64,000 nucleotides of DNA from Thermoanaerobaculia bacterium (GCA_963816185.1 CAWFJJ010000024.1:576001-640000), one strand, 5' to 3'; shown: positions 1 through 64,000, counted from the stretch's first letter. A program made the numbers and translations. Notes: generated from the letters alone by a model not told the origin.

Positions 1-131
1 TCGTCGCCGATGTCCTCGCCCGGTTGGAGGCACATCACCACGAGCTGGGCGTGCTTGGCGGTGAACAGCACCTGCCGGAAGTATGTATTCCTGAGAGCCA
101 GTTCCTCGATCGCTCCAACGTATCCGGTCAT
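1..131 (-). CDS. Cupin-domain protein (5' part; runs off window start)
   Basis: Manual minus-strand translation from ATG at 131: MTGYVGAIEELALRNTYFRQVLFTAKHAQLVVMCLQPGEDIGDE, typical of small cupin proteins (FRxVLxT...QLVxMxLxPGEDIG). GAAAGGAGG RBS upstream. Confidence 0.8.
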   Translation of the reverse strand, partial: MTGYVGAIEELALRNTYFRQVLFTAKHAQLVVMCLQPGEDIGD

Positions 132-208
132 TGTGGGCCCTCCTTTCCCTCGGAATTGCTGCGATGGGTTCCCACCGACGGTTCGGCCGCCGGACTCTTG
201 CGCTCTCC

Positions 209-733
209 TCACATCGGGGGCTTCTTCTCCTCGGCCTTGGGCTCAGGAGCAGTGCCCATCTTCATCATCGGGCATTCCATCGCGCCCTTCGTGCCGTGCA
301 TGTGCATGTGATGAATCATGTGCGCCATCATCGCGGGTTGCATCTCCATCATCATGGAGCGAAGCTCCTTGCGCTGGGAGACGAGCTCGTTGAGGACCGC
401 CGCCATCGGCTTTTCCAGGGCGTCGACCTCTTTGGACTCCTTGGCGGCGTTCATCTCCGCCACCAGCTTGTCCAGCGTGGCGTCCATCGCCTGGAGCTTT
501 TTCTGCATCTCCTGCTTCTTGGCCATCATGGCCTCGCACTCCGCCTTCATGTCGGCGTCGCGCTTGGCCTTCGCAGGGCTGGCCTTGTGGTGGCCGGTCA
601 TCGCGGCCGCGTGAGGGCTCGTGGCGGCCGGCGTGGGCCCGGGAGGTGGAGGCGTCTGGGCGCCGACGCTCAAGCCAAGCACGAGCGCGGCAGCAGCAAA
701 GATGCCAGGAACGAGGACCGTGAGATTTTTCAT
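209..733 (-). CDS. Secreted Met/His-rich helical hypothetical protein (possible metal-binding)
   Basis: Start MKNLTVLVPGIFAAAALVLG (signal peptide) after GAAAGGAA RBS; coiled-coil middle; C-terminus MMAHMIHHMHMHG...MECPMM. Confidence 0.7.
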   Translation of the reverse strand: MKNLTVLVPGIFAAAALVLGLSVGAQTPPPPGPTPAATSPHAAAMTGHHKASPAKAKRDADMKAECEAMMAKKQEMQKKLQAMDATLDKLVAEMNAAKESKEVDALEKPMAAVLNELVSQRKELRSMMMEMQPAMMAHMIHHMHMHGTKGAMECPMMKMGTAPEPKAEEKKPPM

Positions 734-812
734 TGTCGCGTTTCCTTTCTGGCGGTCCGATCCGCTCGCAAGGGAGTGGGATCCGGCCGCGTTAAAACCG
801 TGCCACGGAGAC

Positions 813-828
813 CGCAAGGCCGGTGCCA
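813..828 (-). promoter_or_regulatory. Sigma-54 (-24/-12) promoter for 209..733
   Basis: Minus strand TGGCACCGGCCTTGCG = GG-N10-GC with TGGCAC and TTGC. Confidence 0.75.
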
Positions 829-903
829 GCCCGCGGATGGCGGCGCTCTCGTCGCGTGGCCCGGTTAGCTCCGTCTTCCGCCCGCTCGGTACGGTTACGC
901 GAC

Positions 904-919
904 TGGCACGCCTCGTGCT
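904..919 (+). promoter_or_regulatory. Sigma-54 promoter for small gene 951..1031
   Basis: TGGCACGCCTCGTGCT = GG-N10-GC. Confidence 0.65.
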
Positions 920-950
920 CCCTCGTCTGTTGAGAAAGGGGGGAAAGATC

Positions 951-1031
951 ATGAACCTCATCCTCTTAGTCGTCGTGTTGCTGCTTCTGTTCGGGGGCGG
1001 TGGCTATTATTGGAACAGCAGACGCGGGTGA
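951..1031 (+). CDS. 26-aa single-TM small protein (DUF3309-like)
   Basis: MNLILLVVVLLLLFGGGGYYWNSRRG; purine-rich RBS upstream; the LLLFGGGGYY pattern is typical of small stress membrane peptides. Confidence 0.7.
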   Translation: MNLILLVVVLLLLFGGGGYYWNSRRG

Positions 1032-1095
1032 TTGGTGCAGCTGAGGCCCGAGTTGCACAGGCCCCCGAGCGCGCGGGGGCCTCAGTTTCATCACG

Positions 1096-2193
1096 TTAGG
1101 CGCCCTTGAGGACGACCTTGAGGGCACGCTGCTTCGCCGCGTCGCCGAACGTGTCATAGGCCTTCATGACGTCCGCCAGCGCGAAGCGGTGGGTCACGAG
1201 CTTCTGGGGTGCGAGGCGGCCGGACTGCACGAGCTTGAGAAGCATCGGGGTCGTGATCGTGTCCACGAGGCGGGTCGTCAGCGTCATGTTGCGGTCCCAG
1301 AGCTTCTCGAGGTGCAGCTCGACCGGCTTGCCGTGGACCCCGACGTTGGCAAGGCGCCCGCCCGGCGCCAGAATAGACTGGCAGATGTCGAAGGTGGCTG
1401 GAACGCCCACGGCCTCGATCGCCACGTCGACGCCTTTGCCGTCCGTGAGGGCCATGACGCGCGCGATGGCCTTGCCGTCGGACGAGTCGATGACGTTCGT
1501 GGCACCGAAGGACCGGGCCACGTCGAGACGGTTCTGATCGACGTCGATCACCACGATGTCGGCCGGCGAGTAGAACTGCGCCGTCAGAAGCGCTGCGAGT
1601 CCGATCGGCCCGGCGCCCACGATCGCCACGGTGTCTCCCGGCCTCACCTGGCCGTTCAGGACCCCGCACTCGAAACCGGTCGGAAGGACGTCGCTGAGCA
1701 TCGCGTACGCCTCTTCGTCGGACCCGGGCGGAAGCGCGTAGAGGCTCGTGTCGGCGTGCGGGATGCGGACGTACTCGGCCTGCGTCCCGTCGATGACGTT
1801 GCCCAGGATCCAGCCGCCGCTCTTGCAGTGCGAGCACATCCCCTTCCTGCAGAACTCACACTTGCCGCACGCGGTGATGCAGGAGATCAGGACCGCGTCG
1901 CCTTGGTGGAAATTCGAAACGGCCGCTCCGGCCTCCTCGATCACACCCACGCCCTCGTGCCCGAGGATTCGCCCGTCTGTGACCGTGGGGACGTCGCCGT
2001 CGAGGATGTGGAGGTCGGTGCCGCAGATCGTGGATGTCGTGATTCGGACGATCGCGTCCGCGGCGTCCTTGATCATCGGCCTCGGTCTTTCTTCCCAGGC
2101 GCGCCGGCCAGGGCCGTGGAAGACGAGAGCCTTCATGGCCGTCTTCCCGGTACCGGTCCCGACTCTTTCCATCAGGGCTCGTGACTTGCTCAT
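1096..2193 (-). CDS. Zinc-dependent alcohol dehydrogenase (MDR, FDH-like)
   Basis: ICGTD and GHEG catalytic Zn motifs, CGKCEFCRKGMCSHC structural Zn, GAGPIG Rossmann motif. Start at 2193 (AAGGA RBS) or 2136. Confidence 0.93.
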   Translation of the reverse strand: MSKSRALMERVGTGTGKTAMKALVFHGPGRRAWEERPRPMIKDAADAIVRITTSTICGTDLHILDGDVPTVTDGRILGHEGVGVIEEAGAAVSNFHQGDAVLISCITACGKCEFCRKGMCSHCKSGGWILGNVIDGTQAEYVRIPHADTSLYALPPGSDEEAYAMLSDVLPTGFECGVLNGQVRPGDTVAIVGAGPIGLAALLTAQFYSPADIVVIDVDQNRLDVARSFGATNVIDSSDGKAIARVMALTDGKGVDVAIEAVGVPATFDICQSILAPGGRLANVGVHGKPVELHLEKLWDRNMTLTTRLVDTITTPMLLKLVQSGRLAPQKLVTHRFALADVMKAYDTFGDAAKQRALKVVLKGA

Positions 2194-2241
2194 CGCGTCT
2201 CGTCCTTTCGCATGGGGCGGGTTCCAGCTAACCGACCCTTC

Positions 2242-2257
2242 CGCAACAACGGTGCCG
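2242..2257 (-). promoter_or_regulatory. Sigma-54 promoter for the ADH gene
   Basis: Minus strand CGGCACCGTTGTTGCG = GG-N10-GC. Confidence 0.7.
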
Positions 2258-2289
2258 AATGACGCTCGCATCGCCGTGGACGGGCGCGC

Positions 2290-2328
2290 TGGCACGCTTT
2301 GCCGATCTCTCCGGAAAAACGTGCCGAT
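2290..2328. promoter_or_regulatory. Paired palindromic operator/enhancer, copy A
   Basis: TGGCA-N5-TGCCG at 2290 and CGGAA-N5-TGCCG at 2312 (22-bp spacing). 33/38 identical to 5127..5164. Confidence 0.65.
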
Positions 2329-2416
2329 GTCCAAGGCACGAGCCGCGAGACTCGGGTCAATCCCCAGTGAGCCTCTACAACGAGATGTTCCTCAGGATGG
2401 TCTTCACTCTGAGGCG

Positions 2417-2432
2417 TGGCCTGCCGCTTGCA
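2417..2432 (+). promoter_or_regulatory. Sigma-54 promoter for 2444..2833 (predicted leaderless transcript)
   Basis: TGGCCTGCCGCTTGCA = GG-N10-GC. Predicted +1 is about 2443; ATG at 2444; no SD. Confidence 0.7.
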
Positions 2433-2443
2433 GGGTCGTCCGC

Positions 2444-2833
2444 ATGATAAAAGCCAAGCATTTCACTTTAGCTGCCGCTCTCCTCGTCCTCGCCGCCGGC
2501 GTGTCCTTCGCGGGCACGGCGGGTGCGCAACCGCAACCCCCGATGCCGCCCGGGATGTCGACGCCCCCGATGCGCGGGGACCTGCACGTCCGGATCGTCC
2601 GGGAGGCTCGGCCGCCGCTCCGGCGGGAGGTCGTGACCGAGCGCCCGGGTCCGCACCACTTCTGGATCAAGGGGTACTGGCATCACACGGGCCAGGCCTG
2701 GGGCTGGAACGACGGTCGCTGGTCCGAGCGACGCGCCCACGCCCACTGGGTCGGCGCCCGATATCAGAAGGTGCGGGGCGGCACTCGATACACCCCCGGG
2801 CACTGGTCGAACGAGCACGTCATCCACAACTGA
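2444..2833 (+). CDS. Secreted YXWGXW-repeat protein
   Basis: Signal peptide MIKAKHFTLAAALLVLAAG; PPLRREV...RPGPHHFWIKGYWHH..WGWNDGRW...HWVGARY...YTPGHW repeats. Confidence 0.8.
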   Translation: MIKAKHFTLAAALLVLAAGVSFAGTAGAQPQPPMPPGMSTPPMRGDLHVRIVREARPPLRREVVTERPGPHHFWIKGYWHHTGQAWGWNDGRWSERRAHAHWVGARYQKVRGGTRYTPGHWSNEHVIHN

Positions 2834-2917
2834 TCCGTCGGCGGAATGTCCTGAGGTTTACTTCTTCGAGCTGACGAAAAGCTCGGAGAGGTAAGCTGTT
2901 TTCGAGGACCTGACTCG

Positions 2918-4567
2918 ATGCCGACCCCGATGCGCGTTCTGCTCGTGGACGCCGACGAGGACAGCGCCGTTCTGATGCGCGGCCTGATCGACGACATGGC
3001 GGCCCCGACGGACGTGGAGCGGGCCGCGGGCTTCGATGCGGGTCTCGAGCGGATGTCGTCGCACCGATACGACGTCCACCTCGTGGCTTGCCGGCTCGGC
3101 ACGAGGAGCGGGGTCGACCTTCTGCGCGCCTATCGCGCGTCCGGCGGCGACGGTCCCGTGATCATGATCGCCGATGAGCCGGATCGCGCCGAGGACCTCG
3201 CGGCGGTGGAGAGCGGCGCCGAGGACTACGTCGTCAGGAATCATCTCGACTCGACGCTGCTCGAGCGCTCGATCCGATACGCGGTCGAGGCGTCGAAGCG
3301 CGAAGCGGCGCTCCGCCGCATTCGTGACGAGCTGGAGACTCGGGTCGCCGAGCGGGCCGACGCGCTCGAGACCATGAACGAAGCGCTGGCGGCCGAGGTG
3401 GCCGAGCGGCGCGCCGCCGAGCGCGCGCTGCGCGCGGTGGACCGCCGGAAGGACGAGTTCCTCGCCACGCTGGCGCACGAGCTCCGCAACCCGCTCGCGC
3501 CGCTGTCGAGCGCGACCGAGATCCTGTCGCGAACGCTCGACGCGGCGGGAGAAGGGGCAAGGCGCGAACGCGCCCTGCGCGTGATCGATCGACAGGTCGC
3601 ACACATGGTGCGCCTGATCGACGAGCTTCTCGACCTGTCCCGGATCACGCACGGGAAGCTGGACCTGCGCCGCGAGTGGGTTTCCCTCGCGGCCGTCATC
3701 GAGAGCGCGCTCGAGACGGCCGAGCCTCTCCTTCACGGCCGCCGGCAGGCTTTCGAGCTGGTCCTGCCCGAGAAGCCGGTGCTCCTTCATGCCGATCCGA
3801 TGCGGCTCGCGCAGGTCCTGTCGAACCTCCTTTCGAATGCCGCCAAATACACGGAGCCGGGCGGGCGAATCCGTCTCGAGGCCGTGCGAGACGGCGAGGA
3901 TCTCGTGGTGTCGGTCGTCGATTCCGGCATCGGGATCCCGGCGGCTCATCTCGCGCACGTCTTCACGATGTTCGGGCAGGGGCACCGCGCGCACGAGGCG
4001 GTCTACGGAGGGCTCGGAGTCGGCCTGGCGCTCGCGAAGAGCCTCACCGAGCTGCACGGAGGGAGCCTGACTGCGGCGAGCGAGGGCGAGGGTAAGGGGA
4101 GTGTCTTCACGCTCCGCCTCGCGTGCGCGGCCGCCGACGTCGCCGCTCCTCTGGCCGCGCGGGTTTCGCCGAGCGCGCCGCCGCCGCCGCGCCGGATCCT
4201 CATCGTCGACGACAACATCGAGGCCGCGCTCACGCTCGCCGAGCTCCTGGCGCTCGAGGGTCACGAGACGCACGTCGCGCACGATGGCCCGTCCGCCGTG
4301 GACACGGCGCGGCGCCTGAGCCCGGACGTCGCGATCCTCGACATCGGGCTACCCGGCTTCGATGGGTACGAGGCGGCGCGCCGCCTCCGGGCGGAGCCGG
4401 AACTGAGCGGGCTCCTCCTCGTGGCTCTCTCCGGCTGGGTCCAGCCGGACGATCGGGCACGGTCGCACGAGGCCGGCTTCGACCATCACTTCGCCAAGCC
4501 GGTCCAGCTCAAGAGCCTCGAGCTGGTCCTCCTGGAAGCGGGTGGTGATCGAGGCCGTACTTCTTGA
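2918..4567 (+). CDS. Cytoplasmic hybrid histidine kinase (pseudo-REC / HisKA / HATPase / REC)
   Basis: FLATLAHELRNPL H-box, NLLSNAAKY N-box, DSGIG and GGLGVGL G-boxes, C-terminal REC (LDIGLPGFDG, FAKP). Confidence 0.93.
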   Translation: MPTPMRVLLVDADEDSAVLMRGLIDDMAAPTDVERAAGFDAGLERMSSHRYDVHLVACRLGTRSGVDLLRAYRASGGDGPVIMIADEPDRAEDLAAVESGAEDYVVRNHLDSTLLERSIRYAVEASKREAALRRIRDELETRVAERADALETMNEALAAEVAERRAAERALRAVDRRKDEFLATLAHELRNPLAPLSSATEILSRTLDAAGEGARRERALRVIDRQVAHMVRLIDELLDLSRITHGKLDLRREWVSLAAVIESALETAEPLLHGRRQAFELVLPEKPVLLHADPMRLAQVLSNLLSNAAKYTEPGGRIRLEAVRDGEDLVVSVVDSGIGIPAAHLAHVFTMFGQGHRAHEAVYGGLGVGLALAKSLTELHGGSLTAASEGEGKGSVFTLRLACAAADVAAPLAARVSPSAPPPPRRILIVDDNIEAALTLAELLALEGHETHVAHDGPSAVDTARRLSPDVAILDIGLPGFDGYEAARRLRAEPELSGLLLVALSGWVQPDDRARSHEAGFDHHFAKPVQLKSLELVLLEAGGDRGRTS

Positions 4568-5009
4568 GGCGGTTATAGATCGTCTTGAGGCTGATCCCGA
4601 GGAGGTCGGCCGCCTTCTTCCTGTCGCCGTTCACCGCCTCCAGGGTGGCGAAGAGCAGCTTGCGCTCGACCGCGACCAGCCGCTCACCCACACGCACGGG
4701 AACAGTGGGCCACGATTGCTCGTCTGCGGACGCCGCCGGCTCCCGTTTGGCCGAGCCTGACGCATCCAGGACTGGCGCCGCGTCCGTCTGAATGGTGACG
4801 TTCGATCCGGGCGCGAGTGTGATGACGTCACCCTTGGGGCCCTTGAGGCTCGTCACGCCCGGTGTGGAACCCGACTTGGCGCTGACCAGGATGTTGTTTC
4901 CGCTCGTCTTGACGGAAACGTTCCTGTTGCCTGGCTTGATGCTCACTTCGCCGGTCAGGCCGTTGAGCGTTTCCACGCCATGCTTGGCGCCGATGAGGCT
5001 GGTTTTCAT
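4509..5009 (-). CDS. Small Fis-type HTH protein with beta-rich N-terminus; HTH duplicated from the NtrC regulator at 7522..8928
   Basis: ATG at 5009. The C-terminus VERKLLFATLEAVNGDRKKAADLLGISLKTIYNRLKKYGLDH nearly matches the NtrC C-terminus. Confidence 0.75.
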   Translation of the reverse strand: MKTSLIGAKHGVETLNGLTGEVSIKPGNRNVSVKTSGNNILVSAKSGSTPGVTSLKGPKGDVITLAPGSNVTIQTDAAPVLDASGSAKREPAASADEQSWPTVPVRVGERLVAVERKLLFATLEAVNGDRKKAADLLGISLKTIYNRLKKYGLDHHPLPGGPARGS

Positions 5010-5034
5010 TCTGGAAGGTCTCCGCGTCGGGGTG

Positions 5035-5050
5035 CGCAAACTCCGTGCCG
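5035..5050 (-). promoter_or_regulatory. Sigma-54 promoter for 4509..5009
   Basis: Minus strand CGGCACGGAGTTTGCG = GG-N10-GC. Confidence 0.7.
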
Positions 5051-5125
5051 GTGCGTAGACCGCCCGTCTCGTGCTCTCGGCGGCGTTCGCACTTCTGTTA
5101 TCGGCTTGGACAGGCCGCGCGCGCA

Positions 5126-5164
5126 CGGCACATTTTGCCGGCCTCTCCGGAAAAGCGTGCCGAT
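5126..5164. promoter_or_regulatory. Paired palindromic operator/enhancer, copy B
   Basis: CGGCA-N5-TGCCG at 5126 and CGGAA-N5-TGCCG at 5148 (22-bp spacing). Confidence 0.65.
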
Positions 5165-5301
5165 CTCTTGGGCGGCCAACATCATTTTTTGGGTTCTGGT
5201 TGCGGCACGCTGTTCTGCGTATTACGGCTGTCCGGGCCCTAGCTCCCGGAGAGCCTCTCAAGGAATGCCGTGGCCCCGTGTCGACGGCAGGAAAGGTGGT
5301 C

Positions 5302-6192
5302 ATGAAACATCCGACTGCTCTTCTCGGAGCGCTGCTGTTGTGCTCCCTCCCTGCTGTCGCCCAGAAGTCCGAGCTGCCCCCGCTCGTCGTGCCCGCGAAC
5401 GCCGAGCACCACGTCGGCAAGGTGATCTGGGCTGATCTGGCGACCCCGGACCTCGACGGTGCAAAGCGGTTCTATTCAGGGCTGTTCGGCTGGACCTTCC
5501 GCGACCTTCATTTCCGCAAGACGGACTACTCCGTCGCGCTTCTCGATGGCCGGCCGGTAGGAGGTCTGGTCCACAGGCCTCCGCCGCCGGGCGAACAACG
5601 GCGGCCGGCGTGGCTGCCCTTCATCGCGGTTCGCGATGTCGATGCCGCTCAGCGGACGGCGCTGGAGCACGGGGCCAAGGTCGTGTTCGAACCCAGAACT
5701 TATGCGCAGCGCGGCCGCCAGGCGGTTCTCGCTGATCCCGAAGGGGCAGTCTTTGCAGTCCTCGCCTCGAGCAGCGGCGACCCGGGCGACTTCCTGGCGG
5801 CGCCCGGAGAGTGGATCTGGAGTGCGCTTCTCACCGCGGATCCAGACAAGGACGCGGCCTTCTATCAGGCGGTCTTCGGTTATGACGTTTTTGACGCGCC
5901 AAGTGACGACGGTTTGGAACACGTGGTCCTTTCGACCGACGACTACGCTCGCGCGAGCGTCAATGCTCTGCCCAGCCACTCGTCCCGCCGTCACCCCCAC
6001 TGGCTCAACTTCGTGCGCGTCACCGATGCCGTCGACATGGCAGCCAAGGTGGCTGCTCTGGGCGGGCGCGTGCTGGTCGAACCGCACGTCGATCGCCACG
6101 GTGGCAAGGTGGCGATCGTCGCCGATCCGACGGGAGCCCCCTTTGGATTGTTGGAGTGGTCGGACACCGATAGCAAGAAGGAGCCAAGATGA
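5302..6192 (+). CDS. Secreted VOC/glyoxalase-family protein (two VOC domains)
   Basis: Signal peptide MKHPTALLGALLL; WADLATPDLDGAKRFYSGLFGW and second-domain FYQAVFGY...ADPTGAPFGL. Confidence 0.88.
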   Translation: MKHPTALLGALLLCSLPAVAQKSELPPLVVPANAEHHVGKVIWADLATPDLDGAKRFYSGLFGWTFRDLHFRKTDYSVALLDGRPVGGLVHRPPPPGEQRRPAWLPFIAVRDVDAAQRTALEHGAKVVFEPRTYAQRGRQAVLADPEGAVFAVLASSSGDPGDFLAAPGEWIWSALLTADPDKDAAFYQAVFGYDVFDAPSDDGLEHVVLSTDDYARASVNALPSHSSRRHPHWLNFVRVTDAVDMAAKVAALGGRVLVEPHVDRHGGKVAIVADPTGAPFGLLEWSDTDSKKEPR

Positions 6193-6518
6193 ACATCATT
6201 GCTCGACGCTGGAAGGTGCGTGCGCTCGGTCTCCTGCTGCTCGGCTCGCTGTCTGCCTGCACCGTAGGCGGCGAGGGATATGTCGGGGGCGTCTACGAAC
6301 CCTCCGGGTCCGACTACGGCGGCTGGGGGCCGGGTTATTACGTGGCACCGCCCCGCGGCGGCGAACGTCACGACGAGCACGGTAGAGAACGTCGCGACGA
6401 ACGTCGTCCCGAGCCTGCGAAGCAGTCGACTCCCCACGCCTATCGGCCTGCGCCCCCGTCCCGCCAAGCTCCGTCGATTCCGACGCGTCCGCACGATTCA
6501 CGTCGGAACGAGCGTTGA
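6189..6518 (+). CDS. Small lipoprotein, hypothetical
   Basis: ATGA overlap with the VOC gene; lipobox LSAC; Gly/Tyr- then Pro/Arg-rich tail. Confidence 0.7.
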   Translation: MNIIARRWKVRALGLLLLGSLSACTVGGEGYVGGVYEPSGSDYGGWGPGYYVAPPRGGERHDEHGRERRDERRPEPAKQSTPHAYRPAPPSRQAPSIPTRPHDSRRNER

Positions 6519-7098
6519 ACGTATAGAGAGCCCGTGAGTCCGTTTCACGATCTCGGCCGGCGTTGTGGCGGTCCGTTTCCAGCCGAGAGTGCGCGGAGTC
6601 TGCCGTCCTCCGACCACACGTCAGCGGTCGGTGGGCGCCCCGGCGCGAACGCCGACATTGGGGTCATTTCTTTCCCCCGGCTTGCGGGGCTGCTCTCCCT
6701 GGGCGTCCTCGGCTTAGTCGGACTCCTCTCGCTCGGCGTGGGCGGAGTGGTTCTCGTCCAGGGTTACGTCTTCCCGGCGTCAAAGACTGGGACGCGAGTC
6801 CTGATGGGCACGTCTCGGCACGCAGAGACAGAGTCCTCGCGTGCGAATGCCCGCAGCGGATCCGGCGCGTCTGCGAGGGCCACGGCTGGAGATCCCTCTG
6901 CTGAGGTTCTTGGGAACGGTAACAGTGCGCGGCGGCCTCGATGGGCTGCCGAGTCCGGCCAAGATCCTCGCGGCTCCGGGTCGATTTCGGAGAACCAGCC
7001 CCAGACGCAGGAGGCGGCGCACGTGGAAACGGCCGCAGCGCCTTAGGGTACCGGCCGCCTAGCCGCCTGATCAACGACAGACCGGATTTGCAAAAACG

Positions 7099-7114
7099 CG
7101 GCACCGCCCTTGCG
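7099..7114 (+). promoter_or_regulatory. Sigma-54 promoter for 7137..7505
   Basis: CGGCACCGCCCTTGCG = GG-N10-GC. Confidence 0.7.
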
Positions 7115-7136
7115 GAGGAGAAGGGGAGAAGGAAAT

Positions 7137-7505
7137 ATGAATCCCCTTTTACTGGTCGTCGCTCTCGCGCTAAGTTCCCATCGGCCAGTTGTGGCTTCCG
7201 GTCCTCCCCCTGTCATGCATGTACAAACTGAAATTTCCATGCTCGCATGGTGTGACGTCTGGCAGCAGCCTACGATCATGGTGACGAACAACACACGGAT
7301 CGGCGTTGCCGTGTCGTGGACTCTGATGGCCTCGGGCACCGTGATTTCCCCGGATGACTGGGACGCGTGGTCCGACGTTTCCCTTCTGGGACCGCGGACG
7401 AGCACGGCGTGGATTTCGCCGGTATCCTCCCTGCGCCTCGTGATTTCTTATCTCGATTCGAATGCCCTCTCCTCCGGGCAAACCATCGAGGTCTCTTGCC
7501 CTTGA
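7137..7505 (+). CDS. Secreted hypothetical protein
   Basis: ATG at 7137 after GGAGAAGGAA; hydrophobic N-terminus MNPLLLVVALALS; beta-rich body with two Cys. Confidence 0.55.
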   Translation: MNPLLLVVALALSSHRPVVASGPPPVMHVQTEISMLAWCDVWQQPTIMVTNNTRIGVAVSWTLMASGTVISPDDWDAWSDVSLLGPRTSTAWISPVSSLRLVISYLDSNALSSGQTIEVSCP

Positions 7506-7521
7506 CTCCGCGGGATTAGGC

Positions 7522-8928
7522 TCAGGAACCTCGATTTCGTCCTCCGGGAATCGTGTAGTGATCGAGGCCGTACTGCTTGAGCCGGTTGTAGACCGTCTTG
7601 AGGCTGATGCCGAGAAGCTCGGCCGCCGTCCTCCGGTCTCCGTTCACGGCCTGAAGGGTGGCGAGCAGCAGCTTGCGCTCGACCGCTTCCAGCTTCTCTC
7701 CGGCACGCACCGGTACCACGGGCCACGACTCCTCGTCCGCAGGCACCTCCGGCTGACGCTCGACCGGGTGCGACGGATCGAGGACCGCTTCCACCGCCTC
7801 CGTCTGAATGACAGGCGGGTCGCTCAGGACGTACGCCCGATGCACCGCGTTCCTCAGCTCGCGTACATTGCCCGGCCAGTCGTGCCGGTCGAGCGCCTCG
7901 AGCGCCTTCTCCTCGAACGACGTGAAGCCGCGTCGCTCCTTCTCCTCGAGCTGTGAGAGAAAATGGCTTGCGAGATCCGGGATATCCGCCTTTCGCTCGC
8001 GCAGGGTCGGCATTCGCAGCGGGAAGACGTTGAGCCGGTAGAAGAGGTCGGGTCGGAACGACCCGCTGCGCACGGCCTCGTTGAGGTCGCGGTTCGAGCT
8101 CGCCACGAGACGAACGTCGACGTCCAGCTCCTCGTTGCCGCCGACTCGCCGAAACGTGCGGGTATCGAGGACGCGAAGGAACTTCACCTGCAGCTCGGGC
8201 GGCATCTCCGTCACCTCGTCCAGGAAGACCGTTCCTCCGTGGGCCATCTCGAAGGTTCCGACACGGCGCCGCTCCGCCCCCGTGAAGGAACCCTTCTCGT
8301 GCCCGAAGAGCTCGCTCTCGACGAGGCTCGGCGAGATCGCTCCGCAGTTGACCGCGACGAACTGGCCTCGACTACGGCGCGACAGGGCGTGAACCCCGCG
8401 GGCCGCGACCTCCTTGCCCGTGCCGCTCTCTCCGGTGATCATTACGGGCGCTTCCGAGGCCGCCACGCGCGCGATCAGGCGGAAGACCTCCTGCATCGCC
8501 TTTGATCGGCCGACCATCTCCCCGACCTGACCCACGGCCGCCCGCTCTGGGTGCCCCGCAGGGTGCGGGTCGTGACGCTCCGAAAGGCGGGCGAGAGTCG
8601 ACGCGAGGCGGGAGGGCTTGAGAGGCTTGAGAAGGAAGTCGTGGGCGCCGGCCTTCATCGCCTCGACCGCGGCGAGAATCGAGCCCTGGCCCGTCAGGAC
8701 GAGGACGGCACAGTCCGTCTGGCCCGCTTTCGCGGCGCGCACGACGTCGAGCCCGTTCCCGTCCGGCAGCCCGAGGTCTGCGATGCAGACATCCGGCGCC
8801 AGGCGAGTCAACGCGTCGCGCGCGTCAGCCACCGTGCCCACTGCGGATGCCTCGTGTCCGAGCTCCTGGACGAGCTCGACGAGCGACGCTCGGACCCCAG
8901 GCTCGTCCTCGACCACGAGGACCTTCAT
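7522..8928 (-). CDS. Sigma-54-dependent response regulator (NtrC family: REC-AAA+-Fis HTH)
   Basis: REC (ADLGLPDGNG), Walker A GESGTGKE, ESELFGHEKGSFTGA, FLDEV, WPGNVREL, C-terminal HTH. Confidence 0.95.
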   Translation of the reverse strand: MKVLVVEDEPGVRASLVELVQELGHEASAVGTVADARDALTRLAPDVCIADLGLPDGNGLDVVRAAKAGQTDCAVLVLTGQGSILAAVEAMKAGAHDFLLKPLKPSRLASTLARLSERHDPHPAGHPERAAVGQVGEMVGRSKAMQEVFRLIARVAASEAPVMITGESGTGKEVAARGVHALSRRSRGQFVAVNCGAISPSLVESELFGHEKGSFTGAERRRVGTFEMAHGGTVFLDEVTEMPPELQVKFLRVLDTRTFRRVGGNEELDVDVRLVASSNRDLNEAVRSGSFRPDLFYRLNVFPLRMPTLRERKADIPDLASHFLSQLEEKERRGFTSFEEKALEALDRHDWPGNVRELRNAVHRAYVLSDPPVIQTEAVEAVLDPSHPVERQPEVPADEESWPVVPVRAGEKLEAVERKLLLATLQAVNGDRRTAAELLGISLKTVYNRLKQYGLDHYTIPGGRNRGS

Positions 8929-9596
8929 TGCCCGCCCTTCCGCCCGGCGTCGTCTTCAGGCCGGAGGGGCCACGAGAAAAGCGCCACGAGGCGTCCGCCG
9001 CGCTCGGTCAGCTCCAGGCGACCGCCATCGGCCTCGACGGCGGCCCGGGCCACGAAGAGAGGCTCGGCATCCTCGATCCCGTGAGGCAGATCGAGGAGCC
9101 GCTCGGGACGTCCATCGGCCGTCACTCGCGACCCCTCGACGGCCAGGGTCACCCGCCCGTTCTCGAGTCCCGCTCGTCCAACCGGCGGGGGAGCGCTTTC
9201 GCCTCGTGCTGCGAACGACGCGACGTTCTGGATGGCCTCGGCCGAAGCCCTGTGCCGCAGCGACAGGTGCGGAACCGCCACGGCTCCTTCGTGGAGCGGA
9301 ACGCCAGCCGCGCGGCAGACGTTGCCGAGAGACGTCTCTCCCGGCCGCTCGCCGGCGATCTCCGCGAGGCGGAGCAGGAGGTCGAGGAGCCGGTTCACCG
9401 TGCCCACATCGGCCTGCACCGCCCGCACCCGCTCCACCACCCACGCGAGATCGACTCCGGACGGTGCCATGAGCCGTCGCTCGACGAGGTCGAGCTTCAG
9501 TGCGGCGCCCGAGAGCGGGTCGGCCATGGCATGCCGGAGAGCGAGCAGGATACGAGCGGCTCCGCCGGCAGGGTCGGAAGGTGACACAGCGTCCAT
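8925..9596 (-). CDS. Degenerate histidine-kinase-like protein (H-box kept, ATP boxes eroded); possible phosphotransferase
   Basis: LRHAMADPLSGA H-box-like; C-terminal LFVARAAVEADGGRLEL resembles the HATPase end but lacks NA, DxG and GxGLG. Overlaps the NtrC start (ATGA). Confidence 0.65.
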   Translation of the reverse strand: MDAVSPSDPAGGAARILLALRHAMADPLSGAALKLDLVERRLMAPSGVDLAWVVERVRAVQADVGTVNRLLDLLLRLAEIAGERPGETSLGNVCRAAGVPLHEGAVAVPHLSLRHRASAEAIQNVASFAARGESAPPPVGRAGLENGRVTLAVEGSRVTADGRPERLLDLPHGIEDAEPLFVARAAVEADGGRLELTERGGRLVALFSWPLRPEDDAGRKGGQ

Positions 9597-9662
9597 GTCG
9601 ACGAGCAACGAAGCTAGCACACTCCCGACAGGGAAGGGCCTCGTTCTATTGCGGGCGGCGGA

Positions 9663-10100
9663 TCACGGCGCGAGGTCGACGAGCATGGCGGAGAGCCCTG
9701 CGACGTGCCTCCGCTGCCGCGGGATCAGCTCGAGCTCGACGAGCTCCCGGGCGTCCTCGTCGAGCGAGCCCAGGGAGGCCTCGTACTCGACGAGACCGCG
9801 CTCCTCGACCCCGAGGAGAGCGCTTATGAACTTCTGCCTTTCCAGCACGGCCGATGCGCCGTTACCATCGAAAGCGACGGCGACCGAGGCCTCCCACGGG
9901 TCCGCCTCGAGCACAGGCGCGCCGCCCCGGGCCTGAACCGACCCTTGAAGAACCGCGACCGTGCGCTGGTGCTCGGAAGCGAGCTGCAGGAGATGGTCGC
10001 TCTTGACGACGGCCTTCTTCTTCACGGCGCGTAGGGCCTTCTGATATCCGGCCACCGCGGCGAGCTCGATGCGGAGGAGGGAGTTGAGGCGTTCTATCAC
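9663..10100 (-). CDS. Ferritin-like four-helix protein (DUF2383/PA2169-like)
   Basis: LNSLLRIELAAVAGYQKAL...SEHQR...EERGLVEYE...QRRH. Start placed at GTG 10100, downstream of a sigma-54 promoter. Confidence 0.75.
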   Translation of the reverse strand: MIERLNSLLRIELAAVAGYQKALRAVKKKAVVKSDHLLQLASEHQRTVAVLQGSVQARGGAPVLEADPWEASVAVAFDGNGASAVLERQKFISALLGVEERGLVEYEASLGSLDEDARELVELELIPRQRRHVAGLSAMLVDLAP

Positions 10101-10112
10101 GGACTGGAGAGG

Positions 10113-10128
10113 AGCACACCGCATGCCA
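10113..10128 (-). promoter_or_regulatory. Sigma-54 promoter for the ferritin-like gene (near-leaderless)
   Basis: Minus strand TGGCATGCGGTGTGCT = GG-N10-GC; predicted +1 is about 10102. Confidence 0.6.
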
Positions 10129-10189
10129 GTTTCGGTTGCCAAATATCATTGCTTGTCGCCGCTTTCGTATTCCCTTCTCCGTTCAAAGT

Positions 10190-10226
10190 CGGCACCTCTT
10201 ACCTATGCATTCGGTAAGGCTTGCCG
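10190..10226. promoter_or_regulatory. Paired operator/enhancer, copy C (more degenerate)
   Basis: CGGCA-N5-TACCT at 10190 and CGGTA-N5-TGCCG at 10212 (22-bp spacing). Confidence 0.55.
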
Positions 10227-10411
10227 AGCCGTCCGCTCGAGGTTTCGATCGGGGAGGTCTGCTGTGCGGAGTCTCCCGCGCTTCCACGCGAGAAATCGAA
10301 TGGTCATCCGTAACGTAAGCACGATGGATACCTCCGCGTGGCACGTCGTGCTCCGAGTAAACATTTCAGTTTAGCCGGACCGCTCGTCCTCGTGCGGTCT
10401 GAGATCTCCGC

Positions 10412-10427
10412 TGGCACGGCCCCTGCT
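10412..10427 (+). promoter_or_regulatory. Sigma-54 promoter
   Basis: TGGCACGGCCCCTGCT = GG-N10-GC, followed by GGAGG and an ATG at 10453. Confidence 0.6.
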
Positions 10428-10600
10428 CCTCACCCTTGGGAGGCATCGACTCATGCACCACTGCCGCGCAGGCGAAGGCCGCCAGGAGCAGAGCAGTCAC
10501 CAGGGCGGTCGGAAGAAAGGAATACCGTCGGGTCTCGCGTGCGCCTCACCGAGCAGACCGGCGATGACAAGGGCCGCCGGGTGACGGTAAAGATCGAAGG

Positions 10601-12121
10601 CTGAGAGATTCATCTCGTGGCGGACGACTCCGCCGGGCGATTCTCCTCGTCGCCGCTGCCGCGGCGCTCGGCTTCCTCTGTCTCCTCGGGGCGACGAACC
10701 TCGTTCTGCGATCGGATTGGCTCTCGGGGCAGATCAACTCGGACCCCGCGACGCTGTTTGTTGTGTATACCGGTGCGCGATCGCTCTTGCCCGGGCGACT
10801 CCGATTCGACACGCTCGTCCTCCGAAGCCGGGACTCGAACGTGGAATGGGAAGCCCGGCTCGAGGGAGTGTCGGTTCGCGTGGGCCTCTTCGACCTTTTG
10901 AGGCGCCGTTTCCGGGCAGCTTCCGTTCGAGCGGACGGCCTCTCGTTCCGGCTCCGGGAGCGTCTCGAGCGGCCCGAGGCGACACCCGCCCGGCTCGCGC
11001 GATATCCCAGCATCGCGGGATTCGTCGAACCGCCCCTCCGCGATCCTCCGGCGCCTCCCGCCCCGCCGGGCGATCCCTGGAGCGTCGTCGTCGACGATCT
11101 GAGCGTCGGTCTCGTGCGCGAGATCTGGATCGACTCTTGGCGGTGGACGGGAACGGCCCGCGTAACTGGGGGGTTCTTCCTCCGTCCCGGCCTCCAGGCC
11201 GAGGTGCTTCCGAGCGAGCTCGCCGCCTCACGGGGCACGCTGCACTGGGGAGAGGAGACCGTCTCGCGCGAAACGACCGGGAGCGTGCGCGCGGTGCTTC
11301 CGCGGTTCGATACGCAGGCATACCCGGGCAACGCCGTCTGGAAAATCATGTCGGGGGCGGCGTCCCTCCGCGGCACGCTCGACGGACTCGCGTTTCTCGC
11401 ACCCGCGGGCGGCGGCCCGCATCTCGCGCCCGGCGGGACTGGGGCCGTTCGCGCGCGCGTTGCCCTGCAAGGCGGGCGGGGAAGCGCCCGGCTCGACGCG
11501 GAGGCTTCGGCCGTCGCCGTGAAGCTTGGAAAGCGGATGGTGCGGGGCGCGGCCCGGGCAAGTGTTTTCGCACGCCGGATCGATTTCCCGGCCTGGAGCG
11601 TGGCGTTCGACGGGACGCGCGTCAGAGTGAAGGATGTCTCGCTCGAGGGCGCGGCCGGCGCGCCATGGAGCGGCGTACTCGAAGCGCGACAGGCCCGCCT
11701 CGGGATCAAGGACGGGTCTTTGGACGCGCATCTCTCGGCGCGACTGGGAGACGGCCGGCCGCTCGTGGCCCTGGTGCCCTCCGGCCCGCCGAAGTGGATC
11801 GCGTTGGGCCTTCTCGATCTCAGAGACTTCGAGGCGTCGGGCCACCTGCGCGCGTCGCGGGGTTTCCTCGCGCTCGCGCCGGCCCACGCGGAAGCCGGGA
11901 CATTCTCGATCGACGCGGACTGGCGCGAGGCCCGTGGCCGCCGGTGGGGAGCCCTTCTCGTCCGCAAGGGCGCGCTCTCCCTCGGGCTCGGTCTCGGAGA
12001 GAACGGGACGTCGCTACAACTCGCACGTGCCACGGACTGGTTTGCGGAGGAAGCCCGACCCGGGGGGCTCCGGACGGATCAGCCGCGAGGATCGGAGGGA
12101 CCCGTGAGGCTGAGAAGGTAG
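10601..12121 (+). CDS. Membrane-anchored beta-rich hypothetical protein (AsmA/TamB-like appearance); start uncertain
   Basis: The frame of ORF 10763..12121 is open from 10568 and encodes an N-terminal anchor RLRRAILLVAAAAALGFLCLLGATNLVL. No ATG/GTG/TTG precedes it; CTG at 10601 is the candidate start. Confidence 0.55.
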   Translation: MRDSSRGGRLRRAILLVAAAAALGFLCLLGATNLVLRSDWLSGQINSDPATLFVVYTGARSLLPGRLRFDTLVLRSRDSNVEWEARLEGVSVRVGLFDLLRRRFRAASVRADGLSFRLRERLERPEATPARLARYPSIAGFVEPPLRDPPAPPAPPGDPWSVVVDDLSVGLVREIWIDSWRWTGTARVTGGFFLRPGLQAEVLPSELAASRGTLHWGEETVSRETTGSVRAVLPRFDTQAYPGNAVWKIMSGAASLRGTLDGLAFLAPAGGGPHLAPGGTGAVRARVALQGGRGSARLDAEASAVAVKLGKRMVRGAARASVFARRIDFPAWSVAFDGTRVRVKDVSLEGAAGAPWSGVLEARQARLGIKDGSLDAHLSARLGDGRPLVALVPSGPPKWIALGLLDLRDFEASGHLRASRGFLALAPAHAEAGTFSIDADWREARGRRWGALLVRKGALSLGLGLGENGTSLQLARATDWFAEEARPGGLRTDQPRGSEGPVRLRR

Positions 12122-12154
12122 CCGGGAATAGATCTTGCTGACACGGTTTTCCGA

Positions 12155-12934
12155 GTGAAGCGACGCGCGGTTGCCGCAATCTTTCTGGCCAGCCTCCTTG
12201 TCCCCGGCGCTCTGTGTTCCGAAACGGTCGCCGTGCGCCACGCGGAAGGACTCGTCCATGGCTTCCTCGTTCTCCGGTCGCTCGACGGCGTCTCGCTTGC
12301 GAGCGGGGACCTCATCCAGACATCCCGTGGCGACCGCGTTACGAGCCGCCTGGTCTTTCATTTCAAAGACGGCTCGATCCAGGACGAGACGGCGGTCTTC
12401 ACGCAGAGCGGACGGTTCCGGCTTCTGACCGATCACATGTTCCAGCGCGGCCCGACTTTTCCACACCCAATGGAGGTCTCGATCGACGCGGTGGGCGGAC
12501 GGGTGACGATCCGATATCGAGAAGACGACGGCAAAGAGAAGACCGCCGAGGAGCAGATGTCTCTGCCCGAGGACCTGGCCAACGGAATCCAGCTGACGCT
12601 CTTGAAGAACATCGCACCCGATGCCGTGTCGACAGAGGTGTCGATGCTCGTGGCGACACCGAAGCCGCGACTGGTGAAGCTCTTGATCACTCCGGCGGGG
12701 GAGGACTCGTTCTCCGCCGGCGGTGCCTCGCACAAGACGGTCCGTTTCAACGTCAAGGTCGAGCTCGGCGGCCTCGTGGGTCTGATCGCACCGCTAATCG
12801 GCAAGCAGCCGCACGACACGTCCGTCTGGATCCTCGGCGGGGAAGCTCCCGGCTTCGTGAAGTCGGAGGGGCCGATGTATCAGGGCGGCCCACTTTGGCG
12901 GATCGAGCTGGCGTCTCCCTTCTGGCCGCGGTGA
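12155..12934 (+). CDS. Secreted hypothetical protein
   Basis: Signal peptide MKRRAVAAIFLASLLVPGALC; coherent globular sequence with genome-typical codon usage. Confidence 0.7.
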   Translation: MKRRAVAAIFLASLLVPGALCSETVAVRHAEGLVHGFLVLRSLDGVSLASGDLIQTSRGDRVTSRLVFHFKDGSIQDETAVFTQSGRFRLLTDHMFQRGPTFPHPMEVSIDAVGGRVTIRYREDDGKEKTAEEQMSLPEDLANGIQLTLLKNIAPDAVSTEVSMLVATPKPRLVKLLITPAGEDSFSAGGASHKTVRFNVKVELGGLVGLIAPLIGKQPHDTSVWILGGEAPGFVKSEGPMYQGGPLWRIELASPFWPR

Positions 12935-12979
12935 GAGGGCTGGGCGGTAGCCTCGGCCGGGAGGGGTACTCTTGAAATC

Positions 12980-14284
12980 GTGAGAGCCTCCGAACCCCGA
13001 CGCCCGAAGAAGCGGCACGTCTTCGCGATCATCCTCGTTTCGGTCGCGGCGGGTTACGCGTTCGCCATCACCATCGCGAAGGCGGGCGCTCCGAAGCAGA
13101 CCGCCTACGAGCTGCCTCACGACTTCACGTTGAACGCGCCGACGTTCCTGCCGTCGGCGCTGCCCGGCGCGGTGCTGACGTCCGGCAACCGCCTCGACCT
13201 TCTCGAGAACGGCGACGCGATCTTTCCCGCCATGGTCGCGGCCATCTCCTCCGCCCGGAAGACGGTGAACTTCGAGGCCTACATCTTCTGGTCGGACGAG
13301 GTCGGCACGCGTTTCCGCGACGCGCTCGCCGAACGGGCCGCGCACGGCGTCGCGGTCCGCGTCCTCCTCGACGCGGTCGGTTCCTCGGGCAAGCGCCTGA
13401 AGGCCGGCGACGTCGAAGTCCTGCGCCAGGCCGGCTGCCACGTGGAATTCTTCCATTCGTTGAAGCCCTGGATGCTCTGGGTCTTCAACCATCGCAACCA
13501 CCGACGGATTCTCGTGGTGGACGGCACGCTCGGATTCACCGGCGGCGTCGGATTTGCCGATTCATGGCGAGGCAACGCCGATTCGAAGGACCATTGGCGC
13601 GACACGCAGCTGCGGGTGGAAGGGCCCGCCGCCCGCGGTCTCCAGCGCGCGTTCCAGGAGAACTGGTCGGAGGTGACGGGCGAGGCGCTCGTCGGCGACG
13701 AGTTTTTTCCCGTGCTTGAACAGGCCGGTACGAGCGCCGTCGCCGTCGTACCTTCCTCGCCTCTCGCGGCGATGTCGGGGGCGGGCCGCGTATACGCGAT
13801 CTCGCTCGCCGCCGCCGCGAGGGAGATCTGGATCGCGAACTCCTACTTCCTTCCGGACGAAGCGACTTCCGGTGTCTTGGTCGCCGCCGTGAAGAGGGGC
13901 GTGGACGTGCGGGTGATCGTTCCCTCGGATCGGCAGAACGACGTGCCGGCGACGAAGGCGGGGGGGCGCTCGTCCTTCGGACCGCTCCTCGCGGGTGGCG
14001 TGAAGATTTTCGAATATCAGCCAACGATGTTCCACCTGAAGACGATGGTCGTGGACGGAGTCTTCTCCACGGTGGGATCGGCGAACTTCGACGAGCGGTC
14101 CTTCCACCTGAACGAGGAGATCAATCTGTTCGTCTACGACGGCGAGTTCGCGGGGCGAATGAGGGAGACCTACCTTCGGGATCTGTCGCGCTGCCGTCCC
14201 TATACGTACGCGATGTGGAGGAGCCGTTCCCTCATAAAAAGAGTGACGGAGTGGCTCGTCGCGCCTTTCCGATCAGAGCTCTAG
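12980..14284 (+). CDS. cls: Phospholipase D / cardiolipin synthase (ClsB-like)
   Basis: Two HKD-type motifs (NHRRILVVDG, FHLKTMVVDG), WRDT, GSANFD. Confidence 0.88.
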   Translation: MRASEPRRPKKRHVFAIILVSVAAGYAFAITIAKAGAPKQTAYELPHDFTLNAPTFLPSALPGAVLTSGNRLDLLENGDAIFPAMVAAISSARKTVNFEAYIFWSDEVGTRFRDALAERAAHGVAVRVLLDAVGSSGKRLKAGDVEVLRQAGCHVEFFHSLKPWMLWVFNHRNHRRILVVDGTLGFTGGVGFADSWRGNADSKDHWRDTQLRVEGPAARGLQRAFQENWSEVTGEALVGDEFFPVLEQAGTSAVAVVPSSPLAAMSGAGRVYAISLAAAAREIWIANSYFLPDEATSGVLVAAVKRGVDVRVIVPSDRQNDVPATKAGGRSSFGPLLAGGVKIFEYQPTMFHLKTMVVDGVFSTVGSANFDERSFHLNEEINLFVYDGEFAGRMRETYLRDLSRCRPYTYAMWRSRSLIKRVTEWLVAPFRSEL

Positions 14285-14359
14285 AGAGCACAACCATTTA
14301 TTAATGAATGATTACACTCCAGCGAGTCCAGAATATCTCTACGTTGATATAAAATAAAG

Positions 14360-14388
14360 TTGACAATATCAAACTAAGATCCTATACT
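14360..14388 (+). promoter_or_regulatory. Consensus sigma-70 promoter for Hsp20
   Basis: TTGACA (14360-65), 17-nt spacer, TATACT (14383-88), within a strongly AT-rich patch. Confidence 0.85.
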
Positions 14389-14460
14389 ACGTGGGTAGGC
14401 GAAAATCCCACCTAGGATTGGTTCGTCCGGAAGACAAAGTCTTCGGAAGGTAGACCTCAA

Positions 14461-14925
14461 ATGTTAGTCAGATGGAATCACCCTTTCCTCGAAGCCCAGC
14501 GCCAGAACCAGATGTTCAATGAAGGCTTTGGCCCGCGGGGCCGTGAGGAGGAAGTCGCGGCAGCGTGGGCTCCTCCAGTCGACATCGTCGAGACACCGGA
14601 GGCCCTGAACTTCATCGTCGAGCTCCCGGGTTTCAAGAACGAGGACCTGACCCTGAGGGTGGAGAACGGGGTTCTGACGCTCGAGGGCGAGAGGACGTTC
14701 GAGGCCGAGACGAAGGAGAGGAACTACCATCGCGTCGAGCGTTCGTACGGCAAGTTCGTGCGGGGCTTCACGCTTCCGAGCAACATGAATGCGGAAAAGG
14801 TCCAGGCGAACCTGACGGACGGCGTCCTTCTCATCACGCTGCCGAAGAAGGAAGAGACGAAGCCGAAGACGATCCAGATCGGCGCTGGAGTCCCGAAGCA
14901 CATCGCCATCCGCAAGGCAGCCTGA
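14461..14925 (+). CDS. Hsp20/alpha-crystallin small heat-shock protein
   Basis: WAPPVDIVE...ELPG...ERSYGKFVRGFTLP...ANLTDGVLLITLPK...IQI. Confidence 0.95.
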   Translation: MLVRWNHPFLEAQRQNQMFNEGFGPRGREEEVAAAWAPPVDIVETPEALNFIVELPGFKNEDLTLRVENGVLTLEGERTFEAETKERNYHRVERSYGKFVRGFTLPSNMNAEKVQANLTDGVLLITLPKKEETKPKTIQIGAGVPKHIAIRKAA

Positions 14926-14943
14926 GTTCTCGAGGTCCCCGGA

Positions 14944-14971
14944 AAGAGAGGCGGCGAGAGCCGCCTCTCTT
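14944..14971 (+). terminator. Hairpin terminator after Hsp20
   Basis: AAGAGAGGCGGC-GAGA-GCCGCCTCTCTT, a perfect 12-bp stem. Confidence 0.75.
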
Positions 14972-15003
14972 CGTTCTGCGACTGTCTCGATATAGTCAGG
15001 ACG

Positions 15004-16002
15004 ATGCGGAAGCGGGAGACGCCTGACGCCAGCCCGGCGATGTCTGGTCAGGATGCGCCGCGCGGCCGCAGGAAATGGGTCACCCACGGGTTGTCGAACC
15101 GCGTTGTGTACGGGGGACTCCATTACGGTGCCCGCTGGCTCCCTCTGCCCGTCCTCCACGGCATCTCACTCTTCGGCAACAGCCTCGCGGTCACCTTCAT
15201 GCATGAGACGCTCGAGGGCATCCGCGAGAACTACCGCCTCGCGCTCGGCCTTCCGGAGCGGGAGGCGCGGCGTCTGGCGCGCCGCCTTTTTTTCGAATAC
15301 GGCAAGTCGGTGATCGACGTCTGGCGCCTCCGGAGTGAAGCCTTCGTCCCGAAGATCACATCGTTCGAGGCGGACGGCGCGGTGCTCGCCGGGGTCCGGA
15401 AGAACGGCCGCGGCTTCCTTCTCGTGACCGGGCACGTCGGAAACTGGGAGATGGGCGCCGTGACGCTGCGCGGCCACGCCCTGACACCGGCCGTCGTCGG
15501 CCAGCCGGAGCTCGATCCGGACGTCGAGGCCATGCGCCTGAGCCTGAGGACGCGCCTCGGAGTCGAGTCGATCGACATCGGCTCGTCCACCGGCACGGCC
15601 TTTCGCGTGCGCGCGGCAGTCGAGGCGGGACGGGCGGTGGCGCTCCTCGTGGACCGCGCCTACCCGGAGGACCAGGTCGTCGTTCCCTACTTCGGGCGCC
15701 CCACGCCTTTTCTCCGCTCGCCGGCCCTCCTCGCCCGATTCTGCAAGTGCGAGATCCTCCCCGGCTTCTTCCTTCGCAGCCCCGACGGCTCCTACTTCAA
15801 CGTCTGGGGGGCTCCGGTCGCAGCGGACGAAAGGCTCTCTCCCGAGGCGGATGCGCGCCGCATCATGAGCCGCGTCGCCGCCGATCTGGAAGCCGTCGTG
15901 CGCGCGCACCCGACGCAGTGGTTCAACTTCTACCGGTTCTGGAAGGACGGGGGCGCTTCGGAAGAAGCGGCGCGGGCCGACGGGCGCGTCCACGCGCCGT
16001 AG
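15004..16002 (+). CDS. Lipid A/lysophospholipid acyltransferase (LpxL family)
   Basis: TGHVGNWE, ALLVDR and PTQWFNFYRFW motifs. Confidence 0.9.
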   Translation: MRKRETPDASPAMSGQDAPRGRRKWVTHGLSNRVVYGGLHYGARWLPLPVLHGISLFGNSLAVTFMHETLEGIRENYRLALGLPEREARRLARRLFFEYGKSVIDVWRLRSEAFVPKITSFEADGAVLAGVRKNGRGFLLVTGHVGNWEMGAVTLRGHALTPAVVGQPELDPDVEAMRLSLRTRLGVESIDIGSSTGTAFRVRAAVEAGRAVALLVDRAYPEDQVVVPYFGRPTPFLRSPALLARFCKCEILPGFFLRSPDGSYFNVWGAPVAADERLSPEADARRIMSRVAADLEAVVRAHPTQWFNFYRFWKDGGASEEAARADGRVHAP

Positions 16003-17225
16003 ACCCAGTTGCCGCAGCACCGGCTGCAGATGGGGAGCGGCTCTTTCGCGAGCTTCTCGCGGAAGCGTCCGGCGCGCTCGCCTGTCCAGATCTCCCGGAA
16101 CGGCGTCTTCCTCACGTTGCCGATGAAGTAGTCGGGAAAGTCACCGCAGAAGCAGACCTGGCCGTCCGGCTCGACCTGGGCGAAATACCAGGCCACGGGG
16201 CAGAGGTTGTGGCCGAAGGTTTTGCCTGCATCGGCGAAATAGTCGGGCACGCTTTCCGCAGGTACATCGGGCACGAACGAGATCCAGGGGCGGCCTCGCG
16301 CGGAGTCGAGAAAGCGCCGGCGGCGGAGGCCCTTCAGGAGCTTGACGAGCTGGGTCAGCTGACGCCCTTTCGTGACGGCGAAGTCCCCGCCGTCGAACTC
16401 GAATCCCTTCCAGGAGCTGCCCGAGACGCCGAACGTCTCGGACATCACCCTCTCGTACTCCGCGCCGGTGTCCTTCGACACGAACCAGCGAAGCCCGATG
16501 TTGACCGTGTCGAGCGGAAGGCTCTGGAGTGCCTCGAGCGCCGGCGCGATGTCTTCCAGGTTGAGCTCGGTGATCGGCAGGATCGCAAGGAGCATCGGCG
16601 CCGCGGACCCGAGCTCGTCGCGCACGCGCGCCACGGCCCTCACGCCGGCCGCGGCGCGCGCGAAGCTGCCGGCTTGTCCCCGGATCCGATCGTGAACGTC
16701 GGGCACGCCGTCGATGGAGACCATGATCGAGTCCACGCCGGCCTCGACGAGGTCGCGGGCCATCTCCTCGAGCCGCCAGCCGTTCGTGATGAGCGAGCAC
16801 GTCAGGCCGCGCCCCTTCACCTCCCGGACGAGAGGCAGGACGTCGGGATAGAGCAGCGGTTCGCCGCCGAACAGACTGATGATGGGCCGCGAGGGCGCGA
16901 GCTCGTCGAGGAGGCGAACGTAGTCGGAGAGAGCCATCTGGCGGTTCAATCCGATCAGCTCGCGAATCCGGTTTCTCTCTTTTTCACCATCGGTCGCGGT
17001 GGACGCGCCGAGCGCGCGGAAGATGCCTGTGTCTCCCCACTGTCCGCACATCTTGCAGCGGAGGTTGCAGAGGTTCGTGACGCGGAGCTGTACGAACGTC
17101 GGCATCGGGAGGTTGCCGGGGGCTGAAGCGGAAAGGTGGTCCATCACCTCGCGGCGTCCCTGGCTCATGCGGCCCAGGTGGCGACGCGCGAAACCCGCCA
17201 GCTTCAGACCTCGCCGAAAGCTCAC
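15930..17225 (-). CDS. Radical SAM protein with SPASM/twitch domain
   Basis: CNLRCKMC, GGEPL, SIDG...HDRIRG; C-terminal CPVAW...DGQVCFC...IGNV...CSRCC. GTG start overlaps the upstream stop. Confidence 0.9.
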   Translation of the reverse strand: MSFRRGLKLAGFARRHLGRMSQGRREVMDHLSASAPGNLPMPTFVQLRVTNLCNLRCKMCGQWGDTGIFRALGASTATDGEKERNRIRELIGLNRQMALSDYVRLLDELAPSRPIISLFGGEPLLYPDVLPLVREVKGRGLTCSLITNGWRLEEMARDLVEAGVDSIMVSIDGVPDVHDRIRGQAGSFARAAAGVRAVARVRDELGSAAPMLLAILPITELNLEDIAPALEALQSLPLDTVNIGLRWFVSKDTGAEYERVMSETFGVSGSSWKGFEFDGGDFAVTKGRQLTQLVKLLKGLRRRRFLDSARGRPWISFVPDVPAESVPDYFADAGKTFGHNLCPVAWYFAQVEPDGQVCFCGDFPDYFIGNVRKTPFREIWTGERAGRFREKLAKEPLPICSRCCGNWVYGAWTRPSARAASSEAPPSFQNR

Positions 17226-18577
17226 GACGCTTTCTCCGGCGAGACGATTCCGGTCGCCCGTGCGAAAGCGCCGCGGCCCCGCAGGGCTTGCAGCACGCGT
17301 ATGAAGGCGGCGCAGACGTGAAAACCGAAGATCCAGAAGCGCGCCTTGAACGTGGGATGGAAAACGCCGCCTCCGAGCACCGTCGTGACGCCGCGTTCGA
17401 TCCACGGGTTCGGAGCCGGCGTGTAGAACGTCTCGAGCACGTGGGGTTCGTAGAAGCCGTGGACGAAGCGCTCGAATCGCCGGATCGCGCGGCGGTAAAC
17501 CTTTTCGAAGTCCCTGAAGTCGCTCGCATCCACTCTCCCTTTCGCGCGGAGCGCGCGGTCGACGGAAGAGGCCGCGAGCTCGGCCGACTGCATCGCGAGG
17601 AGGACGCCCGTCGAGAAGACCGGGTCGAGGAAGCAGGCCGCATCTCCCACGAGGCAGAAGCCGTCGCCCGAGATGCGGGGGGTCGAGTACGAGTAGTCCG
17701 CGATGGCCTGGACGTCCATCGTCCGGCTCGAGCCAGCCAGGAGATCGCACACTTCAGGCGTCGCCTGGAGCGATTCCTCGAACAGCTGCTCCACGCTTCC
17801 GCGCCGTTCCTTGAACCGCCGCGACGGCATCACGATCCCGACCGAGACCGAGCCGTCGGAGAAGGGGATCAGCCACCACCAGCCGTCCGGCGTCGTCACG
17901 ATGACGATGTCTCCGCCGGTGGGTCCCTCCGCGCGCCTGAAGGTGTCGTAGTGGGCGAACGCGGCCGAGCGGTCGAGGAGGGGATCGCGCCTGCGCCCGC
18001 CGAGGCGACGCGAGAGGAGCGCGTCGCGACCCGTGGCGTCCACGACCACCTTCGCGTCCACCGTGCGCGGCTCGCTTTCCCCTTTCAAGAGCACTCTCGC
18101 GCCGCGCGCCCTCTTGCCGTCGGCGCTGAACAGGACCTCCGTCACGCGCGCTTCCTCGAAGACGGCCGCTCCGGACTCCTGCGCGTGGTCGAGGAGAAGA
18201 GCGTCGAACTCGGCCCGTTTCACCTGGAACGCAGTCGGGTGGTCGCCGTCGATGCCGTTCGCGAACAGGACCGGGCGCGTGAAGGACGAGCCCTGATGGT
18301 AGAAGCGGGCTCCGCGCTTCACCTGAACCCCCGCCGCTTTCAGCTTCGAAAGCACGCCGATGCGCTCGAAGAGCGGCAGGTTCCAGGGCAGAAGCGATTC
18401 GCCGACGTGGAAGCGCGGGAACTTCTCGCGCTCGAACACGACGGCACGATGGCCCATCCGGGCCATCAGCGTCGCGAACGTCGAGCCGCCGGGTCCGCCG
18501 CCGCAGATGACCGCGTCGGCCTCGGCGGGGAAGGCCCCGGGTCTCACGTTCTCCTGTCCGGAGCCTTTCGCCGACAT
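17222..18577 (-). CDS. FAD-dependent oxidoreductase, flavin halogenase/geranylgeranyl reductase-like
   Basis: GGGPGG, FPRFHVGESL, GWWWLIPF (WxWxIP), VGDAACFLDPVFSTGV. Confidence 0.88.
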   Translation of the reverse strand: MSAKGSGQENVRPGAFPAEADAVICGGGPGGSTFATLMARMGHRAVVFEREKFPRFHVGESLLPWNLPLFERIGVLSKLKAAGVQVKRGARFYHQGSSFTRPVLFANGIDGDHPTAFQVKRAEFDALLLDHAQESGAAVFEEARVTEVLFSADGKRARGARVLLKGESEPRTVDAKVVVDATGRDALLSRRLGGRRRDPLLDRSAAFAHYDTFRRAEGPTGGDIVIVTTPDGWWWLIPFSDGSVSVGIVMPSRRFKERRGSVEQLFEESLQATPEVCDLLAGSSRTMDVQAIADYSYSTPRISGDGFCLVGDAACFLDPVFSTGVLLAMQSAELAASSVDRALRAKGRVDASDFRDFEKVYRRAIRRFERFVHGFYEPHVLETFYTPAPNPWIERGVTTVLGGGVFHPTFKARFWIFGFHVCAAFIRVLQALRGRGAFARATGIVSPEKAS

Positions 18578-18674
18578 GCCCGTGATTATCCACGCACCGG
18601 AGAGAGTCGGAGGTCAACGACCCCCAATTGAATCCGGCTCGCGGCTTCCTGCTTGGCGGGGGTTCCGCCCTGAG

Positions 18675-20243
18675 TCACTGCGACCTGGCGATGCGGAACC
18701 CGAGGTTGCCGTCGCGGTAGTCAGCGCTGCCGACGCCGCGGTACGCCGACCGGCAGCTCGGTAGGACGTCGTCCCACGTGCCGCCCCGCCTGACACGGCT
18801 GTTGCTCTGCGGGGGGCTGCCTCCCGTGGGGTCCGTCACCGCCGTCGTCGGGTAGGCGGCGTACCAGTCCTGCACCCACTCGTCCACGTTCCCGTGCACG
18901 TCGTACAGCCCATAGGGGTTCGGCTGCTTCTGTCCCGCGGGATGCTGCATGCCGCTCTGGTTCCCGCACCACCAAACGTAGGAGTCCGCGCTGCACGGTC
19001 CGCACTGGTCGTCGCAGTCCAGCGCGTCCCCAAACGAGAATCGGGTCGTCGTGCCGCCCCGCGCCGCCCGCTCCCACTCCGCCTCCGTAGGGAGCCGGAA
19101 GGCGGACGCCCCGCTGAGCCCCAACACGGCATTCAGCTTCTCCAGGAACCCTCCGCTTCCCGCGATGTCGTTCCAGGACACCTCCTCGACGGGACACGTG
19201 CCTCCGCAGCTGGAGTGGTAGCTCGGGTTGCTCCCCATCACCGCCTGCCACTGCGCCTGTGTCACGTCGGTCTTCCCGATGTAGTAGTCGGCCGAGAGCG
19301 TCACCTGGTGCTGCGTCTCGTCGCTCCCGCGGCTGCGCTCCGTGCCCGGCGATCCCATCAGGAACGTTCCGTGCGGAATCTTCTCCAGCACCAGCGGCAC
19401 GCCGCCGGGCAGCGTCACGGTCAGCTCCTGGCTGGCGGTGTCCGCCGCCGCGACGATCGCGAAGGGGTCGCCCGAGGCGTTGTTGATGACCGACGCGAAG
19501 GAGAGCACCGGCTGGTCGCTCGTGAACTCGAGGAAGAGGTTCGTGTCCGTCGTTCCGGAGGCGCCGGGGAAGCCGCCCAGGGACACCTGCCGGAATCCGT
19601 CGGCGGGCAGCGCCGGATAGGTGGCCGTCCCGATCGACGATCCGTCCCCGCGCCGGAGGTTCGCCGTCACCGTCGCGTTCGCGGTCCCCGGGTTCATGAA
19701 CACGACGTTGGTCCGGTAGCCCGTCGCGGAGCTCGTACTGAGCGCGAGCTGACCCAGGATCCCGGCACGCAGGGCCTGCGAGGCGTCGATCCCCGGCAGC
19801 CACTGCCCCGAGATCGCCCCCGACCCGCACGCGTTCACGTTGTTCACGCTCGACGAGACGATGAGAGACCCGGTCGCCTCGAGCCGGATCGGTCCGAACG
19901 AACCCAGACTCGCCCCGAAGAGGGACCTGAGGATGTTGTCGAAGGACGCCTGACTCCGCGCCGGTATCGTGAACGGCGAAGCCGGCACCGTCGCTCCGTT
20001 CGCCTGGTCGTAGAACGTCGCCGTCACCGTCACCGGGGACCGAGTGACGTTGAGGAGGCGGACGTCCGAGTGGAATTCGGCCCCGCCCGCTCCCGTGCTG
20101 TAGGCGGATGACGGCAGGACATAGGTCGCCGTCTGTGCCATCGCCGTGCTCGCGAGAAGCACCGCCGCGAAGGCGACGGCAGCGCGAGCCGCCAGGCCGT
20201 GATCGGTCCTTCGCCTGATTTCGTTCTGCTTGTTGAATCTCAT
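18675..20243 (-). CDS. Secreted protein with C-terminal FGE-sulfatase (SUMF1) fold
   Basis: Signal peptide; FLMGSP...RLPTEAEWERAARGG...NPYGLYDVHGNVDEW...RGGTW...GFR; extra N-terminal beta domain. Confidence 0.88.
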   Translation of the reverse strand: MRFNKQNEIRRRTDHGLAARAAVAFAAVLLASTAMAQTATYVLPSSAYSTGAGGAEFHSDVRLLNVTRSPVTVTATFYDQANGATVPASPFTIPARSQASFDNILRSLFGASLGSFGPIRLEATGSLIVSSSVNNVNACGSGAISGQWLPGIDASQALRAGILGQLALSTSSATGYRTNVVFMNPGTANATVTANLRRGDGSSIGTATYPALPADGFRQVSLGGFPGASGTTDTNLFLEFTSDQPVLSFASVINNASGDPFAIVAAADTASQELTVTLPGGVPLVLEKIPHGTFLMGSPGTERSRGSDETQHQVTLSADYYIGKTDVTQAQWQAVMGSNPSYHSSCGGTCPVEEVSWNDIAGSGGFLEKLNAVLGLSGASAFRLPTEAEWERAARGGTTTRFSFGDALDCDDQCGPCSADSYVWWCGNQSGMQHPAGQKQPNPYGLYDVHGNVDEWVQDWYAAYPTTAVTDPTGGSPPQSNSRVRRGGTWDDVLPSCRSAYRGVGSADYRDGNLGFRIARSQ

Positions 20244-20292
20244 GGGTCACCTCCCGTCATCCGGAAGAAACGGAAACGGGCGGCACCCGGGA

Positions 20293-20814
20293 TCACTTCA
20301 CGCCGGGAGGCGGCCGCACGTTGGTGTATTCGTAGCGGGTCTTCACGACGGAGCCATCCGGCAACGTGAGGGTTTGTCCCAGCAGCCAGCCGTTCGATTT
20401 CAAAATGTGCACGATCGAGTCCGTGCCGCTCTCGTTGCTGTGGACCCTGTACGCCGTCACCGCCTGACCGTCGACGGTTTCTCTGCCCGCATCGGCGCAG
20501 GTGTCCGGATGCGTCTTCAGCTTTTCCCGCGCCGCCTCGAGCATGGCTCCCTGGGGCGCGGCGCTGCGCCGCCACCGGCCGCCGATGCGCAGGTACTCGA
20601 CGCCGTCGGCGAAGATCGCCTCGCTGGACTCGACGACCTTGCCGGCTCTCCCGGCCGTCTTTGTCGTGTAGACGTGGTGAGGCATCTGCACCGCCTTGAT
20701 CGCGGCGTTGTAGAGCGCGTCGCAGGTGTCGGCGGCGCGCGCAGACGTCACGAAAACCATGCACGCGAGCAAGGCCGTGATCGGAATGAAGTGCACGATG
20801 TGTTGACGGGACAT
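20293..20814 (-). CDS. Secreted hypothetical protein (LolA-like appearance)
   Basis: Signal peptide; GGAGGG RBS; similar to 20866..21546 (TC...ETVDGQAVTAYR vs TC...EVVDGQAAEVYR). Confidence 0.7.
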   Translation of the reverse strand: MSRQHIVHFIPITALLACMVFVTSARAADTCDALYNAAIKAVQMPHHVYTTKTAGRAGKVVESSEAIFADGVEYLRIGGRWRRSAAPQGAMLEAAREKLKTHPDTCADAGRETVDGQAVTAYRVHSNESGTDSIVHILKSNGWLLGQTLTLPDGSVVKTRYEYTNVRPPPGVK

Positions 20815-20865
20815 GGTGTGTTCCCTCCTCTAGCGTTTCGATGGACTTGGCCGTTGCCCATCGAA

Positions 20866-21546
20866 CTACGGCATCGCGGGGACGAACGCGATTTGCGTTT
20901 TGCCGCCATGCGCATAGATCATGATGCTGCCGCTGGGACAGGCGTACTTGACGCCTTGGGATGCGGTCGTTCGAATGCAGGACTTCGGCGCGTTGGATGC
21001 GTACCAGCCGTCCACCGTCTTCACCGCGTCACCCGTTTCGAGCACCATCGGCACGCCCCTCGCAACCGCCGACGCCGGCATGTCGTTCATGTTGCGGCCG
21101 CGCGGGTACATCGGCAGCTTGCCGTTCATCTGTGCGGCGGAGGGAGCGGCCCGAATGGGTTCTTGAGACGTCCATCGATACGCGATGTGGCCTTTGCCTT
21201 TGCCGGTCACGTTGCCGTCCTGCTCCTCGCGCAGCAGCAATCCCGAGGTCTTGGAAATCCAGATCTGCGCATCGGTGCTTCCGGTCTTCGACTGATACTG
21301 CTCGCGATAGACCTCCGCAGCCTGACCGTCCACAACCTCGTCGCGCAGATAGCTGCAGGTGTGGGCGCCGAGACCGTAAATGCCCGGCGTGTCAGCGGCA
21401 AAGTGGTAACCGGTCGTCTTCATCTGCCCGTGGCTGCTTCCGGTCTTTCGGTTGGCCTCCAGGATCCTGCCGCAGGCGTCTTGGTCCGCATGGGCGCTGA
21501 CGCTTGCCAGTGTGAACAGAGCGACGATCAATGCGGGGAATTTCAT
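20866..21546 (-). CDS. Secreted hypothetical protein, paralogous to 20293..20814, with an extra C-terminal domain
   Basis: Signal peptide MKFPALIVALFTLASVSAHA; GGAGGAG RBS. Confidence 0.7.
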   Translation of the reverse strand: MKFPALIVALFTLASVSAHADQDACGRILEANRKTGSSHGQMKTTGYHFAADTPGIYGLGAHTCSYLRDEVVDGQAAEVYREQYQSKTGSTDAQIWISKTSGLLLREEQDGNVTGKGKGHIAYRWTSQEPIRAAPSAAQMNGKLPMYPRGRNMNDMPASAVARGVPMVLETGDAVKTVDGWYASNAPKSCIRTTASQGVKYACPSGSIMIYAHGGKTQIAFVPAMP

Positions 21547-21625
21547 GATCCGATCTCCTCCGTCTGCGTCCGAGTTGCGATTCCTTTTCGGCTCATCGCT
21601 TTCCAGGCTTTCGACTCGTGATGAT

Positions 21626-22477
21626 TCATCCGCCTAAGTTCGGCGACTCCAGGACCTTCTTCGCCGCCGCGATCGCGACCCGGTGCGGGTCCTTCACGAA
21701 CTGAGGCTGGATCAGGATGTGGTGCGCGCCCTTGCGCACGAAGAACATCCGGCCCATCCCGACAAAGAACGCCTCGTCGCCCAGATCGGGCACGGTCTCG
21801 CCGCCGGCCTCCGGGCGGCTCGCGTTTCTCCCCGCTTCCATGCTCATGGAGAGCGCGGCGGAGCAATGCACCGAGAACAACGGCCGCTCTCCTCCGGGTC
21901 CGGCGCGCGTCCCGGGGTCCTCTTTCTCGGCCTGCGCGCGCATGGCGCCCGCAATCTGGTCGATCATGCGCGAGACCTGCGCATCGCCGGCAGCTCCCGG
22001 CGCGCTCTTCATCGCGATCGCTTCCGGGTTGAGCGAGGGATCCGGGATCCCGTAGTAGACGCATGTATCCGACGTCGACTCCGTCCGCGTGACCGCCGTT
22101 CCAGCGATCGCCGCGGCGTCCTCCTTGGAAAGGAGGCTGCAGCCGTAAGACTCAGGCCTCTTCTCCTCGCGAGCCATCTTCCCCATGCTGCGAGCCACTC
22201 GGCCGATCGCTCCATCGCCGGGGGCGCCGCCCGCGATGCGCGTTTCGACCGCTCTGGCCAGTCGACGGCCGACCACGTACACGCCGGCCGCGGCGGCGAC
22301 CCCGACCACCGCCACGACCGCGAGCACCCAGAGGATCGCTTTCCCTCCGGCCGACGTTCCCCCGCTCGGGACGGCCTGCGCCGGCGCATGGCCGGCGCGC
22401 TCGCCGCAATTCGAGCAGAACCAGTCATTCCCGAAGATCGGGGCCCCGCATTTCCGACATTTCGCCAGATCGTTCAT
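21626..22477 (-). CDS. Zinc-ribbon single-TM membrane protein
   Basis: CRKCG...FCSNCG ribbon, TM ILWVLAVVAVVGVAAAAGVYVV, periplasmic CSLLS...DLGDEAFF domain. Confidence 0.75.
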   Translation of the reverse strand: MNDLAKCRKCGAPIFGNDWFCSNCGERAGHAPAQAVPSGGTSAGGKAILWVLAVVAVVGVAAAAGVYVVGRRLARAVETRIAGGAPGDGAIGRVARSMGKMAREEKRPESYGCSLLSKEDAAAIAGTAVTRTESTSDTCVYYGIPDPSLNPEAIAMKSAPGAAGDAQVSRMIDQIAGAMRAQAEKEDPGTRAGPGGERPLFSVHCSAALSMSMEAGRNASRPEAGGETVPDLGDEAFFVGMGRMFFVRKGAHHILIQPQFVKDPHRVAIAAAKKVLESPNLGG

Positions 22478-22597
22478 CGACGCATCTCCTTTGCAGGGCG
22501 ACGACAATTCCCAAACGAGGCCCGACTTGATCTCGGCGGGGCATTCCTGACGGTCAAGCTCTCGCCTGGAAAGAACGGTAACTCCGGCAGTCAGGGA

Positions 22598-25576
22598 TCA
22601 TTCCCGCGGTGTCTGGCGGGGGGCGCGCGACGTCCCACGGGCGGAGAGAAAGGCCCGCGCGGTCGGATAGAGATCGACATCGACCGCCGGCATGGCGCTC
22701 AGGGACTTTCGCGCGGTCCGCATCGCCGCGGCGCTCTTGGCCGAGAAGGGTTCACATCGCCCGCTCAGAAGCTGTGCCTGGAGGCGCCAGATCGGATCCA
22801 CGGGATGGCTGGCTCCGTCGATCTCGGCGAGCGCGCCGGCGAGCAGGGGCTCAGCCTCGGGACAGCGATTCGCGCCGACCAGGAAATCGGCTAGCGGGAT
22901 CGCCCATTCATACGTCATGTTGCCCCGGGAGGGCACGAGCTCCTTTCCGATGCCCAGACCCGCGCGAAAATCCCGTTCCGCGAGTCCCGCCTCGCCGCAC
23001 ATCTCCTCGGCGATCGCGACCTCACGCAGGGCCACGGCCACGTTGCCGGATTTCTCGCCTTCTCGCCTCCTCTGCAGCTCCAGGGCCTGCCGGGCGAGCT
23101 CGAGCGCTTCGCGAGGCCTCCCTTCCCGCTCGAGCGTCGTCGCGAGATTCTCGCGGGCCAGGGCCCCCGTGGACTGGCCGTTGTCCTCGCGTAGCTCCGC
23201 CAGGACCTCCCGCTCCAACGATTCCGCTTCCGATGCCTGGCCGGCGTGGAGCAGCGTGATCGCGAGGTTATTCTCGACCGAGAGCGTGTCCGGATGGCCC
23301 TTTCCCGAGACCCTCTGGTACCGGGCGAGGAGCTCCCGGAAGACCGGCACCGCTCCGGTAAAGTCTCGGCGCGACGCGCGAATGATCCCGAGCATATTGA
23401 GCGCTTCGCCGATCTTCGGGTGATCGTCGGGCAGCGCGCGGCGAAGGACCTCGAGCGCTCCCTCTGCGGTCTTCTCGGCGTCGTCGTGGCGATTCTGGTC
23501 GTCATAGACGCCGGCGAGCTCGATCTGGGTCGCGCCGACGAGCGGATGCGCGGGCCCGAGGACCTTCCGGCGGATCGCGAGCGCGCGTTCGAGCGCGGCG
23601 GCCGACTCCGGATACTCACCGGCCTCGTTGAGACGAAGGCCGAGATTGTGCAGCGAGCCGGCGACCCCGAGTGACTCCGGACCGAGCGTCCTCTCGCGTA
23701 TTCCCAGAGCCTGTCGCAGGAGCTCGATCGCTTTCGACTCCCGGCCGAGGTCCGACTGGTTTGTGGCGAAATCGTCGAGGCGCGCCGCGCTTTCCGGCGA
23801 GCCCGTTCCGAAGCGGCGCTCGCTCGCGGCGAGAGCCTCCCGGAACGGCGCCTCGGCGCGCGCGAACTGCCCCTGGTCCTCGAGCAGCCGGCCGAGGTGG
23901 CCGAGGCTCTGGATCACGGCCGGATCATCCGCACCGAGGCTCGCGCGACGAGCCGCCAGCGCCTCGCGGAGCAACGGCTCTGCGCGGGCGAAGTCCGCTT
24001 CGAGCCGGAAGATCTCGCCGAGCTGATCCAAGCTCGCGGCAACCTCCGCGCTCCGGGCGGGAAACGCCTGACGGCGCAGCCGCAACGCCTCCTGGGCAAG
24101 AGGCAGCGCGCGGTCGTAGAGGCCGAGCGCGACGTACGACGCCACCATGGCGTGGAGCAGACGGGCGCGCACCTCCGGCTCGCCGGCGAGGTCGGATCGC
24201 AGGCGGGCGACGCCTTCGTCGAGGAGCTCCTGGGCGGTGAGAGACGAGCCCCGGGCGAGGGTCGGATCCGAGCCCTCGAACAGTCGGACGAGGAACGAGG
24301 TCACCTCCTGCGAGGCGCGCGCCTCGCGGGCCTTGGCGCGCGCTTCCTCGAGCGCGGCCCCGAGAGCGCCGACGAGGGCGAGGAGGAGCGTCGCGGCGAC
24401 CGCGAGCGTCCAACGGTGTCGCGCGGCGAACTTCCCGGCGCGGTAGCGGAAGCTGTCCGGTCGAGCGCGGATCGGCAGAAAGGAGAGATGCCGCCGCAGA
24501 TCCTCGGCGAGCGCCGCGGCAGAGGGATACCGGCGGTCGGGCTCGTTTCGGAGCGCGGTGAGGAGGATCGTGTCGAGATCCCCGCGCAAGGCGCGGCGGC
24601 GCCGCCGACGTGACAGAGTCGGAAGCTTGGCGGTCGCCACCGCCGTGCTGGGCCGGGCCGTTTCCTCTGCGATGCCGGCGGGCGCGATCTCCTCCCGTGC
24701 CCCCGGAGCGGAGAACGGCCGACGCCCAACGAGCAGCTCGTAGAGCACGACACCCAGCGCCCAGACGTCGGTCGCCGTCGTGACTCGCTCGCCGCGGATC
24801 TGTTCGGGCGCGGCATAGGCCGGGGTCAAATGGCGCTCGAGGGTGCGCGTCCCTTCGTCGTCGTCGCCGAGAAGCTTCGCGATGCCGAAGTCCAGGAGCT
24901 TGACGTCGCCGCTCGCCGTTACGAGGATGTTCGAAGGCTTGAGATCGCGGTGCACCACGAGCCGGCGGTGGGCGTGGTCGACGGCCGCACAGACTCCGAG
25001 GAAAAGCTCGATGCGCTGCGAGAGAGAGAGGCCCCGCGCGTCGCAGTAGTCCCCGATCGGGACCCCCTCGACATACTCCATCGCGAAGAACGGAAGGCCC
25101 TCGGGAGTCACGCCGCCGTCGAGCAGACGGGCGATGTGCGGGTGCTCGAGCCCGGCGAGGATCCGGCGCTCGGCGAGAAAACGCCGGATTGCCTCGTCGC
25201 CGGCGAGGCCGAGGCGCGCGACCTTGAGGGCGACCCGCTGCTCGAAGTGTCCGTCGCAGCGCTCACCGAGGAAGACGATTCCCATTCCGCCGAGTCCCAG
25301 CTCGCGGACAAGGCGGTAAGGACCCAGCTGCCGTCCGATCCAACCATCCAGCAGGGCGTCGCCGCCTTCGAGAAAGCGCGCGAGGCGCTGCGCTGCGCTT
25401 CGGTCGAGAGGAGAGTCGGCCTCCGAATCGGCCGTCAGGAGATCGACGACCCGCCGGCGGAGCGCATCGTCCCCGCCGCAGGCCGCCGCGACGTGGAGGT
25501 CGCGCTCGGGGGGCTCGAGATCGGCGACGTCCTGGAAGATCTCGAGCGCGCGACCCCACGCTTCCTCTGCACTCAC
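22598..25576 (-). CDS. Ser/Thr protein kinase with TM and TPR repeats (ECF-associated)
   Basis: GLGGMG, VALK, HRDLKPSN, DFG, APE, GDLDTI; kinesin-light-chain-type TPRs. Confidence 0.93.
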   Translation of the reverse strand: MSAEEAWGRALEIFQDVADLEPPERDLHVAAACGGDDALRRRVVDLLTADSEADSPLDRSAAQRLARFLEGGDALLDGWIGRQLGPYRLVRELGLGGMGIVFLGERCDGHFEQRVALKVARLGLAGDEAIRRFLAERRILAGLEHPHIARLLDGGVTPEGLPFFAMEYVEGVPIGDYCDARGLSLSQRIELFLGVCAAVDHAHRRLVVHRDLKPSNILVTASGDVKLLDFGIAKLLGDDDEGTRTLERHLTPAYAAPEQIRGERVTTATDVWALGVVLYELLVGRRPFSAPGAREEIAPAGIAEETARPSTAVATAKLPTLSRRRRRRALRGDLDTILLTALRNEPDRRYPSAAALAEDLRRHLSFLPIRARPDSFRYRAGKFAARHRWTLAVAATLLLALVGALGAALEEARAKAREARASQEVTSFLVRLFEGSDPTLARGSSLTAQELLDEGVARLRSDLAGEPEVRARLLHAMVASYVALGLYDRALPLAQEALRLRRQAFPARSAEVAASLDQLGEIFRLEADFARAEPLLREALAARRASLGADDPAVIQSLGHLGRLLEDQGQFARAEAPFREALAASERRFGTGSPESAARLDDFATNQSDLGRESKAIELLRQALGIRERTLGPESLGVAGSLHNLGLRLNEAGEYPESAAALERALAIRRKVLGPAHPLVGATQIELAGVYDDQNRHDDAEKTAEGALEVLRRALPDDHPKIGEALNMLGIIRASRRDFTGAVPVFRELLARYQRVSGKGHPDTLSVENNLAITLLHAGQASEAESLEREVLAELREDNGQSTGALARENLATTLEREGRPREALELARQALELQRRREGEKSGNVAVALREVAIAEEMCGEAGLAERDFRAGLGIGKELVPSRGNMTYEWAIPLADFLVGANRCPEAEPLLAGALAEIDGASHPVDPIWRLQAQLLSGRCEPFSAKSAAAMRTARKSLSAMPAVDVDLYPTARAFLSARGTSRAPRQTPRE

Positions 25577-26115
25577 GGTGAGCCCGGGGAGAGCGTCGCG
25601 AGCAGGAACGCCCGCGCCGCGCGCCAGTCGCGTTTGACCGTGGCGGTCGACTCGTCGAGCGCCTCCGCCGTCTCCTCGACCGACAGGCCCCCGAAGAAGC
25701 GCAGCTCGACCACGTGCGCCATTCGCTGGTTCGCGCCTTGCAGCTTCGCGAGCGCGGTGTCGATCGCAATCAGCTCCGCGGCATCGGCTCCGACCTCGGA
25801 CGCGACATCCCCGAGCGTCGCGATCTGGAGCCCGGCGCCGCGCTTCAAAGCCGTGTGGTTACGCGCGTGGTCGACCAGCACCTGTCGCATGGCCCGCGCG
25901 GCAAGAGCGAAGAAGTGCGAGCGGTCCTTGACGGACGCGCCGCGAGCGAGCTTGAGGTACGCTTCGTGGAGGAGCGCCGTCGTGCGAAGGGTTTCGCCGG
26001 GGCGCGCTCGCCGGATCTGCCGGTGCGCCAGCGCGTGCAGCTCTTCGTACAGCGCTTCGAACGTGAGGGAATCCGGACCCGGGGGACCGGAAGCGGCGTT
26101 CGACTCGGGATCCAT
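25573..26115 (-). CDS. ECF sigma factor, STK-associated type (ECF43/TIGR02999-like)
   Basis: LYEELHALAH...TLRTTALLHEAYLKL...HFFALAARAMRQVLVDHAR...VELRFFGGLS...TVKRDW. Overlaps the kinase start. Confidence 0.92.
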   Translation of the reverse strand: MDPESNAASGPPGPDSLTFEALYEELHALAHRQIRRARPGETLRTTALLHEAYLKLARGASVKDRSHFFALAARAMRQVLVDHARNHTALKRGAGLQIATLGDVASEVGADAAELIAIDTALAKLQGANQRMAHVVELRFFGGLSVEETAEALDESTATVKRDWRAARAFLLATLSPGSP

Positions 26116-26134
26116 TGCGCCGCGCCGCGCCGGT

Positions 26135-26620
26135 CTAGGCCTTGACCTCTTCCCTGACCCACACCCCGTTCTTCTCGACGTAGTTGAAGCGAGGCTTGCC
26201 GTTGACCTTGTGGACCGTCGTGTCGGTGATCACGATCTTCCCATCCTCGTTCTTCATGTAGAAGTCGACGTCGACCATCGTGCCGTCCTTGGCCTTGAAG
26301 TCCGTGCAGGCGAAGTACGTGTCGGCGGAGAGGGGCGTCAGCTTGTCGGTATGAACCTTGACGAGCGTGAGGTCCCAGGTCCTCTTCAGTACCTTGTCTT
26401 CCACCTTGAAGACCCCGCCCTCGGCCTTCGTCTTCTCGGCGATGTGGGCCTTGATGGCCTTGTCGAGGTCGGCCGTGCTGACGGTCTTGGCCTTCTCGGA
26501 CTTCGAGGGCTCGCCCTTCGCGGGATGCTCATGCCCCGCCGGATGCTCCTGCGCAAACCCTGGAGACGCCGCGAGAAGGAACGCTCCCGCGAGGATGGCC
26601 GCGTAACGAGTTGTTCTCAA
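26135..26620 (-). CDS. Secreted hypothetical protein with QEHP/HEHP N-terminus
   Basis: TTG start with GGAGG RBS; signal peptide; strongly biased codons suggesting high expression. Confidence 0.75.
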   Translation of the reverse strand: MRTTRYAAILAGAFLLAASPGFAQEHPAGHEHPAKGEPSKSEKAKTVSTADLDKAIKAHIAEKTKAEGGVFKVEDKVLKRTWDLTLVKVHTDKLTPLSADTYFACTDFKAKDGTMVDVDFYMKNEDGKIVITDTTVHKVNGKPRFNYVEKNGVWVREEVKA

Positions 26621-26760
26621 GGTTCACCTCCCGGGTCGGATCATAGTCACAAGGGACTCGCTCGGAAATCGCATACCCCGCCCGTCACGCTCGCAGGTCT
26701 CCACCCGCCAGGCTCTTCGCGCGGACCGGGCTCGTTCGCAGCTACAATCCGGTCATCCAC

Positions 26761-29520
26761 GTGACGATCGCATCCGGTGTCCGCCTGGGACCGTACGAAG
26801 TACTTGCGCCTCTCGGGGCGGGAGGGATGGGAGAGGTCTACCGGGCGAAAGACCCTCGCCTCAATCGTGATGTCGCGATCAAGGTACTGCCGGGAGATTT
26901 CTTAGAAGGTGAAGAGCGCAAGGCGCGTTTCGAGCGAGAAGCTCGCTTGCTTGCGGCGCTGAATCACCCCGGCATCGCCGCCATCTACTCGTTCGAAGAA
27001 ATCCCCGGTTCTCCTTCTCGCCACATCCTCGTCATGGAGCTCGTCGAGGGCGAGGGTCTCGACCAGAGGATCGGCAGCCCCTCTCTTTCCCTCGAAGAAT
27101 CCCTTTCCATCGCCCGGCAGATCGCCGAGGCTCTGGAGGCGGCGCACGAGAAGGGGATCGTGCACCGGGACCTGAAGCCTGCGAACGTGAAGATCAGTCA
27201 CGACGGGCGGGTGAAGCTGCTGGACTTCGGCCTCGCGAAGATCTTCGAGAGCGAGGCAGGCGGCTCGAACCCGTCGATCTCGTATTCGCCGACGCTGACG
27301 GCGCGCGCCACGGCGGCGGGCGTCATCCTCGGGACGGCGGCGTACATGTCGCCCGAGCAGGCGCGGGGCAAGGCGGTGGACAAGCGGACGGACATCTGGG
27401 CGTTCGGGTGCGTGCTCTACGAGATGCTTGCGGGGAAGAGAGCCTTCGAAGGCGAGACGGTCTCCGACACGCTCGCGTCGATCCTCAGGGGAGAGCCGGA
27501 CTGGGCGGCATTGCCGCCGGGAACACCGGAGAAAGTCAAAGAGATTCTTGGAAAGTGCCTGAGGCGCGAGGCGAAGCAGCGCCTCCACGACATCGCGGAT
27601 GCGCGCCTCGACCTCGAGGAATTGAAGGCAGCCGGCGCGTCGAGATCCTCCGGTCAATTTCCCTTCGAAGAAAAGACCGCGGTGCCGAGCCCAACGGTGG
27701 CAAGCGCAGAAGGGACGAGTCGTGAGCGAGGGAGCAAGAGGTCTCTCTATCTCTCCTGGGCGGTTGCGGCCGCGTTCGCGGCCGCGGCCGGGGTGCTCGC
27801 CCTGCGCGCTCGCGCCCCCGAAGTGCGCGTGTATCGCGCGACGATCAACCCTCCCGAGGGCACGGTCTTCGCCGTCGACACGACACAGCCTGGGCCGGCG
27901 GTTCTCTCGCCTGACGGACGGAAGCTTGCGTTCACGGCTCGCGGAGTCGACGCGAAGGTCAGGTTGTATGTCCAGCCCCTTGACTCCACCGGGGCGCAGC
28001 CCCTGCCGGGGACGGAGAACGCCCAGTACCCGTTCTGGTCTCCAGACAGCCGCTTTCTCGCATTCGGAGCCGATCAGAAGCTCAAGAGGATCGAGGCGTC
28101 CGGCGGACCGCCGTCGATCCTCTGCCCGACGACCGATTTTCCGAAAGGGGGAACGTGGAGCGCTCGAGGCGTGATCGTCTTTGCTCCCGCGGCCGGCGGG
28201 CCGCTCCACGTCGTCTCCGAGAACGGAGGCGAGTCGAAGCCGATCACGAAGCTCGACGAGAAGCGGGGCGAGAATTCCCACAGGCTCCCGTTCTTCCTTC
28301 CGGACGGGCGGCACTTCCTTTACCTCGCCCGCCTCGGGAGCGCGCTCCCGGCTGAGGGGCATCAGATCTTCGTGGGCTCCCTCGACGGCGGCGAATCGAA
28401 GGCTCTCCTCAGTTCGCCGACAGCCGCGGAGTACGCGTCCGGTTATCTCCTCTTCCTGCGCGACCGCGACCTGATGGCGCAGCGCTTCGATCCCAAGAGT
28501 CTCGCTCTTGAGGGGGAGGCGCACCCCGTGGCCGAGAACGTCAGCGTGCTCACCGGCGCCGCCAAAGCGAACTTTTCCGCCTCGCAGGCCGGGGTTCTCG
28601 TGGCCCAGATCGGAGCGGCCGTCGTCCTCGGAGCACAGCTCGAATGGACGGACCGTGCGGGGAAGCTGCTCGGCACGTTGGCGGATCGCGATGCCTACGA
28701 CGAGGTCAGTGTTTCACCGGACGGGCGCAGCGTCGCCGTGTCGCAGATCGATCTGAAGGCGGGCACACACGACATCTGGATCTGCGACGTCGCTCGGAAC
28801 CTGAAGACGCGATTCACGTTCGATCCGGGCGAGGAGCTCACGCCGCGTTGGGCCCCGGGCGGCCGCTCGCTCGTTTACGTAGCCGGCCGCGGCGCGCAGC
28901 AGGGACTTTATCGGAAGGAGATAGGAGGCTCCGGCGTGGAGGAGCTGCTGTACGCGTCGGAAACCGTCAAGGTCCCGAGCGGCTTCTCGCCGGATGGAAA
29001 ACTTCTCGCTTTCAACGAGGTCGGAACCGACACCGGCCTCGACATCTGGATCCTGCCGCTGACGGGGGACCGCAAGCCATATCCGTTTCTCAAGACGAAT
29101 TTCAATGAGTCGAACGCCGTTTTCTCCTCTGACGGAAAGTGGCTTGCCTATAACTCGAACGAATCCGGGCGGGCCGAGGTCTACGTCACTCCGTTTCCGG
29201 GTCCCGGCCGCAAGTGGCAGGTCTCGACGCAGGGAGGGGCGTATCCCGAGTGGCGACAGGGTGGCCGGGAAATCCTCTACCAGGACCTCAAGACCAACGA
29301 GATCATGGCCGTCCCGGTAGCCTTCAAGGGCGACGCCCCGGACTTCGGTGCGGCCCGGGAGCTCTTCACGGCAACGCCGCCGCTGGCCGGGTTCGCGCGA
29401 CGCTACGACGCGACCGCCGACGGGAAGAAGTTCATCATGATCCGCCCGAACCAAACGAGGGAGACGGGATCGCTCACGCTCGTCGTAGGCTGGACGGCGG
29501 AGCTCGAGGGAAAGAAGTGA
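26761..29520 (+). CDS. Ser/Thr kinase-TM-PD40/TolB-like propeller receptor K1
   Basis: [26 protein letters not shown]; TM; repeated SPDG/WSP propeller motifs. Confidence 0.93.
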   Translation: MTIASGVRLGPYEVLAPLGAGGMGEVYRAKDPRLNRDVAIKVLPGDFLEGEERKARFEREARLLAALNHPGIAAIYSFEEIPGSPSRHILVMELVEGEGLDQRIGSPSLSLEESLSIARQIAEALEAAHEKGIVHRDLKPANVKISHDGRVKLLDFGLAKIFESEAGGSNPSISYSPTLTARATAAGVILGTAAYMSPEQARGKAVDKRTDIWAFGCVLYEMLAGKRAFEGETVSDTLASILRGEPDWAALPPGTPEKVKEILGKCLRREAKQRLHDIADARLDLEELKAAGASRSSGQFPFEEKTAVPSPTVASAEGTSRERGSKRSLYLSWAVAAAFAAAAGVLALRARAPEVRVYRATINPPEGTVFAVDTTQPGPAVLSPDGRKLAFTARGVDAKVRLYVQPLDSTGAQPLPGTENAQYPFWSPDSRFLAFGADQKLKRIEASGGPPSILCPTTDFPKGGTWSARGVIVFAPAAGGPLHVVSENGGESKPITKLDEKRGENSHRLPFFLPDGRHFLYLARLGSALPAEGHQIFVGSLDGGESKALLSSPTAAEYASGYLLFLRDRDLMAQRFDPKSLALEGEAHPVAENVSVLTGAAKANFSASQAGVLVAQIGAAVVLGAQLEWTDRAGKLLGTLADRDAYDEVSVSPDGRSVAVSQIDLKAGTHDIWICDVARNLKTRFTFDPGEELTPRWAPGGRSLVYVAGRGAQQGLYRKEIGGSGVEELLYASETVKVPSGFSPDGKLLAFNEVGTDTGLDIWILPLTGDRKPYPFLKTNFNESNAVFSSDGKWLAYNSNESGRAEVYVTPFPGPGRKWQVSTQGGAYPEWRQGGREILYQDLKTNEIMAVPVAFKGDAPDFGAARELFTATPPLAGFARRYDATADGKKFIMIRPNQTRETGSLTLVVGWTAELEGKK

Positions 29521-29527
29521 GCGAGAC

Positions 29528-32128
29528 GTGACGCTGGCGGCCGGCACGAAGCTCGGGACGTACGAGGTTCTGGCCCCGCTCGGCGCCGGGGGGATGGGAG
29601 AGGTCTACCGGGCGAAGGATCTTCGCCTCGGGCGCGACGTCGCTATCAAGGTCCTGCCGGAAGAATTCTTCGAAGATGAAGAGAGAAGGACCCGCTTCGA
29701 AAGAGAGGCGCGGACGCTTGCGAGTCTGAATCATCCGGGCGTCGCCGCGATCTATTCATTCGAAGAAATCCCTGGTTCCTCTGATTCCCCCGGCTCGCAC
29801 GTCCGCCACATTCTCGTGATGGAGCTCGTGGAGGGCGAGTCGCTACGCCAGCGGATCTCCGAGGGCGCCCTGCCGGTGCGCAAGGCCGTGGACCTCGGAG
29901 CCCAGATCGCGCGCGGCCTCGCGGCCGCCCACGAGAGCGGGATCGTCCATCGGGACCTCAAGCCGGAGAACGTCGTCCTCACGAAGGACGGGCGCGCGAA
30001 GATCCTCGACTTCGGCCTCGCGAAGCAGCGCGCCGCCACGCCTGAAGAGGACACGAAGTCGCCGACGCTCGCGAGAGCGACGGACGCCGGGACTCTCCTC
30101 GGGACCGTCGGGTACATGGCGCCCGAGCAGGTGAGAGGGCAGAGTGCCGACGCGCGGTCCGACATCTTCGCGTTCGGGTGTGTCCTCTTCGAGATGCTGA
30201 CGGGCCGGCGCGCGTTCAGGGGCGACTCCGCGATCGAAACCATGAACGCGATCCTGAAGGAGGAGCCGCCCGAGCCCGACGTTTCGGCGGCGAAGATTCC
30301 TCCCGACCTCGACCGGTTCATCCGGCACTGTCTCGAGAAGAATCCCGCCGAGCGGTTCCAGTCCGCGCGAGACGTCGCGTTCGACCTCGAGGCTCTCGCG
30401 GGGAGCTCGTCGACGGGCCGTGCCACAGCCGTCATGCCGTCCGGCGGCGGCCGTCGCTGGCGCGTCGTCGCGGCCGTGGTCGTCGCAGTCGCCGCGATCG
30501 TCGCGGCGCACGTCGCGGGCTTCCGCCGGGGCAAGAACGCGGCGGCCCCGGTCCCGTCGTTCGCGCAGCTCACGTTCCGGCAGGAACCGATTTTCACCGC
30601 GCGCCTCGCCCCGGACGGCAAGACGGTCGTCTTCAGCTCCGCTCCGTCCGGCAATGCTCCCGAGATCTTCTCGGTCCGCTCCGACTTCGCGGGCGCGAGC
30701 CCTCGCCGCCTCCTCTCCGGCCAGCTCCTCGCGATTTCGTCCCGCGGCGAGTTGGCCGTCCTGAGCCATGCGCGGTACCTCGCCCACAGCCTCTTCGAGG
30801 GCACGCTCGCGCGGATGCCGCTCGAAGGCGGCGCGCCGCGCGAGATCCTCGACGGCGTGCGCGAGGCCGAGTGGTCTCCGGACGGCTCCGATCTCGCGGT
30901 GATCCGCGCCGTGGGCGGGAAGGACCATCTCGAGTTCCCCGTCGGAAAGGTCCTCGCCGAGACGGGCGGGTACTTCAGCAATCCGCGCTTCTCCCCGCGC
31001 GGCGACCGGATCGCGTTCTTCGAGCACCCCTTCAAGTACGACGACCGAGGCGGGATCGCCTCCGTCGACCTCGCGGGCAAGAAGACGGTCCTTTCGGACG
31101 GGTATTGGGGAGAGGAGGGACTCGCGTGGTCGCCCGGCGGAGACGAGGTCATGTTTTCCGCCGGGACCGCGTACAACAACTTCAAGGTGTTCGCGGTCTC
31201 CCTCTCGGGCCGGCGGCGCGTCGCGCTCGAGAGCGCCGGGGGCCTGACGATCCACGACATCCGGGGCGACGGGCGCTGGCTCGCCACGCGGGACGACTTC
31301 TTCCGCGAAATGCCCGTCTTCGTACGCGGGCAGGCGCACGAACGGGACCTCTCCTGGCTCGACCTCTCCGACCCCGTGGCCTTCACGCGGGACGCGGGGA
31401 CTCTTCTCTTCATGGAGGAGAGCGGCAGCGTGGGCGTGAACTACGCCGTGTGCGTTCGCCAGACCGACGGGTCGCCCGTCGTCCGCCTCGGGGAGGGCGC
31501 CGCCGCCGACCTGTCGCCGGACGGCAAGTGGGCGCTCGCGAACGTTCCGACGACGCCGCAGCAGCTCGTTCTGTACCCCACGGGCGCGGGCGAGGCGCGA
31601 CGGCTCGAGCGTGCGGGACTCGTCGCGTTCGACTCCGCGCGGTTCTTCCCGGACGGCAAGCGAATTCTCACCTGCGGTCACGAAGAGGCCAAGGCCGTCC
31701 GCTGCTACGTCCAGGACGTCGCGTCGGGCGGGTCCCGGCCCTTGACGCCGGAGGGAACCACCGACGGATATCCCGCGCCCGACGGCAGGACGGTCGTGGT
31801 GAGGACCCCCGCCGGCGATCTCGCCCTCCATCCCGTAGACGGAGGCGAGGGGCGGCCCGTCACGGGCACGAAGCCCGGCGACACCGTCGTCCGCTGGAGC
31901 ATCGACGGGCGCTCGCTGTTCGTCGTGTCGGGCACGGAGGTCCCGGCGCGCGTCGAGCGCCTCGATCTCGCGACGGGCCGGCGAGAACCGGTTCGCACGC
32001 TGGGCCCCGCGGATCTCGGCGGAGTCCTGCAGATCGGCCCGATCGTCCTGAGCGAGGACGCGAAGAGCTATGCCTATGCGGTGCGTCGCACGCTCTCGCA
32101 CCTTTTTCTCGTGGAAGGAGCGCGATGA
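29528..32128 (+). CDS. Ser/Thr kinase-TM-PD40 receptor K2
   Basis: Same kinase motifs; distinct propeller subtype. Confidence 0.93.
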   Translation: MTLAAGTKLGTYEVLAPLGAGGMGEVYRAKDLRLGRDVAIKVLPEEFFEDEERRTRFEREARTLASLNHPGVAAIYSFEEIPGSSDSPGSHVRHILVMELVEGESLRQRISEGALPVRKAVDLGAQIARGLAAAHESGIVHRDLKPENVVLTKDGRAKILDFGLAKQRAATPEEDTKSPTLARATDAGTLLGTVGYMAPEQVRGQSADARSDIFAFGCVLFEMLTGRRAFRGDSAIETMNAILKEEPPEPDVSAAKIPPDLDRFIRHCLEKNPAERFQSARDVAFDLEALAGSSSTGRATAVMPSGGGRRWRVVAAVVVAVAAIVAAHVAGFRRGKNAAAPVPSFAQLTFRQEPIFTARLAPDGKTVVFSSAPSGNAPEIFSVRSDFAGASPRRLLSGQLLAISSRGELAVLSHARYLAHSLFEGTLARMPLEGGAPREILDGVREAEWSPDGSDLAVIRAVGGKDHLEFPVGKVLAETGGYFSNPRFSPRGDRIAFFEHPFKYDDRGGIASVDLAGKKTVLSDGYWGEEGLAWSPGGDEVMFSAGTAYNNFKVFAVSLSGRRRVALESAGGLTIHDIRGDGRWLATRDDFFREMPVFVRGQAHERDLSWLDLSDPVAFTRDAGTLLFMEESGSVGVNYAVCVRQTDGSPVVRLGEGAAADLSPDGKWALANVPTTPQQLVLYPTGAGEARRLERAGLVAFDSARFFPDGKRILTCGHEEAKAVRCYVQDVASGGSRPLTPEGTTDGYPAPDGRTVVVRTPAGDLALHPVDGGEGRPVTGTKPGDTVVRWSIDGRSLFVVSGTEVPARVERLDLATGRREPVRTLGPADLGGVLQIGPIVLSEDAKSYAYAVRRTLSHLFLVEGAR

Positions 32129-34782
32129 CGCTTTCAGCAGGTACACGTCTCGGGTCTTACGAGATCCTTTCGCCGCTCGGCGCCGGGGGGATGGGAGAGG
32201 TTTATCGGGCGACCGATGCGCGACTCGGGCGGGCGGTTGCGCTCAAGGTCTTGCCGGAAGATTTCCTCGAGAGTGAAGAAAGCAGGCGGAGGTTCGAGCG
32301 GGAGGCGCGTACGCTTGCTTCGCTGAATCATCCGGGGATCGCCCATCTCTATTCATTCGAAGAAATCCCCGGTTCCTCCGGCTCGTCCCCGCGCCACCTC
32401 CTCGTCATGGAGCTCGTCGAGGGGGAGACGCTCACCGAGCGGCTGCTTCGCGGCCCGCTCGAGCCCGAGCAGCTCCTGAAGACCTCGATCGAGATCGCGG
32501 CCGCCCTCGACGCGGCGCATCACGCCGGCGTCATTCACCGCGATCTCAAGCCGGGAAACGTGATGCTGACGAAGTCCGGCGTGAAGCTCCTCGACTTCGG
32601 CCTCGCGAAGACGGCGGCGCCGCCCGTGAAGTCGTCGTCCTCGGCCACGTCGCTCCCGACCGAGATGCCGCGGGCGATCACGCAGCAGGGGACGATCCTC
32701 GGGACGTTCCAGTACATAGCGCCCGAGCAGCTCGAGGGCAAGGAGTCCGACGCCCGGAGCGACATCTTCTCCTTCGGGGCCGTGATCTACGAGATGGCGA
32801 CGGGCCGCAAGGCGTTCGAGGGGAAAAGCCATGCCGCCCTGATCTCGGCGATCCTCAAGGACGAGCCCGCCCCGGTCTCGGCAATCGCTCCGATGACGCC
32901 TCCGGCGCTGGACCGCGTCGTGAAGACGTGTCTCGCGAAGGACCCCGAGGATCGGTTCCAGACGGCTCACGACATCAAGCTGCAGCTCCAGTGGATCGCG
33001 GAGGGTGGCTCGCAGGTCGGGCTGCCCGCACCCGTGGCGCACCGCCGGAAGAGCCGCGAGCGTCTCGCGTGGGGCCTGGCCGCGGCGGCCGCCATGGCGG
33101 CGGCGGTCCTCGCCGTCGGCTTCGTCAGGCGCGCCCCCGTTCGTCCGAAGCTCGTGCGGTTCGAGATCGCGAACCCGGAGGGGATCACGACGATCGACGC
33201 GCCCCGCATCTCCCCGGACGGACGTCACCTCGCGTTCAACGCGACCGACTCCTCCGGGAAAAGCCGCGTCTGGGTTCGGGCGCTCAACGCGCTCGTCGCC
33301 CAGCCTCTGGCCGGCACGGAGGGCACGACGCGGCCGTTCTGGTCGCCCGACAGCCGGTTCATCGGGTTCTTCGCGGAAGGCAAGCTGAAGAAGATCGAGG
33401 TCTCGGGCGGGCCGGCGCAGAAGATCTGCGACGCCCCGACCGGCGCCGACGGCTCATGGAGCGCGGAAGGCGTCATCCTGTTCGACGGCAGAGGCAACGA
33501 CCCTATCTACCGTGTCTCCGCCGCCGGGGGAACGCCCGTCGTCGCCGTTAAACCCGAACCCTCGCGCAAAGAGACGACGGTCGGCTGGCCGGATTTCCTT
33601 CCGGACGGCCGGCACTTCCTCTACATGGCGGTGGGTGAGAAGTCCGAGGACAACGCCTACCGGATCGGCTCGCTCGACTCGGCCGAGTCGAAGATGCTCG
33701 CCCCGGCGCAGACGCTCGTCTCGTACGCGCCGCCCGGATACCTCCTCTTCGTGCGCGACAAGACGCTCGTCGCTCAGCCCTTCGACGCGAAAGCCCTGAA
33801 GACGGCAGGCGAGCCGATCCCGCTGGCCGAGCACGTCGGCACGGATGCGGTCGGGCTCGCGCGCTTCTCGGTCGCGGGCGACGGGACCCTCGTCTACCGG
33901 ACCGGCGAAACGGGGGACCGCCTCCTTTGGGTGGACCGTTCCGGCAAGGAAGGCGAGGCCGTCGGCGACCCGGGCGAGTACCACAACCCGGCATTTTCTC
34001 CGGGGGGCGACCGGCTCGCCTTCAACCTCGCCGATCCGCGGAGCGGGAAAAACGACATCTGGGTTCGGGACTTGAAGCGCGGTGTCAGCTCCCGGTTCAC
34101 GTTCGGTGCCGGCGAATCAGCTGCTCCTCTGTGGTCTCCCGACGGCCGCCTCATCGTCTTCAGGCATGACCTGGATCTTTTCGAGAAGGCCGCGGACGGC
34201 CAGGAAGGGGAGGAGAAGCTCCTCCTGAAGTCGGACGAGATGAAGGTTCCCTGCGACTGGACGCGCGACGGACGATACGTCGTCTTCCAGAGCCGCGGGA
34301 AGGAGACGAGCGTGGATATCTGGATCCTGCCCACGTTCGGCGACAAGAAGCCGTTCCCGTTCTTGAAGACCCAGTTCGCGGAGGCGCTGCCCGTCTTCTC
34401 GCCGGACGACCGCTTTCTGGCGTACCAGTCGAACGAGTCCGGCCGCAATGAGATCTACGTCCAGAGCTTTCCCGGCCCGGGTGGAAAGTGGCAGATCTCT
34501 GCGGGTGGAGGCGTAGAGCCGAGGTGGCGCGCCGACGGCAAGGAGCTGTACTACCGCGCTCCCGACCAGAAAGTGATGGCTGTCGAGGTCCAGACCGGAG
34601 GCGGTTTTACGCCCGGCGTCCCGCAGCCGCTTTTCTCGGGACGCTTCGATGCGGCAAATGTTCGCAACCGTTACCTCCCGACGGCCGACGGCCGGCGTTT
34701 TCTCACCGTGGCCCCGCTCGGGCGCGAGGCGATGACGCCGACGACGGTCGTCCTGAACTGGTACGCGGACCTGGGGAAGTGA
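32125..34782 (+). CDS. Ser/Thr kinase-TM-PD40 receptor K3
   Basis: True start ATG 32125 ([18 protein letters not shown] overlap with K2), inside the listed ORF 30178..34782. Confidence 0.92.
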
Positions 34783-34792
34783 AGGTGCCTCG

Positions 34793-37429
34793 ATGACGCT
34801 CACGACCGGTTCACGCCTCGGCCCTTACGAGATCGCCTCGCCCATCGGCGCCGGCGGGATGGGCGAGGTTTACAAGGCGAGGGACACGCGGCTCGAGCGG
34901 GACGTCGCCATCAAGATCCTGCGGCCGTCGGAGTCCACGTCCGAGGAGATGAAGCAGCGCTTCGAGCGCGAGGCCAAGGCGATCTCCCAGCTCTCCCATC
35001 CGAACATCTGCGCGCTCTACGACGTCGGTTCGCACGAGGGAACCGAGTACCTCGTCATGGAGTATCTCGAGGGCGAGACGCTGGCGGGCCGCCTCGCGAA
35101 GGGGCCGATGGAGCTCGGGCAGCTGATTCCGGTCGGGATCCAGATCGCGGACGCCCTCGACCGCGCCCACCGGCAGGGGATCGTGCACCGCGACCTCAAG
35201 CCCGGCAACGTGATGCTCACGAAGGGCGGCGTGAAGCTGCTCGACTTCGGCCTCGCCAAGACGCTGGCGCCGCAGTCCGCGCAGACGCAGCTCACGTCGC
35301 TGCCGACGATGGCCTCGCCGCAGCACCTGACCCAGCAGGGGACGATCCTTGGGACGTTCCAATACATGGCGCCCGAGCAGCTCGAGGGCGGCGAGGCCGA
35401 CGCGCGGAGCGACATCTTCGCCCTCGGCGCGGTCCTCTTCGAGATGGCGACCGGCCGGAAGGCGTTCGAGGGGAAGAGCCAGGCGAGTCTCATCGGGGCG
35501 ATCCTCAAGGAGAACCCTCCATCCGTCTCGTCGATCGCGCCCATGACCCCTCCCGCGCTCGACCGCGCCATCGCGACGTGCCTCGCGAAGGACCCGGAGA
35601 ACCGCTTCCAGACGGCGCACGACGTGAAGCTGCAGCTCCAGTGGATCGCCGAGGGCGGATCGCAGGCCGGGCTGCCGGCGCCCGTCGCACAGAGGCGCAA
35701 GAGCCGCGAGAAGCTCGCGTGGGCGCTCGCGGCCGCCGCCGCGCTCGCCGCCGCCGGTTTCGCGTTCGGGTTCGTCCGGCGCGCGCCGGCCCACCCGCAG
35801 GTCGTCCGGTTCGAGATCCCGACGCCCCCGGAGCTCACGACCATTGACGCGCCGCGGATCTCGCCGGACGGAAAGATCATCGCGTTCAACGCGACGGACT
35901 CGTCCGGGAGGAGCCGGATCTGGGTACGGGCTCTCGACGCGCTCAAGGCGCGTGCGCTCGACGGCACCGAAGGGGCGGGGCGGCCGTTCTGGTCGCCCGA
36001 CAGCCGCTTCATCGGCTTCGTCGCGGCAGGCAAGCTCCAGAAGATCGACGTGACGGGCGGCCCGCCCCAGAAGATCTGCGACGCTCCCGGAGGTTCCGAC
36101 GGGACGTGGAGCACGAGCGGCGTCATCCTGCTGGACGGCACGGGCCCTCAGCCGATCCGACGCGTGCCGGCTTCGGGGGGAACGGCCGTCGATTTCGTGA
36201 AGCAGGACGCATCGCGGAAGGAGAGGACCGTCGCCTGGCCCGAGTTCCTTCCGGACGGCCGCCACTTCCTGTACATGGCGACCGGCGAGAAGCCGGAGGA
36301 CAACGTGTACCGGATCGGGTCGCTCGACTCGACGGGCTCGAAGACCCTCGCGTCTGCGCAGACGCTCGTCTCGTACGCGCCGCCGGGATACCTCCTCTTC
36401 GTGCGCGACCGGACGCTCGTCGCGCAACCGTTCGACGCGAAGGCACTGAAGACGACTGGCGAGCCGACCCCGCTCGCCGAACAGATCGGGACGGACTCGG
36501 TCGGCCTCGCGCGGTTCTCGGTCTCGCGGAACGGAACGCTCGTCTACCGGACCGGGGAGAGCGGAAACCGCTTCGTGTGGATGGACCGGTCGGGCAAGGA
36601 AGGAGAGGCCGTGGGCGACCCGGGTGACAGTCGCAATCCCGCGTTCTCGCCGGACGGCGAGCGGCTCGCGTACGACCTCGCGGATTCGCGCCGCGGGAAG
36701 ACCGACGTCTGGATCCGAGACCTCAAGCGCGGCGTCAGCTCGCGGTTCACGTTCGACACGGACGGCGCGTTCGCGCCGCTGTGGTCACCGGACGGTAAGA
36801 GGGTCGTCTACACCGTCGGGAACGACCTCTTCGAGAAGGCGTCCGAAGGCCTGGGAGAAGAGAAACCGCTCCTCAAGTCCGACGAGCTGAAATTCGCCTG
36901 CGACTGGTCGCGCGACGGGAAGTACATCGCCTACTCGAGCCAGGGCAAGGAGACGGCGTTCGACATCTGGATCCTCCCCACGTTCGGCGACATGAAGCCG
37001 GTCCCGTTCGTCAAGACGCCGTTCGCGGAGCTCCGGCCCGTCTTCTCGCCCGATGGCCGCTTCCTCGCGTACCAGTCGAACGAGTCCGGGCGCGCCGAGA
37101 TCTACGTCCAGAGCTTCCCGGGCCCCGGCGGCAAGTGGCAGATCTCGACGGCGGGCGGCATCGAGCCGCACTGGCGCGGCGACGGCAAGGAGCTTTACTA
37201 CCGGGCGCCCGACCAGAAGCTGATGGCGGTCGAGATCCAGGCGGGAAGCACCGTCACGGCCGGCGCGCCGCAGCCGCTCTTCCAGGGCCGCTTCGACTCG
37301 AGCGTCGCGCGGGAGCACTACATTCCCACTCGCGACGGCAAGCGCTTCCTGGTCGTCGCCCCGCTCGGGCGCGAGGCGATGACGCCGACGACGGTCGTCC
37401 TGAATTGGCACGCGGACCTGGGACGGTGA
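34793..37429 (+). CDS. Ser/Thr kinase-TM-PD40 receptor K4 (close paralog of K3)
   Basis: Kinase motifs; C-lobe and propeller highly similar to K3 (both end [22 protein letters not shown]). Confidence 0.93.
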
Positions 37430-37430
37430 C

Positions 37431-40190
37431 GTGACGGTCGCACCCGGCACGCTGGGACCGTACGAGGTCGTCGCCCTGCTCGGAACGGGGGGAATGGGAG
37501 AGGTCTACAGGGCGAAGGACACGCGCGTCGACCGGACGGTCGCGCTGAAGGTACTGCCGGAAGAGTTCTTCGAAGACAGTGAAAGGCGCGGGCGCTTCGA
37601 GCGCGAGGCGAAGCTGCTGGCGAGCCTGAATCACAACGGCATCGCCGTTCTTTACTCATTCGAAGAAATCTCCGGACGACACGTCCTGAGCATGGAGCTC
37701 GTCGAGGGAGACGACCTCGCCCAGCGCATTTCCTCCGGTCCTCTTTCACTCGAAGAATCTCTTTCTTTCGCCCGTCAGATCGCCGAGGCTCTGGAGGCGG
37801 CTCACGAGAAGGGGATCGTCCACCGCGACCTCAAGCCCGCGAACGTCAAGGTCACTCCCGACGGGCGCGTGAAGCTCCTCGACTTCGGCCTTGCAAAGAT
37901 CTTCGAGGGAAAAAGAGACTCCTCGAAAGGGGGTTCGGAGAAAGGCCTGACGCAATCCCCCACGCTCACAGCTCGGGCAACAGCCGCGGGGATCATTCTC
38001 GGCACCGCGGCCTACATGAGCCCGGAGCAGGCACGCGGCAAGACGGTCGACAAACGGACGGACGTCTGGGCGTTCGGGTGCGTGCTCTACGAAATGCTGA
38101 CGGGGAAGAGAGCCTTCGAAGGAGAGACCGTCTCCGACACGCTCGTCTCAATTCTCAAGGAGGACCCGAACTGGACGGCGCTGCCGGAGCAGACGCCGGC
38201 CGCTGTCAGAAGAATTCTTAGAAGGTGCCTGCAGCGCGACGCGAGGCTGAGGCTGCACGACATCGCCGATGCGCGGCTGGACCTCGAGGAGACGGCCGTC
38301 GCGGCAAGCTCGTCTTTCTCATTACCCTTCGAAGAAAAGACCGCGTTGCCCAGTCCCACTGTAGGTCGAAGCGATCTAACGAGTCGTGAGCGAGGGAGCA
38401 GGCTCTCTCGCATTCTTCCCTGGGGAGCCGCGGCCGTCCTGGCGGTTGTTGCTGCGATTGCCGGCGTCTCGTATTTCCGAGTCATATCGAAACCGGGACC
38501 GGTGATGCGATTCTCAATCCTGCCCCAGGCCGGCGGCCGGTTCTACTCCCGTGCGTCGGCGCTCGCACTGTCTCCCGACGGCGCGCGATTGGCGTACACG
38601 TACAGCTCCGCTACATCCCGCCGCCTCTATCTGCGAGCGTTGGATCGGGCGGAGGCTCTTGCGCTGGAGGGAACGGAAGGCTCGGCCGCCCCTTTCTTCT
38701 CCCCGGACGGACGCTGGATCGGCTTCTTCGCCGACGGGAAGCTCAAGAAGATCTCGGTCTTCGGCGGGGCTCCGATCACGATCTGTGATGCCCCGGACGA
38801 GCGCGGGGCCGACTGGGGGCCGGACGACACCATCTTGTTCACGCCGACGCCGAGCAGCCCCCTGGAACGGGTCTCGGCATCTGGAGGAGCCACGAAGGAG
38901 GTGACGAAGCTCGGAGGTCCGCCGGAGAGAAATTCGCGTTCCCACCGGTTTCCGGCTTTCCTTCCGGGTGGGAAGGAGGCTCTGTTCGACGTCGTGTACC
39001 CCGCGGGGAACCCCCTGGACAATGCCGACATCGCGGCCGTTTCGCTCGATACGGGCGAGTACAAGGTTCTGCTCCACGGGGGAACTCGCCCGCGCTACGT
39101 TTCGCCGGGATACATCGTCTATGCGCATGGATCCGACCTGCTGGCCGTGCCGTTTGATCGATCGCGCCTCGTCGTCACGGGCCCGACGGTGACCGTCGTG
39201 AAGGGCGTTGCAACGTACTACGGGAGCGGCTCGGCCGATTTCGCGATCTCGGAAACGGGAACGTTGACGTATCTCCCGGCCAGCGCGAATGCGCGCCCGA
39301 AGGGAAAGCTCGTCTGGGTGAGCCGGCAAGGCAGAGCGCAGCCCATCTCCCAGGCGATCCACGTGTATTCCAATCCGCGACTCCTGCCAGGCGATCGACG
39401 ACTGGTCGTCGACGTGGACGACGACGTACCCGGAATCTGGTCCTACGACATCGCCCGCGACACCCTGAGCCCGCTCGCGATCGAAGGAGAAAATCGCTTC
39501 CCGGTCGTATCGCGGGACGGGAAGGAGATCGCTTACGTCTCGATCCGAACCGGGTCGGAGGGGATCTTTTCGGAGGGGATGTTCGTGCGTGAATTAGACG
39601 GGCGCGGGGTCGAACGACGCCTGACCAGGACCACGACCCTGCAGAGGCCGGATTCCTTCTCGCCCGACGGGAAGCTGCTCGCGTTCACGGACGGGTCGGC
39701 CACACAGACTCTCCTCAAGCTCCTGCCGCTCGAAGGAGCTTCGGTCCCTACGCCTCTTCTGCCGGGGGCGGGGAACCGGAGCGCGGCGGCAATTTCTCCC
39801 GATGGCGGCCGGGTTGCCTATGTCTCGGATGAGTCCGGACGGAACGAAATTTACCTGGAGGCGTTTCCGCGAGGGGGCGAGCGAGCCCAGATTTCTTCCG
39901 ATGGAGGCGTCGCGCCGGTCTGGTCCCACGGCGGAGGCGAGCTCTTCTATCGCCACGGAGATCAATTGATGGCCGTGGTCGTGAAGTCGGGACCCCCGTT
40001 GAGCGTGGGGAAGCCACAGGAGCTCTTCGAGGGCGAAGGCGCGCCCGACTTCGACGTCTCCGAGGACGGTAAGAGATTTCTCATGATTCAGGCGGCCGGG
40101 CCAGGCTCGGCATGGGGGGCGCCGAGGCTGGAAGTGATCCTGAACTGGTTCGAGGAACTTCGCCGGATCGCTGGAAGCTCGGCGCGATGA
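37431..40190 (+). CDS. Ser/Thr kinase-TM-PD40 receptor K5
   Basis: Kinase motifs, TM, propeller. Confidence 0.93.
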
Positions 40191-40242
40191 CGATTGACGT
40201 GAAGAGGAGTCGGCAGTCGGCCCTCGACAGTCGACAGTTGTT

Positions 40243-43020
40243 ATGACGCTCTCACCCGGCACACGTCTGGGGGCCTACGAGCTCCTCTCACCCCTCGGCG
40301 CGGGCGGGATGGGGGAGGTGTACCGGGCGAAGGACGCGAGGCTCGCGAGAGACGTCGCGATCAAGGTGCTGCCGGAAGAATTCTTCGAAGGTGAAGAGAG
40401 AAGGCAGAGGTTCGAGCGCGAGGCGAAACTGCTGGCCTCGCTGAACCATCCGAACATCGCCGCCATTCATTCATTCGAAGAAATCCCCGGTGTTTCTTCT
40501 TCCTCTTCCCGCCACCTGCTCGTCATGGAACTCGTCGAAGGCGAGGGGCTCGAACAGAAGATCGCTTCCGGCCCTCTTCCACTCGAAGAATCTCTTTCTT
40601 ACGCGAAGCAGATCGCCGAGGCGTTGGAAGCGGCGCACGAGAAGGGGATCGTCCACCGCGACCTCAAGCCCGCAAACGTCAAGATCACGCACGACGGGCG
40701 CGTCAAGCTCCTCGACTTCGGCCTCGCGAAAATCTTCGAGGGCGACGGAAAGACGGCCTCGGGGGGAGGCCTGACACAGTCGCCGACGCTCACGGCGCGA
40801 GCGACCGCCGCGGGAATCATCCTCGGGACCGCGGCGTACATGTCTCCGGAACAGGCGCGGGGGAAGCCGGTCGACAAGAGGACGGACGTCTGGGCGTTCG
40901 GGTGCGTGCTGTACGAGATGCTGACCGGAAAGAGGGCCTTCGAAGGGGAGACCGTCAGCGACACGCTCGCGGCGGTGCTCATGAAGGAGCCGGACTGGAC
41001 GGCGCTGCCGGAGCAGACGCCGGCGGCCGTAAGAAAGATTCTTAGAAGGTGCTTGCAGCGCGACGCGCGGCTGAGGCTGCACGACATCGCCGACGCGCGG
41101 CTGGACCTCGAGGAGTTAGGCGCACCGGGCTCATCAGCCACATCCGGCTATTCACTCCTCGAAGAAAAACAAGCGGTTCCGAGCCCCACTGTAGCAAGTG
41201 CAGAACGAACGAGTCGCGAGAGAGGGAGCAAGACTTTCTTTTCTCTCTATCTCCCCTGGGTGATTGCGGCCGCATTCGCGGCCGCGGCGGGGGCGTTCGT
41301 GCTCCGCGCTCGCGCCCCGGCGCCGCGGCCTCTCCTCGTGAAGCCGCTGACCGATTCCGGCCGCGACTGGTTTCCCTCGGCTTCCCCGGACGGGAAACTC
41401 GTGGCCTTCGTCTCCGATCGCGACGGCAAGGAGCGGATCTGGCTCAAGCAGATGCCGGACGGCGACGAGCTGCCCCTGACGGCGGGTCCGGACGATCGGC
41501 CGCGCTTTTCTCCGGATGGCAGCTCCCTTCTCTTCGCGCGCCGGGAAGCCGGCGGCACGTCCCTCTATCGAGTGGGCGTCCTGGGAGGGGAGCCCCGGCG
41601 GCTCGTCGCCGGCGCGACCGACGGCGCCTGGTCGAGCGACGGAGTGCGGCTCGTCTGGGTCCGCGAAGGGCAGGAAAAGGGGCAGCAGGTCTGGACGCTC
41701 ACCGTCGGCACGGCCGACGGCGGAGAACCCCGCGAGATCTACAGGTCCACGGCCGTCCCCTTCGACTGGCCGGCGTGGTCGCCCGACGGGAAGTGGATCC
41801 TCTGTTTTCCGCATGCGCTCGGGACCGCCTCGTTGAGCGCGGGACCGCTCCTCGTGGCCGCCGACGGGAGCGGGGGGCACGACGTCGGAACCGGGCGCAC
41901 GGCGCAGCTCTCGGCGGCGGCGTGGTTCGGAACGGGCCGTGAAGCCCTGGTCGCCCGCGCTGCTCCCGTCCTGAGCCTGTTCGAAGCCGCCTCCTGCACG
42001 ATCGAGAGGATCGTCGCGGCGACCGGCGAGCACTCTCCCGTCCTCGAGAGTCCGAGCCGCGTCTGGTCAATCGACGTCCTCGGCCCCGGCCGCATCGTTT
42101 TCGACGCCAACTCGAATCGCGTGAATCTCCGCGAGGTTCCGGCGGCAGGCCCGAGCGCTCCGGGTGTCTGGCTCAGTCGCGGTCTCGGGATGCACCGGCA
42201 GCCCCGGTACTCTCCCGACGGGGAGTGGATCGTCTACTCGGCGCTGCGCGGCGGCAATGTCGACGTCTGGAGCCTCCAGCCTCGCACGGGCTCCGTCCGT
42301 CGCCTGACCGACAGCGCCGCCGTGGACTACGACCCCGCGTTCACGCCGGACGGAAAGCACCTGATCTTCAGTTCGGACCGCTCGGGTCACTTCGAGATCT
42401 GGATGGCGGACGCGGACGGCAGCGGGGCGCGGCAGGTCACCCACGACGGCGTCGACGCGGAGAACGCGACGGCCACTCCCGACGGAGCGTGGATCGTCTA
42501 TTCATCCGCCGACCCCAAGAAATTCGGGATCTGGAAGGTCCGCCCCGACGGCCGCGAGCCGACGTTGCTCTTCTCCGGTCTCGGGGAATGGCCCGAGGTG
42601 TCGCCGGACGGCCGGTACGCCTTGTTTACTTTCGCGCGTTTGACGGAGGAGAGCGCCATCAAAGTGGTCCGGATCCCGGACGCGACACTCGTTCCATTCT
42701 CGATTCGCCTGGGCGCCACGACGCGGCGCGCGGAGGCGATCTCCGGGCGAGCGCGCTGGATGCCCGACGGCAAAGGCATCGCGTTCGTCTCCGTCGACGG
42801 CAAAGGGAGGTCGGGGGTCTTCGTTCAGGAATTTCAGCCCGGCGGGGACACGGCGGCGACGCGCCGTCCGCTCGCCGGCTTCGAGCCGGACTGGGCGCCG
42901 GAGACATTCGCCGTCGCGCCCGACGGAAAGATGCTCTGCCTCGCGGAATGGGAGCAGGTTTCGAGCCTGATGACGGCCGACGGTGTCCCCGGGGTGGACC
43001 GCGTGAAAACCGCTCGATGA
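40243..43020 (+). CDS. Ser/Thr kinase-TM-PD40 receptor K6
   Basis: Kinase motifs; TolB-like propeller (FSSDRSGHFEIW). Confidence 0.93.
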   Translation: MTLSPGTRLGAYELLSPLGAGGMGEVYRAKDARLARDVAIKVLPEEFFEGEERRQRFEREAKLLASLNHPNIAAIHSFEEIPGVSSSSSRHLLVMELVEGEGLEQKIASGPLPLEESLSYAKQIAEALEAAHEKGIVHRDLKPANVKITHDGRVKLLDFGLAKIFEGDGKTASGGGLTQSPTLTARATAAGIILGTAAYMSPEQARGKPVDKRTDVWAFGCVLYEMLTGKRAFEGETVSDTLAAVLMKEPDWTALPEQTPAAVRKILRRCLQRDARLRLHDIADARLDLEELGAPGSSATSGYSLLEEKQAVPSPTVASAERTSRERGSKTFFSLYLPWVIAAAFAAAAGAFVLRARAPAPRPLLVKPLTDSGRDWFPSASPDGKLVAFVSDRDGKERIWLKQMPDGDELPLTAGPDDRPRFSPDGSSLLFARREAGGTSLYRVGVLGGEPRRLVAGATDGAWSSDGVRLVWVREGQEKGQQVWTLTVGTADGGEPREIYRSTAVPFDWPAWSPDGKWILCFPHALGTASLSAGPLLVAADGSGGHDVGTGRTAQLSAAAWFGTGREALVARAAPVLSLFEAASCTIERIVAATGEHSPVLESPSRVWSIDVLGPGRIVFDANSNRVNLREVPAAGPSAPGVWLSRGLGMHRQPRYSPDGEWIVYSALRGGNVDVWSLQPRTGSVRRLTDSAAVDYDPAFTPDGKHLIFSSDRSGHFEIWMADADGSGARQVTHDGVDAENATATPDGAWIVYSSADPKKFGIWKVRPDGREPTLLFSGLGEWPEVSPDGRYALFTFARLTEESAIKVVRIPDATLVPFSIRLGATTRRAEAISGRARWMPDGKGIAFVSVDGKGRSGVFVQEFQPGGDTAATRRPLAGFEPDWAPETFAVAPDGKMLCLAEWEQVSSLMTADGVPGVDRVKTAR

Positions 43021-43030
43021 GGAAAGCGGC

Positions 43031-43102
43031 GTGATGCTCGCCTCCGGAACGAGGCTCGGAGCCTACGAAATCCTCGGAGCGACAACGAAGCTCGGTGCTT
43101 AG
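43031..43102 (+). pseudogene. 5' stub of an eighth array kinase
   Basis: GTG ATG LASGTRLGAYEILGATTKLGA* matches the kinase N-terminus for about 15 codons, then diverges. Confidence 0.75.
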
Positions 43103-43119
43103 GAAATCCTTTACTGCGT

Positions 43120-43977
43120 CTACTGTGTCGCGGGAAGAACGATCGCCTTCTCCCCGAATCCGCAGTCAGGATGCCCGAAGCCGCTGGCGCTGTTATCGAC
43201 CGCGTCATGTTTGTTCGCGGGATTGATGTCGTAGATGATGTTGTCCTGGCGCGGTGACGGGCTCAATCCCCGGACACCGGCCGTCGTCAGGCGATCGAGA
43301 CCCAGGGCATGGCGGGTCCGCCACGCGATGTTGTGGTCCGCGCACGAGGTATCGCCGCTCACGCCGATGGCGCCGACCTTCTTGCCGCTGGCGTCATACA
43401 GCCCGAGGCCGCCTCCGAACACGTTTACGCCCCCGATGAACTGACCGACGAGCGGATCCTGCGGAGTTCCGTACTTGGCCGCATCTCCGCCCGCATCCGC
43501 GCGGCTCCCGTAGGCAACTGCCGGATCGACCGGATTCGAGAACTGCAGCCCGAACAGGCTGCCGCCGGGCTGGGCCTGCGTCCAGAGGTTGGCGGTGGAC
43601 AGCGCATCCACGGTACCGCCCACTCCGGCCGGAAGGTTGAACGCTGCCGCTGTGTTGGCCTTCTGCGCCGAGATCACACGGCTTCCGGGCCATTGGCTGA
43701 TCCGGGTGGGACCGGTGAAGGTAACGGCGCAGACCTTGCCGTCCTGGTCGACGATCGTTGCCCACATGTGATTGCCCAGTCCGCCATTGCTCGCCTTGTT
43801 CGGCGCCACACTCTTGAGGGCGGTCGTCAGAGCCGTGTGGATCGCGCCCTGATTGCCCAGGCCGAGCGCGGCACACGCGTCACCGGCGCGCGCAGAGCCC
43901 GCCGGCAAAGTCAGCGTGATCAACGATGCGAGGCCCAGAGCCAGAAAGCGCGGCCTGCACTCGAGCGTTGTCCTCAC
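43120..43977 (-). CDS. Secreted GlcG/HbpS (DUF336) heme-binding family protein
   Basis: MWATIVDQDG, ISAQKANTA, GGVNVFGGGLGLY...VGAIGVSG; GAGGAGG RBS before GTG 43977. Confidence 0.85.
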   Translation of the reverse strand: MRTTLECRPRFLALGLASLITLTLPAGSARAGDACAALGLGNQGAIHTALTTALKSVAPNKASNGGLGNHMWATIVDQDGKVCAVTFTGPTRISQWPGSRVISAQKANTAAAFNLPAGVGGTVDALSTANLWTQAQPGGSLFGLQFSNPVDPAVAYGSRADAGGDAAKYGTPQDPLVGQFIGGVNVFGGGLGLYDASGKKVGAIGVSGDTSCADHNIAWRTRHALGLDRLTTAGVRGLSPSPRQDNIIYDINPANKHDAVDNSASGFGHPDCGFGEKAIVLPATQ

Positions 43978-44065
43978 GGGGCACCTCCTCGGCAAGATCC
44001 TAGGTCTCAGTCGCAACGAGTGTCAAACCACTCGCGCGGCCGCCCCTATACTTCCGTGAAATTTG

Positions 44066-46894
44066 ATGCCGCTTTCTCCTGGCACACGTCTGGGTCCCTA
44101 CGAGCTCCTCTCACCCCTCGGCGCGGGCGGGATGGGGGAGGTCTACCGGGCGAAGGACGCGAGGCTCGCGAGAGACGTCGCGATCAAGGTACTGCCGGAA
44201 GAATTCTTCGAAGGTGAAGAGAGAAGGCAGAGGTTCGAGCGCGAGGCGAAGCTGCTGGCCTCGCTGAACCATCCGAACATCGCCGCCATTCATTCATTCG
44301 AAGAAATCCCCGGTGTTTCTTCGTCCTCTTCCCGCCACCTGCTCGTCATGGAGCTCGTCGAAGGCGAGGGGCTCGAACAGAAGATCGCTTCCGGCCCTCT
44401 TCCACTCGACGAATCTCTTTCTTACGCGAAGCAGATCGCCGAGGCGTTGGAAGCGGCGCACGAGAAGGGGATCGTCCACCGCGACCTCAAGCCCGCGAAC
44501 GTCAAGATCACGCACGACGGGCGCGTCAAGCTCCTCGACTTCGGGCTCGCAAAGATCTTCGAGGGCGACGGCAGCCCCGGCTCCGCGCCCTCGGTGACGC
44601 ATTCCCCGACGCTCACCGCCCGGGCCACGGCTGCGGGCGTGATCCTCGGGACGGCCGCATACATGAGTCCCGAGCAGGCCCGCGGCAAGCATCTCGACAA
44701 GCGGACCGACGTGTGGGCGTTCGGGTGCGTGCTGTACGAGATGCTGACCGGAAAGAGGGCCTTCGAAGGGGAGACCGTCAGCGACACGCTCGCGGCGATC
44801 CTCAAGGAAGACCCCAACTGGGCGGCGCTGCCTGAGCAGACACCTGCCGCTGTCAGGAGAATTCTTAGAAGGTGCCTGCAGCGCGACGCGAGGCTAAGGC
44901 TGCACGACATCGCCGATGCGCGGCTGGACCTCGAGGAGACGGCCGTCGCGGCAAGCTCGTCTTCCTCATTACCCTTCGAAGAAAAGACCGCGTTGCCCAG
45001 TCTCACTAAGGTAGCTACCGGGGAACGAACGAGTCGCGAGAGAGGGAGCAAGACTTCTCTCTATCTCTCCTGGGCGATTGCGGCCGCATTCGCGGCCGCT
45101 GCAGGAGCGCTCGCGCTTCGCGCTCGCGCTCCGCGGGCGGCGACCGCAATCCGCGGGCAGCTCTTGCTGTCGTCGGAAGAGCTGATGGACGGCGTCGGCG
45201 CCGCCGTCGTCGTTTCGCCCGACGGCCCCCGCCTCGCATACGTCACGAAGGGTGCCCGGCCGAGACTCTATCTGAGACCCTTGGACCAGCTCACGCCCGT
45301 CGAGGTGCCGGAGTCGGACGGCGCCGTCTGCCCGTTCTTCTCCCCGGATGGGAAATGGGTCGCGTTTTTCGCGGGTGGCAAGCTGCACAAGGCCCCGATA
45401 TCGGGTGGCGTGCCGGCAACGATCTGCTCCGCGCCCATCCCTCGTGGAGGCGCCTGGGTGTCCGAAGACACGATCGTGTTCGCGCCGCGGACGGTGGGCG
45501 GTCTTGCCGTGGTGTCGGCCTCCGGGGGCGAACCGAGAATCCTGACGAATGTGGACGTCGGCGCGCGCGAGCGGTCCCATCGCTGGCCCGCGGCCCTGCC
45601 CGGCGGCAAGGCCGTGCTGTTCTCGACGCAGTTCTCCGGCACCGATTACGACGACGGAGCCATCGAGATGGTGGACATCTCCACCGGGAAGCGGACGGTG
45701 GTGCACAGGGGGGGCTCGTTTCCGCGCTGGTCTCCGTCCGGCCATATCCTCTTTGCCCGGAGGGGGACGATCTACGCTGCGCCGTTCGACGTCTCGCGGG
45801 CGAGACTCACGGGGCGCCCCGTTCCGGTCCTCGAAAAAGTCTTCTCCTCCACGGGCGGGGAGGCACCATCGGACGGCAGCGCACAGATCGACGTCTCGTC
45901 CTCGGGGTTCTGCGCGTATCGCACGGGCGAGCCGGAGACGCTGTTCTCGCTCGCGCTCGTCGATCGCAAGGGCGGTATCCTCCGCAGGACGAGCCCTCCG
46001 CGGGGGTATGCGTGGACGCGCTTCTCGCCCGATGGGACGCGCGCCGCCATTCAGATCAGCGGGCCGAGCCAGTCCGACATCTGGATCTACGACGTCTCGC
46101 GCGACGCGTTCTCCAAGCTCACGTTCGAAGGAGACAACGTTGGAGCGGTCTGGAGCCCGGACGGGCGCGACGTCGTCTTCGCGTCGGACCGCGACCGCGA
46201 GCTCGTCGCGCAGCCGGGGGGCTCGTCGGTGACGCTGCGCGGCATCTACCGGAAGCGCGCGGACGGCTCGGGGCCCGTGCGCCTTCTGTTCAAGTTTGCG
46301 GGAGTCCTGGCTCCAACGGGGTTCTCGCCCGACGCACGGATGCTCGCGTTCCAGGCCACTCGGGTGGAGACCCAGACCGATGTCGGCGTCATCCGCCTCA
46401 AAGGGGACGTGGCCGACGGGGAGCCCCAGATGATCGTGGCCGGCCCCGCGAACGAGGCGGTTGGAGTCTTTTCTCCCGACGGGCGCTGGCTCGCTTACGA
46501 ATCGACCGACGGCGGGCTCGGGTACGTCTACCTTCGGAACGCCGCAGGCGGAGACGCCAAGTGGCAGGTCTCGGACGAAATGGGCTCCAGCCCGCGCTGG
46601 AGTCGCGACGGGACGCTCTACTTCGTGCGCCGGGATGATGCAGCCGTCGTCGCCACGCGCGTGGCCGCGGAGGGCGGCGCTCCCGTCTTCGGGAAGGAAG
46701 AGCGTCTCTTCAAACTCTCGTCGTTCGAGGCCGGGAGCCAGGTCGTCGCGGGGTGGGACGTCTCCCCGGACGGCCAGAGGTTCGTGACCCTGATACGCGA
46801 GGGCGCCGCGAACACGCCTGATGTCAACCACGTCACGCTCGCGTCGGACTTCGCGGCGGAGCTCGAGCGCCTGGTTCCCACGGGAGGGAAGTGA
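44066..46894 (+). CDS. Ser/Thr kinase-TM-PD40 receptor K7
   Basis: Kinase motifs; first ~490 nt nearly identical to K6. Confidence 0.93.
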
Positions 46895-47275
46895 CGGTGA
46901 ACACCCGCGCTCTCGGTCTTGCCGGGTCTCGCGTCTCCGCGATCGGCCTCGGCTGCATGGGCATGTCCGACCTCTACGGCCCGGCCGACAGGAGCGAGAG
47001 CATCGCCACGATCCATGCCTCACTCGACGCGGGAATCACGCTCCTGGACACCGGCGACTTGTACGGGGTGGGGCACAACGAGCTGCTGTTCAACGAGGCG
47101 CTGCGGGGCCGGCGCCCGCGAAGGTTTCGTGAGCGTCAAATTCGGGGCGCTCGCGCTCGACCTGAGCGCGGGGGACCTCGCGGAAATCGAGCGCGCCGTG
47201 CCGCCGGGGTCCGCCGCGGGCGACCGTTACGACGCCCACTCGATGAAGCTGCTCGACAGCGAGCGCGACGCGTGA
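46891..47275 (+). pseudogene. Aldo/keto reductase pseudogene (large internal deletion and frameshift)
   Basis: N-terminal IGLGCMGMS...[14 protein letters not shown], frameshift near 47120, then VSVKFGAL joined directly to the C-terminal [17 protein letters not shown]...GDRY. Confidence 0.85.
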
Positions 47276-47349
47276 GCGGGAGATCCCGGGCCGATGTTTC
47301 GCTGGATTTCGCCAGCCGCTTCTGAGAAGCTTGAGCGAAAGAACGCGCG

Positions 47350-47685
47350 ATGGAGCTGAGCACGGCGCAGGATGGGCGTGTCACGGTCTTGACCGTGAAG
47401 GGCGATCTCGTGATCGGCGAGGCCGAGGCTCTGTTCAAGAGAACCGTCATGAGCCTGCTCGAAGAAGGGAAGGTCGACCTTCTGATCGATTGCTCGGATC
47501 TGCGCATCGTGGATTCGACCGGTCTCGGCGCGCTCGTGCGTGCTCTCACGACGTCGCAGAACGACAGGGGCCGCGCCAAGCTCCTCGGAGTCGGTCCCCA
47601 CCTGAAGAAGCTCCTCGAGATCACGAGGCTCGATTCGGTCTTCGAGACTTTTGACAACCGCGAGCGAGCCGTCTCCAGCTTCTGA
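47350..47685 (+). CDS. STAS-domain anti-anti-sigma factor
   Basis: VKGDL...IDCSDLRIVDSTGLGALV...LLEITRLDSVFETF. Confidence 0.92.
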   Translation: MELSTAQDGRVTVLTVKGDLVIGEAEALFKRTVMSLLEEGKVDLLIDCSDLRIVDSTGLGALVRALTTSQNDRGRAKLLGVGPHLKKLLEITRLDSVFETFDNRERAVSSF

Positions 47686-47716
47686 ATCGAACGAGGGCCG
47701 CGAACCGCGCGGGACG

Positions 47717-50128
47717 ATGCCGATGGCTGAAGAGTCCGGGAAGCGGGAAGCCGCCGAGGCCGAAGTTGCCATGCTGGCGGAGCTCGCGCGCTGCGCGGGC
47801 TTGGGCGAACGCTCGACGTGGGCGGCCCGCTGGGCTGCCCGGCTCTCCGGAGCCGACACGGCCGTCCTCTTCGTCGCCGATCCCGCCCAGGCTCTCCTCG
47901 TCTGCACGGGCGCGTCCGGTGAGGAGGCCGCGAAGAGCCTGCGCCGGACCGTCTCCCGCGAAACGGGTCTCGCGCGGGACGTCCTGCACGACCGCGGAGC
48001 GCGCATGGTCCGGCTGGACGAGATCGCCTCCATCGCCGACCCGCTCGTCCAGACGCTGCCCGCCGGAGCGGCGGCGGTCCTCGTCGCGCCGCTCCTCCTC
48101 GAGCGGGGAGCGGCCGGCATCGTCGGCCTCGGCTTCCGCGAGACACCCTCGAAGGACCGGCTCGCGTCTCTCGAGCGCTTCCTTCGTCATGCTGCGGCGG
48201 CCGTCGAGAGAGCCCGTGAGGCGGAGACAAAGACGACTGGCCTCCTTGCCGCGGTCGAGCGGCTGACGAACCTCTACGACGTGACGAAGGCCTTCAGCTC
48301 CACGATCGACGCGGGCGAGCTCTCCCTTCTCGTGGCCCGCAAGGCGGCCGACCTCCTCGGCGCCGAGGTCGCGTCCCTCTGGCGGCTCGAGGGCGACGGC
48401 GACGTCGTCCTTGCCGCGACCGCGGTCAACGAGAACTACGACGTGACGAATCCGCCGGATGCGGTCGGCGGAGAAGTCGTGGGGGACGTCCTCGCGTCGC
48501 GCTCGATCGGGCGGGAGGACGAGCCGGGGCCCGGCGGCTCCGGAGCCGGCGCGCCGGTCGGCTCCCTTCTCGCCGCGCCTCTCCTCGAAGACGAGAGGCC
48601 GATCGGGGCGATCGCCGTTGCGAACAAGCGGGGGCGGAATCCGCGGTTCACCGACGCGGACGAGGCGCTCCTCGTGGACCTGGCGCACGCCGCCGTGCGG
48701 GCGCTTCACAACGTGAGGCTGTGGGAGGCCGAGAAGAAGGTCGCCGAGCTGGACGCGCTCCTCGCGGTGAGCCGCGAGATCACCTCGACGCTCGACCTCG
48801 ACAAGGTCATGCGGGCGATCGTCAACGGGACGTCCGCCCTGATCCGCTACGACCGCTGTGCGATTGCCATCCTCCACCGAGGAGCGCTCCGGATCGGGGC
48901 GATCTCCGGGGCGGCGGAGGTGGATCGCAAGGATCCGTCGGTCAGGCGGAGCCAGGCGCTCCTCGAGTGGGTCTTCTTCGGCGGCGCTGACGTCGCCGTG
49001 ACGCGCCGCGAGGACGGAACCATCACGACCGACCGCCCGGAGACCGAGGAGAAGTTCCGGGCCTTCTTCGACGAGAGCGGCCGCAATGCCTTCTACGGAG
49101 TCCTGCTCGAGGACGACGAGGGAAAGCTCGGCGTTCTCGGCTTTGAGTCGACGGAGCCCCTCGAGTTCGACGCGGAGACCCGGGACCTCCTCCAGATTCT
49201 CGTCAATCAGGCCATCGTCGCCGTCCGCAACGCCCAGCTCTACCAGCAGGTCCCGCTGCCCGGGTTCCTCCGGCCCCTCGCGGAGCGGACGCGGAAGTTG
49301 CGGGGCCAGACCGGGAGACGGCCCCGGCGGTGGGCGCTCGGGAGCGCGGCAGCCCTTGTCCTCCTCGCCGTCCTGCCGTGGAACGTCCGGGTCTCGGGGC
49401 CGGCACGCGTCGTCCCCGGACGCAGAATCCCCGTCACGGCGTCCGTCGAGGGCGTCGTCGAGAGCGTATTCCACCGCGAGGGCGACAAGCTCGCGGCCGG
49501 GGCCGTCGTCGCGACGCTCGCGCGACGAGGCCTACCGGGCCGCCCTCGCTGAGGCGCGCGCAGCCGAGCAGATCGCCGAGAGCCGACGTCTCCCGCTACA
49601 CGCGCCGAAGGCAACGCCGCGGCCCTGTTCCAGGCGGCGGCCCGCCGCGACGAGATGCGGGCGCGGGCGGCTCTTGCTGAGGAGAAGCTCGAGCGGACGC
49701 GCCTCCGCGCGCCCGAGGCCGGCGTCGTCCTGACGCCCCGGCTCGAGGAGCGCGTCGGCCAGCTCCTCGCGGCGGGCGCCGAGTTCGCCGTTCTCGCCGA
49801 CACCTCGGCGGTTCTCGTGGAGGTGGCCGTGTCGGAGCGGGACGCGTCGCTCGTCGCCGTCGGACAGAAGGTCGACGTCAAGATGAACTCCTATCCCGCG
49901 TCCGACGTTCCACGGGACGGGTCGGTCCGCCTCGGCGCCGCCGTCCGCGAGGAAGGCGAGGAGCGCTTCGTCATCGCCGAGGCGCGCGTCGAGAACGCGG
50001 ACGGGCGGCTCCGGCCCGGCATGCTCGGAAAGGCGAAGGTCTCGACCGGAACCCAGCGCCTCCTTCGCGCGCTCCTCCGGAAGCCGGTGCGCTAGATCTG
50101 GCTGAGGCTCTGGCCGCTCCTGCCGTGA
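47717..50128 (+). CDS. GAF-GAF(-GAF)-HlyD/membrane-fusion-protein fusion (frameshifted in this sequence)
   Basis: GAF signatures (VANKRG..RFTDADEALL; LVNQAIVAVRNAQLY), TM, ASVEGVVESVFHREGD, LRAPEAGVV, LRPGMLGKAKV. Frame breaks near 49525 and 49600; in-frame TAG at 50093. Confidence 0.8.
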
Positions 50129-52321
50129 GCGCTGGCCGTGCCGGCCCCGGCCTCGCAGTCGTCGCGCGCCGCTCGCCGCGGACGCGCCGCCGAGGCCCTC
50201 GCCGCCCGCCACGGGCTCCGGCTCGACCGCCCGACTCTGCGGAAGGACCTCGTCATCCGCCGCCTCGTGCAGATCGGCGAGGTGACCTGGGTCGTCAAGC
50301 AGCCGGAGACGAACAAGATCTACAACTTCGACGACGACAATTGGGCCCTCATCGAGCTCTTCGACGGGACGCGGACCCGGACCGAGATCCTCGAGGAGTA
50401 CCGCGCGGCGTTTTCCGGGGGGAGATCCCCCTTCACGCTCGTCCTCGATTTCGAGGAGATGCTTCGAAGGATCGACCTCCTCGAGCAGTCGGCTTCCGAG
50501 CGGAACCTCCAGCTCCTGTCGAAGTTCAAGAGGCCCGAGACAGCGGGCCGCCGAGGAGAGCGCCGAGGGCTTCAACGTCTTCTTCATGCTCTTCAAGGTC
50601 TTCGATCCCGACCGGTTCCTCACCCGGACGCTCAGTTACGTCCGCTGGATCTGGCGTCCGCCGGTCGTTGCCGTCGCCTGCCTGACGTTCGTCTTCACGA
50701 TCTCGGTCTTCGTCGGCGCACTTCGACACCGATCTGGGCCCAGACGCTCGAGCTCTACGCCTTCCTGAGGAAGCCGTTCTGGGACGCCGTCCAGTTCTTC
50801 GTGATCCTCACCGGCATCGGCGCCATCCACGAATTCGCGCACGGCTACGTCACGAAGTTCTACGGCGGCGAGGTGCACGACATCGGGATCGCGCTCCTCT
50901 ACTTCATGCCGGCGTTCTACTGCGACACGACCGACTCGCTCCTCTTCCAGAGCAAGTGGCAGCGGCTCTGACGTCACGGTGGCGGGGATCTACATCGAGG
51001 CGATCCTCTGCACCATCGCGACGGCGCTCTGGGTCGCGACCTACCCGGACACGCTTCTCCACGAGCTCGCCTACAAGACGATGCTCTTCACCGGCGTCTC
51101 GACCGTCTTCTTCAACATCAACCCGCTCGTGAAGATCGACGGCTACTACGCCCTCTGCAGCCTCATCGAGATCCCGGAGCTGCGCGAGGAGTCGTTCCGG
51201 TAGCTCGGCGCCCTCTTCCAGCGGCACGTTCTCCGGCTGAACGTCGAGGTGCCCGTCCTCTCGCGCCGCAAGCGGCGGATCTTCCTCGTCTACGCTCCGC
51301 TCGCGCTCGGGTACACCGGCTTCATCATGACTTTCATCGCGAAGCTCCTCGACAACTTCTACTCGAAGATCGTCCCGGAACTGGCCGTCGTTCTGCTGCT
51401 CGTCACGCTCTACTTCTTCTTCCGGAAGCGGGTCCGCCTCGTCGTCCGGATCTCCCGCCTCCTCTATCTCGACAAGAAGGAGCTCGTCATGTCGCCGCGA
51501 GCCCGCTTCCCCCTCCTTGCCGCCGCCGCCGGCCTCGTCCTCCTCCTCGCCGTTCCCTGGGGCCGGCGGACGATCTCCATCGACTGCATCCTCGAGCCCG
51601 CCGCGTCTTTGAAGGTGGAAGCCCCGGAGGACGGGGTCGTCCGGGAGGTCTTCGCGCGCGAAGGCGACCTCCTCCGGGCGGGACAGCCCCTCTTCCGGAT
51701 CGAGAGCTCCGGCGTCGCGCGCCGATCTCGCATCCCTTTCGGCCCGCCGCGCGGGAGCCGCAGACGAGACAGCACGCAGCCTCCGGTCCGGGGACGTCGG
51801 GGACGTCTATCGGTCCGAGCGGAAGGAAGGAGCGGCCGCCGCCGGCCTCGCCCGCGACGCGGCGCGCACGGCGCGGCTCGCCGTGCCGAGCCCGATGGAC
51901 GGGCGCCTCCTGACGGCACGCACGGAGGATCTCGTCGGCAGGTGGGTCACGGCGGGAACCGCACTCGGAACCGTCGGGGACACGCGGCAACTGACGGCAG
52001 CGTTTCCGGTTTCGGAGCGCCTTCTGACCGACCTCGCGGTCGGGGCGCCGGTTTCGGTGCAGCTCCGCGGGCGCCCGTTCCAGATCCTCCGCGGCGCGAT
52101 CGTTTCGATCGCTCCCGCGTCCCAGCCGGCTCCGGCCCACGCACGCCCTCCGCCCATCCGAGACGCCGGGCCGCTTCGTGGCGGTAGCGCTCTTCGAGAA
52201 CCCCGGCGGAAGCCTGCAGCCGGGACTCGAAGGGCTGGCGAAGATCCAGGGCCCCAGGAGGTCGCTCATCGGAGAGGGTGTCCGCATTCTCGCCCGGTGG
52301 TTCCGCCAGATCGCGTGGTGA
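50125..52321 (+). CDS. PqqD/RRE-like - M50 (site-2) zinc metallopeptidase - HlyD fusion (multiple frameshifts/stops in this sequence)
   Basis: N-terminal WVVKQPETNKIYNF...LFDGTRT (RRE-like), HEFAH (HExxH), AGIYIE, NINPLVKIDGYY, APEDGVVREVFAREGD, SPMDG, ENPGGSLQPG...RWFRQIAW*. Reconstructed across ORFs starting at 50138, 50586, 50979, 51249 and 51883. Confidence 0.8.
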
Positions 52322-52324
52322 ACG

Positions 52325-52359
52325 AAAACAAAAGCGCCCCGGCCGGGGCCGGGGCGCGC
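52325..52359 (-). terminator. Rho-independent terminator of the repeat-peptide gene
   Basis: GCGCCCCGGC/GCCGGGGCGC stem followed on the minus strand by TTTTGTTTT. Confidence 0.85.
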
Positions 52360-52381
52360 TCACGTTCGAATGGAAGGACGC

Positions 52382-52819
52382 TCAGTCGGCGTTCTCCGTG
52401 GTCCGCGCGTTCAAGACCCTGGGAGCCGCCTGCGCGCGGGCCGTGTTGAGCCGCGGGGCGGCCTGAACGCGGGCAGCGTTCATCTTGGGGGCCGCCTGTG
52501 CGCGGGCCGTGTTGAGCCGCGGGGCGGCCTGAACGCGAGCAGCGTTCATCTTGGGGGCCGCCTGTGCGCGGGCCGTGTTGAGCCGCGGGGCGGCCTGAAC
52601 GCGGGCAGCGTTCATCTTGGGGGCCGCCTGTGCGCGGGCCGTGTTGAGCCGCGGAGCGGCCTGAACGCGGGCGCTCGCCACCTTGGCCGACATCGTCGGC
52701 GTGACGGCCGGGTTGCGGCCGAGGTTGCTGACGCGAATCTCGCCGACGGCCTGGCCGGTCGCCTCCTTGATCTTCGCCTTCTGATCGTCGGTCAGCTTGA
52801 TTCGCACTTCGTTTGCCAT
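52382..52819 (-). CDS. 145-aa leader-plus-tandem-repeat peptide (candidate precursor/secretion substrate)
   Basis: AAGGAGGAGG RBS, ATG 52819; MANEVRIKLTDDQKAKIKEATG... followed by alternating ARVQAAPRLNT/ARAQAAPKMNA; has its own promoter and terminator. Confidence 0.85.
   Translation of the reverse strand: MANEVRIKLTDDQKAKIKEATGQAVGEIRVSNLGRNPAVTPTMSAKVASARVQAAPRLNTARAQAAPKMNAARVQAAPRLNTARAQAAPKMNAARVQAAPRLNTARAQAAPKMNAARVQAAPRLNTARAQAAPRVLNARTTENAD
52425..52672. repeat. 66-bp tandem repeat (about 3.75 copies) built from two 33-bp subunits
   Basis: GCCGCCTG recurs at 52425, 52491, 52557 and 52623. Confidence 0.95.
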
Positions 52820-52866
52820 GGGTGCCTCCTCCTTGTTCTTCCGCCTTCTGGCGTTGCGATCGTCAG

Positions 52867-52883
52867 TGCAAGCAGGAGGCCAA
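52867..52883 (-). promoter_or_regulatory. Sigma-54 promoter of the repeat-peptide gene
   Basis: Minus strand TTGGCCTCCTGCTTGCA = GG-N10-GC with TTGC. Confidence 0.8.
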
Positions 52884-52959
52884 CGCGAGTCCGCCGGCCT
52901 GCACCGGCAACCCGTTGAGAATTCATCTCCATGCTCCGGCGCCAGGGCAGCGTGCGGTG

Positions 52960-52989
52960 TGACTATTTCAACCGGGGTTGACTCTTTCA
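52960..52989. promoter_or_regulatory. Candidate enhancer (UAS) for the adjacent activator
   Basis: TGACTATTTCA (52960) and TGACTCTTTCA (52979) direct repeat, each TGA-N5-TCA, overlapping the palindrome TCAACC-GG-GGTTGA; 80-105 bp upstream of the -24 element. Confidence 0.55.
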
Positions 52990-52993
52990 CCCC

Positions 52994-54367
52994 TCAGAGT
53001 CGGTACTTCCGGCAGAGGTACTTCATCTGGTTCGCGTCGAGGCCGAGCGCTTCGGCGGCACGCGCTTTGACCCCGCCGGAGCGCGCGATCGCCCGGGCGA
53101 TCCTCTCGCGCTCGAACCGGGCGATAGCCTCCGAGAGAGGCAGGTCGTCGTCGGCCCTTCGGCCCGTCGTCTCGGGTAGCGCCTCGGATCGGCCGAGAGC
53201 TCCCGGGAGATGCTCCGGAGCGATCGTCTCACCGTCCACCATCAGCGTCAGCATCTCGACGAGGTGCTCGAGCTCGCGCACATTCCCGCGGAAGGGGTGC
53301 GTCGCGAGCGCCTGTAGCGTCTCGTGGGCGAAGGCCTTCGGCGGCCGGCCGGCCCGCGCCGCCGCCCGCTCCGCGAAAAGCTCGACGAGGAGCGGAAGGT
53401 CCTCCCGTCGCTCGCGGAGGGGCGGAATCCTAAGGGGAACCGTGTTCAGCCGGTAGAAGAGGTCCTCCCGGAAGGTCCCCGTCCGTACCCGCGCCCCGAG
53501 GTCCTCGTTCGTGGCGGCGACGAGGCGGATGTCGACCGCGATCGGCTTTCGTCCACCCACCCGCTCGACCTCCCGGCTCTCGAGAGCGCGCAGGAGCTTC
53601 GCCTGCACTGCGGGCGATAGGGTCGCGACCTCGTCGAGGAAGAGCGTTCCCTTGTGCGCCAGCTCGAACTTTCCGGGCCGCGACGCCATGGCTCCGGTGA
53701 AGGCTCCGCGCTCGTGCCCGAAGAGCTCCGACTCGGCGAGCGCCTCGGGCAGGGCGGAGCTGTTCACGACGACGAAGGGGCCATCTCTGCGCGGGCTTCC
53801 CGCGTGGATCGCCTCGGCCACCAGCTCCTTTCCGGTCCCGCTCTCGCCGTAAATGAGGACCGTCGCGTCGGAGGGCGCCACCTTCCCGATCGCCTCGAAG
53901 AGAGCACGCATCGGGGCGCTCGCCCCGACGAGCCGGCCGAGCGAGCGCCGCCGGAGCGCCTCCTCCCGGAGGGTGCGATTCTCTCGGAGGAGGCGGTGCC
54001 GCTCGAGCGCCCGCGAGAGGACGACGAGGAGCTCGACCGTGTCGAACGGCTTCCTGAAGAAGTCGAAGGCGCCGAGCTCGAGTGCGCTGAGCGCGAGGCG
54101 CCGCTCGGTCTCCGCCGTCATCACGAGGACCGTCGCGTCGGCACACTTCTTCCGGAGAGCGGCGACGAGGCGCAGCCCCTCCTCCGGCTCGCCCGAGGGC
54201 GGGAGCCGGAGATCCACGAGGAAGACGTCCGGATCGTGGTCTGCGAGCGCGAGCCCTTCGGCGGTGTCGCGGGCGGGAAGGACCTCGAACCGGCCCTTCA
54301 GCGCCCAGGCGAGCTGATCGAGAAGGACCGGGTCGTCTTCCACGACCACGATGCGCCCGGACTCCAC
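52994..54367 (-). CDS. Sigma-54-dependent response regulator, PrsR-like
   Basis: VEDDPVLLDQLAWAL...DLRLPP..PEEGL REC (resembles PEP-CTERM PrsR), GESGTGKE, GAFTGA, C-terminal HTH. Confidence 0.92.
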   Translation of the reverse strand: MESGRIVVVEDDPVLLDQLAWALKGRFEVLPARDTAEGLALADHDPDVFLVDLRLPPSGEPEEGLRLVAALRKKCADATVLVMTAETERRLALSALELGAFDFFRKPFDTVELLVVLSRALERHRLLRENRTLREEALRRRSLGRLVGASAPMRALFEAIGKVAPSDATVLIYGESGTGKELVAEAIHAGSPRRDGPFVVVNSSALPEALAESELFGHERGAFTGAMASRPGKFELAHKGTLFLDEVATLSPAVQAKLLRALESREVERVGGRKPIAVDIRLVAATNEDLGARVRTGTFREDLFYRLNTVPLRIPPLRERREDLPLLVELFAERAAARAGRPPKAFAHETLQALATHPFRGNVRELEHLVEMLTLMVDGETIAPEHLPGALGRSEALPETTGRRADDDLPLSEAIARFERERIARAIARSGGVKARAAEALGLDANQMKYLCRKYRL

Positions 54368-54369
54368 GT

Positions 54370-55080
54370 TCAGCTCCTTTCGCGCGCGCCACCCTGCGGG
54401 GAACCGGCGCCGGGGAGCGTCACCCGGACCAGCGTTCCCGCATCGGGCCCGCTCTCGACGGCGATTTCGCCGCCGTGCAGCCCGAGAATCTGGCGGGCGG
54501 TGTAGAGGCCGAGCCCAACGCCGCCCGGCTTAGTCGTCCGGAAGGGATGGAAGAGGTCCGAGGCGAGGAACTCCGGCGTCATCCCCGGGCCGTCGTCCTG
54601 AATCTCGACGACAGCCCTCGTCCGCCCTCCGCGCCGTGCCGAGAACGCGCGCACCGTGACGAGCCCGCCAGCGGCTTCGAGAGCGTTCTGAAACACGTTC
54701 TGGAACGCCTCGCCGAGATAGAACGGATCCCCCCAGACGCGGGGGAGCTCGTCGATCTCCGTCGCGACCCGCACCGCCGGACCGCCGGCGCGCTGCCGGG
54801 GCGCGGCCACGACCTCGCGGAGCAGGTCGGCCGGGTCGATCGGTATCTTGATCAAGACCGCCTCGCGGCTCGCGGCCCAGTGCGTCAGGGCGGCGTCGAT
54901 CTTCTGGACTGTCGACTGGAGCAGGTCGGAGACGCTGCGCTTGAAGTCGGGGTCGCCGTAGTGCTCGTCGAGGTTCCCGAGAAGGAGGTTCAGCCGCTGC
55001 CCCACGTTCTTCATGTCGTGGAGAAGGACGGAGTCGGCGGCCGTTCTGAGACCGCGCGATCCGGCGCGGTGGCGGCTCAC
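54370..55080 (-). CDS. Sensor-less histidine kinase, PrsK-like core
   Basis: HDMKNVGQRLNLLLGNLDEHYGDPDF (compare PrsK HDLKN...NPEF), NALEA, DDGPG, FRTTKPGGVGLGL; no TM or sensor domain. Confidence 0.88.
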   Translation of the reverse strand: MSRHRAGSRGLRTAADSVLLHDMKNVGQRLNLLLGNLDEHYGDPDFKRSVSDLLQSTVQKIDAALTHWAASREAVLIKIPIDPADLLREVVAAPRQRAGGPAVRVATEIDELPRVWGDPFYLGEAFQNVFQNALEAAGGLVTVRAFSARRGGRTRAVVEIQDDGPGMTPEFLASDLFHPFRTTKPGGVGLGLYTARQILGLHGGEIAVESGPDAGTLVRVTLPGAGSPQGGARERS

Positions 55081-55874
55081 GGCCTTGCCGGCGCGCCGCC
55101 GAAGCCGAGCTGGACCGCCATCCCAGGCCTCAGGGTGCCCTTCGGGTCCCGGCGGACCCTGACGATGACCTGAACGGTGCCGCTCCCGGGATCGAGGACC
55201 GGGCTGACGAAGCTGACGCGGCCGGTCGAGAGGGCCTCCGGAAAATCGGGGGCGTGCACCGAAACCTCCTGCCCGACCTTCACCGCCCGGAGGGCCGTGC
55301 CCGGGAGGAAGGCGCGCGCGAGGAGAGGCTCGAGCGCCATCACCTTGAAGAGCGGCTTGCTCTCCTCGAGAGTGAACTTCTCTCCCACGCGCGCGTAACG
55401 GTCGGCCACGATCCCGTCGAAAGGAGCCCGCACGACCGACCGGTCGATCACGAGCTTCGCCCTCTCAAGCTCCACGAGGGCAAGCTCATGCCGCGATCTC
55501 CTCTGCTCGAACTCGGCCTCGCTCGTCAGGTTCTGGCGGCGCAGCTCCTCGTACCGCTTCAGGTCCGCAAGACTCACGGCGAGCGTCTCCTCCGCGGCGC
55601 GGAGGTCGAGCTGGAATTCCCGCTGATCGAGCGTCGCGAGGGCCTGCCCCTTGCGGACCTGATCTCCACGGTCGGCCTGGATGGAATCGATCACCCCGGT
55701 GACCCGCGTGGTCACGGTGACCTCCTGCTCGACCATCAGGTTCGAGGCGACCGTGAGCGCGGGAGACGCGGGCACCGGCGCACCGGCGCCGGCCCTCGCG
55801 AGGTTAAGGAGGGAGATGGCGATGAACGCCCGACCAGAAAGCCGGATTGGTCCGCGCGTGATTTTCTTTCTCAA
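55077..55874 (-). CDS. Stand-alone periplasmic adaptor (RND/HlyD MFP)
   Basis: RVTGVIDSI..DRGDQVRKGQ, VRAPFDGIV, GRVSFVSPVLDPGSGT, LRPGM. Start uncertain (TTG 55874). Confidence 0.85.
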   Translation of the reverse strand: MRKKITRGPIRLSGRAFIAISLLNLARAGAGAPVPASPALTVASNLMVEQEVTVTTRVTGVIDSIQADRGDQVRKGQALATLDQREFQLDLRAAEETLAVSLADLKRYEELRRQNLTSEAEFEQRRSRHELALVELERAKLVIDRSVVRAPFDGIVADRYARVGEKFTLEESKPLFKVMALEPLLARAFLPGTALRAVKVGQEVSVHAPDFPEALSTGRVSFVSPVLDPGSGTVQVIVRVRRDPKGTLRPGMAVQLGFGGAPARP

Positions 55875-56235
55875 GATGTCCGGAAGGGAATGATACAGAA
55901 GCTCCCGGCGGGCATCGACCTCGGGGAGACGAGCGCGCTCGAGGGTCCGATTCTGAGGATCTGACGGATCACGGCTTAGAGGTCTATCCTGTATCAGGCG
56001 GTGCTCGTGTCGACTCCGTTTCTCCTCGGTCTGGTGGTTGTTTCCGGTGCCCTTGCGATCTGGTATTTCCGCGTCCGAGCCGCGCGGGGCTCCGCGCGCG
56101 ACCTCGCGGCGAGGAAGACCCGTAACGCGGCGGTGCGCAGCGCGCAGAGCGTCGAGTCGGCGATTCGAGGGCGGCGATAGGCGATAAGCCGCCCCGGTGT
56201 AACGCCGACGAGGACCTTCGGGAGAGAATGGACCC

Positions 56236-57255
56236 ATGGGCGTCGCTCTCGCGCTCCTCCTCGCGGCCGTCTCGGGCCAGGAGACTCAACACGCCGGGAG
56301 AGTGAGCAGCGCAGTACGCGTCGAGCGCGTCCTCGTGGACGCCTACGTGACGACCGGTTCGGGCGAGCCCATTCCGGACCTCACGGCGGCTGATTTCCGC
56401 GTGAAGGTAGCCGGACAGCCCGTGGAGCTCGAGTCGGCGGAATGGATCCCCGCGGGCCGTCCCGAGGTCGTGCCGTTTCCGCCAGGAGAATTGGTCGGCG
56501 CCGAGGAAGGACCAGCGACCCTCGCCTGGCCGCCCGGGCGCGTCATCGTCGTCTTCGTGCAGGAAGACTTCTCGCGTCAAAGGCAGAAGGGCCTGATGGA
56601 CATGGGGCAGCACCTGGACCGCTTCCTGTCGAGGCTCGTGCCGACCGATCGGGTCGCGGTCGTCTCGTACGACTCTCATCTGAAGCTGCGCCGAGACTTC
56701 ACGTCCGACCCGGAGCAGATCCGCGCGGGCTTTTTCGAATCGTTCTTTTTCGACGAGCCCCCTCCTCCCCCGGCCGGGCCCTTCCCGTCGCTCGCCCGGT
56801 ACCTCGACTTCAAGGCGGCGAAGAAGGCTGCGTCCGTGGACAAGGGACTCGCTCTCGTGGCTCGCGCCCTCTCGAAGATCCCAGGCGGCAAGGCGATGCT
56901 CTATTTCGGCTGGGGGCTTCAAGTGGACGGCACGCCGCGAGAGGGGCGCGACGCGGGTGAAGCGATCGGAGCGCTCTACGAGGCCCGTGTGAACGTCTTC
57001 ACTCTCGACATCTCCGACGCGGACTACCACACGCTGGAAGTGCGTCTCATCGATGCGGCCGAATTGACCGGCGGCCGGTACGAGAAGACGCACATCTTCA
57101 CGGGTGGCGCGCTCTCGCGAGTCGTGAAGAGTCTCGGGGGGCGATACGTCCTCGTCTTCGTGAAGCCCGACGGACCGCGCGGCTTCCATCCTCTTTCCGT
57201 CCAGCTCGCCGGGCGGAAAGGAGAAGTCGTCGCGCGACCGTACTACCAGGACTGA
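56236..57255 (+). CDS. VWA-related (acidobacterial VWFA-type) secreted protein
   Basis: VLVDAYVT..GEPIPDLTAADFRV, DRVAVVSYD, PGGKAMLYF, AELTGG, YVLVF, ARPYY. MIDAS is not canonical. Confidence 0.8.
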   Translation: MGVALALLLAAVSGQETQHAGRVSSAVRVERVLVDAYVTTGSGEPIPDLTAADFRVKVAGQPVELESAEWIPAGRPEVVPFPPGELVGAEEGPATLAWPPGRVIVVFVQEDFSRQRQKGLMDMGQHLDRFLSRLVPTDRVAVVSYDSHLKLRRDFTSDPEQIRAGFFESFFFDEPPPPPAGPFPSLARYLDFKAAKKAASVDKGLALVARALSKIPGGKAMLYFGWGLQVDGTPREGRDAGEAIGALYEARVNVFTLDISDADYHTLEVRLIDAAELTGGRYEKTHIFTGGALSRVVKSLGGRYVLVFVKPDGPRGFHPLSVQLAGRKGEVVARPYYQD

Positions 57256-57302
57256 CGCTCGGGCCGAGGGAGCGCCCACGGATACAATCACGTCAGACCT
57301 TC

Positions 57303-59687
57303 ATGACACTCTCAGTGGGTGCTCGTCTAGGCCCTTATGAGATTCTCGCGCCACTCGGCGCGGGCGGCATGGGGGAGGTCTACAAGGCGAAGGACACGCG
57401 CCTCGACCGAGAAGTCGCGCTGAAGGTCCTGCCGGACGACCTCTTCGAAGACAAGGATCGCGTCGCGCGCTTCCAGCGCGAGGCGAAATCGCTTGCCTCG
57501 CTGAATCACCCCGGCATCGCCGCCGTTCATTCCTTCGAAGAGGTCTCCGGGCGTCATGTTCTCGTCATGGAGCTGCTCGAGGGGGAGACTCTGCGTGAGC
57601 GACTCTCCGGGGGCGCGATCCCGGTCCGGAGGGCCGTTGCGTACGGTGTGCAGATCGCGCGGGGCCTCGCCGCCGCGCACGAGCGGGGAATTGTTCACCG
57701 CGACCTCAAGCCCGAAAACCTCTTCGTGACGAAGGACGAGCGCGTCAAGATCCTGGATTTCGGCCTCGCCAAGAAGACGAGCCGGGCGACGGACGGCGCG
57801 GAAAGCACGAAATCACCGACGCTGACGGCGGGAACGGAAGCGGGCGTCGTCCTGGGCACGGTCGGCTACATGTCGCCCGAACAGGTGCGGGGAGAGAGCG
57901 TCGATTTTCGCTCCGACATCTTCTCCCTAGGCGCGATCCTCTACGAGATGTTGTCGGGCAGGCGCGCGTTCCGGGGCGCCTCGAACGCGGACACGCTCAG
58001 CGCGATCCTGAAGGAGGAGACGGCGGACCTCACGGCGTCGAACCCGGAGATCCCACCTTCGGTGGCCCGGGTGATCCGCCACTGTCTCGAAAAGAGTCCG
58101 CAAGTGCGTTTCCACTCCGCCAGCGATGTCGCTTTCGCCCTCGAGGAGGCGTCGGGCACGGAAGCCGAGGCACGGCCGGCCGCCGCCGCGCCGGGGCGCA
58201 CGCGCACGCGCCGGTTCGTTGCCACGGGAGCCGTGGTCCTGACCGTCCTCGCGATTCTCGCGATCGCCGCCGGGAAGTTCCGCAAGCCACCTCCGGGCGG
58301 CGCCGCCGGCGGCATCCAGTCGATCGCGGTCCTGCCGCTCGAGAACTTCTCCCGAGACGCCGAACAGGAGTACTTCGCCGACGGCATGACGGAGGAGCTG
58401 ATCACGGATCTCGCCCAGATCCGGTCTCTGCGCGTGATCTCGCGAACCTCGTCGATGGCGTACAAGGGGACGAAGAAGAAGATCCCGGAAATCGGGCGGG
58501 AGTTGAACGTCGACGCGGTGCTGGAAGGCTCCGTCCAACGGAGCGGTCCGCGTGTACGCGTGACCGCGCAGCTCATCCGCGCCTCCACGGACCAGCATCT
58601 CTGGGCCCGTAGCTACGAGCGGGATCTGAGCGATGTCCTCGGCCTCCAGAGCGAGATCGCGGCGGCCGTGGCCCACGAAGTTCAGGCCGCACTGACTCCC
58701 GAGGAAAAGATGCGCCTGACTCAGGCGAGGTCCATCGACCCGGAAGCGCACGAGCTCTACCTGAAGGGCCGTTTCCACTGGAACAAGGGGACAGAGGGCG
58801 ACCTCGTCGCGGCGATCCGGGACTTCGAGAGCGCGCTGGCGAAGGACCCCGGCTACGCCCCGGCCTGGGCCGGCATTGCGGACTCCTACGTCTCCCTTTC
58901 GGACGTCTACCGACCCCCCTACGAAACGATGCCCAAGGCGAAGGCGGCCGCCACGAAGGCTCTGCAGCTTGACGAGACGCTGGCCGATGCGCACGTCTCG
59001 CTCGCCAATATTCAGCTCAACTACGACCGGGACTGGGCCGCCACCCAGCGCGAGGCCCGGCGTGCTCTGGAGCTGAATCCGAACTCGGCGGGCGCGCACG
59101 ACATCCTCGGCCTCTATTTCACCGTTATCGGACGCGCGGCAGAGAGCGCGGCCGAGGCTGCGCGTGCGTTGGAGCTCGATCCCCTCTCCGTCACGTTCAC
59201 CTCCGACGCCGGCTGGGGCCGGCTCGCGGCGCGCGATTACGACAAGGCCATCGAGTTCTTTCACAAGGCGGTGGAGATCGAGCCCGGCTTCGGCTTCGCC
59301 CACGAGAGCTTGGCGATCGCTTACGTCCAGAAGCGCATGTGCCCCGAGGCGATCGCCGACGCCGAAAAAGGGACGAAGGCGGACGACAGCCCCTTCGTGT
59401 TCGCCACGTCCGGGGGGGTCTACGCGGCCTGTGGCAAGAGCGACAGGGCGCGGGAAGTCCTGGACAAACTCGCCGGACCTTACCGGGACCGGTACGTCTG
59501 CCCGTACGAGATCGCCATCATCCACATCGGCCTTGGTGAGAAGGACGCAGCTTTCCGGTCATTCGAGAAAGCGCTGCAAGACCGGTCCATCTGCGTCCCG
59601 TTCCTCAAGGTCGATCCGCGTCTCGACCCCATCCGCTCCGACCCCCGATACCTCGACCTCGTGCGGCGCCTCGCGTTCCCGACCTGA
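57303..59687 (+). CDS. Ser/Thr kinase with TolB_N/FlgO-like domain and TPRs
   Basis: Kinase motifs; SIAVLPLENFS...YFADGMTEELI...LRVISRTS; TPRs; DPRLDPIRSDPRY tail. Confidence 0.93.
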   Translation: MTLSVGARLGPYEILAPLGAGGMGEVYKAKDTRLDREVALKVLPDDLFEDKDRVARFQREAKSLASLNHPGIAAVHSFEEVSGRHVLVMELLEGETLRERLSGGAIPVRRAVAYGVQIARGLAAAHERGIVHRDLKPENLFVTKDERVKILDFGLAKKTSRATDGAESTKSPTLTAGTEAGVVLGTVGYMSPEQVRGESVDFRSDIFSLGAILYEMLSGRRAFRGASNADTLSAILKEETADLTASNPEIPPSVARVIRHCLEKSPQVRFHSASDVAFALEEASGTEAEARPAAAAPGRTRTRRFVATGAVVLTVLAILAIAAGKFRKPPPGGAAGGIQSIAVLPLENFSRDAEQEYFADGMTEELITDLAQIRSLRVISRTSSMAYKGTKKKIPEIGRELNVDAVLEGSVQRSGPRVRVTAQLIRASTDQHLWARSYERDLSDVLGLQSEIAAAVAHEVQAALTPEEKMRLTQARSIDPEAHELYLKGRFHWNKGTEGDLVAAIRDFESALAKDPGYAPAWAGIADSYVSLSDVYRPPYETMPKAKAAATKALQLDETLADAHVSLANIQLNYDRDWAATQREARRALELNPNSAGAHDILGLYFTVIGRAAESAAEAARALELDPLSVTFTSDAGWGRLAARDYDKAIEFFHKAVEIEPGFGFAHESLAIAYVQKRMCPEAIADAEKGTKADDSPFVFATSGGVYAACGKSDRAREVLDKLAGPYRDRYVCPYEIAIIHIGLGEKDAAFRSFEKALQDRSICVPFLKVDPRLDPIRSDPRYLDLVRRLAFPT

Positions 59688-59968
59688 CAGGACAGCCGAC
59701 GTCGAGGTGGCGTCGTCCTGTCCGTGTGTGAAGCCGGGGAGCTGATTCTGGCAAATCTTGCGCGCGGGGGAGGACATTCATCCCTCGGACGTCGATTTCC
59801 GGACACCCCGCCGAAAAATCTGCGCGGGTGAGCGGGACAGGGCCCCTCAGAAGTGCCGTCTCTTCCCGGCTAAGTCATTCTTCAGCCTGAATCTCAGTCG
59901 CATTCTCACGCTTGGAGCGCTCGGTGGCACGAAGTCTGTAGTGGCGGAGGTTCGGGGGGCTCAAGCCC

Positions 59969-61102
59969 ATGAAAAAGCGGATGTTGATGACGTCATTCGT
60001 GTTGGCCGTTTTTCTGGCGGGCATCGGAACGCTGAAGTTTCGGCAGGTTCGGGCAGCGATCGCGAAGAACTCGTCGTTCCAGCCGCCTCCGGAGGCCGTG
60101 ACCACGATCGTCGCGCACACCGAAGAGTGGCCGGCGAACCTCGCGGCCATCGGAACCGCGGTCGCGGTTCAGGGTGTCACGGTCAGCGCGGACCTGCCCG
60201 GGATCGTCGACCAGATCAACGTCGAGTCCGGAAAGGCCGTACGGCAGGGCACCGTCCTCGTGCAATTGGACACGAAGCAGGAGCGGGCGCAACTGGCCGC
60301 CGCCGAGGCGCAGCTCAAGCTCGCGCGCCTCAGCTTCGACCGGCTGCGGCCGCTCAGGGACAAAGGCGTCGTCGCCCAGGCGGACTACGACAAGGCTGCG
60401 GCGGACCAGGCTCAGGCCGAGGCTCACGTCGGCGAGATCCGTGCCACGATCGAGCGGAAGACGATTCGCGCTCCGTTCTCGGGGATTCTCGGGATCCGTG
60501 AGGTGAACCTCGGGCAGTACCTGGCCGCCGGCGACAAGGTCGTGCCTCTTCAATCCCTCGATCCCATCTACGTGAACTTCTCTGTTCCGCAGCAGGAATT
60601 GGGCCGCGTGCGGCCCGGCGCGAGAGTGCGCGTCAGGACCCAGGCATCGGCTGGTCCTCCGGCCGAGCTCATGGGAAAGGTCACGGCGATCGACTCGGTC
60701 GTAAACGACGCCACGCGGAACGTCCAGGTCCAGGCCACGTTCGCGAACCCGAACGGGAAGCTGCGCCCGGGGATGTTCGTGGAAGCGAAAGCCCTTCTCG
60801 GCACGAGCAACAAGGTCATCTCGCTCCCGGCTTCCGCGATCAACTATGCGCCGTACGGCGACTCGGTGTTCGCCGTCGTGACCTTCGAGGCTCCCGATGG
60901 GAGACGCTTTCGAGGCGTCCAGCAGCAGTTCGTGAAGCTCGGCGCTTCGCGCGGCGACCAGGTCGCCGTCGTTTCGGGCATCAAGGACGGACAGGAAGTC
61001 GTGACTTCGGGCGTCTTCAAGCTTCGCAACGGCGCCGCGGTCCTGGTGAACAACAAGGTGCAACCGGCGGACAACCCATCTCCCAAGCCCGAGGACAGCT
61101 GA
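59969..61102 (+). CDS. RND efflux periplasmic adaptor (MexV/MexH-like)
   Basis: N-terminal anchor; IRAPFSGILG, TRNVQVQATF, LRPGMF. Confidence 0.92.
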   Translation: MKKRMLMTSFVLAVFLAGIGTLKFRQVRAAIAKNSSFQPPPEAVTTIVAHTEEWPANLAAIGTAVAVQGVTVSADLPGIVDQINVESGKAVRQGTVLVQLDTKQERAQLAAAEAQLKLARLSFDRLRPLRDKGVVAQADYDKAAADQAQAEAHVGEIRATIERKTIRAPFSGILGIREVNLGQYLAAGDKVVPLQSLDPIYVNFSVPQQELGRVRPGARVRVRTQASAGPPAELMGKVTAIDSVVNDATRNVQVQATFANPNGKLRPGMFVEAKALLGTSNKVISLPASAINYAPYGDSVFAVVTFEAPDGRRFRGVQQQFVKLGASRGDQVAVVSGIKDGQEVVTSGVFKLRNGAAVLVNNKVQPADNPSPKPEDS

Positions 61103-64000
61103 TGAAGTTCACCGACGTCTTCATCCGGCGGCCCGTTCTCGCGACCGTCGTGAGCCTCGTCATCTTCATCGCCGGATTGCAGGCGATCCGCTCTCTTTCC
61201 GTGAGGCAGTTCCCGCGCAGCGACATCGCGGTCGTCAAGGTGACGACGGCGTACGTCGGCGCCAACGCCGATCTCGTGCGCGGCTTCATCACGACGCCGC
61301 TCGAGCGCGTGATCGCGAGCGCGGACGGGATCGATTACCTGGAGTCCTCGAGCGCGCAGGGCGTCAGCACGATCACGGTTCACCTGAAGCTGAACTACGA
61401 CACGAACGCGGCCCTCACGCAGATCCAGGCGAAGGTGGCTCAGGTCCGGAACGACCTCCCCCCGGAGTCGCAGGCGCCGGTGATCGAGCTCGAGACCGCC
61501 GATACGCAGTTCGCTGCGATGTACATCGGGTTCTCCTCGGCGGATCTGGACCAGAACCAGATCACCGACTACCTGACGCGCGTCGTCCAGCCCAAGCTCT
61601 CCGCGATCAGCGGCGTGCAGCGCGCCGACATCCTCGGCAGCCGCAACTTCGCGATGCGGATCTGGCTGAAGCCCGAGAAGATGGCCGCGGTGGGCCTGTC
61701 TCCGGCCCAGGTGAGGGACGCGCTGGCGAACAACAATGCGCTGGCGGCGCTCGGACGGACGAAGGGCTCGATGGTGTCCGTGAATCTGGTCGCGAACACG
61801 AACCTCCAGACGGCCGAGGAGTTCCGCAACCTCGTCGTCAAGGAGGACAAAGGCGTCATCGTGAAGCTCGGCGAGATCGCCGACGTCGAGCTCGGCGCCG
61901 AGGACTACGAGTCGGACGTCCGCTTCAACGGGCAAAGCGCTACCTTCATGGGCGTGTGGGTGCTGCCGACGGCGAACTCACTCGACGTGATCAGGAGAGT
62001 CCGCGAGGCGATCCCCGACATCCAGGCGCAGCTCCCGGTCGGGATGAAGGTCGGGATTCCCTACGACTCGACGGCGTACATCCAGGACGCCATCAACGAA
62101 GTCCTCAAGACACTGTCGGAAACGCTCCTGATCGTCATCGTCGTCATTTTCCTCTTCCTGGGCTCGTTCCGCTCCGTGCTCATCCCGGTCGTCGCGATTC
62201 CGGTTTCGCTCGTGGGCGCGGTCTTTTTGATGCTCGTTGCCGGCTTCACGATCAACCTCCTGACGCTCCTCGCGATCGTGCTTTCGGTGGGCCTCGTCGT
62301 GGACGACGCCATCGTCATGGTGGAGAACGTGGAGCGCCACCTTCGGCTGGGGCAACGTCCGTTCGACGCGGCGATCGCCGCGGCGCGCGAGCTCGTCGGG
62401 CCCATCATCGCGATGACGATCACGCTCGCGGCCGTGTACGCGCCCATCGGCATCCAGGGCGGGCTGACCGGTGCGCTCTTCCGGGAGTTCGCGTTCACGC
62501 TCGCGGGCGCGGTGATCGTTTCCGGCGTCGTGGCGCTCACGCTCTCGCCGATGATGGGCTCCAAGCTCCTCAAGGCCGGCGCCTCCGAGCGCGGCTTCGC
62601 CGGAATGATCAACCGGCACTTCGACTGGGTCCGGAGTACTTACGCGCGCCTCCTGGCGGGGACGCTGCAATACCGGCCGGTCGTCTTCGTGCTGTGGGCC
62701 GTCGTCACGGTGCTGATCGTCCCCTTCTACCTCTTTTCGCAGAAGGAGCTGGCGCCGAAGGAGGACCAGAGCGTCGTCTTCGGAATCATCCAGGCGGCGC
62801 CGAACGCGACGATCGACCAGACGAAGCTCTTCGCGTCGCAGGTTCACGACGTCTACCGGTCGTTCCCGGAGGCCGAGAGCATCTTCCAGATCACGTCCCC
62901 GACGGGCGGGTTCGGGGGAATGGTCACGAAGCCCTGGAGTGCGAGAAAGAAGAGCACCGAGCAGCTTCAACTCGAGTCGGCGGGTCTGCTCTCGAAAATC
63001 CCCGGGGTGCGCGTGATCTCTCTGATCCCGCCGGCGCTGCCGGGCGGCGGCGACTTCCCCGTGGACCTCGTCATCGCGTCGACCGCCGAGCCGGAACGGC
63101 TGACGGAGTTCGCGAACAAGCTCGTGGCGAAGGCGTTTCAAAGCGGTCTTTTCATGTTCGCCGACGCGGATCTGAAGTTCGACCAGCCGCAGGCGGAAGT
63201 GGTCTTCGACCGCGACAAGCTGAGGGCCCAGGGGGTCGACCTGAGCGAGGCCGGCAAGGACCTCTCGACTCTTCTCAGCGGCGATTATGTCAACCGCTTC
63301 GGCATTCAGGGACGCAGCTACAAGGTCATTCCGCAGATCAAGCGGGCCGACCGCCTGACGCCCGAGCAGCTCCGGCAGGTCTACGTCACCGGAGCGGACA
63401 AGAAGCTCGTGCCGCTGTCGACCTTCGCCACGCTGAAGACGACGACCGAGCCGCGGGAGCTCAAGAGATTCCAGCAGCTCAACGCCGTGCGCATCCAGGG
63501 CGTCATCCCTCCGGGCGTTCCACTGGACAACGCCCTGCGGGTCCTCGAGGACGAGGCCCATCGCATCCTGCCGAAGGGCTTCACGATCGACTACGCCGGC
63601 GAATCGCGACAGCTTCGCACCGAGGGAGGCAAGTTTCTCGGAACGTTCCTGCTCTCGGGAATCCTGATCTACCTCGTGCTCGCGGCGCAGTTCGAGAGCT
63701 TCCGCGATCCGTTCATCATCCTGGCGGGCTCGGTTCCGCTCGCGCTCTCGGGCTCCTTGCTGTTCTCTTTCCTCGGGCTGACGACCCTCAACATCTACAG
63801 CCAGGTCGGGCTCATCACGCTCGTCGGTCTCGTTTCGAAGAACGGGATCCTCATCGTGGAGTTCGCCAACAAGCTGCAGGAAACGGGGAAGGAGAAGCTG
63901 GAGGCGGTTGTCGAGGCGGCGAGCACGCGGCTCAGGCCGATCCTCATGACGACCGCCGCGACCGTGATGGGCCACCTCCCGCTCGTCTTCGCGCGAGGCC
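61102..64000 (+). CDS. RND efflux permease (AcrB/MexW-like), truncated by window end
   Basis: Manual translation from ATG 61102: MKFTDVFIRRPVLATVVSL...GLVVDDAIVMVEN...GLVSKNGILIVEFAN...RLRPILMTT. Confidence 0.93.
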   Translation, partial: MKFTDVFIRRPVLATVVSLVIFIAGLQAIRSLSVRQFPRSDIAVVKVTTAYVGANADLVRGFITTPLERVIASADGIDYLESSSAQGVSTITVHLKLNYDTNAALTQIQAKVAQVRNDLPPESQAPVIELETADTQFAAMYIGFSSADLDQNQITDYLTRVVQPKLSAISGVQRADILGSRNFAMRIWLKPEKMAAVGLSPAQVRDALANNNALAALGRTKGSMVSVNLVANTNLQTAEEFRNLVVKEDKGVIVKLGEIADVELGAEDYESDVRFNGQSATFMGVWVLPTANSLDVIRRVREAIPDIQAQLPVGMKVGIPYDSTAYIQDAINEVLKTLSETLLIVIVVIFLFLGSFRSVLIPVVAIPVSLVGAVFLMLVAGFTINLLTLLAIVLSVGLVVDDAIVMVENVERHLRLGQRPFDAAIAAARELVGPIIAMTITLAAVYAPIGIQGGLTGALFREFAFTLAGAVIVSGVVALTLSPMMGSKLLKAGASERGFAGMINRHFDWVRSTYARLLAGTLQYRPVVFVLWAVVTVLIVPFYLFSQKELAPKEDQSVVFGIIQAAPNATIDQTKLFASQVHDVYRSFPEAESIFQITSPTGGFGGMVTKPWSARKKSTEQLQLESAGLLSKIPGVRVISLIPPALPGGGDFPVDLVIASTAEPERLTEFANKLVAKAFQSGLFMFADADLKFDQPQAEVVFDRDKLRAQGVDLSEAGKDLSTLLSGDYVNRFGIQGRSYKVIPQIKRADRLTPEQLRQVYVTGADKKLVPLSTFATLKTTTEPRELKRFQQLNAVRIQGVIPPGVPLDNALRVLEDEAHRILPKGFTIDYAGESRQLRTEGGKFLGTFLLSGILIYLVLAAQFESFRDPFIILAGSVPLALSGSLLFSFLGLTTLNIYSQVGLITLVGLVSKNGILIVEFANKLQETGKEKLEAVVEAASTRLRPILMTTAATVMGHLPLVFARG

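Follow-up and report, generated by a model that had tools for sequence, protein, structure and literature searches.

A conserved seven-gene set of Acidobacteriota with a possible role in leader-guided maturation of a tandem-repeat peptide

Organisation of the locus

The locus, from a soil acidobacterium, occupies positions 47350-55874 of a Thermoanaerobaculia window (the window being the whole stretch of DNA analysed, 64,000 nucleotides) and consists of two convergent arms. All the genes proposed in an earlier sequence-only reading of this DNA were found where that reading had placed them. The arm on the plus strand encodes a STAS protein, a GAF-GAF-TM-HlyD protein and a protein with an N-terminal domain followed by M50 and HlyD parts, while the opposite arm encodes an MFP, a sensor-less histidine kinase (HK), a bEBP and a 145-aa peptide.

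The STAS-domain protein (47350..47685, +; 111 aa) is of the anti-sigma-antagonist type (Pfam STAS, 2.1e-16; TIGR00377, 2.5e-16), and the position of its gene is maintained in relatives. The second gene (47651..50128, +) encodes a GAF-GAF(-GAF)-TM-HlyD periplasmic adaptor, as identified by Pfam GAF_2/GAF_3/GAF and HlyD_D23/HlyD_3, and is broken in this assembly; an intact orthologue (L012:5576-7990) has 804 residues and a single TM segment at residues ~542-560. The third (50125..52321, +), which starts at GTG 50125 or GTG 50138, is also broken here. On the basis of Pfam and NCBIfam profiles and of the predicted RRE fold, it encodes a fusion of a PqqD-like RRE domain, an M50 intramembrane metalloprotease, a TM segment and an HlyD part, with 731 residues when intact.

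On the minus strand, the MFP (55077..55874, TTG start at 55874; HlyD_D23, 1.3e-24) is a membrane-anchored periplasmic adaptor and the first gene of an MFP-HK-bEBP operon. The histidine kinase (54370..55080, 236 aa) has an H-box and a HATPase_c domain (3.8e-20) and is sensor-less as proposed, with neither a sensor nor a TM segment; no hydrophobic segment was seen in the G080 orthologue either. It matches the C-terminal part of the NCBIfam PrsK model at 128.4 bits (cut-off 300). The bEBP (52994..54367, 457 aa) is a response regulator of REC-AAA+-HTH_8 organisation (Pfam Sigma54_activat, 4.3e-68, with Response_reg and HTH_8), and its best NCBIfam match is PEP-CTERM PrsR, at 419.8 bits and below the cut-off of 502.6.

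The peptide gene (52382..52819, -), recognised from its translation, repeat array and leader homologues, lies where the arms meet. It is followed by an intrinsic terminator (52334..52357, -; 10 G-C pairs, a loop of 4 and a T-rich tail) inside the 60-nt gap between the convergent genes. A sigma-54 promoter, TGGCCTCCTGCTTGC (52868..52882, -; -24 TGGC, -12 TTGC), starts at 52882, 63 nt upstream of the ATG, and the gene has GGAGG as its ribosome-binding site. Just 5 sites of the form TGG[CT]-N7-TTGC, this one included, occur in the window when both strands are counted. The TGG-N8-TTGC element is kept in 48 of 48 homologous loci at 43-81 nt before the ATG (200 shuffles average 0.56 of 48), and all 48 also have a GGAGG ribosome-binding site 6-10 nt upstream of the precursor ATG. 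At the sequence level there is both a GG-N10-GC element and an adjoining gene for an AAA+ activator, as in a sigma-54 promoter under bEBP control. The proposed convergent arrangement around a 145-aa gene with its own promoter, RBS and terminator is confirmed.

Frame breaks in this assembly

The HlyD part of the second gene and the whole of the third are interrupted by at least 9 indels and a single nonsense codon; the window is otherwise intact. Frameshifts had been noted earlier and do exist, but they are more numerous than was implied. In the GAF-HlyD gene there is a pair of indels at ~49521/~49590, and a TAG at 50093-50095 replaces a conserved Trp. In the RRE-M50-HlyD gene, breaks occur at ~50405/50426, ~50532, ~50713, ~50731, ~50968, ~51712 and ~52125; the stretch 50532-50731 is open by chance, yet out of frame. 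Since the second and third genes read as broken, the system may be inactive in this genome.

The breaks represent either local assembly error or recent decay. That the left arm is a decaying pseudogene pair and the system dead here is quite possible, although we lean slightly away from it. The indels and the TGG-to-TAG change lie within 49.5-52.2 kb, long ORFs totalling ~38 kb in other parts of the window are unbroken, an adjoining aldo/keto reductase gene is a real remnant with ~200 aa deleted, and no second copy was found in the genome. The alternative is that the genes are intact and that a long-read or strain-mixed assembly contains local consensus errors. Insertions outnumber deletions, some breaks come in compensating pairs, and several lie at homopolymers or beside GATC. 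Moreover, after frame correction the identity to G010 is 81-87%, as high as that of intact genes, and the leader ORFs of several long-read MAG relatives are likewise out of frame. No sequencing runs holding this strain were found; the best runs hold relatives of ~94% identity, as contigs only, and these contigs do not have the indels of the window at 50405-50971.

The RRE-M50-HlyD protein

The N-terminal domain is predicted to fold as an RRE/PqqD domain, a winged helix made up of a three-stranded sheet and three helices. The AlphaFold (AF2) model has pLDDT >90 over residues 20-100 and a β3-α3 topology (strands 24-30, 33-40 and 45-50; helices 51-57, 66-76 and 84-96). Structural comparison (VIA) gave Z 11.0 to 6jx3_B (rmsd 2.4, 84 residues aligned) and 10.8 to 5v1u_A, both of which are leader-bound lasso-peptide B1 proteins, followed by 9.5 to TigE and 8.3 to PqqD (5sxy). 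Further structural matches were to ThcOx, PbtF-RRE, LynD and NisB, and the top 5 Foldseek matches are all RRE/PqqD proteins. The sequence-only reading had staked itself beforehand on this domain being RRE/PqqD-like, and the predicted fold and the two lasso B1 matches uphold it.

At the sequence level the resemblance is fainter. For the G010 domain, the Pfam PqqD model (PF05402) gave 15.3 bits (cut-off 23.4). It was nevertheless the commonest weak match, found for 27 of 74 N-terminal domains at E<=1 (best 1.7e-4), all under the cut-off. RRE domains are described in published work as divergent in sequence.

The protease was recognised with the NCBIfam model for the daptide HExxH protease (NF041824). 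It matches the fragment in the window at 8.4e-20 and an intact orthologue at 1.3e-48 (166.1 bits, cut-off 300), aligning residues 53-431 with profile positions 17-366 of 379, so that the match extends over the RRE as well as the M50 domain. The YydH/LiaK model (NF058609) is weaker on the same orthologue (2.9e-12; 46.8 bits, cut-off 225), and PF02163 Peptidase_M50 passes (32.4 bits against 27.2). In 26 sequences, H234, E235, H238, N329, P332, D337 and G338 are invariant, forming the motifs HExxH and N-x2-P-x4-D-G; both can be read in the window, but in different frames. Judged by these profile matches, the RRE-M50 part as a whole is a homologue of the daptide leader peptidase. In a full-length model, the part beyond the last TM segment is predicted to contain lipoyl/β-barrel strands and a hairpin formed by two helices of 26 residues each; the model shows no membrane-proximal domain.

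The precursor peptide

The 145-aa peptide has a conserved leader of ~42 residues and a core of 11/22-aa tandem repeats. The repeat array of the gene has a 66-nt period and 3.8 copies, with 97% matches, and the units of the core are AQAAPRLNTAR / AQAAPKMNAAR. A leader of ~40 residues is common to the precursors, in which I-x-L-T-x-x-Q-x3-I-x3-T-G is invariant. The leader motif that had been proposed holds up, with 11 invariant positions across 45 distinct leaders: M1, N3, V5, I7, L9, T10, Q13, I17, T21, G22 and E27. A second GG-type motif is present in a few distant leader relatives (P0236, P0244, P0255, P0265 and P0280).

The cores are species-specific tandem repeats, whose composition is kept while the sequence differs between species. 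They contain 32% Ala, 23% K+R and 1.8% D+E, and basic residues recur at intervals of 3.0-5.5 residues. Ser and Thr occur in them, Cys and Trp do not. The cationic character is not universal, cores with DRANP/ERANP-type repeats being near neutral or acidic. No Pfam or NCBIfam family matched the precursor peptide, and a Lys-rich relative gave a weak match to the NCBIfam histone-H1-like model (5.8e-07; 30 bits, cut-off 80). A conserved leader joined to a species-specific core of kept composition is the usual pattern for leader-dependent processing.

Adaptors and transporters

Each of three separate proteins has a TM segment or signal anchor followed by a periplasmic adaptor domain. Against the RND_mfp model TIGR01730 (cut-off 94.9), the MFP passes with 148.8 bits, the GAF-HlyD protein of G010 scores 94.9, exactly at the cut-off, and the RRE-M50-HlyD protein scores 61.8, below it. 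The type I HlyD model TIGR01843 gave 58.9 and 28.2 bits for the adaptor orthologues (cut-off 208.65).

In none of the lineages examined is an ABC, RND or MFS transporter, an OMF or a tailoring enzyme conserved with the module. This agrees with the claim that the locus contains no ABC ATPase, TolC or tailoring enzyme. It follows that any export would proceed without an identified motor or outer channel beside the module. The claimed absence of an RND pump is correct for the seven genes but not for the whole window, which has an MFP and an AcrB-type pump at 59969-63999; in relatives this pair is not retained beside the module. The proposed misfit to a standard T1SS or RiPP cluster also stands, given the failure of TIGR01843 and the absence of ABC, OMF and core-modifying genes. 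A RiPP cluster in the strict sense has at least one core-modifying enzyme; none is conserved here, which leaves leader proteolysis as the one step to be proposed. Cytoplasmic signalling parts are plentiful in the module, namely STAS, GAF, HK and bEBP, with FHA-GAF-SpoIIE in other lineages.

Conservation of the gene set

The seven-gene set is conserved and recurs in Thermoanaerobaculia and in other families of Acidobacteriota. The seven genes follow the same order in each of the 10 long loci from relatives (9 of 9 when the unpublished G030 is left aside). Among 80 loci from genome contigs, every one of the 61 with all six proteins has the leader ORF. Where an M50-HlyD locus was judged to have room, the leader ORF is present in 66 of 68, both misses being contig ends. 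The co-occurrence that had been predicted is observed, and it extends to distant Acidobacteriota of ~30% protein identity. Neither of the two outcomes named in the sequence-only reading as refuting it has therefore occurred, and its interpretation is supported in part. In 63 cases the leader ORF is convergent, and the median distance between it and the end of the M50-HlyD match is 73 nt.

Soil contigs of 52% GC carry the same set at much lower identity (~30% for RRE-M50-HlyD, 37-40% for GAF-HlyD and ~48% for the bEBP), and, of 12 loci retrieved from further Acidobacteriota families, 11 have the set. In a sample of 401 genomes of the phylum, in which the tallies include the unpublished G025 and G190, the RRE-M50 part was found in 61 genomes and the leader in 18, 17 of which have both; in 15 genomes they share a contig and are no more than ~2.5 kb apart. 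The leader profile had no match in 44 of the 61 genomes with the RRE-M50 part. One locus (L129) has the leader ORF with no module protein within its 4 kb.

Proposed function

On the basis of these observations, we tentatively favour the reading that this is a conserved acidobacterial module for the regulated production and leader-guided proteolytic maturation of an unmodified, polycationic tandem-repeat peptide, which is probably also exported through the envelope. From homology we infer leader binding by the RRE, cleavage by the M50 domain and export by the three adaptor proteins; the role of the precursor's product we also infer. The cytoplasmic kinase and the bEBP would turn on the precursor gene through its own sigma-54 promoter. 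The site-2 type intramembrane protease would then bind the ~40-aa leader through its N-terminal, cytoplasmic RRE domain, and the M50 domain would remove this leader near its conserved G-x-N-P-A end, like the homologous daptide peptidase MpaP. The repeat core might be passed outward by the C-terminal periplasmic adaptor domain of the protease together with the GAF-HlyD protein and the MFP, to an outer-membrane channel encoded elsewhere, with an energy source outside the known parts. The cytoplasmic GAF and STAS domains may gate the apparatus, with an FHA-GAF-PP2C phosphatase added in other lineages. Several points count against this reading: no transporter, outer channel or tailoring enzyme is conserved with the module; the peptide has a net charge of about +20, so that outward movement opposes the membrane potential; family membership is weak at the sequence level (PqqD, 15.3 against 23.4 bits; daptide protease, 166 against 300); and to these are added the near-neutral or acidic cores, the genomes that have the RRE-M50 part and no match to the leader profile, the L129 locus and the frame breaks in the protease and two adaptor domains of this window.

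A bolder version, which we consider unlikely, is that the module is an envelope-spanning secretion device of a new kind, in which the RRE-guided protease-adaptor fusion replaces an ABC or RND pump and, with the GAF-gated and third adaptors, both matures and expels polycationic repeat polymers. If so, the expelled polymers would serve as extracellular polycations that differ between species (as a matrix glue, an antimicrobial or a signal), and the repeat units may be freed one by one.

It is also unlikely, in our judgement, that processing occurs without export. The RRE-M50 protein would then free the core inside the cell as a histone-H1-like binder of DNA, RNA or polyphosphate, or the peptide would be a mere proteolytic substrate in a signalling circuit, with the HlyD, GAF and STAS domains sensing the state of the envelope or cytoplasm instead of forming a conduit. 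The core composition, the H1-like match, the absence of an exporter and outer channel from the module and its many cytoplasmic signalling parts all suit such a role. However, the H1-like match reflects composition only, three adaptor-bearing proteins are much periplasmic machinery for a cytoplasmic product, and a conserved leader with a hypervariable core is typical of secreted peptides. More doubtful still is a true RiPP with its tailoring enzymes encoded at other sites in the genome, to which the module would contribute just recognition, leader removal and export. RRE domains are described as typical of RiPP pathways, and the closest protease families (daptide and YydH/LiaK) come from pathways for modified peptides. 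Against this, neither Thermoanaerobaculia nor four other arrangements conserve a modifying enzyme next to the module, a repeat core of 100 aa is unusual, and the Cys-free cores are poor in residues for most known RiPP chemistry, though Ser and Thr are present.

The 145-aa ORF is of low complexity and is often missed by gene callers, and only 22 proteins were found in a set of 5.8 billion, as might be expected of a chance frame through a non-coding DNA repeat. This we regard as highly improbable, since the leader is kept at the amino-acid level from 43% to 72% GC, 82 cluster representatives match at E<=1e-10, and the gene has the conserved RBS, sigma-54 promoter and terminator described above.

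Comparison with known systems

The tentatively favoured export module can be set beside several known systems. Systems of the CvaA-CvaB-TolC type serve the export of class II bacteriocins and microcins, in which a leader-cleaving ABC transporter works with an HlyD-family adaptor. The likeness lies in a peptide that is unmodified and has a leader at its N-terminus, in leader cleavage tied to an adaptor, in variable cores and, for the few distant leader relatives named above, in the second GG-type motif. In contrast, the module protease is an RRE-guided M50 enzyme and not a C39 domain, the ABC transporter is absent, and of the three adaptors one forms a fusion with the protease and another with GAF domains. 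The AcrA/MacA/HlyD adaptors of tripartite pumps likewise combine lipoyl/barrel-sandwich and β-barrel domains with an α-hairpin, but here the hairpin is short (2 x 26 residues), there is no cognate inner-membrane pump, and the fusion partners of the adaptors are a protease or cytoplasmic GAF sensors.

PrsK/PrsR of the PEP-CTERM/XrtA system, the top NCBIfam matches of the kinase and bEBP, also drive sigma-54 promoters. The module kinase differs in lacking the entire membrane and sensor part, and neither an exosortase nor a PEP-CTERM gene is present in the module. YydH/LiaK of the Bacillus epipeptide locus yydFGHIJ is likewise an M50 protease dedicated to a small ribosomal peptide, but the module has neither a radical-SAM epimerase nor a YydIJ ABC transporter, and to our knowledge YydH has no HlyD fusion.

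The closest parallel is the daptide protease MpaP/DapP, which also has an N-terminal RRE and an M50 HExxH domain and whose gene adjoins that of a precursor with a conserved leader. The module protease has in addition a TM segment and a C-terminal HlyD-type adaptor of ~250 aa, and its precursor has a 100-aa polycationic repeat in place of a short hydrophobic peptide ending in Thr. None of the daptide tailoring genes MpaB/C/D/M (decarboxylase, aminotransferase, methyltransferase and DUF-RRE) was found in the module or its flanks in the window, L107 or L171. No description of this module was found in Pfam, NCBIfam or the literature searched. The claim that the system is undescribed nevertheless holds only in part: published accounts of the daptide leader peptidase describe an RRE fused to a site-2 protease that removes the leader, and what is new here is that the protease is fused to an HlyD part, that it has these partner genes, and that it stands beside this family of precursors.

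Organisation of the locus

The module occupies a region of the window with a GC content of about 70%. Three of its seven genes lie on the forward strand. They encode a STAS protein of 111 aa (47350-47685), a GAF-HlyD protein (47651-50128) in which two GAF domains are clear and a third is possible, along with one transmembrane segment and an HlyD-type adaptor, and a third protein (gene 3), for which readable pieces containing an HExxH motif and C-terminal HlyD domains run from 50125/50138 to 52321. In the profile scan of the window these pieces match, at 8.4e-20, the NCBIfam model of the daptide intramembrane metalloprotease. The other four genes are on the reverse strand and convergent with the first three: an MFP adaptor (55874-55077; TIGR01730 passed with 148.8 bits), a histidine kinase (HK) of 236 aa that has an H-box and HATPase_c domain and lacks a sensor (55080-54370), a REC-AAA+-HTH sigma-54 activator (bEBP; 54367-52994) and a peptide ORF of 145 aa (52819-52382). 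The ATG of the peptide ORF is preceded by GGAGG. The sequence TGGCCTCCTGCTTGC, one of five such sites on the two strands of the window, lies 63 nt upstream, and a terminator with 10 G-C pairs lies downstream. The second half of the ORF is a tandem repeat with a period of 66 nt, 3.8 copies and 97% matches. Together, the ORFs, profile matches, promoter element, terminator and repeat array show that an earlier sequence-only reading, which had proposed a sigma-54-controlled system for processing and exporting a repeat peptide, described the anatomy of the locus correctly.

A real pseudogene borders the module on its left. It is an aldo/keto reductase remnant (46882-47290, forward strand) that retains some 75 residues of the N-terminus in one frame and some 45 of the C-terminus in another, the middle 200 or so being gone. 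The module is flanked by two Ser/Thr protein kinases (44063-46894 and 57303-59687, both forward), one with a PD40 β-propeller and one with TPR repeats, which are absent beside the module in relatives. An ordinary MFP and AcrB-type RND pump (59969-61102 and 60502-63999, forward), 3.7 kb past the module, are likewise not conserved with it.

State of this copy

When intact proteins from the related genome G010 are aligned to the window, the left arm (STAS, GAF-HlyD and gene 3) is seen to be broken at several places: an indel pair at about 49521 and 49590, a TAG replacing a conserved Trp at 50093, and frame changes near 50968, 51712 and 52125. Comparison with soil-metagenome contigs of about 94% identity adds single-base gaps at 50405, 50426, 50532/3, 50713 and 50731, and gaps at 50966-50971. 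Because of the gaps between 50405 and 50971, residues 133-193 or so of the 277-aa ORF in the window match relatives in another frame only, and since the fragment is partly out of frame, Pfam gave no match to it. Across the window as a whole, frame integrity was judged from the list of long ORFs, the GC3 frame plot being too coarse. Elsewhere in the window the ORFs are intact, reaching 1166 codons and totalling about 38 kb, and the cluster of breaks is therefore local. Programmed frameshifting was considered and rejected, as the break sites are conserved in no relative.

Either the left arm has decayed in this genome, or the breaks are consensus errors in the assembly. Decay is favoured by the adjoining aldo/keto reductase, which is a true remnant. 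Consensus error is favoured by insertions that outnumber deletions, by breaks that form compensating pairs or lie in homopolymer and GATC contexts, and by an undiminished protein identity. No sequencing run with this strain was found (best word share 0.10), and the four runs used as contigs represent relatives of about 94% identity only.

Conservation in Thermoanaerobaculia

The named homologues belong to MAGs of Thermoanaerobaculia / Acidobacteriota. The N-terminal part of gene 3 was found in 32 of 41 relatives, usually within a single open frame of 720-1500 codons. All ten relatives' loci of sufficient length carry the seven genes in identical order, with the leader ORF; this count includes one locus (L022) from the unpublished genome G030, and excludes the short contigs L014, L017 and L024, which stop short of the peptide gene. 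The genes that flank the module in the window are absent beside it in relatives; in many of these, the MFP is followed by DndB-like, LemA and M48 genes. Because the order is kept while the flanking genes differ, it is the seven genes that hold together as a unit.

A further 80 loci were drawn from contigs representing one genome per species. Of these, 68 were judged to extend at least 700 nt beyond the M50-HlyD gene, and the leader HMM matched in 66 of them. The remaining two, L049 and L072, lie on contigs ending inside that gene, where the length criterion misfired. The leader is present in every one of the 61 loci having all six proteins, and four loci have two leader ORFs apiece. The leader-bearing ORF thus accompanies M50-HlyD loci, as the sequence-only reading had expected.

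It is worth adding that 17 loci of relatives share a DUF2063/NGO1945-type gene upstream of the module (for example L048:2725-3720, reverse strand). In other peptide pathways, proteins of this type are partners of DUF692 enzymes; this gene is probably a mere neighbour.

The RRE-M50-HlyD protein

The N-terminal domain of gene 3 had been proposed to be RRE/PqqD-like. Its AlphaFold2 model, made with 74 homologues, has three strands followed by three helices, with pLDDT above 90 over residues 20-100. The first five Foldseek matches, at E 5e-3 to 4e-2 and target TM 0.61-0.73, are to leader-bound TbiB1 and to PqqD. A second scan, independent of Foldseek and covering 48,161 chains, placed leader-bound lasso-peptide B1 proteins at the top (Z 11.0 and 10.8), then TigE (9.5), PqqD (8.3), ThcOx (8.1) and the PbtF RRE (7.8), with MibB, LynD, MccB, CteB and NisB at lower ranks; two lysine methyltransferase winged-helix domains also scored 8.5-9.1. 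Sequence comparison gives weak evidence: the most frequent match, Pfam PqqD, occurs in 27 of the 74 domains and under the cut-off, and a profile of the domain run against PDB sequences gave a chance match only (E 0.096). The NCBIfam daptide protease model spans residues 53-431, covering both RRE and M50. The structural matches and the span of this alignment support the RRE assignment and place the predicted RRE-M50 unit among leader peptidases of a known kind, the published case being the daptide enzyme. Co-folding the RRE domain with the leader scored 0.00 in two runs made without control runs, a result that speaks in neither direction about binding.

For the intact G010 orthologue, a model of the whole chain (mean pLDDT 78) places the RRE at residues 43-115, with a helical membrane region after it (162-474). 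Strands of the kind seen in lipoyl/barrel-sandwich and β-barrel domains follow at 478-525 and 584-712, on either side of a hairpin of two 26-residue helices (527-581), and a C-terminal helix is the last element. HExxH and N-x2-P-x4-D-G are invariant across 26 gene 3 sequences. The single transmembrane segment of GAF-HlyD is at about 542-560. The MFP of the relative G080 is anchored at its N-terminus, and the HK lacks hydrophobic segments.

The precursor family and its promoter

Eleven leader positions are invariant among 45 distinct sequences. The leader matches no Pfam or NCBIfam model, the 22 close database homologues of the peptide are all unnamed, and an Atlas search with the leader (score 0.90, 129 shared features) returned unnamed clusters only. 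In 44 clean Thermoanaerobaculia precursors (4 of 48 ORFs, which run on out of frame, were left out), the pooled cores consist of 32% Ala, 14% Arg, 11% Ser, 8.5% Lys and 1.8% Asp plus Glu, and contain neither Cys nor Trp. The median core is 102 aa long, repeat periods range from 5 to 22 residues, 9 being the commonest, and a basic residue occurs every 3.0-5.5 residues. In several long-read MAG relatives (L032, L041, L067 and L073) the precursor ORFs, near 12.5-13.0 kb, run past the repeats and out of frame into hundreds of Arg/Pro/Gly-rich codons; the repeat arrays of these assemblies seem prone to indel errors.

The first strict sigma-54 regular expression matched 0 of 48 loci. The element of the module loci has C at a position where the textbook consensus has A. 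The pattern was redefined after the sequences had been viewed. Counted against shuffles, it then matched 48 of 48 loci, the shuffles averaging 0.56 of 48; it derives from the data on which it was counted.

Distribution across Acidobacteriota

A profile of 45 leaders, searched against 1.84 billion cluster representatives, matched 195 proteins at E≤1e-3, of which 82 reach E≤1e-10. The weaker matches keep the leader, as (V/I)-x-I-K-L-T-D-E-Q-R-x-Q-I-K-x-A-T-G-x-D-x-x-E-L-K-V, joined to quite different repeats with (E/D)RANP, AKKAAPK or RKAP units, and a few have an added GG-type motif. Some long proteins (P0143, 1425 aa; P0151, 3346 aa; P0216, P0217 and P0241) match the profile in many stretches, up to 22, which suggests a repeated LT-x-x-Q-x3-I-like motif in large unrelated proteins.

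A metagenome scan with the DRANP leader subgroup gave 61 loci of about 52% GC. Among the 35 of at least 3.5 kb, 26 have at least one module protein and 16 the RRE-M50-HlyD gene; the other nine are eight weak leader matches and locus L129. The long loci encode STAS, FHA-GAF-SpoIIE phosphatase, HAMP-HK, bEBP and peptide, convergent with RRE-M50-HlyD, MFP and GAF-HlyD. In a sample of 401 genomes from the phylum, which includes the unpublished G025 and G190, the RRE-M50 part was found in 61 genomes (E≤1e-10) and the leader in 18 (E≤1e-3). Both occur in 17 of these 18, and within about 2.5 kb on one contig in 15. The module was found again in 11 of 12 loci fetched from other families (GC 43-72%), seven of which have IKLT-type precursors, with repeats such as SALASK, SPAKRV, AKKAAPKQIM and ERANPLSVGIEA. 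In none of the arrangements examined does an ABC, RND, MFS, OMF or tailoring gene stay with the module.

The other four of these 11 modules, from four other families, have differing small Lys/Ser-rich ORFs in the peptide gap (L166:7612-7740; L167:10606-10989, reverse; L168:7077-7954; L169:6973-7179), for example with a SKNISL repeat or as three short KKxxKPIxKxKKLG-type ORFs. They have no IKLT-type leader and could represent further precursor families. In other lineages of Acidobacteriota an FHA-GAF-SpoIIE (PP2C) phosphatase gene belongs to the module and lies beside the STAS or HK gene, at L107:2417-4120 (forward) and L171:13069-14721 (reverse). Its presence suggests an additional layer of partner switching, which is missing from this locus in Thermoanaerobaculia.

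Proposed function

On the basis of these observations, we hypothesise that the leader would be bound by the RRE domain at the N-terminus of the protease, and that the M50 domain would take it off. Such leader-guided processing is likely, because a conserved leader precedes a free-running core, the gene lies 50-700 nt from a protease with a leader-binding fold at its N-terminus, and this protease is directly homologous to the daptide peptidase. A switch would be formed by the sigma-54 promoter, bEBP and HK; GAF, STAS and, in other lineages, the PP2C phosphatase suggest further cytoplasmic gating. Export of the core is proposed more tentatively, and rather doubtfully, on the grounds that the module has three periplasmic adaptor domains and that the protease itself carries one of these. 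Against it, the module has neither a motor nor an outer channel, and moving roughly +20 charges outwards would be costly. That the module is a new type of secretion device we consider unlikely. The product may be a matrix or surface polycation, an antimicrobial, a signal or an intracellular polyanion binder.

Acidobacteriota belong to the most common bacteria of soil, yet to our knowledge very little is known of their secreted chemistry. The precursor family is large and uncurated, with a fixed leader joined to fast-evolving repeat cores, and RRE-M50-HlyD is a widespread and unstudied architecture; Atlas look-alike clusters in Pseudomonadota and Planctomycetota are a lead only. The module offers a possible answer in which a leader peptidase is wired straight to periplasmic adaptors without a dedicated pump, and as a compact sigma-54-switched cassette it could lend itself to heterologous expression. 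A secreted polycation, if that is what the product is, would matter for the aggregation of soil, for biofilm matrix and for antagonism between microbes.

Comparison with known systems

The sequence-only reading called the system undescribed. This stands for the combination of RRE-M50-HlyD and precursor, of which the literature searched holds no description (the supplements of the daptide preprint, possibly listing such RRE-peptidase families, lay outside its scope), but not for RRE-M50, already known as a leader peptidase from daptides. The papers found on Thermoanaerobaculia and RiPPs are, by title and abstract, not relevant, and in the adaptor reviews consulted the matches to M50 are spurious. 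The nearest known system is the daptide peptidase, an RRE fused to a site-2 protease, from which the module differs in its adaptor fusion, two extra adaptors, regulatory genes and other type of precursor, and in having no tailoring enzymes. In its proposed mode of working it most resembles the systems that export unmodified bacteriocins by way of a leader, M50 standing where those have a C39-ABC transporter.
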